DNA of 64,000 bases from Heptranchias perlo (Eukaryota), in the NCBI RefSeq assembly GCF_035084215.1, contig NW_027139247.1, forward strand, positions 372,001 through 436,000, written 5' to 3'. Below the pieces are notes generated by a model, which saw only the letters and a list, made by a program, of their open reading frames with translations, was not told the origin of the DNA and made no database searches. Positions 1 through 64,000 of this stretch are shown one piece after another. Position 1 is the first letter of the stretch, and each line of letters starts with the position of its first letter. The translations under genes were made by a program, and so were the position numbers.

Positions 1-420
1 TTTCTCCAGCCACGCATTAACCTGTCTTATCCTGCTAGTCCTACACTCACTAGTGTGGCACTGGGAGTAATCCAGAGATTACTACCTTTGAGGTCCTGCT
101 TTTTAACTTCCTGAAACTCTGACTGCAGGACCCAAACCTTTTCCTTCCTAGGTCATTAGTTCCCTCATGGACCACGACTTCTGGCTGTTCCCCCCCACCC
201 CCCCACAAAATGTTTTGCACTCTCTCAGTGATGACCTTTACCCTGACAAACCATGCAGGACTCACGTTGGTGGTCCGTCTATCCCCCTGACTAACGAATC
301 CCCTATAACAACTGCATTTCAACACATTCTTGTGCCCCCCCGAGCAGCCGAGTCTCCCACAGTGCCGTGGATTTGCTCCTGACTGCACTCCCCCGAGGAG
401 ACATCACCCTCACTGGTACC
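1..420 (-). mobile_element. CR1 LINE ORF1 remnant (SGNH/esterase-like)
   Basis: ORF 50..388 contains EQPEVVVHEGTNDLGRK...KLKSRTSKVVISGLLPVP, the typical vertebrate CR1 ORF1 esterase motif; degenerate. Confidence 0.8.
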
Positions 421-1249
421 AAACCGTGCAGAATCCATCCCTGGTGTGTGTGTGGAGTGATCTGCTCTCAGCTGGCTGGTTGTGGTGACATTAAAATTGG
501 CCACGGTTTTGGTGAGCTAAAACGAAGGAAAAATCATCCATGGTCCCTTCTCCTTGGATGATCCACAGTAACTCCTTCAGGGAATTGCACATGTGTGTGG
601 TGAAGACAAAATTAAGCCAAGTTATGATGCCCGCCATTGGAACGGGAGAAATGAAATTACTCTAAGCCCCTCTACATATCGTGGACCGCTCTCCCTGTAT
701 TAATGGACACTATCAGAAATGTAGGGTAAAAGTGGGAATGATGTGCTGCCAATTATCTATCTGACGAAATTTGCCAATGAGCATGTGATGGTACATACAT
801 TCCAATTCGAATCACTCGTCTAACCTCAATAACTAAGGTATCTTGCAACAGTGGTTATTCTCTCATGCAGGAGCCAGGACAGTTATGGGTTGCAGAGCAT
901 TGAACTTTGGAAGAAGAGTCCAAGAAAACTGTCCTCAAGCATTATTCACACACAGGCACTTCCCAGCCATGATAATGTGACAATGATCAGGAGTGGAAAT
1001 CCCTGGCTGATTTGGTTGCATTGCTCTAGCCCAGACACAGTGGGGGCAAACAGTGATACAAACACAACCTCCCAAATGAGGTCGTCTCAATCAGCACTGA
1101 GCAGGGATGAAACCTGGAGCCCTCTTCAGGAACAGGAGCAGGCCATTCAATGAGATCATGACTGATCTGTACCCTCTACCTATATGATTCAGTAGCGCAC
1201 CCACAATTGAGAAGTTAGATGGACATTTGCCATTTTGCTTGAAACAATG

Positions 1250-2189
1250 TCGGGGTAGAATTTCCACATGCCGCCCGGGTGTAAAACTATCGAAGAGTAT
1301 CAGCAGCCAACTATAGAAACCGTGCGATTTTCATTTCCAATGACTTCAGAAGAAATCAAAATCGGGCAGTTTCTGCAATGGGCGGCCGATTCCAGTTTTA
1401 CACCTGAACAGAGAATTGAAAATCTGCCCTGTCATAAAGTGTTTGGGGGGAATTTTCACTCTCACCACTGAGCTGAACACTGCTGGTACAGGATCGGCTG
1501 CCCATTTTACACCCTGCCCAATTTTCCTTTCCATTTAATGGGTGGCCGATCCGCCAACACTAGTTTTCCACCCAAGGGTGAACGTGTGAAATGAGTGGTA
1601 TTGGATTGAGCACCCATTAAAAACCCCACCCAATTTTCCTTTCCACTGAAGTTAATGAAGAGGAAAATCAGACAGGTTGTATAACGAATGGCCGATCAGC
1701 TTGAATTTGTCCTGCAATCCCACCCAAGTTCATTTCTCCCCGCAGTTTTTGTTTTTACTGCCAAGGATTGGCAGGACATGGAACGCACTATCTCATAGAG
1801 TGTGGGAATAGAACATAAAATAGATTTTAAAAGGGAAGTGGATAAATATTTGAAAAAGGGTGAGTGGATGGGAGTGGGAAAGGACAGGGGAGCAGGACCA
1901 AATCAGAAAGACAGGGAGACGGCATAGCCACGATGGGCCGAGTGACCTCCTTCTGTGGTGTAAATTTCTGATTTCAGGCATATTTCTGCTTGTAGAGTCA
2001 GTGGTTAATTTTCAGCTCCACCACTGGACAGTTAGCTGGCAGAGCAGACCACCCGTCCATTAGAGAACTCGCCTGATAATAATTTCCAGTTATTTCAACG
2101 GAAGTGTAAATTTGGCATATTCTATAACGGGCAGGGCATGGGGTCCGGCCAGTCTACTGCCCGAGTGGTGAAGGTATCAATTATCCCCT
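1250..2189. mobile_element. Cluster of short degenerate MITE-like (probably Harbinger-derived) elements
   Basis: GGGG..AATT(T) / AATT..CCCC-type ends (ggggtagaatttcc, gggggaattttc, catttctcccc, caattatcccc) and recurring internal 'ttttc..ttcca..ga' motifs; similar sequence at ~44750-44940. Boundaries approximate. Confidence 0.45.
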
Positions 2190-2208
2190 CAGTGTTTACG
2201 GATTATAT

Positions 2209-4244
2209 GGGCTCGATGTTACCAGGCTGAGGGTTCGCGGCGGGGGGGCTATTGGACGCGTGGGTAACGCGCCCGGTGAAATCAGTCTGCCCCCCGCGCG
2301 ATCGCAGCCTAATTGGATCCACTTACCTGGTCTTCCGGGTTCCCCGCTGCTGATCTGCGCGTCGGGCGGGCTGCGCATGCGCAGTAAGCTCTGTCAGCTG
2401 GAGGAGCTCTATTTAAAGGGGCAGTCCTCCACTGACAGATGCTGCAAGAAATAGGAAAAGTTACAGCATGGAGCAGCCCAGGGGGAAGGCTGCTCCCAGT
2501 TTAATGATGCCTCACCCCAGGTATCAATACATGGGGTGAGGAGGAGGGGGAGGACAGAGATCTTCCCCCCGGCGGGCGGGAGGAAGCGGCCTGCCTCTGC
2601 CACCAGGAAGGCCTGGTTCGAGGTGGCAGAGGAGGTCACCTGCACCACCAACATATCGCCCACCTGCATACAGTGCAGGAGGCGCTGCAATGACCTAAGT
2701 AGGTCAGCCAAAGTGAGTACACTTACTCATGCCCCTACACTCCGTCTGCCACATCACCGTCCCCACCCCACATCTCCTTCTGCACTGCCAACACTACTCT
2801 GTCACATCACCCCTCACACCCACTCAAAGCTCATCCTCATCTTACCTGCACTTACTCACCTCGCCAGTACTCACCCCACCACTACCACTCAACCCAATCC
2901 TCATACAATCTCATGGCTCTATCTCATACTCACCCTCTGATGCATCTCTTTCACGGTCAGCCTCACTCAACCTGCCACTACCTGTGCTGCAGCCACAGGG
3001 CATGCATCACGTATGTGCAGTAGGAAGCGTAAGGCAAACGTGTTGTGAGCATGAAGGGGATGCACAAGGGTGTTTGAGGGTTTGTCATGATTTTTATTTC
3101 GATTTGATTTCTGACCAACTCACATTACATATTATATTGGCACCACTACTGTCACGTCTTTGCGAATCTTGTCTGGTTTGTGCAATAATGCCCGTTCCTG
3201 AGGATCACAATGAAGACCCACACCTGATGCCACCAATTGTGTCACTGCAGAGTGGGTGTTGGTGTATTTGCAGGGCTCTTTTGTGCAGACGACTGAGAGA
3301 CGTCGGCGATGTCCCCGGTGGCACCCTGGAAGGATGCGGAGGAGAAGTTGTTGAGGGCAGTGGTGACTTTGACAGCGACAGGTAAGAAGATGGTGCTCGG
3401 GCCAGCTGGGAGCAGCTCGGCATGAAGGAGGCTGCAGATGTCCACGACTACATGTCGAGTGACTCTGAGCCTCCGTGTGCACTGCTGCTCAGAGATGTCC
3501 AGGAAGCTGAGCCTCGGTCTGTGGACCCTGTGGCGAGGGTAGTGCCCTCTGCGACACATCTCTCTCTGTGGTAGCCCTCCCTCCTGCTGTGCAGGTGGAT
3601 GTGTCACAGCACTGAGTTGTGGAGCTCCACGTGTCAGAGGTGGACGGCGAGGCTGGTGATGCTGTTCGCCCTTCGAGGAGGTCATGACTGCAGCTACGAC
3701 GGCCCCCATCCGGAAGATGTACATCTGAGGGGGTCCGCAAGGTAGGTACATGTGTCTGGACCCCGGGGTAAGTGTGCAAGTTTGTGAATTTTATTGTCAG
3801 GAAGAGGGTGGTGGAGGCCAAACTTTGTCCAAAGTGACAGAGTGGCCTCCTGCAATGAGTGAGGGTCTCTCCCCCCCAACACCTGTCAAATGGACCTTTG
3901 CAGCTGCCACAGGCTGATGGCTGCAACACGTCCATTTCAACTGGGAGTGTTTCCCCCAGTATGGGAAACAGTCCCAGTTGCTTCTAAAATCCCACCCCTC
4001 CTGACATAGTCCCTTAATCGGGTCTGTTAATGACCTGAAATACCTAAATAAATACTCTCAAGTGGCTTTAATTGTGTGCGGGAGTCCCACATGCGGGGGC
4101 TGCGCTCGCATGTCGGCGCGTCTGTGGGGAACCCGGAAGTGGGCGGGTTGGAGCCGGGCTCCCGACCCGCTCCGGGATTCCCCGATTTTCGGAGCCACCC
4201 CCCCACCAGGAACGCACCCGATAGCAGGTGCTAAAATAGAGCCC
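2209..4244 (+). mobile_element. PIF/Harbinger deletion-derivative DNA transposon (family A): Myb/SANT gene remnant (+) and HARBI1-like transposase N-terminus (-), convergent
   Basis: Imperfect TIRs gggctcgatgtt / aaaatagagccc with 3-bp TSD TAT on both sides (2206-2208, 4245-4247). Myb/SANT-like RKAWFEVAEEV...QCRRRCNDL (+). RPRLSFLDISEQQCTRRLR...LPVAVKVTTALNNFSSASFQGATGDIADVSQSS (-), with no DDE core. Confidence 0.9.
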
Positions 4245-4558
4245 TATATTTCCATTTCAACCAATTGTTTTTCCTTTGTTTCCCTAAATTTACTTCACCG
4301 TTGGGATCTAAAGAAATGGGATTATTGCAAGGAATCTGCTCCCTGGCACCCGACCGTGCTCCTGTCAATACAACTAGAACAGAACCCAGAGTGACGGCTG
4401 GTGATTCGTGTGTCCATGTCAACATCTTCCTCTCTGTGTGGAACCACAAGAGAGTGCAACTGGGATCAAGATCGACCTCTGTTGGGATTACAAGGTATAA
4501 GGACACTCAGGTACAAGCCCACCGGAAAACTCAAGGGTCACAAACTGTGATCCACATT

Positions 4559-4778
4559 GGCCTGCGGGCCCTGCCAATCCGGCCTGCGGGCCCTGCCAAT
4601 CCGGCCTGCGGGCCCTACCAATCCGGCCTGCGGGCCCTGCCAATCCGGCCTGCGGGCCCTGCCAATCCGGCCTGCGGGCCCTGCCAATCCGGCCTGCGGG
4701 CCCTGCCAATCCGGCCTGCGGGCCCTGCCAATCCGGCCTGCGGGCCCTGCCAATCCGGCCTGCGGGCCCTGCCAATCC
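4559..4778. repeat. GC-rich 22-bp tandem repeat (ggcctgcgggccctgccaatcc) x~10
   Basis: Near-perfect tandem units read directly; explains the repetitive ORFs at 4265-4913. Confidence 0.95.
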
Positions 4779-5175
4779 AGCCGGTGGCTCCAGGCAACTC
4801 AGTTTTCTTTACATTTGTTTCTTTATTGGTCTAGTTCGGATTTTGTGAGCTGGGGTGGGGTTGGGGGGAGGTTCTTAGCATCGTTACCTCATTGGTGCAT
4901 AAAACCTCCCTGAGAACACTTGGATCTGCTGGTATCGATATCTGGTCATGTATGTAATTTAAGTTGAATATGGATTTAAACTTTTCATCTGGGCCACCAA
5001 ACTCCGAAAAATGTGTGCGAGTAGCCCAGGGAGACAAAAGTTGGTACTCGTGCAGGCCATTGTCACGGGTATGTGCTGGCAGCTCAGAATCTCACCCACA
5101 AGAGTGCATCACTCCCAGCAGATGCTGCTACTTGCCCAATAATGACGCCCCTCCCTTTAAACCAAATAAACATCG

Positions 5176-6857
5176 GGGGAAAAAAATCAATAGGAGCCGT
5201 TTTTTGGGCGGGGGTAGCGCGATGTGCTATTACCCCACGGTCAATGACCCCGGCGCAGGCAGGACACAAGTTTTGACCCACCCGAGGACTTCCCTGCGAT
5301 CAGCGCTCCATCCCAGGTCTTGCACCTGGAATCAATGTAATTCACACCTTCCACCACCAGAGGGGGGGCAATCTCATAAACAGAGGATGGTCCTGAGAAA
5401 TCTCTTAAAGGGAGCTGGCACCTGTAATTTGCTGAAAATAACAGTCCACTGTCTGCACGGAGTCCGAACGGAGATCAGACATCGCACACATCAAACACAG
5501 ATGCAGGTCCAATCCCTATGTTTACACACTGATGAGTTATGTTAAAACATTGAACAAAGGTTGCGCACTACTAAATCCCACATCCTCCAATCTGCACACC
5601 AGACCTCACCAATCTGCCGATCTGAGTTGGTACCAGGCCTGTGAGAGAACATGCACCAAGGTTCTCTGCTGATGCACTAGAGGCCTTGGGTGCAAGAGGT
5701 GGACAGAAGGAGGGACATCCTATATCCACAGTGGGGGGATAGGAGGGGGGGCAAGAGGCCCTCCAGACATATATCCAAAGGCAGTGGGAGGCCGCGGGGG
5801 ACGAAGTCAATGCCAGGCCCACAGCATCATGAACATGGATGCAGTGCAGGAAGAAGTTCAATGCTTTGACATGAGTGGTCAAGGTGAGTGAGGTCAACTG
5901 TCAAGTGGTGTCTCCAACCAACTGCTCCACACACGACACCCCCATCACCCACATACCAACAAACTCTTTCCATCAGTACTCAACTCTTCCCATCAGATGC
6001 TTCCTCTCACCCTTACACATTACCACTGTTTCAAGCCGCCCACCCACAACTCACAGGCCACACACACTGGCAGCTATTCAACCATGACAGGCACATCACC
6101 CAGACACACGTCCCGCTTTCTTGCAGGAGAAGGTGGCGCATATCAAGAGGCAGCAAGTAGCAGTGGCATTCAGCCCCTCGAGCCTGTTCCACCATTCTGT
6201 GAGATCATGGTGGACCTGTGACCTAACTCCATATACCCACCTTAGCCCCATATCCCTTAATACCCTTGGTTCACAGAAATCTATCAATCTCAGATTTAAC
6301 ATTCACAAGTGAGCCAGCATCAACCGCCGTCTGCAGAAGAGCGTTCCAAACATCTCCCACCCTTTGCGTGTAGAAGCATTTCCTAACTTCACACCTGCAC
6401 ATCCTGGCTCTAAATGTTAGGCTATATCCCTGTGTCCTAGTATTCAAGTGTAGGAGACCTCTAAAAATTGTTACAAACGTCTCGGCAGCCAGAAGCAATA
6501 ATCCAGCCACTAACCTGTAAATCCTGCGTGGTCCCTTTAAATAGCGCTAGTGGGGGGGTCCTCCAGGCACTCTAAGACACGTTCAGATGGTCGGGGTTAA
6601 GACTGTGCGTTGAGTTGAGCGTTAGACACCATTTTGGGACTTATCACTTTAAATCAGCGTTGCACACTGATTGATTCTCCCTACTTTACATGATTGCGGC
6701 GTTCGTTATCCGCACCTGCGCTAACTCCTATACCAAGATGGCGTCTGGCGCGCGTCGCACAGGAAACATGCGTGCGCATCCAAGACACCATCTTGGATGT
6801 CGGAGAGTCGATGTAGCGCTGAAACAACGGGCGCTACACGGCCCAATTTAGCGCCCC
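5176..6857 (+). mobile_element. Non-autonomous Harbinger element (family B) with Myb/SANT remnant and an embedded antisense CR1 3' end
   Basis: Ends gggg-aaaaaaatc / aatttagcgcccc; Myb/SANT-like APRFSADALE...QWEAAGDEVNA...WMQCRKKFN; CR1 tail at ~6160-6445; near-identical copies at 43.3-44.7 kb and 47.4-48.8 kb. Confidence 0.85.
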
Positions 6858-7232
6858 TGGATCTTTTCTACGCATTCTGTTTGTCAGACAGACCTTAATT
6901 TAGGCGGCCAGAGCTGCTGCCAGAAACAGGTAGGGTCCTTATGAAAATACGCTAATTATCAAGACCCCTCAACAACATTTTCCTCTCTGCCCACATTGTT
7001 ACCTCCAGTTCCTGATCCTGCCCATAAACCATGGGTGGTACAAATCGGGAGGCAGCATTAAAGGGAACTGCAATTGCTCTCAGGTAAAATGCTGAAATAT
7101 TTTGGGAGACATTTTTCTTGTATTATATTGTGTTTTATATTTATTTAGACCATAGCAAAGTGCTGGTACAGCCTGGGGAACATTTTAAACTCTAATGACC
7201 CACTGGTAATTCCACTCTGGATTGGAGTGAAG

Positions 7233-8742
7233 TGCATTGGTGATCATCTTCCAAAATTCTATCGACTCTGGAACAGTTCCTACAGATCGGAGGGTGGCAA
7301 ATGTAACCCCACTATTTAGAAAAGGAGGGAGAGAAAAAACAGGGAATTACAGACCAGTTAGCCTAACATCAGTAGTGGGGAAAATGCTAGAGTCTATTAT
7401 AGAAGATGTGATAACAGAACACTTGGAGGGCATGAACGGGATTGGACAAAGTCAGCATGGGTTTATGAAAGGGAAATCATGCTTAACAAATCTACTGGAG
7501 TTTTTTGAGGGTGTAACTAGTAGAATAGATAGGGGAGAACCAGTGGATGTGGTGTATTTGGATTTTCAGAAGGCTTTTGATAAGATCTCACACGAGAGGT
7601 TAGTGTGCAATATTAAAGCACGTGGGATTGGGGGGAATATACTGGCATGGATTGAGAATTGGTCGACAGACAGGAAACAGAGAGTAGGAATAAACGGGTC
7701 TTTTTCTGGGTGGCAGGCAGTGACTAGTGGGGTACCGCAGGGATCAGTGCTTGGGCCCCAGCTATTCACAATATATATCAATGATTTTGATGAGGGAACC
7801 ATATGTAACATTTCCAAATTTGCAGATGACACAAAGCTGGGGTGGAATGTGAGCTGTGAGGAGGATGCAAAGAGGCTCCAATGTGATTTAGACAAGTTGG
7901 GTGAGTGGGCAAGAACATGGCAAATGCAGTATAACGTGGATAAATGTGAGGTTATCCACTTTGGTTGTAAAAACAGAAAGGCAAATTATTATCTGAATGG
8001 TGATGGATTGGGAAAAAGGGAGGTGCAACGAGACCTGGATGTCCTTGTACACCAGTCGCTGAAAGCGAGCATTCAGGTGCAGCAAGCAGTTAGGAAGGCA
8101 AATGGTATGTTGGCCTTCATTGCAAGAAGATTTGAGTACAGGAGCAGGGATGTCTTACTGCAGTTATACAGGGCCTTGGTGAGACCACATCTGGAGTATT
8201 GTGTGCAGTTTTGGTCCCCTTATCTGAGGAAGGATATCCTTGCCGTGGAGGGAGTGCAACGAAGATTTACCAGACTGATTCCTGGGATGGCAGGACTGAC
8301 ATATGAGGAGAGATTGGGTCGACTAGGCCTATATTCACTAGAGTTTAGAAGAATGAGAGGTGATCTCATCGAAACATATAAAATTCTAATAGGACTAGAC
8401 AGACTAGATGCAGGGAAGATGTTCCCGATGGCTGGGGAGTCCAGTACCAGGGGTCACAGTCTCAGGATACGGGGTACGCCATTTAGATGAGGAGAAATTT
8501 CTTCACTCAGAGGGTGGTGAACCTGTGGAATTCTCTACCACAGAAGGCAGTGGAGGCCAAGTCATTAAATGTATTCAAGAAGGAGCTAGATATATTTCTG
8601 AATGCTAAAGGGATCGGGGGATATGGGGAAAAAGCAGGAACAGGGTACTGAGTTAGATGATCAGCCACGATCATTTGAATGGCGTAGCAGACCAGAAGGG
8701 CTGAATGGCCTACTCTTGCTCCTACTTTCTATGTTTCTATGT
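7233..8742 (+). mobile_element. 5'-truncated CR1 LINE, ORF2 reverse transcriptase
   Basis: ORF 7237..8490 with NYRPVSLTS, QHGF, GVPQGSVLGP, KFADDTK, RPHLEYCVQFW; 3' tail (ttctatgt)n. Confidence 0.97.
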
Positions 8743-8744
8743 CT

Positions 8745-8915
8745 GTTGTGATTGGAGGAGGGGCAAGGGAAGTGGGGGAGGAAAGGATTGGTAGCACAGC
8801 GGCTAGTTTTAGGCGGTGCAGGGAGTACATGAGATGTGAAGCGGAGTCTGACCTTGGCAGTCCTGGTGAGGTCATTAAACTTCTTCCTGCAAAGCAGCCA
8901 GATCCTTGAAAAAAA
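8745..8915 (-). mobile_element. Harbinger Myb/SANT fragment
   Basis: IWLLCRKKFNDLTRTAK followed by a GT donor, the same motif as in the other Harbinger Myb genes here. Confidence 0.6.
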
Positions 8916-9389
8916 TGGGTATAAATTGCTCATGGGTGGTAGCACAGAACAGGCAATAGTGAATCAGCAGCCCGGTTAACACACAGGCGAATTTCTATTC
9001 CACTGAAGTCAATGGGAAAGAAATTTGGGCGGATTGCCAGCTTTGCACTACCACCCACAATTTACAGCCCAATGTTGCTGCCATTGACTTGTTCATCCAC
9101 CAATCTCCATTGCTGATTAATTTGTCGGGCCCATCGTTACCTATTAGAGGAGACGAGGACCTCAATAACGTGCTAACTTGCTCTACAAGCACTTCTATTT
9201 CTGCCTCAGAGAATCACAGGGCACTTGACCAGGTCATGCTGCCTGCTGCTTCAATAATTCAACCTCCATTGGTCGCCATTGAAAAAATGCACAGCCCCTT
9301 TAATAGACTGCAGGCTGCCTTTAAGTCAACCAGCTAGCTCAACCAGCTAAGAGACTCTCTCAGGGCTTCCCCAAGGCCCACAAAGTTAT

Positions 9390-12300
9390 TGTAACCCCGA
9401 CTAAACACAAGGGGCAGTCAGTGTAACCCAGACTAAACACAAGGGACAGTCAGTGTAATCCGGACTAAACACAAGGGGCAGTCAGTGTAATCCGGACTAA
9501 ACACAAGGGGCAGTCAGTGTAACCCAGACGAAACACAAGGGACAGTCAGTGTAATCTGGACTAAACACAAGGGACAGTCAGTGTAATCTGGACTAAACAC
9601 AAGGGACAGTCAGTGTAATCCGGACTAAACACAAGGGACAGTCAGTGTAATCCGGACTAAACACAAGGGGCAGTCAGTGTAACCCAGACGAAACACAAGG
9701 GACAGTCAGTGTAACCCAGACTAAACACAAGGGACAGTCAGTGTAATCCGGACTAAAGACAAGGGACAGTCAGTGTAATCCGGACTAAACACAAGGGACA
9801 GTCAGTGTAATCCGGACTAAACACAAGGGACAGTCAGTGTAATCCGGACTAAACACAAGGGACAGTCAGTGTAACCCAGACTAAACACAAGGGACAGTCA
9901 GTGTAACCCAGACTAAACACAAGGGACAGTCAGTGTAATCCGGACTAAACACAAGGGACAGTCAGTGTAATCCGGACTAAACACAAGGGACAGTCAGTGT
10001 AATCCGGACGAAACACAAGGGACAGTCAGTGTAATCCGGACTAAACACAAGGGACAGTCAGTGTAATCCGGACTAAACACAAGGGACAGTCAGTATAAAA
10101 CGGACTGAACAAAAGGGCAGTTAGCATAACCCAGACTAAAGACAAGAGCAGTCGGTGTTGCCTGGACTAAACAATAGGGCAATTTGTGTAACCTGGAATA
10201 AACACAAGAGCAGTTAGTGTAAACCAGACTAAACACGGGGGCAGGTAGCATAACTCAGAGTAAACATGGGCAGTTAGAGCAACCCAGACTAAACACAAGG
10301 CCAGTGAGTGTATCCCAGACAAAAGACAAGGGCAGTTAGCGTAACCTGGACTAAACAAAAGGGTAATTAGTGTAACCTGGACTAAACACAGGGGCAGTTA
10401 GTGTAACCCAGGCTAAACACAAGGGCAGTCAGTGTAACCCGGTGTAAACACAAGGGCAGTCAGTGTAACTCAGTGTAAACACAAGGGCAGTCAGCGTAAC
10501 CCGGTGTAAACACAAGGGCAGTCAGCGTAACCCGGTGTAAACACAAGGGCAGTCAGTGTAACTCAGTGTAAACACAAGGGACAGTCAGTGTAACCCAGTG
10601 TAAACACAAGGGACAGTCAGTGTAACTCAGTGTAAACACAAGGGGCAGTCAGTGTAACCCGGTGTAAACACAAGGGACAGTCAGTGTAACCCGGTGTAAA
10701 CACAAGGGCAGTCAGTGTAACCCGGAGTAAACACAAGGGACAGTCAGTGTAACCCGGTGTAAACACAAGGGCAGTCAGTGTAACCCGGTGTAAACACAAG
10801 GGCAGTCAGTGTAACCCGGAGTAAACACAAGGGACAGTCAGTGTAACCCGGTGTAAACACAAGGGCAGTCAGTGTAACCCGGTGTAAACACAAGGGCAGT
10901 CAGTGTAACCCGGAGTAAACACAAGGGACAGTCAGTGTAACCCGGTGTAAACACAAGGGCAGTCAGTGTAACCCGGTGTAAACACAAGGGACAGTCAGTG
11001 TAACTCAGTGTAAACACAAGAACAGTCAGTGTAACCCGGAGTAAACACAAGGACAGTCAGTGTAACCCGGTGTAAACACAAGGGACAGTCAGTGTAACCC
11101 GGTGTAAACACAAGAACAGTCAGTGTAACTCAGTGTAAACACAAGGGACAGTCAGTGTAACCCGGTGTAAACACAAGGGACAGTCAGTGTAACTCAGTGC
11201 AAACACAAGGGACAGTCAGTGTAACCCGGTGTAAACACAAGAACAGTCAGTGTAACTCAGTGTAAACACAAGGGACAGTCAGTGTAACCCGGAGTAAACA
11301 CAAGGACAGTCAGTGTAACCCGGTGTAAACACAAGAACAGTCAGTGTAACTCAGTGTAAACACAAGGGACAGTCAGTGTAACCCAGTGTAAACACAAGAA
11401 CAGTCAGTGTAACTCAGTGTAAACACAAGGGACAGTCAGTGTAACTCAGTGTAAACACAAGGACAGTCAGTGTAACTCGGTGTAAACACAAGAACAGTCA
11501 GTGTAACTCAGTGTAAACACAAGGGACAGTCAGTGTAACTCAGTGTAAACACAAGGACAGTCAGTGTAACCCAGTGTAAACACAAGGGACAGTCAGTGTA
11601 ACCCGGAGTAAACACAAGGGACAGTCAGTGTAACCCAGACTAAACACAAGGGGCAGTCAGTGTAACCCGGAGTAAACACAAGGGACAGTCAGTGTAACCC
11701 GGAGTAAACACAAGGGCAGTCAGTGTAACTCAGTGTAAACACAAGGGGCAGTCAGTGTAACTCAGTGTAAACACAAGGGGCAGTCAGTGTAACTCAGTGT
11801 AAACACAAGGGGCAGTCAGTGTAACTCAGTGTAAACACAAGGGGCAGTCAGTGTAACTCAGTGTAAACACAAGGACAGTCAGTGTAACCCGGTGTAAACA
11901 CAAGGGACAGTCAGTGTAACCCGGTGTAAACACAAGGGACAGTCAGTGTAACTCAGTGTAAACACAAGGGGCAGTCAGTGTAACTCAGTGTAAACACAAG
12001 GGCAGTCAGTGTAACTCAGTGTAAACACAAGGGACAGTCAGTGTAACTCAGTGTAAACACAAGAACAGTCAGTGTAACCCGGAGTAAACACAAGGGACAG
12101 TCAGTGTAACCCGGAGTAAACACAAGGGACAGTCAGTGTAACCCGGTGTAAACACAAGGGACAGTCAGTGTAACCCGGTGTAAACACAAGGGACAGTCAG
12201 TGTAACCCGGTGTAAACACAAGGGCAGTCAGTGTAACCCGGTGTAAACACAAGGGACAGTCAGTGTAACCCAGACTAAACACAAGGGGCAGTCAGTGTAA

Positions 12301-15300
12301 CCCGGTGTAAACACAAGGGACAGTCAGTGTAACCCAGACTAAACACAAGGGACAGTCAGTGTAACCCGGTGTAAACACAAGGGACAGTCAGTGTAACCCG
12401 GTGTAAACACAAGGGCAGTCAGTGTAACCCGGTGTAAACACAAGGGACAGTCAGTGTAACCCAGACTAAACACAAGGGGCAGTCAGTGTAACCCGGTGGA
12501 AACACAAGGGACAGTCAGTGTAACCCAGACTAAACACAAGGGGCAGTCAGTGTAACCCGGTGTAAACACAAGGGACAGTCAGTGTAACCCGGTGTAAACA
12601 CAAGGGCAGTCAGTGTAACCCAGACTAAACACAAGGGCAGTCAGTGTAACCCGGTGTAAACACAAGGGACAGTCAGTGTAACCCGGAGTAAACACAAAGG
12701 ACAGTCAGTGTAACCCGGTGTAAACACAAGGGCAGTCAGTGTAACCCGGTGTAAACACAAGGGACAGTCAGTGTAACCCAGTGTAAACACAAGGGCAGTC
12801 AGTGTAACCCGGAGTAAACACAAGGGACAGTCAGTGTAACCCAGTGTAAACACAAGGGACAGTCAGTGTAACCCGGTGTAAACACAAGGGACAGTCAGTG
12901 TAACCCGGAGTAAACACAAGGGCAGTCAGTGTAACCCAGTGTAAACACAAGGGACAGTCAGTGTAACCCGGTGTAAACACAAGGGACAGTCAGTGTAACC
13001 CGGAGTAAACACAAGGGCAGTCAGTGTAACCCGGTGTAAACACAAGGGACAGTCAGTGTAACCCGGAGTAAACACAAGGGACAGTCAGTGTAACCCGGAG
13101 TAAACACAAGGGACAGTCAGTGTAACTCAGTGTAAACACAAGGACAGTCAGTGTAACCCGGTGGAAACACAAGGGACAGTCAGTGTAACCCGGTGTAAAC
13201 ACAAGGGACAGTCAGTGTAACCCGGTGTAAACACAAGGGACAGTCAGTGTAACCCAGACTAAACACAAGGGACAGTCAGTGTAACCCGGAGTAAACACAA
13301 GGGACAGTCAGTGTAACCCAGTGTAAACACAAGGGACAGTCAGTGTAACTCAGTGTAAACACAAGGGACAGTCAGTGTAACCCGGAGTAAACACAAGGGC
13401 AGTCAGTGTAACCCAGTGTAAACACAAGGGACAGTCAATGTAACCCGGAGTAAACACAAGGGCAGTCAGTGTAACCCAGTGTAAACACAAGGGACAGTCA
13501 GTGTAACCCGGAGTAAACACAAGGACAGTCAGTGTAACCCAGTGTAAACACAAGGGACAGTCAGTGTAACCCGGTGTAAACACAAGGGCAGTCAGTGTAA
13601 CCCAGTGTAAACACAAGGGACAGTCAGTGTAACCCAGTGTAAACACAAGGGACAGTCAGTGTAACCCAGTGTAAACACAAGGACAGTCAGTGTAACCCGG
13701 AGTAAACACAAGGGCAGTCAGTGTAACTCGGAGTAAACACAAGGGCAGTCAGTGTAACCCAGTGTAAACACAAGGGCAGTCAGTGTAACCCAGTGTAAAC
13801 ACAAGGACAGTCAGTGTAACCCGGAGTAAACACAAGGGCAGTCAGTGTAACCCAGTGTAAACACAAGGGACAGTCAGTGTAACCCGGTGTAAACACAAGA
13901 GACAGTCAGTGTAACCCGGAGTAAACACAAGGGACAGTCAGTGTAACCCGGAGTAAACACAAGGACAGTCAGTGTAACCCAGTGTAAACACAAGGGCAGT
14001 CAGTGTAACCCAGTGTAAACACAAGGGACAGTCAGTGTAACCCAGTGTAAACACAAGGGACAGTCAGTGTAACCCGGAGTAAACACAAGGACAGTCAGTG
14101 TAACCCAGTGTAAACACAAGGGCAGTCAGTGTAACCCGGAGTAAACACAAGGGCAGTCAGTGTAACCCGGAGTAAACACAAGGACAGTCAGTGTAACTCA
14201 GTGTAAACACAAGGGACAGTCAGTGTAACCCGGTGTAAACACAAGGGCAGTCAGTGTAACCCGGAGTAAACACAAGGGCAGTCAGTGTAACTCAGTGTAA
14301 ACACAAGGGACAGTCAGTGTAACCCGGAGTAAACACAAGGGCAGTCAGTGTAACCCGGTGTAAACACAAGGGACAGTCAGTGTAACCCAGTGTAAACACA
14401 AGGGCAGTCAGTGTAACCCGGTGTAAACACAAGGGACAGTCAGTGTAACCCGGTGTAAACACAAGGGACAGTCAGTGTAACCCAGTGTAAACACAAGGGA
14501 CAGTCAGTGTAACCCGGTGTAAACACAAGGACAGTCAGTGTAACCCAGTGTAAACACAAGGGACAGTCAGTGTAACCCGGAGTAAACACAAGGGCAGTCA
14601 GTGTAACCCGGTGTAAACACAAGGGACAGTCAGTGTAACCCAGTGTAAACACAAGGGACAGTCAGTGTAACCCGGTGTAAACACAAGGGACAGTCAGTGT
14701 AACCCAGTGTAAACACAAGGGACAGTCAGTGTAACCCGGAGTAAACACAAGGGCAGTCAGTGTAACTCAGTGTAAACACAAGGGACAGTCAGTGTAACCC
14801 AGTGTAAACACAAGGGCAGTCAGTGTAACCCGGTGTAAACACAAGGGACAGTCAGTGTAACCCGGTGTAAACACAAGGGACAGTCAGTGTAACCCAGTGT
14901 AAACACAAGGGACAGTCAGTGTAACCCGGTGTAAACACAAGGGACAGTCAGTGTAACCCGGAGTAAACACAAGGGACAGTCAGTGTAACCCGGTGTAAAC
15001 ACAAGGGCAGTCAGTGTAACCCAGTGTAAACACAAGGGACAGTCAGTGTAACCCGGAGTAAACACAAGGGACAGTCAGTGTAACTCAGTGTAAACACAAG
15101 GGACAGTCAGTGTAACCCGGAGTAAACACAAGGGACAGTCAGTGTAACTCAGTGTAAACACAAGGGACAGTCAGTGTAACCCGGAGTAAACACAAGGGAC
15201 AGTCAGTGTAACCCGGAGTAAACACAAGGGACAGTCAGTGTAACCCGGAGTAAACACAAGGGGCAGTCAGTGTAACCCGGTGTAAACACAAGGGACAGTC

Positions 15301-18300
15301 AGTGTAACCCGGTGTAAACACAAGGGACAGTCAGTGTAACTCAGTGTAAACACAAGGACAGTCAGTGTAACCCGGTGTAAACACAAGGGCAGTCAGTGTA
15401 ACCCAGTGTAAACACAAGGGACAGTCAGTGTAACCCAGTGTAAACACAAGGGACAGTCAGTGTAACCCGGAGTAAACACAAGGGCAGTCAGTGTAACCCA
15501 GTGTAAACACAAGGGACAGTCAGTGTAACCCGGTGTAAACACAAGGGACAGTCAGTGTAACCCGGAGTAAACACAAGGGCAGTCAGTATAACCCAGTGTA
15601 AACACAAGGGACAGTCAGTGTAACCCAGTGTAAACACAAGGGACAGTCAGTGTAACCCAGTGTAAACACAAGGGACAGTCAGTGTAACCCAGTGTAAACA
15701 CAAGGGACAGTCAGTGTAACCCGGTGTAAACACAAGGACAGTCAGTGTAACCCGGTGTAAACACAAGGGCAGTCAGTGTAACCCAGTGTAAACACAAGGG
15801 ACAGTCAGTGTAACCCGGTGTAAACACAAGGACAGTCAGTGTAACCCGGTGTAAACACAAGGGCAGTCAGTGTAACCCAGTGTAAACACAAGGGACAGTC
15901 AGTGTAACCCAGTGTAAACACAAGGGACAGTCAGTGTAACCCGGAGTAAACACAAGGGACAGTCAGTGTAACCCGGTGTAAACACAAGGGACAGTCAGTG
16001 TAACTCAGTGTAAACACAAGGGACAGTCAGTGTAACCCAGTGTAAACACAAGGGCAGTCAGTGTAACCCGGTGTAAACACAAGGGACAGTCAGTGTAACT
16101 CAGTGTAAACACAAGGGACAGTCAGTGTAACCCGGTGTAAACACAAGGGACAGTCAGTGTAACTCAGTGTAAACACAAGGGACAGTCAGTGTAACCCGGT
16201 GTAAACACAAGGGACAGTCAGTGTAACCCAGTGTAAACACAAGGGACAGTCAGTGTAACCCGGAGTAAACACAAGGGACAGTCAGTGTAACCCGGTGTAA
16301 ACACAAGGGACAGTCAGTGTAACTCAGTGTAAACACAAGGGACAGTCAGTGTAACCCGGAGTAAACACAAGGGACAGTCAGTGTAACCCGGTGTAAACAC
16401 AAGGGACAGTCAGTGTAACTCAGTGTAAACACAAGGGACAGTCAGTGTAACCCGGAGTAAACACAAGGGCAGTCAGTGTAACCCGGTGTAAACACAAGGG
16501 ACAGTCAGTGTAACTCAGTGTAAACACAAGGGACAGTCAGTGTAACCCGGTGTAAACACAAGGGACAGTCAGTGTAACTCAGTGTAAACACAAGGGACAG
16601 TCAGTGTAACCCGGTGCAAACACAAGGGACAGTCAGTGTAACCCGGTGTAAACACAAGGGACAATCAGTGTAACCCAGTGTAAACACAAGGGACAGTCAG
16701 TGTAACCCGGTGTAAACACAAGGACAGTCAGTGTAACCCGGAGTAAACACAAGGGACAGTCAGTGTAACCCAGTGTAAACACAAGGGACAGTCAGTGTAA
16801 CCCGGTGTAAACACAAGGTCAGTCAGTGTAACTCAGTGTAAACACAAGGGACAGTCAGTGTAACCCGGAGTAAACACAAGGGACAGTCAGTGTAACCCAG
16901 TGTAAACACAAGGGACAGTCAGTGTAACCCGGTGTAAACACAAGGGCAGTCAGTGTAACCCGGTGTAAACACAAGGGGCAGTCAGTGTAACCCGGAGTAA
17001 ACACAAGGGACAGTCAGTGTAACCCGGAGTAAACACAAGGGACAGTCAGTGTAACCCGGAGTAAACACAAGGGACAGTCAGTGTAACCCGGAGTAAACAC
17101 AAGGGACAGTCAGTGTAACCCGGAGTAAACACAAGGGACAGTCAGTGTAACCCGGAGTAAACACAAGGGACAGTCAGTGTAACCCAGTGTAAACACAAGG
17201 GCAGTCAGTGTAACCCAGTGTAAACACAAGGGACAGTCAGTGTAACCCAGTGTAAACACAAGGGACAGTCAGTGTAACCCGGAGTAAACACAAGGGACAG
17301 TCAGTGTAACTCAGTGTAAACACAAGGGACAGTCAGTGTAACTCAGTGTAAACACAAGGGACAGTCAGTGTAACCCAGAGTAAACACAAGGGACAGTGAG
17401 TGTAACCCAGAGTAAACACAAGGGACAGTCAGTGTAACCCGGAGTAAACACAAGGGACAGTCAGTGTAACCCAGTGTAAACACAAGGACAGTCAGTGTAA
17501 CCCGGTGTAAACACAAGAGACAGTCAGTGTAACCCGGTGTAAACACAAGGGGCAGTCAGTGTAACTCAGTGTAAACACAAGGGACAGTCAGTGTAACCCA
17601 GTGTAAACACAAGGGACAGTCAGTGTAACTCAGTGTAAACACAAGGGACAGTCAGTGTAACCCGGAGTAAACACAAGGGACAGTCAGTGTAACCCGGAGT
17701 AAACACAAGGGACAGTCAGTGTAACCCAGTGTAAACACAAGGGACAGTCAGTGTAACCCGGAGTAAACACAAGGGACAGTCAGTGTAACCCAGTGTAAAC
17801 ACAAGGGCAGTCAGTGTAACCCGGTGTAAACACAAGGACAGTCAGTGTAACTCAGTGTAAACACAAGGGCAGTCAGTGTAACCCGGAGTAAACACAAGGG
17901 ACAGTCAGTGTAACCCGGAGTAAACACAAGAGACAGTCAGTGTAACCCGGTGTAAACACAAGGGCAGTCAGTGTAACCCGGAGTAAACACAAGGGCAGTC
18001 AGTGTAACCCGGTGTAAACACAAGGGGCAGTCAGTGTAACCCGGTGTAAACACAAGGGGCAGTCAGTGTAACCCAGTGTAAACACAAGGGACAGTCAGTG
18101 TAACCCGGAGTAAACACAAGGGCAGTCAGTGTAACTCAGTGTAAACACAAGGGACAGTCAGTGTAACTCAGTGTAAACACAAGGGACAGTCAGTGTAACC
18201 CGGTGTAAACACAAGGGACAGTCAGTGTAACCCAGTGTAAACACAAGGGACAGTCAGTGTAACCCAGAGTAAACACAAGGGCAGTCAGTGTAACTCAGTG

Positions 18301-20485
18301 TAAACACAAGGGACAGTCAGTGTAACCCGGTGTAAACACAAGGGACAGTCAGTGTAACCCAGTGTAAACACAAGGGACAGTCACTGTAACCCAGAGTAAA
18401 CACAAGGGACAGTCAGTGTAACCCAGTGTAAACACAAGGGACAGTCAGTGTAACCCAGAGTAAACACAAGGGGCAGTCAGTGTAACCCGGTGTAAACACA
18501 AGGGACAGTCAGTGTAACCCGGAGTAAACACAAGGGACAGTCAGTGTAACTCAGTGTAAACACAAGGGACAGTCAGTGTAACTCAGTGTAAACACAAGGG
18601 ACAGTCAGTGTAACCCGGTGTAAACACAAGGGACAGTCAGTGTAACCCGGACTAAACACAAGGGACAGTCAGTGTAATCCGGACTAAACACAAGGGACAG
18701 TCAGTGTAACCCGGAGTAAACACAAGGGACAGTCAGTGTAACTCAGTGTAAACACACGGGACAATCAGTGTAACCCAGACTAAACATAAGGGCAGTCAGC
18801 GTTACCCGGATAAAACAAAAGGGCAATTCGTGTAACCTGGACTAAAAAAATGGGATAGTCCGCGTAAGATGGACAAAGCACAAGAGAAGCTAGGGTAACC
18901 CGGAATAAACACAGGGGCAATTAGTGTAGCCTGGAATAAACACAAGAGCAGTTAGTGTAACCTGGACTAAACAAGGGGCAATTAGTGTAATCTGGACTAA
19001 ACACAAGGGCAGTCAGCGTAATCCGGACTAAACACAAGGATAATTGGTGTAAACTGGACTAAACATAAGAGCAGTTAGTGTAAACCGGACTAAAGACAAG
19101 GGCAGTCAGTGTAACCCAGACTAAAGACAAGGGCAGTCAGTGTCACCCAGACTAAAGACAAGAGCAGTCAGTGTAACCCGGACTAAAGACAAGAGCAGTC
19201 AGTGGAACCCAGACTAAAGACAAGGGCAGTCAGTGTAACTCGGACTAAAGACAAGGGCAGTCAGTGTAACCCAGACTAAAGACAAGGGCAGTCAGTGTAA
19301 CCCGGACTAAAGACAAGGGCAGTTAGTGTAACCCGGACTAAAGACAAGGGCAGTCAGTGTAACCCGGACTAAAGACAAGGGCAGTCAGTGTAACCCAGAC
19401 TAAAGACAAGGGCAGTCAGTGTAACCCGGACTAAAGACAAGGGCAGTCAGTGTAACTCGGACTAAAGACAAGGGCAGTCAGTGTAACCCGGACTAAAGAC
19501 AAGGGCAGTCAGTGTAACTCGGACTAAAGACAAGAGCAGTCAGTGTAACCCAGACTAAAGACAAGGGCAGTCACTGCAACCCAGACTAAAGACAAGGGCA
19601 GTTACTGTAACCCGGACTAAAGACAAGAGCAGTTAGTGTAACCCGGACTAAAGACAAGGGCAGTCAGTGTAACCCGGACTAAAGACAAGGGCAGTTAGTG
19701 TAACCCGGACTAAAGACAAGGGCAGTTCGTGTAACCCGGACTAAAGACAAGGGCAGTCAGTGTAACCCGGACTAAAGACAAGGGCAGTCAGTGTAACCCG
19801 GACTAAAGACAAGGGCAGTTAGTGTAACCCGGACTAAAGACAAGGGCAGTTAGTGTAACCCGGACTAAAGACAAGGGCAGTCAGTGTAACCCGGACTAAA
19901 GACAAGGGCAGTTAGTGTAACCCAGACTAAAGACAAGGGCAGTCAGTGTAACCCAGACTAAAGACAAGGGCAGTCAGTGTAACCCAGACTGAAGACAAGG
20001 GCAGTCAGTGTAACCCAGACTAAAGACAAGGGCAGTCAGTGTAGCCCAGACTAAAGACAAGGGCAGTCAGTGTAGCCCAGACTAAAGACAAGGGCAGTCA
20101 CTGTAACCCAGACTAAAGACAAGGGCAGTCACTGTAACCCAGACTAAAGACAAGGGCAGTCACTGTAACCCAGACTAAAGACAAGGGCAGTCACTGTAAC
20201 CCAGACTAAAGACAAGGGCAGTCACTGTAACCCAGACTAAAGACAAGAGCAGTCACCGTAACTCGGACTAAAGACAAGGGCAGTCAGTGTAACTCAGACT
20301 AAAGACAAGAGCAGTCAGTGTAACTCGGACTAAAGACAAGGGCAGTCACCGTAACTCGGACTAAAGACAAGGGCAGTCACTGTAACCCAGACTGAAGACA
20401 AGGGCAGTCACTGTAACCCAGACTAAAGACAAGGGCAGTCACTGTAACCCAGACTAAAGACAAGGGCAGTCAGTGTAACCCGGAC
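9390..20485 (+). repeat. 31-32 bp minisatellite, array 1 (~350 units; consensus gggacagtcagtgtaacccggtgtaaacacaa)
   Basis: Direct tandem units with sub-domains: ...ggactaaacac (9.4-10.1 kb), ...gtgtaaacac/gagtaaacac (10.4-18.7 kb), ...gactaaagac (19.1-20.5 kb). Unit count estimated from length. Confidence 0.98.
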
Positions 20486-20486
20486 T

Positions 20487-21871
20487 GTCAGTTTAACCTC
20501 AGTGGTGGGGAAACTTTTAGAAACGACAATCCGGGACAGAATTAGCAGTCACTTGGACGAGTGTGGATTGATTAGGGAAAGCCAACACGGATTTGTTAAA
20601 GGCAAATCATGTTTAACCAACTTGACAGAGTTTTTTGATGAGGTAAAAGAGAGGGTAGATGAGGGCAATACAGTTGATGAGATGTATATTGATTTTCAAA
20701 AAGCGTTTGATAAAGTGCCGCACAGTAGGCTTACTATTAAGATTGCGGCCCATGGAATAAAGGGGGCAATAGCTACATGGATACAGAATTGGCTAAATGA
20801 CAGGAAACAGAGAGTAGTGGTGAACGGTTGTTTTTTGGACTGGAGGGAGGTGCACAGTGGTGTTCCCCAGAGGTCGGTGCTGGGACCACTGCTTTTCTTG
20901 ATATATATTAATGACTTGGACTTGGGAGTACAGGGCACAATTTCAAAATCTGTGGATGACACAAAACTTGGAAGGGTAGTGAACAGTGAGGAGGATAGTG
21001 ATAGACTTCAAAAGGATATAGACAGGCTGGTGGCATGGGCGGACACGTGGCAGATGAAGTTTAATGTGGAAAAATGCAAGGTGATGCATTTCGGTAGGAA
21101 AAATGAGGAGAGGCAATATAAACTAGAGGGCACAATTCTAAAAGGGGTGGGGGAACAATGGGATTTGGGGGTGTATGTGAATAAATCATTGAAGGTGGCA
21201 GGGCAGGTTGAGAAAGTGGTTAAAAAAGCATATGGGGTCTGGGACTTTATAAATAGAGGCATAGAGTACAAAAGCAAGGAAATCGTGATGAAACTTTATA
21301 AAATTACTGGTTTCGACACAACTGGAGTTTTGTGTCCAGTTCTGGGCACCACACTTTAGGAAGGATGTGAAGGCTTTTAAGAGGGCGCAGAGGAGATTTA
21401 CTAGAATGATCCAGGGATGAGGGACTTAAATTACGTGGATCGACTGAAGAAGCTGGGTTTGTTCTCCTTGGAACTGAGAAGTATGAGGAGATTTGATCGA
21501 GGTGTTTAAAAGCATGAAGGGTCTAGACAGAGTAAATAGAGAGTATCTGTTCCCATTGACGGAAGGGTCAAGAACCAGAGGACACAGATTGAAGGTGATT
21601 GGCAAAAGAACCAAAGGTGACATGAGGAAAAACTTTTTTTTACACAGTGAGTGGTTAGGATCTGGAATGCACTGCCCGAGGGGGTGGTGGAGGCAGATTC
21701 AATCATGGCCTTCAAAAGGGAACTGGATAAATACTTGAAATGAAATAATGTGCAGGGCTACGGGGATAGGGCGGGGGAGTGGGACTAGCTGGAGTGCTCA
21801 TGCGTAGAGATGGCTCAGGGACGATGGGCCGAATGGCCACCTTCCATGCTGTAACCTTGTATGATTCTATG
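20487..21871 (+). mobile_element. 5'-truncated CR1 LINE inserted in the minisatellite
   Basis: ORF 20502..21359 is an RT domain; tail atgattctatga; same subfamily as 54613-56490. Confidence 0.96.
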
Positions 21872-24800
21872 AACACAGGGTAGTTATTGTAACTGGGTCT
21901 AAATATGCGGGCAATTAGTGTAACCTAAACTAAACACAACGGCAGTCATTAAAACCCGAATAAACAAAAGGGCAGTTAGGGTAACCTGGACTAAACACAG
22001 GGGCAGTTAGGGTAACCTGGACTAAACACAGGCGCAGTTAGGGCAACCTGATCTAAACACAGGGGCAGTTAGGGTAACCTGGACTAAACACAAGGGCAGA
22101 TAGTGTAACCTGGACTAAACACAAGGGCAGTTAGGGTAACCTGGACTAAACACAGGGGCAGTTAGGGTAACCTGGACGAAACACAGGGGCAGTTAGGGTA
22201 ACCTGGACTAAACACAGGGGCAGAGAGGGTAACCTGGACTAAACACAAGGGCAGATAGGGTAACCTGGACTAAACACAGGGGCAGATAGGGTAACCTGGA
22301 CTAAACACAGGGGCAGATAGGGTAACCTGGACTAAACACAAGGGCAGTTAGGGTAACCTGGACTAAACACAAGGACAGTCAGTGTATCCCAGACTATTCA
22401 AAACCGCAGTTATTGTAATACGGACTAAACACAAGAGCAATTAGTGTAATCTGGACCGAACAAGAGGATAGTTAATGTAACTCAGACTAAACAAGGGGGG
22501 AAGTTAATGTAATCCGGACGAAACACAAGGGCTGTGATTGTAACCCGGACTAAACACAGGGGCAGTGAGAGTAACCTGGACGAAACACAGGGGCAGTTAG
22601 GGGAACCTGGACTAAACACAAGGGCAGTTAGGGTAACCTGGACTAAACACAGGGGCAGTTAGGGGAACCTGGACTAACCACAGGATCAGTTAGGGGAACC
22701 TGCACTAAACACAAGGGCAGTGAGGGTAACCTGGACTAAACACAAGGGCAGATAGGGGAACCTGGATGAAACAAAGGGACAGTTATGGTAACCTGGACTA
22801 AACACAGGGGCAGTTAATGTAACCTGGACTAAACACAGGGACAGTTATGGTAACCTGGACTAAACACAGGCACAGTTATGGTAACCTGGACTAAACACAG
22901 GGGCAGTTATGGTAACCTGGACTAAACACAGGGGCAGTTATGGTAATCTGGACTAAACACAGGGGCAGTTAGAGTAACCCGGAGTAAACACTGGGGCAGT
23001 TAGAGTAACCCGGACTAAACACAGGGGCAGTTAGAGTAACCTGGACTAAACACAGGGGCAGTTATGGTAACCTGGACTAAACACAGGGGCAGATAGAGTA
23101 ACCTGGACTAAACACAGGGGCAGTTAGAGTAACCCAGACTAAACACAGGGGCAGTTAGGGTAACCTGGACTAAACACAAGGACAGTCAGTGTATCCCAGA
23201 CTATTCAAAACCGCAGTAATTGTAATACGGACTAAACACAAGAGCAATTAGTGTAATCTGGACCGAACAAGAGGATAGTTAATGTAACTCAGACGAAACA
23301 AGGGGGGAAGTTAGAGTCACCCGGACTAAACACAAGGGCAGTTAGAGTAACCCAGACTAAACATAGGGTTAGTTAGGGGAACCTGGACTAAACACAAGGG
23401 CAGTTAGAGTAACCTGGACTAAACACAGGGGCAGTTAGAGTAACCCGGAGTAAACACAGGGGCAGATAGAGTAACCTGGACTAAACACAGGGGCAGTTAG
23501 AGTAACCTGGACGAAACACAGGGGCAGTGAGAGTAACCCGGAGTAAACACAAGGGGCAGTTAGAGTAACCAAGACTAAACACAGGGGCAGTTAGAGTAAC
23601 CCGGATTAAACACAGGGGCAGATAGAGTAACCCGGATTAAACACAGGGGCAGCTAGAGTAACCCGGACTAAACACAAGGGCAGTTAGAGGAACACGGACG
23701 AAACACAGGGTCAGTTAGAGTAACCTGGACTAAACACAAGGGCAGTGAGAGTAACCTGGACGAAACACAGGGGCAGTTAGAGTAACCTGGACTAAACACA
23801 GGGGCAGTGAGAGTAACCTGGAGTAAACACAAGGGGCAGTTAGAGGAACCAGGACTAAACACAGGGGCAGTTAGAGTAACCCGGAGTAAACACAGGGGCA
23901 GTTAGAGTAACCTGGACTGAACACAGGGGCAGTTAGTGTAACCTGGACTAAACACAGGGGCAGTTAGAGTAACCTGGACTAAACACAGGGGCAGTTAGTG
24001 TAACCTGGACTAAACGCAGGGGCAGTTAGTGTAACCTGGACTAAACACAGGGGCAGTTAGAGTAACCCGGACTAAACACAGGGGCAGTTAGAGTAACCCG
24101 GACTAAACACAGGGGCAGATAGAGTAACCCGGACTAAACACAGGGGCAGTTAGAGTAACCCGGACTGAACACAGGGGCAGTTAGAGTAACCTGGACTAAA
24201 CACAGGGGCTGTTAGAGTAACCTGCACTAAACACAGGGGCAGTTAGAGTAACCCGGACTAAACACAGGGTCAGTTAGAGTAACCCGGAGTAAACATAGGG
24301 GCAGTTCGAGTAACCCGGACTAAACACAGGGGCAGTTAGAGTAACCCGGAGTAAACACAGGGGCAGTTAGAGTAACCCGGAGTAAACACAGGGGCAGTTA
24401 GAGTAACCCGGAGTAAACACAGGGGCAGTTCGAGTAACCCGGACTAAACACAGGGGCAGTTAGAGAAACCCGGAGTAAACACAGGGGCAGTTAGAGTAAC
24501 CTGGACTAAACACAGGGGCAGTTAGAGTAACCCGGAGTAAACACAGGGGCAGTTAGAGTAACCCGGACTAAACACAGGGGCAGTTAGTGTAACCCGGACT
24601 AAACACAGGGGCAGTTAGGGTAACCCGGACTAAACACAGGGGCAGTTATGGTAAACAGGACTAAACACAGGGGCAGTTAGTGTAACCTGGACGAAACACA
24701 GGGGCAGTTAGTGTAACCTGGACTAAACACAGGGGCAGTTAGTGTAACCTGGACTAAACACAGGGGCAGTTAGTGTAACCTGGACTAAACACAGGGGCAG

Positions 24801-26778
24801 TTAGTGTAATCTGGACTAAACACAGGGGCAGTTATGGTAACCTGGACTAAACACAGGGGCAGTAAGGGGAACCTGGACTAAACACAAGGACAGTCAGTGC
24901 ATCCCAGACTATTCAAAACCGCAGATATTATAATACGGACGAAACACAAGAGTAATTAGTGTAATCTGGACCGAACAAGAGGATAGTTAATGTAACTCAG
25001 ACTAAACAAGGGGGGAAGTTAGTGTAACCCGGACGAAACACAGGGGAAGTTTGAGTAACCTGGACTAAACACAGCGGCAGTTAGAGTAACCTCGACTAAA
25101 CACATGGGCAGTTAGAGCAACCTGGACGAAACACAGGGGCAGTGAGAGTAACCTGGACTAAACACAGGGGAGTTAGAGTAACCTGGACTAAACACAAGGG
25201 CAATTATGGTAACCTGGACTAAACACAGGGGCAGTTGGAGTAACCTGGACGAAACACAGGGCAGTTAGAGTAACCTGGACTAAACACAGGGCAGTTAGAG
25301 TAACCCGGACTAAACACAGGGCAGTTAGAGTAACCTGGACTAAACACAGGGCAGTTAGAGTAACCCGGACTAAACACAGGGGCAGTTAGAGTAACCTGGA
25401 CGAAACACAGGGGCAGTTGGAGTAACCTGGACGAAACACAGGGGCAGTTAGAGTAACCTGGACTAAACACAGGGGCAGTTAGAGTAACCTGGACTAAACA
25501 CAGGGGCAGTTAGAGTAACCTGGACTAAACACAGGGGCAGTTAGAGTAACCTGGACTAAACACAGGGGCAGTTAGAGTAACCTGGACTAAACACAGGGGC
25601 AGTTAGAGTAACCTGGACTAAACACAGGGGCAGTTAGGGTAACCTGGACTAAGCACAAGGGCAGTTAGGGTAACCTGGACTAAACACAGGGGCAGTTAGG
25701 GTAACCTGGACTAAACACAGGGGCAGTTAGAGTAACTTGGACTAAACACAGGGGCAGTTAGTGTAACCTGGACTAAACACAGGGACAGTTAGAGTAACCT
25801 GGACTAAACACAGGGGCAGTTAGAGTAACCCGGAGTAAACACAGGGGCAGTTATGGTAACTGGAACAAACACAGGGGCAGTTAGTGTAACCCGGACTAAA
25901 CACAGGGGCAGTTAGTGGAACCTGGACTAAACACAGGGGCAGTTAGTGGAACCTGGACTAAACACAGGGGCAGTTAGTGGAACCTGGACTAAACATAGGG
26001 GCAGTTAGTGTAACCTGGACTAAACACAGGGGCAGTTAGTGGAACCTGGACTAAACACAGGGGCAGTTAGTGTAACCTGGACTAAACACAGGGGCAGTTA
26101 GTGGAACCTGGACTAAACATAGGGGCAGTTAGTGTAACCTGGACTAAACACAGGGGCAGTTAGTGTAACCTGGACTAAACACAGGGGCAGTTAGTGGAAC
26201 CTGGACTAAACACAGGGGCAGTTAGTGGAACCTGGACTAAACACAGGGGCAGTTAGTGGAACCTGGACTAAACACAGGGGCAGTTAGTGTAACCTGGACT
26301 AAACACAGGGGCAGTTAGTGGAACCTGGACTAAACACAGGGGCAGTTAGGGTAACCTGGACTAAACACAGGGGCAGTTAGTGTAACCTGGACTAAACACA
26401 GGGGCAGTTCGGGAAACCTGGACTAAACACAGGGGCAGTTAGTGTAACCTGGACTAAACACAGGGGCAGTTAGGGTAACCTGGACTAAACACAGGGGCAG
26501 TTCGGGAAACCTGGACTAAACACAGGGGCAGTTAGGGTAACCTGGACTAAACATAGGGGCAGTTAGCGGAACCTGGACTAAACACAGGGGCAGTTAGGGT
26601 AACCTGGACTAAACATAGGGGCAGTTAGCGGAACCTGGACTAAACACAGGGGCAGTTAGGGTAACCTGGACTAAACACAGGGGCAGTTAGGGTAACCTGG
26701 ACTAAACACAGGGGCAGTTCGGGAAACCCGAACCAAACACGGGGACATTGAGTGTAACCTTGACTAAACACGGGGATA
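21872..26778 (+). repeat. 31-bp minisatellite, array 2 (~155 units; ggggcagttagagtaacctggactaaacaca)
   Basis: Variant of the array-1 unit; contains a degenerate cassette repeated three times. Confidence 0.97.
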
Positions 26779-26864
26779 ATTACAGGTCCAATAAATTCAT
26801 CACGATGGCGGTCATTTAGCTCAAATGTTGAATGAAACTGGACAAATAATGTCTTTGGACTTAC

Positions 26865-26916
26865 CAGAAGCCACTCCTTGAACAAAATAAAAGCTCAGTA
26901 AAACAAATAGGAACAT
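26865..26916 (-). CDS. Signal-peptide (leader) exon, copy 1, MFLFVLLSFYFVQGVAS+G; putative MHC class I-like / Ig-superfamily immune gene
   Basis: ATG TTC CTA TTT GTT TTA CTG AGC TTT TAT TTT GTT CAA GGA GTG GCT TCT G|gtaagtc: 17 mostly hydrophobic codons, V-A-S cleavage-like end, consensus phase-1 donor, paralog at 54128-54179. Family assignment is inference. Confidence 0.8.
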
Positions 26917-26949
26917 ATTTCACCGAGTCGCTCAGTTAAACCCCTGAAC

Positions 26950-27222
26950 ATCGAGGACGGGAAGACTTGGTAAATCTTTAATCCCCTCCCACATTATTCT
27001 GCTTATCTCGTTCAGTGAAACTCATTCTATCCAATGAGAATGAAATCACCAGCCCTCAGTCGGGAGGGAGAATCTCCGGGACTATTCCCGGCATTAGGAA
27101 CTGCGGGCACAATCAGATTACCAAAGATCACACTGGTCAATGGCAAGGGTTTAACGGGAAGGTATTACAACTGGAAGAAAATGGAGACACAGATTGAAAG
27201 CAATAGCGGGAATATTTCCCAC
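26950..27222 (-). promoter_or_regulatory. Putative promoter of leader exon 1
   Basis: Inverted CCAAT (TCATTGG; CCAAT at 27031-27035) 115 bp upstream of the ATG; IRF-like GAGAATGAAAT and AGTGAAACT; kB-like palindromes gggactattccc and gggaatatttccc. Motifs are short and imperfect. Confidence 0.5.
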
Positions 27223-27223
27223 T

Positions 27224-28633
27224 GAAAAGCCTGGGAACTACAGACCAGTGAGCCTGACATCTGTAGTGGGTAAGTTGTTAGAGGGTATTCTGAGGGACAG
27301 GATCTACAGGCATTTGGAGAGGCAGGGACTAATTAGGAACAGTCAGCATGGTTTTGTGAGAGGAAAATCATGTCTCACGAATTTGATTGAGTTTTTTGAA
27401 GGGGTAACCAAGAAGATAGATGAGGGCTGTGCAGTAGACGTGGTCTACATGGACTTCAGCAAAGCCTTTGACAAGGTACCGCATGGTAGGTTGTTACATA
27501 AGGTTAAATCTCATGGGATCCAAGGTGAGGTAGCCAATTGGATACAAAATTGGCTTGACGACAGAAGACAGAGGGTGGTTGTGGAGGGTTGTTTTTCAAA
27601 CTGGAGGCCTGTGACCAGCGGTGTGCCTCAGGGATCGGTGCTGGGTCCGCTGTTATTTGTTATTTATATTAATGATTTGGATGAGAATTTAGGAGGCATG
27701 GTTAGTAAGTTTGCAGATGACACCAAGATTGGTGGCATTGTGGACAGTGAAGAAGGTTATCTAGGATTGCAACGGGATCTTGATAAATTGGGCCAGTGGG
27801 CCGATGAATGGCAGATGGAGTTTAATTTAGATAAATGTGAGGTGATGCATTTTGGTAGATCGAATCGGGCAGGACCTACTCCGTTAATGGTAGGGCGTTG
27901 GGGAGAGTTATAGAACAAAGAGATCTAGGAGTACAGATTCATAGCTCCTTGAAAGTGGAGTCACAGGTGGATAGGGTGGTGAAGAAGGCATTCAGCATGC
28001 TTGGTTTCATTGGTCAGAACATTGAATGCAGGAGTTGGGATGTCTTGTTGAAGTTGTACAGGGCATTGGTGAGGCCACACTTGGAGTACTGTGTACAGTT
28101 CTGGTCACCCTATTATAGAAAGGATATTATTAAACTAGAAAGAGTGCAGAAAAGATTTCCTAGGATGCTACCGGGACTTGATGGTTTGACTTACAGGGAG
28201 AGGTTAGACAGACTGGGACTTTTTTCGCTGGAGAGTAGGAGGTTAAGGGGTGATCTTATAGAAGTCTATAAAATAATGAGGGGCATAGATAAGGTCGATA
28301 GTCAAAATCTTTTCCCAAAGGTAGGGGAGTCTATAACGAGGGGGCACAGATTTAAGGTGAGAGGGGAGAGATACAAAAGGATCCAGAGGGGCAATTTTTT
28401 CACTCAAAGGGTGGTGAGTGTCTGGAACGAGCTGCCAGAGGCAGTAGTAGAGGCGGGTACAATTTTGTCTTTTAAAAAGCATTTGGACAGTTACATGGGT
28501 AAGATGGGTATCGAGGGATATGGGCCAAGTGCAGGCAATTGGGACTAGCTTAGTGGTATAAACTGGGCGACATGGACATGTTGGGCCGAAGGGCCTGTTT
28601 CCATGTTGTAACTTCTATGATTCTATGATTCTA
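27224..28633 (+). mobile_element. 5'-truncated CR1 LINE (young, one frameshift)
   Basis: ORFs 27194..27913 and 27898..28548 cover the RT and C-terminus; tail (ttctatga)n. Confidence 0.97.
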
Positions 28634-28776
28634 TAACCATAAAGGGAGCGATTATCGGTTTTTAAAAACTGCAGCGCTCTCCTTATTCTGTGTTTGCACA
28701 GCCGAGGACCTCACTGGCAAAACACAACCTCGCCTTGTTTTTTTTAATTCATGGAATGTGGGCGTCGCTGGCAAGG

Positions 28777-30309
28777 CACTGACTGCCCCCATGTTTACTC
28801 CAGGTTACACGAACAGCCACTGTGTTTACTCCGGGTTACACTAACAGCCCCCATGTTTACTCCAGGTTACACTAACAGCCACTGTGTTTACTCCGGGTTA
28901 CACTAACAGCCACTGTGTTTACTCCAGGTTAAACTAACAGCCACTGTGTTTACTCCGGGTTACACTAACAGCCCCTGTGTTTACTCCAGGTTACACTAAC
29001 AGCCCCTGTGTTTACTCCAGGTTACACTAACAGCCCCTGTGTTTACTCCAGGTTAAACTAACAGCCACTGTGTTTACTCCGGGTTACACTAACAGCCACT
29101 GTGTTTACTCCGGGTTACACTAACAGCCACTGTGTTTACTCCGGGTTACACTAACAGCCACTGTGTTTACTCCGGGTTACACTAACAGCCACTGTGTTTA
29201 CTCCGGGTTACACTAACAGCCACTGTGTTTACTCCGGGTTACACTAACAGCCACTGTGTTTACTCCGGGTTACACTAACAGCCACTGTGTTTACTCCGGG
29301 TTACACTAACAGCCACTGTGTTTACTCTGGGTTACACTAACAGCCACTGTGTTTACTCCGGGTTACACTAACAGCCCCTGTGTTTGCTCCGGGTTACACT
29401 AACAGCCACTGTGTTTACTCCGGGTTACACTAACAGCCACTGTGTTTACTCCGGGTTACACTAACAGCCACTGTGTTTACTCCGGGTTACACTAACAGCC
29501 ACTGTGTTTACTCCGGGTTACACTAACAGCCACTGCGCTTACTCCAGGTTACACTAACAGCCACTGTGTTTACTCCGGGTTACACTAACAGCCACTGTGT
29601 TTACTCCGGGTTACAATAACAGCCACTGTGTTTACTCCGGGTTACACTAACAGCCACTGTGTTTACTCCGGGTTACACTAACAGCCACTGTGTTTACTCC
29701 GGGTTAAGCTAACTGCCCTTGTGTTTACTCCGGGTTAAGCTAACTGCCCTTGTGTTTACTCTGGGTTAAGCTAACTGCCCTTGTGTTTACTCCGGGTTAA
29801 GCTAACTGCCCTTGTGTTTACTCCGGGTTACGCTAACTGCCCTTGTGTTTACTCCGGGTTACGCTAACTGCCCTTGTGTTTACTCCGGGTTACGCTAACT
29901 GCCCTTGTGTTTACTCCGGGTTACGCTAACTGCCCTTGTGTTTACTCTGGGTTATGCTAACTGCCCTTGTGTTTAGTCTGGGTTTCACTAACTGGGCTTT
30001 TGTTTAGTCCGGGTTACACTGACTGTCCCTTGTGTTTAGTCCGGATTACACGAACTGCTCATGTTTATTCCAGGTTACACTAATTGCCCTATTGTTTAGT
30101 CCTGGTTACACCGACTCCTCTTGTGTTGCACTAACTAACCCTGTATTTAGTCCAGGTTACACTAACTGCGCCTATGTTGTGTCCAGTTTACTCTAATTAA
30201 CCTTTTGTTTAGTCTGGGTTACGCTGACTGCCCTTGTCTTTATCTGGGATACAAGAACTGCCCTTGTGTTTACTCTCGGTTACACCAACTAACCGCGTGT
30301 TTTGTCCGA
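28777..30309 (-). repeat. 31-bp minisatellite, array 3, inverted relative to arrays 1 and 2 (~49 units)
   Basis: Unit gtgtttactccgggttacactaacagccact is the reverse complement of the same family. Confidence 0.96.
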
Positions 30310-30310
30310 G

Positions 30311-31371
30311 TTTTGTTCATGGGATGTGGGCATCGCTGGCAAGGCCGGCATTTATTGTCCATCCCTAATTGCCCTCGAGAAGGTGGTGGTGAGCCGCCTT
30401 CTTGAACCGCTGCAGTCCGTGTGGTGAAGGTTCTCCCACAGTGCTGTTAGGAAGGGAGTTCCAGGATTTTGACCCAGCGACGATGAAGGAACGGCGATAT
30501 ATTTCCAAGTCGGGATGGTGTGTGACTTGGAGGGGAACATGCAGGTGGTGTTATTCCCATGTGCCTGCTGCCCTTGTCCTTCGAGGTGGTAGAGGTCGCG
30601 GGTTAGGGAGGTGTTGAATAAGCCTTGGCGAGTTGCTGCAGTGCATCCTGTGGATGGTGCACACTGCAGCCACAGTGCGCCGGTGGTGAAGGGAGTGAAT
30701 GTTTAGGGTGGTGGATAGGGTACTAATCAAGCGGGCTGCTTTGTCCTGGATGGTGTTGAGCTTCTCGAGTGTTGTTGGAGCTGCACTCATCCAGGCAAGT
30801 GGAGAGTATTCAATCACACTCCTGGCTTGTGCCTTGTAGATGGTGGAAAGGAATTGGGGAGTCAGGAGGTGAGTCACTCGCCGCAGAATACCCAGCCTCT
30901 GACCTGCTCTTGTAGCCGCAGTATTTATGTGGCTGGTCCAGTTAAGTTTCTGGTCAATGGTGCCCCCCAGGATGTTGATGGTGGGGGATTCAGTGATGGT
31001 AATGCCATTGAATGTCAAGGGGAGGTGGTTAGACTCTCTCTTGTTGGAGATGGTCATTGCCTGGCACTTGTCTGGTGCAAATGTTACTTGCCACTTATCT
31101 GCCCAAGCCTGGATGTTGTCCAGGTCTTGCTGCATGCGGGCAGGGGTTGCGAATGGAACTGAACACTGTGCAATCATCAGCGAACATCCCCTTTCTGACC
31201 TTATGATGAAGGGAAGGTCATTGATGAAGCAGCTGAAGATGGTTGGGCCTAGGACACTACCTTGAGGAACTCCTGCAGCAATGTCCTGGGGCTGAGATGA
31301 TTGGCCTCCAACAACCACTACCATCTTCCTTTGTGTGAGGTATGACTCCAGCCACTGGAGAGTTTTCCCCC
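30311..31371 (-). mobile_element. CR1-group LINE, second lineage with an A-rich tail, 5'-truncated
   Basis: ORF 30551..31384: GVPQGSVLGPTIFSCFINDLP...LNIHSLHHRRTVAAVC; other copies at 41.5, 46.4 and 57.6 kb. Confidence 0.93.
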
Positions 31372-31474
31372 ACTGTTTTAACATAGGTGCTATCCCATTT
31401 GTTTTAAGCAGGTTGTACCATTAAAATAACAATATGTTAAGCATTTGACCTCCAATATCATTAATATTTACTTA

Positions 31475-32975
31475 GGAACATAGGAATAGGAGTAGGCCAT
31501 GAAGTCTCTCGAGCTTGTTCCGCCATTCAATTAGATCATGGCTGATCTGTATCTTAACTCCATCGACCCACCTTGGTTCGTAACCCTTAATACCCTTACG
31601 TAACAAAAATCGATCAATCTCAGTTTTGCAATTTTCAATGGACCCCCAGCTTCAACCGGATTTTGGAGAGAGTTCCAGATTTCCACTACCCTTTGTGTGA
31701 AGAAGTGTTTCCTGACATCACCCCTGAACGGCCAGCTCTAATTTCAAGGTTATGCCTCCCTTGTTCTTGACTTCCCCCACCAGAGGAAATAGTTTCTCTC
31801 CAACTAACCTATCAAATCCTTTAATCATCTTAAACACCTCAATTAGATCACCCCTTAATCTTCTTTCGTCGAGGGAATACAAGCCTAGTCTATGCAACCT
31901 GTCCTCATAATGTGACCCTTTTAGCTCAGGTATCATTCTGGTGAATCTGTGCTGCATCCTCTCCAAGGCCAATGTATCCTTCCTGAGGTGCGGTGCCCAG
32001 AACTGAATGCAATTCTCCAGATGTGGTCTAACCAGAGCTCTGTACAACTGGAATATAACTTCTATCCCTTTGTATTCCAGCCCCCGAGATAAAGGCCAAC
32101 ATTCCATTAGCGATTTCTATACTTGACCCCTAAATCTCTCTGTTCATCCATAATAAATTCTAATTAGCTTCTTGCCAATTAGAATATACTCTGATCCACC
32201 TTTCTTATGTCCAAAGTGAATGACCTCACACTTCCCCACATTGAACTACATCTGCCGCAGTTTTGCCCATTCATTTTATCTATCAATCTCCCTTTGCAAC
32301 TTTCTGCTCCCATCTACGTTATTTTCTGTGCCTCCTAACTTCGTGTCGTCAGCAAATATACGGATCTCTATTCCTTCATCCAAATTATTTATTAATATAG
32401 TGAAAAGCTGAGGCCCCAATACAGATCCCCTGGGGCACCACTGGTGACATCCTGCCAATTTGAGTCCATACCCATTATCCCTACTCTCTCTCCTACCTCC
32501 TAACCAATTCCCTCTCCAAGCCAATAGGTTGCCTCCATTCTGGACGCTCTCATTTTTGTTAACAGTCTCTTGTGTGGAACCTTGTCGAATGTCTTCTGGA
32601 AGTCAATATAAATAACATCTCTAGACACACCCTTATCCTACGTGTGACCCTCAGGTACTATGGCCTCACCTGGCCGTGTTCAGAAGATATTACGGTCAGT
32701 GATATCATCTGTAATATTGGTTTTCAACTGCTATAGAAAGACCCCACCCACCCAACACCATCCATCCAAGGGTATAATGAAGGGTTTGCTAGAGTATATG
32801 GAGGGTAAGGTCCTGGCTCCAGAACACAAGATGGCTTTCGTTACTTCCTCAAAAAATTCAGATAGGTTCATTAGACATGATTTACCTTTTACAAATCCAT
32901 GGCTCTCTCCAATCAGTACACATTTGTCTAAATGCTCAGTCACTCCATCCTTAATAACAGATCTCTGGACTTAGC
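31475..32975 (-). mobile_element. Degenerate CR1 LINE interrupted at 32642-32835
   Basis: Minus-strand RT fragments (HGFVKGKSCL, FADDTKLGG, RPHLENCIQFW) and a CR1 3' UTR. Confidence 0.9.
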
Positions 32976-33290
32976 TCTCAAAATATTCACTGAGAATACA
33001 ATTGTATGGTATAAAAATAGGTGTTTATTACAAGAACTATCACATGGCCTTACAATCTTCAGACAGTCGCTGCTCACACCATCTAGAAATAGTGTAATTT
33101 GCCATCTTGTGTTCTGCAGCCAGGACCTTACCCGCCATATACTCTAGCAAACCCTTCATTATACCCTTGGATGGATTGGGGGGAGGGGGGTCTTTCTATA
33201 GCTGTTGAAAGCAAATGTTACAGATGGTATCTCCGACGGTAATATCATCTGAACACGGCCAGGTGGGGCCAAAGAACCCGAGGGTCACAC
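32642..33290. repeat. Pair of ~190-bp inverted repeats (32642-32835 and 33101-33290)
   Basis: gtgtgaccctc...aagatggc is the reverse complement of gccatctt...gagggtcacac, with scattered substitutions. Confidence 0.9.
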
Positions 33291-34139
33291 ATCATGATGT
33301 TGTTGCCAACGCTGGATAGTGCCTCCTAGAGGACGAGGAATGTTATGTCCGTGAGTACCGCCGGCAGAGGATGCAGGGTTTTGCCAGCTTTTATTTTGGA
33401 ATGTGCTCAGGGCCGTGCAGTTTTGCAGAATTGGTATTTAACAAGGCCTGAACAGGGTGAATTGTGAGGTGAAAAACCATGGCAACACTCGCTATTCCTT
33501 CATATACAAATATGAATTTCATAACCACAAGTTATGACATGCATAATCTGCATAAGATTCTACAGGGAGGTATCTGAAAAACTGGAAAACAACACAATAA
33601 AGTCCGATTGGTAACAGTACTTTGAACATTCATGAATCATTTTGCAGTTTTGTGATATCGTTTCATCAGTTAATGTATTTGTTTTGTTTATCAGGCCTGG
33701 CTGTTGGACTTTGTATCTATGAAACTTAATACCCCTGATAAGTTTCCTTGACAAATGTGGAATTGTTTGCACTTTCTTACCCAAATAAACCAACTTCTAA
33801 CATTAAATTAGCATATTGATTTTCATAAGTTTAGAATTTGTTTAGAAACCAGTTCACTTTGAATCCGGGAACAACCTCTCCACACGAAGAATTGTGAGAA
33901 TGTGGAAGACACTGCCCAGAAGTTCACGGATACAGCATTAAGTGAGGTGCTTAGAAAAAGAGACAGGTACTTCATATCTCCCTATCTGCATATCCTTCTA
34001 TTGCTTTCTTCCTCATGTACTTATCTAGCTTCCCCTTAAAGGTATCTCTGCTATTCGCCTCAACGACTCCATTTTGTATCAAGTTCCACATTCTAACCAC
34101 TCTCTGGGTAAGAAGTGTCTCCTGGATTCATTACTGGAT

Positions 34140-35435
34140 TCATGTTTGAATCCCTCCATTCAGGTTTCCGCCCCTGCCATAGGACTGAAACAGCCTTTAT
34201 CAAATTCACAAATGGCATCCTACGTGACAGTGACTAAGGTAAACTATCCCTCCTCATCCTTCTCCACCTGTCTGCAGCCGTTGACCACACCATCCTCCTC
34301 CAACGCCTCTCTCCGTCACCCAGCTGGGATTGGGCTCACCTGGTTCCATTCTTATCTATCCAGTCATAGCCAGAGAATCACCCGCAGTGGCTTCTCTTCC
34401 CCTTCTTTCACCATTACCTCTAGAGTCCCCCAAGGATCTATCCTTGGTTCCCCCCACCCATTTCTCATCTACATGCTGCCCCTCGATGACAGCATCCGAA
34501 AACATAATGTCAGATTCCACATGTATGCTGACAACACCCAGCTCGACCTCACCACCACCTCTCAATCCCTCCACTGTCTCTCATTGTCGCATTGCTTGTC
34601 CAACATTCAGTACTGGATGAGCAAAAATTTCCTCCAACTAAATATTGGGAAGACCGTAGCCATTGTCTTTGGTCCCCGCCACAAACTCCATTCCCTTCTC
34701 AGACTCCATCCCTCTCCCTGGCCACTGTCTGAGGCTGAATCAGACTGTTCATAACCTTGGTGTCCTATGTGACCAAGATGAGCTTCTGACCCGATATCCT
34801 CTCCATCACCAAGACCACCTCCTTCCACCTCTGTAATATCACCCGTCTCCACCCGCCTCAGTTCATCTGCTGCTGAAACCGTCCTCCATGCATTTGTTAC
34901 CTCTAGACTCGGCTATTCCAATGCTCTACTGGCCGGCCTCCCATCTTCCACCCTCCATAAACCTGATCTCATCCAAAACTCTGCTGCCTGTAACCTAACT
35001 CACACCAAATCCCGTTCTCCCATCACCCCAGTGCTCGCTAACCTACATTGGCTCCCAGTCCAGGAATTCCTCAATTTTAAAATTCTCATCCTTTTTTTCA
35101 AATCCCTCCATGGCCTTGCCCCTCCCTATCCCTGTAACCTCCTCCAGCCCTCCGAGATCTCTGTGCTCCTCCAATTCTGGCCGCTTGTGCATCCCCAATT
35201 TTAATCACTGCACCATTGGCGGCCGTGCCTTCAGCTACTAGGCTCTAAGCTCTGGAATTCCCTCCCTAAACATTTCCATCTCTCTACCTCTCTCTCCTCT
35301 TTTAAGACACTCCGTAAAACCTACCTTTTTGAGCAAGCTTTTGGTCACCTGTCCTAATATTTCCTTATGTGGCTCGGTGTCAAATTTTGTTTGATAATCG
35401 CTCCTGTGAAGCGCCTTGAGACATTTTACTATGTT
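34140..35435 (+). mobile_element. L2-clade LINE 3' half, degenerate
   Basis: GFRPCHRTETA, VPQGSILG, FHMYADNTQL, FLQLNIGKT; 3' end gtgaagcgccttgagacattttactatgtta. Confidence 0.85.
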
Positions 35436-35557
35436 ATATTGTTGTTGTTGTTCATTAGTGACTATCTTATATTAATGGGCCCTAGTTTAGGACTTGGCTA
35501 CATGTGGAAAAACTTCTCTATGTCAACCCTATCAAACCCCTGCATAGGTTAGTAGGC

Positions 35558-36990
35558 AGAAGGCTGGAAATTATAGACCAGTTAGCCTAACATCTGTGGT
35601 GGGTAAAATTTTGGAATCTATTATTAAGGAGACAGTAGCAGAACATTTGGATAAACATAATTTAATAGGACAAGTCAGCATGGCTTTACGAAGGGGAAGT
35701 CATGTCTGACAAATTTGCTTGAGTTCTTTGAGGACATAACGTACAGGGTGGATAAAGGGGAACCAGTGGACGTAGTGTATTTGGACTTCCAGAAGGCATT
35801 CGACAAGGTGCCACATAAAAGATTATTGCTCAAGATAAAGAATCACTGGATTGGGGGTAATATTCTGGCATGGGTGGAGGATTGGTTATCTAACAGGAAG
35901 CAGAGAGTTGGGATAAATGGTTCATTCTCAGATTGGCAACCAGTGGCCAGTGGTGTTCCGCAGGGGTCGGTGCTGGGTCCCCAACTTTTTACAATCTATA
36001 TTAACGATTTGGAGGAGGGGACCGAGTGTAACGTATCAAAGTTTGCAGATGATACAAAGATGGGAGGGAAAGTAGAGAGTGAGGAGGACATAAAAAACCT
36101 ACAAGGGGATATAGACAGGCTGGGTGAGTGGGCGGAGATTTGGCAGATGCAATACAATATTGGAAAATGTGAGGTTATGCACTTTGGCAGGAAAAATCAG
36201 AGAGCAAGTTATTATCTTAATGGCAAGAAACTGGAAAGTACTGCAGTACAAAGGGATCTGGGGGTCCTAGTGCAAGAAGATCAAAAAGTTAGTATGCAGG
36301 TGCAGCAGGTGATCAAGAAGGCCAACGGAATGTTGGCTTTTATTGCTCGGGGGAGAGAATATAAAAACAGGGAGGTATTGCTGCAGTTATATAAGGTATT
36401 GGTGAGACCGCACCTGGAATACTGCATACAGTTTTGGTGTCCATACTTAAGAAAATACATACTTGCTCTCGAGGCAGTACAAAGAAGGTTCACTCGGTTA
36501 ATCCCGGGGATGAGGGGGTGGACATATGAGGAGAGGTTGAGTAGATTGGGACTCTACTCATTGGAGTTCAGAAGAATGAGAGGCTATCTTATTGAAACAT
36601 ATAAGATTGTGAAGGGGCTTGATCAGGTGGATGCGGTAAGGATGTTCCCAAGGATGGGTGAAACTAGAACGAGGGGGCATAATCTTAGAATAAAGGGCTG
36701 CTCTTTCAAAACTGAGATGTGGAGAAACTTCTTCACTCAGAGGGTAGTAGGTCTGTGGAATTTTCTGCCCCAGGAAGCTGTGGAAGCTACATCATTAAAT
36801 AAATTTAAAACAGAAATAGACAGTTTCCTAGAAGGGAATTAGGGGTTACGGGGAGCGGGCAGGAAATTGGACATGAATTTAAATTTGAGATTAGGATCAG
36901 ATCAGCCATGATCTTAATGAATGGCGGAGCAGGCTCGAGGGGCCGATTGGCCTACTCCTGCTCCTATTTCTTATGTTCTTATGTTCTTAT
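35558..36990 (+). mobile_element. 5'-truncated CR1 LINE
   Basis: ORF 35715..36842 is an RT domain; tail (ttcttatg)n. Confidence 0.97.
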
Positions 36991-37690
36991 AATCTTAAAG
37001 ACCACTATTCGGTCATCCCTCAGCCTTCTCTTTTCTAGAGAAAAGAGCCCCAGCCTGTTCAGGCTTTCCGAACATTTATAGCCTCTCAGTTCTAGTGTAT
37101 ACTTTTTGCCTGTATAGCTTTTTGTAATATGGAGACCAGAACTGTGCACAGTACTCCAAGTGTGGTTTCACCAAGTTTCCAACATAACATCCCTGCTTTT
37201 CAATTACAATCCACTAGAAATGAATCCTAGTGCTTTGTTTGCATTTTTATGGCCTAGTTAACTTGCATTGCTACCTTTAATGATTTGTGTATCAATACCT
37301 CTAGATCCCTTTACTATTCCACCTCATTCAGACTCCTATTTTACAAGGAGTACGTGACCTCCTTATTCCTCCCACCGAATTTTACCACCACACACTTATC
37401 GAAATTGAAATTCATTTGCCATTTACATGCCCAAGTTTATTAACATATTCTTGTATTTTGTTGCAATCCTCCTCAGTATTTACTATAACCCCCAATTTGG
37501 TGTCATCTGCAAATTTTGAAATTGTACTTCCTATTGCCGAGTAAAAATCATTTATCTAAATGGTGAACAACAGTGGTCCCAGCACCGATCCCTGTAGACC
37601 ACCACTTCCCACCTTTCGCCAGTCTGAGTAAGTACCCTTAACCCCTACTCTGTTTTCTATTTTGAATCCCACTTGCTGTCCATTCCCTGA
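36991..37690 (-). mobile_element. Old CR1 RT fragment
   Basis: Antisense of CR1 motifs (ttggtgtcatctgcaaa, ggtcccagcaccgatccctg, gaactgtgcacagtactcca). Confidence 0.8.
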
Positions 37691-37739
37691 CAAACTCTGT
37701 CCTTTCTCTTTCTTTTTGTCACTGTCTCTTTCTCTCTTT

Positions 37740-37977
37740 GGGGGTGATTTTAAACCCCAAGAACTGGCGGGTTGGGGGCGGGTGGGAGTTGGAAATAGTT
37801 GTTTTTTTGGGTCGCAACTGCAAAATTTTCGGACTTTGCATTCCCAGTGGGAAGCCTGGACTTTTACACATGGACGTTAAACACGGAAATAAAGCCGGGT
37901 TGCGGTCGACCCAAAAAACAACTATTTTCAACTCCCACCCGCCCCCAACCCACCCGTTCTTGGGGGTTAAAATCACC
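37740..37977. mobile_element. Palindromic MITE (Harbinger-like ends)
   Basis: ggtgattttaaaccccaagaac...gggagttggaaatagttgttttttgggtcg pairs with cgacccaaaaaacaactattttcaactccc...gttcttgggggttaaaatcacc; arms of ~75 bp. Confidence 0.85.
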
Positions 37978-37979
37978 TT

Positions 37980-38327
37980 TGTCTCGATCCCTTTCCCTGC
38001 TTCTCTTTCATTATTTACCCTTCTGTCTCTGTCCTTGACTTTTCTGTGCCTTTTTTCACTGTCTCTCTTCCCTCTCTCTGTGTAACCCTATCCCTGTCTC
38101 TCTTTCTCTCTCCCTCTCTGACCCTATCTCTCTATCCCTCTCTGGCCCTAGCTGTCTCTCTCTCTCTCTCTCTTTGTCTCTATGTCTTTTCCTTTTCCCT
38201 ATCTCTCTGTCTTTCACTATCTTTCTCTGTCCTGTATCTTTCTTTCTTTTCCTCTATCCGTGTTCCTCTCTCTTTGTCTCTGTCATTTTCGCTCTCTCTC
38301 TCTCTCTTCCTCTCTGTTCTTCTCTCC
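37980..38327. repeat. (CT)n-rich low-complexity tract
   Basis: Direct reading. Confidence 0.9.
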
Positions 38328-39431
38328 GATATATTCTTGATTGAAAAGTACTCTGAAATATTTCAGTCTCGCCATCTAAAATGACATTAACAAATCACAA
38401 TTCTATAGCATTTTATATAGTATGGATTCAATTAGGAAATCTGTCAGTTAAATCTAGTTTCTCAACCTGAAAAAAAACTAGCTTTAAATTGTGCTGGTAT
38501 CTGAGAGCAAAACCTGTTTCCCATTCAGGCATTGAGATATTTTGGAACACCCTGCTACATTTGCAGAAACAGGAGATGGGATTGTTCAATGTAGCCTCGG
38601 CCTCACCACTCGGGCGCGGGAAGTGAGAACTACACCAACATCACACCCCCCACCCCCCCAACAAAAAAGTGGTCACTGCCCAATTTCTAGCCCTATATCT
38701 TATGCCAAAAGGCAAAACTGAGTAGCATTGCTTACTGGTGCAGGCCGGCACGGCACATCAGGACATTGTACACCATTATCCCATTATTCTTTGATCATTC
38801 ATGCTAATGGTAGGAAAAATAACGGACTGAGGGTGCATAATGTCGTAATATTCAGTTTGGTGATTCAGAAGCACTGAAGTGAGAAATTCCTGCCATATTT
38901 CACTGTAGCAGTGACCACTAGGGTCGATGAAAGCAAATAAACCCACATTGCAACCATTGATCTCCATCCCATGACTTTGAAGGGTGAACGTGTGAGTAGC
39001 AGCTGAGTATAGTATCAGTCTGGCCTGTGATGATTCCAGGAGTGAACTGCCCGTAGACACACTGCTGGATAGTTGACCAGAATAGCGCAAGTGACTGGGG
39101 GTAATTTTGTATTGTCTGTAATTCGAATCCTACTACAATGTACACTGTATGTCGGAAAACACAAAGATGAACACAACGTATTGTACAAAGATGAACTTAT
39201 ACCATCATCATCATAGGATTTGGCTTTTGAGGTAGCAGGGGCATTGGACTCCCCGCAACTTGTGGCAAATATTATTGGGTTATCTCCCTGTCTTTCTGCA
39301 GAAACAAACATCTTTTTACTCATTTAATGGTTGTGTGTCAGAAAAAAAATTACGAAGGGGATTCCCCCCGTTATTATACAGTCTAACCCTTTCGTTGGTT
39401 TCGAGGAAATGAAGCAGCTTGGAGGACATTC

Positions 39432-39662
39432 TGATGTGGGCGTCGTTGACAAGGCTGGCATTTAATGCCCAATAGCGGTTTGCAAAGTCGCTTCAGAGGG
39501 CGGCTAAGAGTCAACGACGTTGGTGTGGGCCTGGAGTCACATATAAGCCAGACAGGGCAGGGATGGTAAGTTTCCGTGCCTAAGGTGGTGGATTAGTGAA
39601 CTAGTGCTTTTTCAACGACAATCCAATATCTTCACGGTTACTTTTACTGACACCAGCTTTAT
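39432..39662 (-). mobile_element. SINE fragment sharing its 3' tail with the second CR1-group LINE
   Basis: Begins gatgtgggcgtcgttgacaaggctggcatttaatgccc (LINE tail antisense), then a non-LINE body. Confidence 0.65.
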
Positions 39663-41597
39663 CTTCATGTCTGAAGAAGCTTGTTGGAGTACCAACATAT
39701 ACCAATGTCTGCCTCAGCAGAAGGACATCTCAACATGGAACAGTATCACGGACTTTGCTTCAGATCATTCTGTGGTTGATTCGTGACATGGGCCGATTAC
39801 CCTCGCATGTGGAGAATGATCTCCTCCCCACCGTGATCAGTGTGTGTGGTAGTTGCTTATCAGCACTTAGTCACTCAGACTGATGTAATCTGCAAGAGAA
39901 TTGTTGGCTCGCGCTGCAGACTCAGAGAAGGGTCAGGATTCAGCCAGTGGTGATGGGTCCTGTAGTCACTCGGCAGCATAATTAACCTGTGCGTACATAG
40001 TATCCTGAGGCTCCTACTACTCTTGCTGCTTCCTCCTGGTGAGAGGGGTATTTTCTGTTTCGACGATAGTGGTGCAAGCTTTGAACACATATCTGGAAAT
40101 TCCGCTCCTCCTGCCCACAAAAATAGAACGGCCAGGGGACCATGGGTTAGATGCGTGGAATATTCCGATATGCACTCGCGGTTTGTGCCAGTCTCAGCTC
40201 TGATTTCTGGCGCCAACCACCATGAATGGATGACACTCGTGTATAATTTAGGTTTCAGTAATTTGATCCCATCAGAGGATTGCTTGCAAATCCTACAGAG
40301 CAAAGCTAGATATTCCCACCATCATCACGGTGCTCGGTGAAGGACGGGAGCTAAACTTCTTTAAATTTCGCTTCCTCATAAGTCAAGAGCCCAACAGCAC
40401 AATCGTCAAGACATCTCCAGTTAAAGGCTTAATTTAACTTCCCTCTTGGCTCTTTTAAAGCTTAGACCAGCTGTATAATATATGATATTGATGCCATTTG
40501 AGTGGATGGAACTATTTGCCCAATTACTAAGCAGAATGTGATTGAAAGATAGCTGTGCTGTGCCTGGAGCGGGAAGCTTTATGGTATTATATTTATGTTT
40601 CAATATGATTTTAGAGTGGGCAGAATTACAGGTTTAATTTTTGTGTTTGGAATCTCCCGACGTGGAACCATGGACAACCCAGCGGGCATTCCCTGATATT
40701 TGCTCCCTTCACATGTGCCGTGTCTGCAGTGCCCAAGTAGAAAATATACATATATGTACTTGGAAATTGACTTCATTTTCAAGTTCATGGGAAGTTCAGT
40801 GAAGAATGTTGGAAGAGAGTTGACTTGTAACTTGTTATGCCGCCACAGATGCCAGTCTCAGAGTGGAATCTGTGCAGCAGGATGTGCAGTCGGTAAATCC
40901 CAGTTACACTTGGGGCTGTACACCGCTAAAGGTCTCACATTTCCTACCCAGGGCAGAGCTCTCCCAGTATGTGTTTACTAGTTTTTAATGTTACAAGAGT
41001 AGTGGGAATGTCCACTTTCTCATGACATTAAAATTGATTCTTTACTAAGGTCAAAGAGTTGTCAGTTGGTTCAAATGATATCCAGAGAACTACTTAAACT
41101 TGGATTCACACCAGGCCAGAGTTATACGACAATCGATATGAAGCACAAACTATGTGACACTCTCACTAGGGCTGGTCTCACATCTTCGCCTTTCAGTGCG
41201 CTCAGAAAACAAACCATAGATCCGACTCTTGAATTATATTTCAACTTTCATGAGACTTTACATCCAAGGCCAAGTCACTGTACAACTATTGACCTCAGGG
41301 TACTCCTTAACCCAGGTGCACTCAGCTGCTAATGACGTTTGCAACTATCCCATCAGCCCATTTTAAACATTGTAGAATTCTAGGCCAGTTGTGTCCTTAT
41401 GTTGGCATTTTGATATAAATGCAAAGTGATTTCATATATTCATGAGTTAAAAAAGAAAGTGCATCACAGGAGTGAGGAGAACAGTGTGGCGTCCAATGTG
41501 GAAAATTGCCCAGTTATGTCCTGTCCACAAAAAGCAGGACAAACCCAATCCGGCCAATTACCGCCCCATCAGTCTACTCTCAACCATCAGCAAAGTG

Positions 41598-41816
41598 TGG
41601 AGATGCCGGTGATGGACTGGGGTTGACAATTGTAAACAATTTTACAACACCAAGTTATAGTCCAGCAATTTTATTTTAAATTCACAAGCTTTCGGAGGCT
41701 ACCTCCTTCCTCAGATTTTCCGCATCGTTCACCTGAGGAAGGAGGTAGCCTCCGAAAGCTTGTGAATTTAAAATAAAATTGCTGGACTATAACTTGGTGT
41801 TGTAAAATTGTTTACA
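41598..41816. mobile_element. Penelope-like element terminal (pLTR) hairpin fragment
   Basis: Perfect ~86-bp inverted arms (41629-41714 / 41733-41818), 12-bp TSD atcagcaaagtg (41586-41597, 41817-41828) and a hammerhead core; related fragment at 53821-53860. Confidence 0.85.
41728..41766 (+). ncRNA. Minimal type I hammerhead ribozyme motif
   Basis: Stem I uucac/gugaa; core CUGAGGA; stem II ggagg-uag-ccucc; GAAA; palindromic AAGCUU in place of stem III; predicted cleavage after CUU (41761). Confidence 0.75.
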
Positions 41817-43261
41817 ATCAGCAAAGTGATGGAAGGTGTCGTCGACAGTGCTATCAAGCGGCACTTACTCACCAATAACCTGCTCACCGATGCTCAGTTT
41901 GGGTTCCGCCAGGACCACTCGGCTCCAGACCTCATTACAGCCTTGGCCCAAACACAGACAAAAGAGCTGAATTCCAGAGGTGAGGTGAGAGTGACTGCCC
42001 TTGACATCAAGGCAGCATTTGACCGAGTGTGGCACTAAGGAGCCCAAGTAAAATTGAAGTCAATGGGAATCAGGGGGAAAACTCTCCAGTAGCTGGAGTC
42101 ATACCTAGCACAAAGGAAGATGGTAGTGGTTGTTGGAGGCCAATCATCTCAGCCCCAGGACATTGCTGCAGGAGTTCCTTAGGGCAGTGTCTTAGGCCCA
42201 ACCATCTTCAGCTGCTCATCAATGACCTTCCCTCCATCATAAGGTCAGAAATGGGGATGTTCGCTGATGATTGCACAGTGTTCAGTTCCATTCGCAACCC
42301 CTCAGATAATGAAGCAGTCCGAGCCCGCATGCAGCAAGACCTGGACAACATCCAGGTTCTGGTTGATAAGTGACAAGTAACATTCGCACCAGACAAGTGC
42401 CAGGCAATGACCATCTCCAACAAGAGAGAGTCTAACCACCTCCCCTTGACATTCAATGGCATTACCATCACTGAACCCCTACCATCAACATCCTGGGGGT
42501 CGCCATTGACCAGAAACTTAACTGGGCCAGTCACATAAATACTGTGGCTACAAGAGCAGGTCAGAGGCTGGGTATTCTGCGGCGAGTGACTCACCTCCTG
42601 ACTCCCCCAAAGACTTTCCACCATCTACAAGGCACAAGTCAGGAGTGTGATGGAATACTCTCCACTTCCCTGGATGAGTGCAGCTCCAACAACACTCAAG
42701 AAGCTCAACACCATCCAGGACAACGCAGCACACTTGATTGGCACCCCATCCACCACCCTAAACATTCACTCCCTTCACCACCGGCACACCGTGGCTGCAG
42801 TGTGTACCATCCACAGGATGCACTGCAGCAACTCGCCAAGGCTTCTTCGACAGCACCTCCCAAATCCACGACCCCTACCAGATAAAGGGACAAGGGCTGT
42901 AGGCACATGGGAACAACACCACCTGCACGTTCCCCTCCAAGTCATACACCATCCCGACTTGGAAATATATCGCCGTTCCTTCATTGTCGCTGGGTCAAAA
43001 TCCTGGAACTTCCTTCCTAACAGCACTGTGGGAGAACCTTCACCACAAGGACTGCAGCGGTTCAAGAAGGCGGCTCACCACCACCTTCTCAAGGGCAACT
43101 AGGGATGGGCAATAAATGCCGGACTCGCCAGCGACGCCCACATCCCATGAACGAATAAGAAAAAAACTAAAGGTAAGTGCTCAGGCCCAAGAATTCAGCC
43201 ATAAAGCTGTTGATAGGACAAAGAGGCAACAAGAGAAACGGTAACCTGTCTTTTCGCTTCC

Positions 43262-44698
43262 TCAGACCATCTGAACGTGTCTTAGAGTGCCTGGAGGACC
43301 CCCCATCCCCCCACCACCCACTCCCCCCCCCCCGGCGCTATTTAAAGGGACCATGCAGGATTTACAGGTTAGTGGCTGGATTATTGCTTCTGGCTGCCCA
43401 GACATTTGTAACTGTCTTTGGAGGTCTCCTACACTTGAATACTAGGCCGCAGGGACATAGCCTAACATTTAGAGCCAGGAGGTGCAGGAGTGAAGTTAGG
43501 AAATGCTTCTACACGCAAAGGGTGGGAGATGTTTGGAACACTCTTCTACAGACGGCAGTTGATGCTCGCTCACTTGTGAAAGTTAAATCTGAGATTGATA
43601 GATTTCTGTGAACCAAGGGTATTAAGGGATATGGGGCTAAGGTGGGTATATGGAGTTAGGTCACAGGTCCACCATGATCTCATTGAATGGTGGAACAGGC
43701 TCGAGGGGCTGAATGCCACTGCCACTTGCTGCCTCTTGATATGCGCCACCTTCTCCTGCAAGAAAGCAGGACGTGTGTCTGGGTGATGTGTCTGTCATGG
43801 TTGAATAGCTGTTAGTGTGTGTGGCCTGTGAGTTGTGGGTGGGCGGCTTGAAACAGTGGTAATGTGTCAGGGTGAGAGGAAGCATCTGATGGGAAGAGTT
43901 GAGTACTGATGGAAAGAGTTTGTTGGTATGTGGGTGATGGGGGTGTCGTGTGTGGAGCAGTTGGTTGGAGACACCACTTGACAGTTGACCTCACTCACCT
44001 TGACCACTCATGTCAAAGCATTGAACTTCTTCCTGCACTGCATCCATGTTCATGATGCTGTGAGCCTGGCATTGACTTTGTCCCCCGCTGCCTCCCACTG
44101 CCTTTTGAGTATATGTCTGGAGGGCCTCTTGCACCCCCCCCTCACTTCCCCCCACTGTGGATATAGGATGTCCCTCCTTCTGTCCACCTCTTGCACCAAG
44201 GTCTCTAGTGCATCAGCAGAGAACCTTGGTGCATGTACTCTCACAGGCCTGGTACCAACTCAGATCGGCAGATTGGTGAGGTCTGGTGTGCAGATTGGAG
44301 GATGTGGGATTTAGTAGTGCGCAACCTTTATTCAATGTTTTAACATAACTCATCAGTGTGTAAACATAGGGATAGGACCTGCATCTCTGTGTTACGTCTG
44401 CTATCGCTGATCTCCATTCAGACAGTAGACTGCTTTTTTCAGCAAATAGCAGGTACCAGCTCCCTTTAAGAGATTTCTAAGAAACATCCTCCCTTTAAAA
44501 GATTGATCTCCCTCTGATGGTGGAAAGTGTGAATTGCATTGATTCCAGGTGCAAGACCTGGGATGGAACGCTGATCGCAGGGAAGTCCTCGGGTGGGTCA
44601 AAACTCGTGTCCTGCCTGCGCCGGGGTCATTGACCGTGGGGTAATAGCACATCACGCTACCCCCGCCCAAAAACGGCCCCTATCCAATTTATTTCCCC
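43262..44698 (-). mobile_element. Harbinger family B copy 2 (one end missing)
   Basis: Reverse complement of ~5176-6590, including the embedded CR1 tail. Confidence 0.9.
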
Positions 44699-46117
44699 CA
44701 TTGACTATTAAGCTTGTTAAAAATTAATACAATTTCTGATCCTGATCAGGGGACAATTTTAATCTAACCCTCCCGTTGGAAAACTGACGGGATCAGGTGC
44801 AAGGCTGGTGTTTCACACCGCCCGATTTTGCTGTCCATTGATGTCATTGGAGATTAATATTGCACTGGGGTGGAAAACTAGTCTTCCATCTGATTCCGTG
44901 GGTTTCCCGCCCGGCGAGTTCGGCTAAAATTTCCAATTTTGTGCAGAAAAAATGCAGCTGCCATTATATCAGCATGTGGGCTGATATTTTTAACAAGCTT
45001 TCCAGTTTATATTTCAACCCGAGAAATTTATTGACGATATTTTGTGCTTCTGCAATGTAAAATCAAACTATAAAATATTAAATCAAAGTACTGTGTAAAA
45101 ATAAGGACCGAATGTATGACTTTGAAATGGAGACTGAATTATTCTAGGAAAAATATCCTATGTTCCAATTAGTTCAACTTGCCCACTTCCTAAATTGCCC
45201 TAAGTCTTCTTATATAACTGTGAATTATATCAAACCAAAGTAAGGACAGAAGGCATGAAGTACAGATGGGTATGAATGATGTCTGGGCACTTTGGTCCAG
45301 TTATCCCCAATGCTCGATCTCACTTCACTGGAATAATAGACTTGGTGCTAGATTTTCAATGGATGGAGAATCAGGCGGATTCTGCAAATGATGTGGGACC
45401 CTCCTCATCTGAATTTACTTTGTCATGCTTTACACTCAGGCAGTAAAAACTAAACTCTATCCCTTGGTCGTCACCTTATGTGCAAGGTCAATTGTGATAT
45501 TATATAAGCACTGTTTTTTTGGTTCCATTTTCTGGAAACAGAGCTAACCTGTGATGTGTGATTAGCAAAATCAATAAGTTGCTTGCAACATTTTGGTGTG
45601 AATGCGCACAGTGTTACTTCAGTCTGTGGAATTACAATGGTTTGCTTTGTTGGCATTCTTCATTTCCAACAAAGAGTAAACGTGTCCCTCGGACATTTCA
45701 TCCAAGGCTGCCACCTGATGGGATGTGGGATTAGCATTAGCCTCCCTGTAATGGGCTGACCGATCCAAGGTACCCATTACTGGTCGTTGTTGAGAGACCA
45801 CCCGCTAGATGATCCTTGTGTGCAGATGTTGGGTTGGTCTGTGGTGCGGTGCACTGACTCTCATAGTGGAATATCCCACTGATTCTCACTATATGGGCTC
45901 ACACCTGAAAAGTGATCACCACAGCGAAATAGGAGAGGTCACTGGCACCCACGTAACTTTATCCCGGCATCAGAAACCGTCTCCTCGAGAGTGAGGGGGG
46001 GAGGTCAGAAAATGAGAGGGGAAATTCAAAGAGAAGGTATAAATACCAAACCAAGGGACAGAGGCCTTGTTACATCTAATTACATTTCTTACAGCAATTG
46101 TTCAACTCTTTTTAAAC

Positions 46118-46388
46118 TAGAATTTAAGGTAATTGGCAAAAGAACCAGAGGGGAGATGCGGAGAAATATTTTTACGCAGCGAGTTGTTCTGATCTGGAAT
46201 GCGCTGCCTGAAAGGGCGGTGGAAGCAGATTCAATAATAACTTTCAAAAGGGAATTGGATAAATACTTACAGGGGAAAAATTTGTAGGGCCACAGGGAAA
46301 GAGCAGGGGAATGGGACTAACTTCATAGACCTTTCAAAGAGCCGGCCCAGGCACGATGGGCCGAATGGCCTCCTCCTGTGCTGTATCA
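46118..46388 (+). mobile_element. CR1 3' end fragment
   Basis: FKVIGKRTRGEMRRNIFTQRVVLIWNALP plus a CR1 3' UTR. Confidence 0.9.
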
Positions 46389-46390
46389 CA

Positions 46391-46988
46391 ATTTTTTTTA
46401 TTTGTTCATGGGATGTGGGCATCGCTGGCGAGGGAGCATTTATTGCCCATCCCTAATTGCCCTTGAGAAGGTGGTGGTGAGCCGCCTTCTTGAACCGCTG
46501 CAGTCCGTGTGGTGACGGTTCTCCCACAGTGCTGTTAGGGAGTTCCAGGATTTTGACCCAGCGACGATGAAGGAACGGCGATATATTTCCAAGTCGGGAT
46601 GGTGTGTGACTTGGAGGGGAATGTGCAGGTGGTGTTGTTCCCATGTGCCTGCTGCCCTTGTCCTTCTAGGTGGTAAAGGTCGCGGATTTGGGAGGTGCTG
46701 TCAAAGAAGCCTTGGCGAGTTGCTGCAGTGCATCCTGTGGATGGTACACACTGCAGACACAGTGCGCCGGTGATGAAGGGAATGAACGTTTAGGGTTGTC
46801 GATGAGGTGCCAATCAAGCGGGCTGTTTTTTCCTGGATGGTGTTGAGCTTCTTGAGTGTTGTTGCAGCTGCACTCATCCAAGCAAGTGGAGAGTATTCCA
46901 TCACACTCCTGACTTGTGACTTGTAGATGGTGGAAAGGCTTTGGGGAGTCAGAAGGTGATTCACTCGTCACAGAATACCCAGCCTCTG
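46391..46988 (-). mobile_element. CR1-group LINE (second lineage) 3' fragment
   Basis: ORF 46701..46964 and a T-tract at 46392-46399. Confidence 0.9.
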
Positions 46989-47415
46989 GCCTCTATGATT
47001 CTATAATGCTAGAATGTCCCACTAACTTGTCTAACTTTTCCCTATTTCCACCTTCCCATAGATCCTCATGGTCTCGTGGGGTGAAACTGACATTGTATCC
47101 GTGTGCTAGTCTGTATATTAAGACGTCAGCATTTCATAACATTATTTTTCAAATGTGAGCCATAGGTTTTGTGGCACATACGTGACTGCTGGACCCCTAG
47201 AATGATTTGTGCCTTTAAAAAAAATCTGAGCTCTTCCTCTTGTAATTTCGCTTCCCACAAAAGAATTACCATTGCATTTGTAAAACATTTGCAATGAAAG
47301 ATTTTGTCGAACTTTCCAGTTCCCTGGGAGCTAAGCCTAGTGCTCTGTCATGGCTCCACAAAGTTCCTGCATCCATTTTGTCTGAACCGATTACATAGAA
47401 TTACATGTTACATAG

Positions 47416-48769
47416 GGGGAAAAAAAATTGGATAAGGCCCGTTTTTGGGCGTGGGTAGCGTGATGTGCTATCACCACGTGCCCAATGGCCCCTGCGCAAG
47501 CAATGCCCAAGTTTCGGCCGGCAGGTGGACTCACCCACACTCAGCGTTCCGTTCTGGGCCTTGCATGTGGAATCAATGCAATTCGCACTTTGCACCACCA
47601 GGGGGTGCTCAATCTCTTAAAGGGAGGATGTTTCTTAGTAATCTCTTAAAACGTAGCTGATACCTGTTATTTGCTGAAAATAACAATCTGCTGTCTGCAT
47701 GGAGTCTGAATGGAGATCAGACATCGCACACATAAAAAACAGATGCAGGTCCCATCCTTATGTTTACACACTGATGAGTTATGTTAAAACATTCAATAAA
47801 GGTTGCACACTACTAAATCCCACATCCTCCAATCTGCACACCAGACCTCACCAATCTGCCGATCTGAGTTGGTACCAGGCCTGTGAGAGTGCGTGCACCA
47901 AGGTTCTCTGCTGATGCACTAGAGACCTTGGTGCAAGAGGTGGATAGAAGGAGGGACATCCTATATCCGCAGGGGGGGGTGTGGGAGGGAGGGGGGGGGG
48001 GGCGCAAGAGGCCCTCCAGACATATACTCAAAAGGCAGTGGGAGGCAGCGGGGGACGAAGTCAATGCCAAGAGCACAGCATCATGAACATGGATACAGTG
48101 CAGGAAGAAGTTCAATGCTTTGACATGAGTGGTCAAGGTGAGTGAGGTCAACTGTCAAATGGTGTCTCCAACCAACTGCACCACACACTACACCCCCATC
48201 ACCCACATACCAACAAACCTTTTCCATCAAAACTCAACTCTTACAATCAGATGCTTCCTCTCACCCTTACACATTACCGCTGTTTCAAGCCGCCCACCCA
48301 CAACTCACAGGCCATAAACACTAGCTATTCAACCATGACAGGCACATCACAAGACACACGTCCCACTTTCTTGCAGGAGAAGGTGGCGCATATCAGGAGG
48401 CAGCAAGTTTCAGTAGCATTTAGCCCATCGAGCCTGTTCCGCCATTCAGTGAGATTCTCCAGGCACTCTAAGACACGTTCAGATGGTCAGGGTTAAGACA
48501 GTGCGTAGAGTTGAGCGTTAGACACCATTTTGGGACTTATCACTTTAAATCAGCGTTGCACACTGATTGAAGCCATTTTCTCCCGACTTTACATGATTCC
48601 AGCGTTCCTGATCTGCACCTGTGTTAACTCCTATACCAAGATGGCGTCCAGCGCACGTCATGCACGTCACACTGGAAACATGAGTGCGCATCAAAGACAC
48701 CATCTTGGATGTCAGAGAGGCCGTCTTGCACCGAAACAACGGGCGCTACACGGCCCAATTTAACGCCCA
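47416..48769 (+). mobile_element. Harbinger family B copy 3 with internal deletion
   Basis: TSD TAG on both sides (47413-47415, 48770-48772); Myb/SANT ORF 47883..48086; most of the CR1 cargo deleted near 48455. Confidence 0.88.
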
Positions 48770-48953
48770 TAGAATCTCCAGCACAGAAACAGGCCATTCT
48801 GCCCAATGGGTCTATGCCGTTATTAAAAATCCGACGTCTTCCGAAGCTAATTACTTCTTCCCAACTTGCCTTCATATACCTCTATTCCCTTCGCCCCCAG
48901 GTAAGCACCAAGCCCCTTCTTAAATGCAGCAATGCTCTCTGTTTTGACCATTT

Positions 48954-49152
48954 GGTGTCAGCTGTGGCTCAGTTGGTAGCACTCTAGCTACTGAGTCAGA
49001 AGGTTGTGTGTTCAAGTTCCCCTCTCAGGGACTTGAACACAAAATCTAGGCTGACGCTCCACTGCAGTGCTGAGAGAGTGCTGCACTGTTGGTGGTGCCA
49101 TCTTTCAGAGGAGCTGTTAAACTGAGAGCCCATCTGCCCTCTCAGGTGGATA
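48954..49152 (+). mobile_element. tRNA-derived Deu-domain SINE (SacSINE1-like), 3'-truncated
   Basis: A box tggctcagttgg, B box gttcaagttcc, followed by the Deu-like core (tgcagtgctgagagagtgctgcactgt...tcaggtgga). Confidence 0.8.
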
Positions 49153-49972
49153 AGGAAATCCCTCCTAAATTCCTTTATTTGATCTGTTAGTGGCTACGAG
49201 AAAATATCCCCAGCCCAGTCCGATCCTTCCTGCTATTTGCAACCTCCCAATTCTGGGAGCATCCTTGCAAATTTTTTCTGTACTTTCTCCAGTGCTCCAA
49301 TATCCTTTTTGTAGCAAGGAGACCAAAACTGCACATAATACTCCAAGTCTGGACTAAACAAGATTCTATATCAATTTAACATTACCTCCCTGTTTTTGTG
49401 TTCTGTTCCACCAGAAATGAATCCCACTTGTTGCACTTTTTATGAACTGGTGTTGTTAATTTTTGTATCTTTATTCCAAGATCTGTTTGCTCCTCTACCC
49501 CATTTAATTTCTTACCTTCCAAGGAATAAGTAACCCCCTCATTCCTCCTATCAAAAAGCATCAGCTCACACTTTGCTATTGAATTATATTTGCCATTTAA
49601 TCGCCCACACTGCAAGCCTTGTTGTGTCTTCCCATATTTGGCTGCAGTCCTCCCCATTATTAATGTACCCCCCCCCCAAATTTGGTATAATCTGCAAATG
49701 TGGACACCATACCTCCAATTCCTGCTGTATATGGTGAACAACAGTAGTCCCAGCCCGGATCACTGCGAGACACCACTTCCCACTTTCTGCCAATCTGAGA
49801 AACTTCCCTTTACTTCTACCCTCTGTTTTCTATATCATCTTTCAATCCATTCTGCTACCTGGCCTCTGACTCCACAGGCTCTGACTCTTGTCATTAGCTT
49901 CTAATCTAGTATCTGATGTAAGACCTTCTGAATGTCCATGTAGACCACACCGGCTGCATTGCCCTTGTTAAC
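49153..49972 (-). mobile_element. Old CR1 RT fragment
   Basis: Antisense CR1 motifs, heavily degraded. Confidence 0.7.
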
Positions 49973-50442
49973 TGTGTCAGCTGTGGCTCAGTGGGTAGCA
50001 TTCCCGCCTCTGGGTTAGAAGGTTGTGGGTTTAAGTCCCACTCCAGGGACTTGAGCACAAAAATCCAGGTTGATACTCCAGTGCAGTACTGAGGGAGTGC
50101 TGTACTGTCGGAGGTGCTATCTTTTGAATGAGATGACAAACTGAGACCCTGTCTACCATCTCAGGTGGATGTAAAAGATTCCATGGCACAATTTCGGAGA
50201 AAAGCAGGGGAATTGTCCCCGAAGCCTTGTATAACATTTATCCCTCAGCCAACACCACTAAAAAAAAAGATTATCTGGTCATTATCACATTACTGTTTGT
50301 GGGAGCTTGCTGTGCGCAAATTGGCTGCCATGTTTCCTACATTACAACAGTGACTACACTTCAAAAAAGCACTTCATTGGCTGTAAAGCACTTTGGGACG
50401 TCCAGAGGTTGTGAAAGGTTATATAAATGCAAGTCTTTCTTC
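49973..50442 (+). mobile_element. tRNA-derived Deu-domain SINE (SacSINE1-like), near full length
   Basis: A/B boxes, Deu core, and an L2-like 3' end ctgtaaagcactttgggacg...tatataaatgcaagtcttt. Family name recalled from known shark SINEs. Confidence 0.85.
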
Positions 50443-51198
50443 TTGTCATTTTTACAAATCCATGCTGACTATTTGATATATTCTCCAGGGGTGAAATTGG
50501 TCTCAGGCCAAGTGCAAAACAGGCGATGATGAAGTGACAGGAAACCATTAATTTTTAAGTAGTATTCAGTGGGATATACAAAAACTGCTATTTTGGAATA
50601 TGGTGGCCCATATACATCAACTGTTTGATAATCAAGTGAAATTTGCTGCATTGTAGTTCCCCTGCTGAAGAGGGACAGAGGTGGTCACCTTCCCTGTAAG
50701 ACATTGTTGAACCCGTCGGGTTTTTAAAACAATGCGGCATTTTTCATGGATATATTTTCCTGGCACCAGGCGACAGGTGATCAGATTTGTTAAAATCAGT
50801 TTAACAACTTGACATGGTGATGTCTGACTTAAAATAGTGCAACGTCGAAGGAGTGGCCGGAACTCAGAAATGATTCGAGTCCATCCTGAAATAAATCACT
50901 GGGCTGCTACAGAAGGTCGAGCTAACAATAAATAATCGGTCAAATCATTTCACAGCCTGTGATTCCAATATAACAGGGCTGAAGAAAACAGGAGCGGGGC
51001 AGAATATCACAACAATCTGCAGGTTATCTGAACCATGCTTGTGGGCTGTCAAGAGCCCCCAAAGATGGGCACTGATGGGCCTATCACCCGGTGAAGCCAA
51101 GACCAAGCCCAAGAGAAGCACATGTTGCTGAATATAGCTCCAACTGGTTAATAAATCTGTCTGGAACAATCGTCAGAATCACGAAGTGATACCATCTA

Positions 51199-51932
51199 NN
51201 NNNNNNNNNNNNNNNNNNNNNNNNNNNNNNNNNNNNNNNNNNNNNNNNNNNNNNNNNNNNNNNNNNNNNNNNNNNNNNNNNNNNNNNNNNNNNNNNNNNN
51301 NNNNNNNNNNNNNNNNNNNNNNNNNNNNNNNNNNNNNNNNNNNNNNNNNNNNNNNNNNNNNNNNNNNNNNNNNNNNNNNNNNNNNNNNNNNNNNNNNNNN
51401 NNNNNNNNNNNNNNNNNNNNNNNNNNNNNNNNNNNNNNNNNNNNNNNNNNNNNNNNNNNNNNNNNNNNNNNNNNNNNNNNNNNNNNNNNNNNNNNNNNNN
51501 NNNNNNNNNNNNNNNNNNNNNNNNNNNNNNNNNNNNNNNNNNNNNNNNNNNNNNNNNNNNNNNNNNNNNNNNNNNNNNNNNNNNNNNNNNNNNNNNNNNN
51601 NNNNNNNNNNNNNNNNNNNNNNNNNNNNNNNNNNNNNNNNNNNNNNNNNNNNNNNNNNNNNNNNNNNNNNNNNNNNNNNNNNNNNNNNNNNNNNNNNNNN
51701 NNNNNNNNNNNNNNNNNNNNNNNNNNNNNNNNNNNNNNNNNNNNNNNNNNNNNNNNNNNNNNNNNNNNNNNNNNNNNNNNNNNNNNNNNNNNNNNNNNNN
51801 NNNNNNNNNNNNNNNNNNNNNNNNNNNNNNNNNNNNNNNNNNNNNNNNNNNNNNNNNNNNNNNNNNNNNNNNNNNNNNNNNNNNNNNNNNNNNNNNNNNN
51901 NNNNNNNNNNNNNNNNNNNNNNNNNNNNNNNN
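51199..51932. other. Assembly gap (734 N)
   Basis: Run of N. Confidence 1.
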
Positions 51933-52275
51933 CATATATCTGTCCATCTGTCTGTCTATCCATCCAACCATCCATCCAACCATCCATCTGTCTATCGATC
52001 TATCCATCCAACCATCCATCCAACCATCCATCTATCCATATATCTGTCCATCTATCTATCCATCCAACTATCCATCTATCCATATATCTGTCCATCTATC
52101 TATCTATCCAACCATCCATCTATCCATATATCTGTCCATCTATCTATCTATCCAACCATCCATCCATCTATCCATCCATCTATCCATCCATCCATCCAAT
52201 GATCCATCCATCTATCTATCTCTATCTTTCTACCTATCTATCCATCCAACCATGCATCCATCTATCTTTCTATCT
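51933..52275. repeat. (ATCC/ATCT)n compound microsatellite
   Basis: Direct reading. Confidence 0.95.
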
Positions 52276-52319
52276 ATTTTTGGGTTTGCTTATCTCAATA
52301 TGCGACAGAATGAACCCTT

Positions 52320-53483
52320 AACACATGGATGTGAAATCACCCTGTGGGACAATATGAACATTTAACACATAGATTTGAAATCACTCTGTGGGACAATATG
52401 AACCTTTAACACTGATATGAAATCACTCTGTGGGAAAATATGAACATTTAACACTGATATGAAATCACTCTGTGGGGCAGAATGAACATTTAACACTGAT
52501 ATGAAATCACCCTGTGGGGCAGAATGAACCTTTAACACTGATATGAAATCACTCTGTGGGACAATATGAACCTTTAACACTGATATGAAATCACTCTGTG
52601 GGACAATACGAACATTGAACACTGATATCAAATCACTCTGTGGGACAATATGAACATTTAACACTGATATGAAATCACTCTGTGGGACAATATGAACATT
52701 TAACACTGATATCAAATCACTCTGTGGGACAATATGAACATTTAACACTGATATGAAATCACTCTGTGGGACAATATGAACATTTAACACTGATATGAAA
52801 TCACTCTGTGGGACAATATGAACATTTAACACTGATATCAAATCACTCTGTGGGACAATATGAACCTTTAACACTGATATGAAATCACTCTGTGGGACAA
52901 TATGAACATTTAACACTGATATCAAATCACTCTGTGGGACAGAATGAACCTTTAACACTGATATGAAATCACTCTGTGGGACAATATGAACATTTAACAC
53001 TGATATCAAATCACTCTGTGGGGCAATATGAACATTTAACACTGATATGAAATCACTCTGTGGGGCAGAATGAACCTTTAACACTGATATGAAATCACTC
53101 TGTGGGACAATATGAACCTTTAACACTGATATGAAATCACTCTGTGGGACAATATGAACATTTAACACTGATATGAAATCACTCTGTGGGGCAGAATGAA
53201 CCTTTAACACTGATATGAAATCACTCTGTGGGACAATATGAACCTTTAACACTGATATGAAATCACTCTGTGGGACAATATGAACATTTAACACTGATAT
53301 GAAATCACTCTGTGGGACAATATGAACATTTAACACTGATATGAAATCACCCTGTGGGGCAGAATGAACATTTAACACTGATATCAAATCACTCTGTGGG
53401 ACAGAATGAACCTTTAACACACTGATATGAAATCACTCTGTGGGTCAGTATGAACACTTAACATACTGTTATGTAATCACTCT
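52320..53483. repeat. 42-bp VNTR (aacactgatatgaaatcactctgtgggacaatatgaacattt) x~27
   Basis: Tandem units; the 352-aa minus ORF is its 14-aa translation. Confidence 0.97.
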
Positions 53484-54127
53484 GCTTGGCGGGAGGAATC
53501 GTCAATGCACCGATATTAAGTTATCTCTGGCATAATTCGAACCCTTAAAGCTCTTGTGTGCTTATTTTAAGGAAAGCATTAACACTTTAAATTGAAACAG
53601 TTTCCTGTTTTTGTTCAATTCGAGGAAGAAACTCTGAATCGAGGAACTAAGTGAAAATGCTGTCCCATTGATTAGAAGACTTCCTGTTCAGAATTTATGA
53701 GGTTACAAACCCCACGACGTCCTCTTTGACCAAATTATTTCTGGATTGTAGAACTTCCGTTTCTCAAACCTTTTACCTGGAGTTTACTTTCCTCTGGCAA
53801 AGGCACTGCCTTCATATTTCTTGTAAACAATTTTACAACACCAAGTTATAGTCCAACAATTTTTTTTTCATTCATATTTTTTCATTCATATTTCTTGAGG
53901 GCTTCTTTTTAATGCCGTTGTTTACATCGGTTAAGCAGAGGGACAAAGTGACACACAGATGAATTTGCACAGACCTACGAGGCAGTGCCCTACCAGAGAA
54001 AGTTAAACCCCGAGATGGGGAGAGTAGAGCAGAGCAGACAACTTTGCGGTCTCGAATTTGTTTCTGGCCCCAGCAATTGTCTCTCACAACTGGAATAATA
54101 GATTTGTGATTATGCAAATAGACTTAC

Positions 54128-54179
54128 CAGATTCAACTCTCTGAAATCGGTAAAAGCTGAGCAAAGCGAAGAGAAACAT
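54128..54179 (-). CDS. Signal-peptide (leader) exon, copy 2, MFLFALLSFYRFQRVES+G; putative MHC class I-like / Ig-superfamily immune gene
   Basis: ATG TTT CTC TTC GCT TTG CTC AGC TTT TAC CGA TTT CAG AGA GTT GAA TCT G|gtaagtc; good Kozak (acaaaATG); same length, phase and donor as 26865-26916. Confidence 0.8.
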
Positions 54180-54269
54180 TTTGTGGTCTTCCTACAGACA
54201 GAACACACGACCGACTGTGGGAGCAGATATCTTATTACGTTGCTGAAATGATTCAGTACGAGTCACACT

Positions 54270-54332
54270 AACCAATGATAGGGGAACGGCGGAGTTCGTC
54301 ATTAGTTGGTGGAAGTGACCCTGAGTCCTGCA
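54270..54332 (-). promoter_or_regulatory. MHC-type S/X1/X2/Y-like promoter module
   Basis: Minus strand GGACTC-AGGGTCACTTCCACCAACTAA-TGACG-(20 nt)-ATTGG; the Y box lies 93 bp upstream of the ATG. Confidence 0.65.
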
Positions 54333-54612
54333 ATCCTGGAGAGAGAGTTTAACACATGCACTGTCTGAGTCAGAGACTGTCACCTCAAGATCAAACTTCA
54401 TGAAAAGGCACAAGTGGGAAATGTGAGATTATGGGCTGTGTAGGTGCCATCAATGAAGTGAAATTCTTCATGAGCCTTACCCATAGCATGTCTCCCATCC
54501 CAAAACAATTCAATCCGAAACAGTCAGACTTCTCAATTGTTAAATATTTAAGAGTAATGGGCGCAATCGGCAAGTTGGGCGCAAATTCGCTTGAAATTTA
54601 ATTAATTAGGTT

Positions 54613-56490
54613 ATAGAATCATAGGATTATAGAAAGGTTACAGCATAGAAGGAGGCCATTCTGCCCATCAAGTCCACGCCAGCTCTATGCAAGAGCAATC
54701 CAGCTAGTCCCACTCCCCCGCCCTTTCCCCGTAGCCCTGCACATTTTTTTGTTTCAAGTATTTATCCAATTCCCTTTTGAAGGCCATTATTGAATCTGCC
54801 TCCACCACCCCCCTCGGGCAGTGCATTCCAGATCCTAACCACTCGCTGTGTAAAAAAGTTTTTCCTCGTGTCACCTTTGGTTCTTTTGCCAATCACCTTA
54901 AATCTATGCCCTCTGGTTCTTGACCCTTCTGCCAATGGGAACAGTTACTCTCTATCCACTCTGTCTACACCCTTCATGATTTTGAACACGTCTATCACAT
55001 CTCCTTCCAAGGAGAACAACCCCAGCTTCTCCAGTCTATCCCCATAAATTAAGTCCCTCACCCCTGGAATCATTCTCGTAAATCTCCTCTGCACCCTTTC
55101 TAAGGCCTTCACATCCTTCATAAAGTGCAGTGCCCAGAACTGGACACCATACTCCAGTTATGGCTGAACCAGTGTTTTATAAAGGTTCATCATGACTTCC
55201 TTGCTTTTGTACTCTATGCCTCTATTTATAAAGCCCAGGACCCCGTATGCTTTTTTAATTGCTTTCTCAACCTGCCCTGCCACCTTCAACGATTTGTTCA
55301 CATACACCCCCAAATCCCTCTGTTCCTCCACCCCTTTTAGAATTGTGCCCTCTAGTTTATATTGCCTCTCCTCATTTTTCCTACCAAAATCCATCACCTC
55401 GCATTTTTCCGCGTTAAACTTCATCTGCCACGTGTCCGCCCATGCCACCAGAGTGTCTATATCCTCTTGAAGTCTATCACTATCCTCCTCACTGTTCACT
55501 ACCCTTCCAAGTTTTGTGTCATCCACAAATTTTGAAATTGTGCCATGTACTCCCAAGTCCAAGTCATTAATATATATCAAGAAAAGCAGTGGTCCCAGCA
55601 CTGACCCCCGGGGAACACCACTGTGCACCTCCCTCCAGTCCAAAAAATAACCGCTCACCACTACTCTCTGTTTCCTGCCATTTAGCCAATTCTGTATCCA
55701 TGTTGCTGCTACCCCTTTTATTCCATGGGCCGCAATCTTAAGAGGAAGCCTACCATGTGGCACTTTAACAAACGCTTTTTGAAAATCTATATGCACCACA
55801 TCAACCACATTGCCCTCATCTATCCTCTCTGTTACCTCATCAAAAAACTCTATCAAGTTGGTTAAACACAATTTGCCTTTAACAAATCCGTGCTGGCTTT
55901 CCCTAATCAATCCACACTCGTCCAAGTGACTGTTAATTCTGACCCGGATTATCGTTTCTAAAAGTTTCCCCACCACTGAGGTTAAACTGACTGACCTGTA
56001 GTTGCTGGGTTTATCCTTACACCCTTTTTTGAACAAGGATGTAACATTTGCAATTCTCCAGTCTCTTAGCACCACCCCTGTATCTAAGAATGCCTGGAAG
56101 ATTATGAACAGTACCTCTGCAATTTCCACCCTTACTTCCCTCAGCATCCTAGGATGCATCCCATCCATACCAGGTGACTTATCTATTTTAAGTACAGCTA
56201 ACCTTTCTAGTACCTCTTCTTTCTCAATGTTTAGCCCATACAGTATCTTAACTATATCTTTCTTTACTGAGACTCTGGCAGCATCTTTTTCCTTGGTAAT
56301 GACCGGTGCAAAGTACTCATTTAATACCTCAGCCATCCCCTCTGCCTCCATGAGTAGATCTGCTTTATGTTCCCTAATCGGCCCCACCCCTCCTCTTAGT
56401 ACCCGTTTACTGTTAACATGGCTGTAGAAGACTTTTGGATTCCCTTTTATGTTGGGCGCTAGTCTATTCTCATACTCTCTCTTTGCCCTT
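54613..56490 (-). mobile_element. 5'-truncated CR1 LINE
   Basis: ORF 55158..56387 is an RT domain; tail antisense atagaatcatag. Confidence 0.97.
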
Positions 56491-56494
56491 CAAG

Positions 56495-57170
56495 TTATAC
56501 TTCAAGTTTCCGCTTAAAGGTATTTGCATAATCTCAAACGCATTTGCATAATCACAAACGTGAAATCTTCCATGAACCAGCCAAATCGGTCAGAGCAATA
56601 CAACGTAACCGTTTAGTTTTTTCTTCTTTGCATTAGAAAATATTCCTTGATGTATTTAAGAGTTTTATTAATGCAGCTGAAAATGGGTTCATCATAAAAA
56701 AATGGACATTTTTAATAAGTGTCCAGTCCTCCACCTGTGAGTAAACCAGATTTAAAATCCCTGAAAATGACTTAAAAAAAACTACACTGAACAATTTAGT
56801 AATGTCATTGGTGCTCACGAGTCAGTTTCTTAATTAATTAAATATTTTTAAATCTATAAAAACGTGTAAAACGTGCCTACTAGGGCCTGTGCACCTCAGA
56901 AAATGAGCTTAATTTGACGATCTTCCTCGAACGGCCACAACCAGGTGCAATCGGCAGAAACTCGTTATTTCAAATGGGGGCGTGGCCAGTTTTGTGGGCG
57001 GGACTAGCTTCGGGCGCAATGATTTTTCAACCAGCGCTAATTGCAGAAACTTGATTTATCCTTGACGTAAATTACGCTTGATTTTCCACAATTTTTTGCG
57101 CTGGTTCAGCTGGATTGCGCTGTTAAAACCAGCGCACTGTCGCGAATGCTCTACCCCTCCCCACCCCGCC
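56495..57170. mobile_element. Probable MITE remnant, apparently continued at ~54555-54612 across the CR1
   Basis: CpG-rich gggcgcaat/ttgcgc motifs on both sides of the CR1. Boundaries uncertain. Confidence 0.4.
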
Positions 57171-57379
57171 CAGTTTTTGCTCTTATCTGCTTCATAATCA
57201 GTCATATCCATGGGTCTTGCTAAAGAAATTGTGTAACATTTACTGTTATTTTTGTCACAGAATAATTCTACAGATTGATTAACGAATGCAAGCAATTCAA
57301 AAACAAGATATTAGCTGATTAAAGAAACGATAATTTGAAGCAGCAACATCCCATTTATACAAGATAGTAGTGTATTAAT

Positions 57380-58968
57380 CTGGGTGTGAGTTAGGGCTGG
57401 GCGTGGGTTAGGGTTAGGGTTAGTGTCAAGGTTAGGGTTCGGACCGGGTGTGGGTTAGGATTGAGTGTGGGTAGGTATGACTCTGGGTGAAGTACCTCTG
57501 GTTTGTTGATGGAAGTTGTGGTGCATTAGGGCTAGGACTGGGTGTAAGTTAGGGTTAGGACTGGGTATGGGATAGTGATAGGACTGGGTATGGGTTAGGG
57601 TTACGATTGGGTGTGGGGTATTGAGTTCCTCAGGGCAGTGTCCTAGGCCCAACCATCTTCAGCTGCTTCATCAATGACCTTCCCTCCATCATAAGGTCAG
57701 AAATGGGGATGTTCGCTGATTATTGCACAGTGTTCAGTTCCATTTGCAACCCGTCAGATAATGAAGCAGTCCGAGCCCGCATGCAGCAAGACCTGGACGA
57801 CATCCAGGCTTGGGCTGATAAGTGGCAAGTAACATTTGCACCAGACAAGTGCCAGGCAATGACCATCTCCAAATAGAGAGAGTCAAACCACCTCCCCTTG
57901 ACATTCAACGCCATTACCATCATCAAATTTTTTTTGATTCGTTCATGGGATGTGGGCGTCGCTGGCGAGGCCGGCATTTATTGCCACATCCCTAATTGCC
58001 CTTCAGAAGGTGGTGGTGAGCCACCTTCTTCAACTGTTGCAGTCCGTGTGGTGAAGGTTCTCCCACAGTGCTGTTAGGAAGGGAGTTCCAGGATTTTGAC
58101 CCAGCAACAATGGGTCAAAATCCTGGGGGTCACCATTGACCAGAAACTTAACTGGATCAGCCATATAAATACCGTGGCTAAAAGAGCAGTTCAGAGGCTG
58201 GGTATTCCGTGGCGAGTGACTCACCTCCTGACTCCCCAAAGCCTTTCCACCATCTACAAGGCACAAGTCAGGAGTGTGATGGAATACTCTCCACTTGTCT
58301 GGATGAGTGCAGCTCCAACAGCACTCAAGAAGCTCGACACCATCCAGGACAAAACTGCCCACTTGATTGGCATCCCATCCACCACCCTAAACATTCACTC
58401 CCTTCACCACCGGCACACTGTGGCTGCAGTGTGTACCATCCACAGGATGCACTGCAGCAACTTGCCAAGGCTTCTTCGACAGCACCTCCCAAACCCGCGA
58501 CTTCTACCACCTAGATGGACAAGGGCAGCAGGCACATGGAAACACCACCACCTGCACATTCCCCTCCAAGTTACACACCATTCCGATTTGGAAATATGTC
58601 GCTGTTCCTTCATCGTCGCTGGGTCAAAATCCTGGAATTCCCTTCCTAACAGCACTGTGGGAAAACCTTCACCACACTGACTGCAGCGATTCAAGAAGGC
58701 AGCTCACCACCACCTTCTCAAAGGCAATTTGGGATGGGCAATAAATGCCGGCCTTGCCATCGACGCCCACATCCCATGAACGAATTTTTAAAAAGGATTA
58801 GGATTGGGTGTGTGTTAGGTTTAAGTTTAGGGTTAGGATTAGGTTTATGGTTAGGGTGAAGGTTTGTGTTAGGGTTGGAGTTAGGATTGGGGTTAGGGTT
58901 GGTGTTAGATTTAGGGTTAGGGCTAGTGTTAGGGTTGTGGTTAGTTTTAGGGCTGGGTATGGGTAGGT
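57380..58968 (+). repeat. Degenerate (TTAGGG)-like hexamer tract split by a LINE (57380-57622 and 58797-58968)
   Basis: gggttagggttagggttag and variants on both flanks of the LINE. Confidence 0.8.
57624..58793 (+). mobile_element. CR1-group LINE (second lineage) with an internal inverted copy of its own 3' end (57925-58110)
   Basis: Plus-strand RT, then a T-tract and antisense 3' end, then plus-strand continuation (ORF 58096..58680). Confidence 0.9.
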
Positions 58969-59714
58969 ATGCTTCTGGGTGAATTGCCTATCATTAATTG
59001 ATGAAAGTTGAGGTGCCTGTGATGTTGCATTCTGCAGTTTAGCAAATAAAATGTAAAATGTCCAGGTCTGATCAAAAGGTTTTTTATTAATGTTTGTATT
59101 ACTTTCTTGAATGTTGCGCTGGGTAATGCAACACTTCCCTATTTCGGCACCCAGCAGGTCAACAACAGCGGGGCTCGATACATGGGTCCACCCACACTGC
59201 CCCAAGAATGTGTCTCAGTCACAAGATCAGAAGTGATCGACCAGTGTGGTATTTTTCACTTCCTTTACATTTTTCACAAGCCATTCTACGGGCCAATCTG
59301 ACATTAAACCTATCGGTGCAATAAAAACACAAACTTCAAAAGTAGAAATTATGATATTATTAATTTTGTACCAATGTTGAGCAAGCTGCACCTGGGCCCA
59401 CATTAATGGAGAACAGGGTACAAATTGCCCAAACACAATTTTCCAAAGATAATTAACAGCGAAGGGATGGATAAAATGTTCATACCATTCTTCAAGTTTG
59501 GTGTTGATCTCGCGTCCCAGAGTGACAGGTCAATTTCCAATCAGTCTCTTCCACCTCACCCCATTCCTCACACAAAAAGACTGCATCGCAAAAGCCTTAT
59601 GGCTTTCGGTCAAGAAGGCCAAGTAAAAGTCCTGCTGGATACCACCTACTGAATAACCCCTTCTCCTTTAACTGACGAATGAGTGCTGCTCCACATTGAA
59701 CAAAATATTCCAGG

Positions 59715-62158
59715 GTACTTGACGTTTTGAAAAGACAAGCAGAATGGAAAAGGAGGGGCTGTAGCCCTGATAATAAAGGATGACATATGGACAATAGTGA
59801 GAAAGGATATTGGCTCAGAAGATCAGGATGTAGATTTAGTATGAGTGGAGACAAGAAATAACAAGGGGCAGAAAACACTGATGGGAGTAGTATATAGGCC
59901 CCCAAAAAGTAGCTATACCATTGAAGAGAGTATTAATCAAGAAATAATAGGAGCTTGTAACAATAATCTGGGGGACTTTAATCTTCATGTAGACTGGGCA
60001 AATCATATTGGCAAAGGTAGTCGGGAGGACAAGTTCATGGAATGCATTTGAGACAGTTTCCAAGAACAATACGTCATGGAACCAACCAGGGAACAGGCTA
60101 TTTTAGAGCTTGTATTGTGTAATGAGACTGGGTTAATTAGTAATCTCATAGTAAAGGATCCTCTTGGGAAGAGTGATCATAATATGATAGAATTCGAAAT
60201 TGAGTTTGAGAGTCACATACATAAATCTGAAACTAGAGTCTTAAACTTAAATAAGGCCAATTACATAGGTATGTGGGGCAAGTTGGCTAAGTTGGATTGG
60301 GAAATTAGATTAAAAGCTATGACAGTAGATACACAGTGGCAAACATTTAAAGAAATATTTCAAAATTCTCAACAAATACACATTCCATTGAGAAATAAAA
60401 ACTCCACAGGAAAAGTGATCTATCCATGGCTAACTAAAGGAGTTAAGGTTAGTATTACATTAAAGGAAAAGGCTTATAATGTTAAGAAGAAGAGTAGTAA
60501 ACCTGAGGATTGGGAGAGTTTTAGAAACCAGCAAAGGATGACCAAAAAAATTGATAAGAAGGGAGAAAATAGAATGTGAGAGTAAACTAGCAAGAAATAT
60601 AAAAAACAAATTGTAAGAGCTCCTAATAGTATGTAAAAGGGAAGAGAGTAGCAAAAGAAAACGTTGGTCCCTTAGAGGCTGAGACAGGAGAAATTATAAT
60701 GGGGAATAAGGAAATGGCAGAGATGTTAAACAAATATTTTGCATCTGTCTTCACAGGAGAAGACACAAAAGGCATAGCAAAAATAATGGGGAATCAAGGG
60801 GCAAATGAGAGTGAGGAACTTAAATAATTAATATCAGGAGAGAAAAGTACTGGAGAATCTAATGGGACTAAAAGCCAATGAATCCCCTGGACCTGATGGC
60901 CTACATCCTAGGGATCTAAAAGAGATGGATGCAGAGATAGTGGATGCATTGGTTGTGATCTTCCAAAATTCCATAGATTCTAGAACGGACCCAGTGGATT
61001 GGAAGGTAGCAAATGTAACCCCACTATTGAAGAAAGGAGGGACAGAGAAAACAGGGAACTACAAGCAAGTTAGCCTGACACTGGTCTTTGGGAAAATGCT
61101 AGAATCCATTGTTAAGTAAGTGGTAACAGGGCACTTAGAAAATCATAACATTTGGCAGAGTCAACATAGTTTTATGAAGGGGAAGTCATGTTTGACAAAT
61201 TTATTAGAGTTTTTTGAGGATGTAACGAGCAAGGTAGATAAAGGGGAACCAGTGGGTGTAGTATATTTGGATTTTTAAAAGGCATTCGATAAGATGCCAC
61301 ATAAAAGGTTTTTATGCAAGGTAAGGGCTCATGGGGTTGGAGGTAATATATTAGCATGGATAGAGGATTCTTTAAAGGACAGAAAACAGAGAGTAGAGAT
61401 AAATGGGTCATTTTCAGGTTGGTAGGCTATAACAAGTGGATGCCATAGAGATCAGTGCTTGGGCCTCAGCTATTTGCAATCTATATTAATGATTAGATGA
61501 AGGGACCGAGTGTAATGTATCCAAGTTTGCTGACAATACAAAGCTAGGTGGGAAACTTTCGGGAGGACACAAACAATCTGTAAATGGATACAGGTAGGTT
61601 AAGTGGATGGGCAAGAAGGTGGCAAATGGAGTATAATATGGAGAAATGTGAGGTTATTCACTTTGGTAGGAAGAATAGAAAAACAGAATATTTTTAAATG
61701 GTGAGAAACTATTAAATGTTGGTGTTCAGGGAGATCTGAGTGTCCTCGTACAAGAAACACAGAAAGTTAACATACGGGTACAGCAAGCAATTAGGAAGGC
61801 AAATGGAATGTTGGTCTTTATTGCATGGGGGTTTGAGTACAATAGTGAGGAAGTCTTGCTACAATTCTACAGGGCTTTGATGAGACCACACCTGGAGTAC
61901 TGTGTACAGTTTTGGTCTCCTTACCTAAGAAAGGATGTACTTGCCTTAGAGGCGGTGCAACAAAGGTTCACTAGATTAATTCCTGGGATGAGACAGCTGT
62001 TCGATGAGGAGAGATTGAGTAGAATGGGCCTATACTCTCTGGAGTTTAGAAGAATGAGAGGTGATCTCATTGGAACATATAAGATTCTGAGAGGGCTTGA
62101 CGGGGTAGATGCTGAGAGGCTGTTTCCTCTGGCTGGAGAGTCTAGAATTGGGGGCACA
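59715..62158 (+). mobile_element. Long degenerate CR1 ORF2 (endonuclease + RT), truncated by a Harbinger insertion
   Basis: GVVYRPP, GDFN, PTREQAILELV, LGKSDH (APE); SPGPDGLHPR, RPHLEYCVQFW; multiple stops and frameshifts. Confidence 0.95.
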
Positions 62159-64000
62159 GGGCTCGATTTTTGGACGTCCGAGCCGGCGGTTCATGGCGGG
62201 GGGGCTCCGAAAATCAAGGAGCCCGGCTCCAACCCGCCCACTTCCGGGTTCCCCAGTGACGCGCTTAGATGCACGCGCAGCCCCCGCATGCGGGACTCCC
62301 GCTGGCAATTAAAGCCAGTGGGATTCCACTTAAAACAATTAATTAGATAGTTCAGGTTGTTTGCAGACCTGATTTGTAGGATATTTTAGGAGGGGTGGGC
62401 TTTTCAACTCAACTGAGCGTTTTTCCCGTATTGGGGGAAACACTCCCAGTTGAAATGGACGTGTTGCAGCCACCAGTCTGTGGCAGCTGCAAAGGTCCAT
62501 TTGACAGGTCGGGGGGGGAGACCCTCACTCATTGCAGGAGGCCACTCTCTTACTTTGGACAAAGTTTGGCCTCCACCACCCTCCTTCTAACAATAAAATT
62601 CACAAACTTGCACACTTACCCCGGTGTGCAGACACATTTACCTACCTTGCGGACCCCCTCAAACATACATCTTCCAGATGGGGGCCGCCGTAGCTGCAGT
62701 CATGACCTCCTCGGAGGATGAACAGCATCACCAGCCTCACCAGCCTCGCCATCCACGCCGTCCACCTCTGACACGTGGAGCTCCACAACTCAGTGCTGTG
62801 ACACATCCACCTGCACAGCAGGAGGGAGGGCTACCGCAGAGAAAGATGCATCGCAGAAGGCACTACCCTCACCACAGGGTCTACAGACCGAGGCTCAGCT
62901 TCCTGGACCTCTCTGAGCAGCAGTGCACACGGAGGCTCAGAGTCACTCGACATGTAGTCGTAGACATCTGCAGCCTCCTTCATGCCGAGCTGCTCCCAGC
63001 TGGCCCGAGCACCATCTTCTTACCTGTCGCTGTCAACGTCCCCGCTGCCCTCAACAACTTCTCCTCCGCATCCTTCCAGGGTGCCACCGGGGACATCGCC
63101 GACATCTCTCAGTCGTCTGCACAAAAGAGCCCTGCAAATACACCTACACCCACTCTGCAGTGACACAATGGGTGGCATCAGTTGTGGGTCTTCATGGTGA
63201 TCCTCAGGAAAGGGCATTATTGCACAAACCAGACAAGATTTGCAAAGACGTGGCAATAGTGGTGACAATATAATATGTAATGTGAGTTAATCAGAAATCA
63301 AATATAAGTAAAAACCATGACAAACCCTCAAACACCCTTGTGCATCCCCTTCATGCTCACGACACGTTTGCCTTACGCTTCCTACTACACATATGTGATG
63401 CATGCCCTGTGGCTGCAGCACAGGTAGTGGCATGTGGGGTGAGGCTGACCGTGAAAGAGATGCATCAGAGGGTGAGTATGAGATAGAGCCATGAGATTGT
63501 ATGAGGATTGGGTTGAGTGGTAGTGGTGGGATGAGTACTGGTGAGGTGAGTAAGTGCAGGTAAGATGAGGATGAGCTTTGAGTGGGTTTGAGGAGTGATG
63601 TGATAGAGTAGTGTTGGCAGTGCAGAAGGAGATGTAGGGTGGCAGTGGTGATGTGGCAGACAGAGTGTAGGGGAATGAGTAAGTGTACTCACTTCGGCTG
63701 ACCTAGTTAGGTAATTGAAGCGCCTCCTGCACTGTATGCAGGTGCGTGATATGTTGGTGGTGCAGGTGACCTCCTCTGCCACCTCGAGCCAGGCCTTCGT
63801 GGTGGCAGAGGCAGGCCATTTCCTCCCGTCCGCAGGGGAGAAGATCTCTGTCCTCCTCCTCCTCACCCCATCCAGTAGGACCTGGAGTGAGGCATCATTA
63901 AACCGGGGAGCAGCCTTCCCCCTGGACTGCGCCAGTCAGTGAAGGACTGTCCCTTTAAATAGGGCTCCTCCAGCTGACAGCCTATGATGCGGCTGCGCAG
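62159..64000 (-). mobile_element. Harbinger family A copy 2 (opposite orientation, runs off the window)
   Basis: TIR gggctcgatttt at 62159; HARBI1-like N-terminus 62624..63163 (+) and Myb/SANT 63465..63866 (-), highly similar to 2209-4244. Confidence 0.92.

Follow-up and report, generated by a model that had tools for sequence, protein, structure and literature searches.

The model of an MHC promoter enhanceosome built from RFX, CREB/ATF1 and NF-Y comes from mammalian work (PMC7573153, PMC7281430). The S-X1-X2-Y (SXY) module is established in eutherians and in opossum, where some of the class I genes examined showed no such module (PMC1351924). In mouse, the S box is essential for transactivation by NLRC5 and sets NLRC5 specificity, the X boxes are interchangeable, and spacing is one determinant of NLRC5 occupancy. 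Our mouse reference sequences are the H2-K and H2-Eb reporter primers printed in the methods of PMC4374748. Counted by eye from these primers, class I H2-K reads TGACG, 20 nt and ATTGG, class II H2-Eb reads TGATG, 19 nt and ATTGG, and both carry an S box ending in ACCT 16 nt before X.

W/S, X2 and Y boxes have also been reported from teleost class I promoters (PMC7573153, PMC1971071, PMC6523485), and because a review already terms the module conserved across vertebrates (PMC7281430), a shark module is to be expected and is not surprising. The site alpha core of salmon UBA is TGACGC (PMC1971071). In a salmon cell line, the interferon induction of MHC genes appeared to run through IRF1/STAT1 rather than through the enhanceosome, and the same appeared to hold in the zebrafish work cited there (PMC7573153). 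Among elasmobranch class I genes, UEA and UBA occur as multicopy clusters and UDA as a single gene, and class Ia-like genes are found close to the classical one as well (PMC10751288); UFA and UGA are CD1-like (PMC12562908). Orthologues of both CIITA and NLRC5 are present in whale shark (PMC8455134). Among the literature matches listed, none dealt with a class I promoter from a shark, which does not establish the absence of such a study from print, and PMC2846915 yielded no promoter passage.

Here we analyze a 64,000-nucleotide stretch of the Heptranchias perlo genome (the window; all coordinates are window positions). It contains what is probably the proximal promoter of a likely non-classical class I gene, in which an X1-X2-Y module forms a predicted platform for RFX, CREB/ATF1 and NF-Y.

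The spliced leader exon and the class I-like sequence after it

The signal-peptide exon downstream of the module, which we call leader 2, spans 54128..54179 on the minus strand and is defined by its open reading frame (ORF) and by contigs of all four public runs examined. It comprises 17 codons plus one nucleotide (phase 1) and encodes MFLFALLSFYRFQRVES, hydrophobic in its first half, followed by a G before the splice donor GTAAGT (54122..54127, minus strand). The runs stem from one sample in one study and hold 0.05-0.08 of 75 words of the region; that they are RNA is a guess, none being recorded as such. Compared with 53550-54600, each run gave one contig, with 0 differences, that left the genome at exactly 54128, and the loose contig ends at this position in runs X1 and X2 show the donor in use. 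The contig of run X1 (3,191 nt) matches 54128-54238 and that of run X2 (3,180 nt) matches 54128-54209, while those of runs X3 and X4 (991 and 735 nt) both match 54128-54204. A separate phase-1 signal-peptide exon with a used donor, as in a class I gene, is therefore present.

By the run X1 contig, the transcribed 5' leader (54180..54238, minus strand) measures 59 nt or more and has no upstream ATG. The transcript extends to 54238 or beyond, a point 34 nt downstream of the Y box, and contigs cannot show a start. Except for a 48-nt repeat, the promoter and intron had no contig cover in 53550-54600, which says nothing on the start site. These 48 nt (53821-53868) are a piece of a transcribed repeat of very high abundance, of which two further copies lie at 41630-41817.

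Past 54128, the contigs of runs X1 and X2 continue with the same 30 letters, which translate on the minus strand, in the leader frame, to ESHSLLFYYT. The supplement of PMC4364491 gives the corresponding class I sequences as GSHSLRYFYT in elephant shark, GTHSLRYFYN in spiny dogfish and GSHSMRYFFT in HLA-A2. Six of the ten residues are identical to the elephant-shark class I alpha1 start, in keeping with the pattern of the N-terminal alpha1 strand, and the register is fixed because residues match on both sides. Position 7 is Phe in place of Tyr7, one of eight peptide-end anchors conserved in classical molecules (PMC4364491). At this position, the one of the eight within reach, the gene thus departs from classical class Ia (UAA); a similar Tyr to Phe change, Y171F, still permits peptide binding (PMC4364491). 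Judged from these ten residues, the gene very probably belongs to the class I family. It is also quite probably non-classical, a reading that follows from the change of Tyr7 to Phe, one mild substitution in ten residues.

The first-pass annotation of this DNA had proposed an MHC class I-like gene of a possibly non-classical lineage. The exon that follows the donor agrees with the first part of this proposal, since it reads as a class I alpha1 start, and the Phe at position 7 fits the second. In its alpha1 start, its changed classical anchor and its nearby paralogous leader (see below), the locus is like the elasmobranch UBA, UDA, UEA, UFA and UGA lineages (PMC10751288, PMC12562908), a likeness drawn from ten residues and published descriptions. 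We also considered an immunoglobulin or T-cell receptor V gene and rejected it, as a V exon does not follow and the sequence after the donor resembles class I. Searched as a profile, the two leader ORFs found 2 matches among 1.84 billion proteins, both unrelated repetitive proteins, and the Atlas search returned no usable match. Both leader signal peptides (54179-54128 and 26916-26865) resemble salmonid L-lineage class I leaders with their FLFVLSFY-type core.

The X1-X2-Y module

Reading along the minus strand, GGGTCACTTCC starts at 54321 and is followed by TGACG (54301-54297), a spacer of 20 nt (54277..54296), ATTGG (54276-54272) and the ATG of leader 2 at 54179. The end of ATTGG lies 93 bp from the ATG (54272 - 54179), so that motif, spacing and distance are as the first-pass annotation had described them. 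TGACG, a CRE half-site, is the X2 box or site alpha and a predicted CREB/ATF1 site, identical to the 5-mer of H2-K. The inverted CCAAT that follows at the fixed distance (20 nt in H2-K and 19 nt in H2-Eb) is the Y box and a predicted NF-Y site.

TGACG-N20-ATTGG occurs once in the window. Shuffled windows contained it in 7 of 100 cases, and 0.08 occurrences per window are expected by chance; the bare X2-Y pair is therefore not significant alone and is suggestive only, and its weight rests on context. As a background, we also generated 30 Mb of sequence from a third-order Markov model of the window. The exact pair appeared there 19 times, or 0.63 times per Mb per strand, which corresponds to roughly 1.3e-4 for each 200 nt on one strand. 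A relaxed composite of TGAYG, 18-22 nt and ATTGG appeared 431 times.

The 12 nt that directly precede TGACG (54302..54313, minus strand) lie in register with X2 and form an X1 box, a predicted RFX site. They are identical to the X1 of class II H2-Eb at 8 of 12 positions and to that of class I H2-K at 6 of 12; with the adjoining TGA included, the match to H2-Eb is 11/15. Among the 431 relaxed background composites, 40 reached an X1 score of 6/12, 11 reached 7/12 and none reached 8/12, and none of the 19 exact composites reached 6/12. The cut-off of 8 in this comparison is the observed value, picked afterwards, and the references are the two mouse modules only. The X1 match is an independent check on the module, because the mouse H2-K and H2-Eb references had not been used in the first-pass annotation. 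As to the background frequency, which that annotation had left to be estimated, the bare pair turns up in 7/100 shuffles, and a relaxed pair with an X1 of at least 8/12 did not arise (0/431).

An ETS-type core at 54311..54317 (minus strand) had been named in the first-pass annotation. It shares only the first 3 nt of X1 and has 26 copies in the window, and we reject it as the X1 box; X1 is instead the RFX-type 12-mer at 54313-54302, nearer to that of class II H2-Eb.

Comparison with the described modules gives a mixed picture. The mouse H2-K module, an NLRC5 target, has TGACG, the 20-nt spacer and the inverted CCAAT in common with the shark promoter, whereas the S box at 16 nt is lacking in the shark, X1 is less like H2-K than like class II, and an ISRE-like element that adjoins S in H2-K stands about 140 nt from X1. 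The mouse H2-Eb module, a CIITA target, shares the Y box and the closer X1 match, but it has TGATG, a 19-nt spacer and an S box, and it drives a class II gene. Compared by description, the salmonid UBA promoters (PMC1971071, PMC7573153) are alike in having site alpha/X2 and a Y box (enhancer B) upstream of a class I leader; they differ in that a W/S box and an ISRE are reported for them and in that they serve classical teleost genes, the shark gene being likely non-classical. The conservation of geometry between shark and mammal suggested by the first-pass annotation is thus supported for X2 and for the 20-nt spacer, as in mouse H2-K, and is not supported for the S box; X1 is nearer to class II.

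The S box and other upstream elements

The expected place of the S box, 16 nt before X1 (54330..54337, minus strand), is without S-like sequence, and a search for the S-box core ACCT found none within about 100 nt upstream of X1. The nearest look-alike is GGACT at 54328-54324, 10 nt before X1 rather than 16. Because an S (W) box 16 nt before X is absent, we class the element as an X1-X2-Y module and not as a complete SXY. Of the spaced S-X1-X2-Y module that had been proposed, X1, X2 and Y at fixed spacing are upheld, and the S box at its 16-nt spacing is not.

About 140 nt upstream of X1 lies a weak IRF-element or ISRE-like 9-mer (54455..54463, minus strand), identical to one inside the H2-K forward primer; its 8-mer core occurs four times in the window. 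No match to a TATA box, a kappa-B site or a strict GAS element was found in 54100-54610. A CR1-like LINE (54619-56500) is inserted about 300 nt upstream of X1, which limits the unique promoter to about 370 nt. Its reverse transcriptase ORF (55161-56489) has its three best named relatives, among the 120 listed of 306 matches, in a catshark (57%), in a ray (52%) and in a carpet shark (62%), which by way of a mobile element points to a cartilaginous fish as the likely host. A 90% identical copy of this LINE lies inside a satellite at 20487-21872. An octamer-containing 17-mer is found just inside intron 1 (54103-54119, minus strand) and appears again, in inverted orientation, within a two-copy 20-mer that lies 2.4 kb upstream (56522-56560, plus strand); the octamer itself has only 3 copies in the window.

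A paralogous leader and the place of exon 2

A second predicted signal-peptide exon, leader 1, lies on the same strand 27 kb downstream of leader 2 (26865..26916, minus strand; ATG at 26916, donor after 26865). It has the same length and phase, and 36 of 52 nt are identical to leader 2. Its promoter has a Y box (27031..27035, minus strand) without TGACG or an X1 match in register; the best X1/X2 match there is 6/15 over spacers of 17-23. Around the Y box the two promoters agree at 22 of 34 nt, and over the 40 nt upstream at only 10 of 40. TGAGG stands 18 nt before this Y box and recalls the trout X2-like box (PMC1971071). As the paralogous promoter is without X1 and X2, the module is not conserved within the window. 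The leader-1 promoter has two palindromes, one kappa-B-like near 27077 and one GAS-like at 27011-27019, which suggest that its regulation may differ from that of leader 2. A 17-kb satellite of 31-mers (9390-26771) begins about 90 nt beyond the donor of leader 1. On the upstream side, at 28792-30306, there is an inverted array of this family, so that opposed satellite arrays flank leader 1.

A search of the window that tolerated up to 3 mismatches did not find the 30-nt start of exon 2 seen in the contigs. Pfam scans of ORFs of at least 32 aa from non-repeat segments (147 of 159 on the minus strand and 141 of 161 on the plus strand, the ORFs omitted being those judged repeat-derived or low-complexity) detected no MHC or Ig C1 domain, and neither did a scan of all 145 minus-strand ORFs of at least 55 aa downstream of the donor. 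Seven class I motifs, scanned for in six frames, turned up two isolated SHSL matches with no class I context. Two exon-like ORFs (38921-39196 and 59230-59529) were set aside as unrelated to each other and to Pfam. Intron 1 contains an assembly gap of 734 N (51199..51932), which may hide exon 2 or mark a mis-join. The lack of exon 2 and of MHC/Ig C1 domains means that intron 1 exceeds 54 kb, that exon 2 lies in the gap, or that the scaffold is mis-joined.

The two leaders may be tandem paralogues, with one gene body lost at the gap; alternative first exons of a single gene are a somewhat doubtful reading, and an orphan or silent leader 1 is equally so. Contigs run unbroken across the leader-2 junction in 4/4 runs, a weak hint that, in this sample, leader 1 is not joined to the same exon at a similar level. 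A 42-mer minisatellite of 28 copies (52310-53484) adjoins the gap; one of its minus-strand frames is open for 356 codons, with Pfam matches that are all sub-threshold. Degenerate TTAGGG-like interstitial arrays occur at 57380-57624 and 58807-58957.

Discussion

By analogy with mammals, RFX on X1, CREB/ATF1 on X2 and NF-Y on Y would assemble at fixed spacing, and the assembled platform would recruit an NLR co-activator, either NLRC5 or CIITA. The upstream IRF-like element may add some interferon induction. If such docking occurs, CIITA appears at least as likely a partner as NLRC5, given the absent S box and the class II-like X1, and we lean slightly towards CIITA. Class I identity here derives from the ten residues, the non-classical assignment from the change of Tyr7 to Phe, and factor binding from mammalian work. 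The module reading draws on donor use in 4/4 runs, the class I-like start, X1 in register, the H2-K-type X2 and spacer, and the Y box kept in the paralogue. Against it stand the absent S box, the occurrence of the pair in 7/100 shuffles, the paralogue without X1 and X2, the salmon and zebrafish data, and the reliance on ten residues and one sample.

Some of these points would also suit an ordinary class I promoter with a CRE and a CCAAT box (and ETS and IRF sites), in which the X-Y geometry is a relic and NF-Y works with CREB or IRF1 without RFX or an NLR co-activator. Besides the absent S box and a leader-1 promoter that retained Y alone, such a promoter would agree with the teleost data that cast doubt on enhanceosome use (PMC7573153) and with the missing or degraded SXY of some non-classical opossum genes (PMC1351924). 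We regard it as unlikely, since an X1 in exact register, matched by none of 431 background composites, would be hard to retain without selection, and the 20-nt spacer is the same as in H2-K.

The resemblance of X1 to H2-Eb rather than H2-K could instead mean that the gene encodes a W-category or class II-type chain, the more so as W-category alpha1 is homologous to class I alpha1 (PMC8713811). The N-terminal pattern agrees with class I chains at 6/10, however, shark W genes occur in head-to-head pairs (PMC8713811), and no opposite-strand MHC domain was found among the 141 plus-strand ORFs scanned, so that this is very improbable. A chance meeting of short motifs beside an unrelated exon could draw on the shuffling result and on a background of about 0.63 bare pairs per Mb per strand. 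It is largely refuted already, and we give it hardly any credence, given the independent X1 match and the position of the motifs, which lie on the correct strand and in the correct place ahead of a leader exon that is in use and runs on into class I-like sequence. The X1-X2-Y platform of a class I gene remains our preferred and rather likely reading.

A further and distinctly speculative idea, which we think improbable as a whole, is that this shark non-classical class I gene keeps an ancestral, unspecialised switch (a class II-type X1, a class I-type X2 and spacing, and no S box) that answers to CIITA or to both co-activators, the promoter split between NLRC5 and CIITA having come later via the S box. 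The same gene might also choose, for one distant alpha1 exon, between leader 2 with its full X1-X2-Y module and leader 1, 27 kb away, which has Y alone.

Cartilaginous fish are the oldest living group with an MHC. If the module reported here is what it appears to be, the enhanceosome platform would have existed in the ancestor of jawed vertebrates, one step further back than the teleost promoters indicate, and this 60-nt element would offer a way to ask when NLRC5 and CIITA split their targets.
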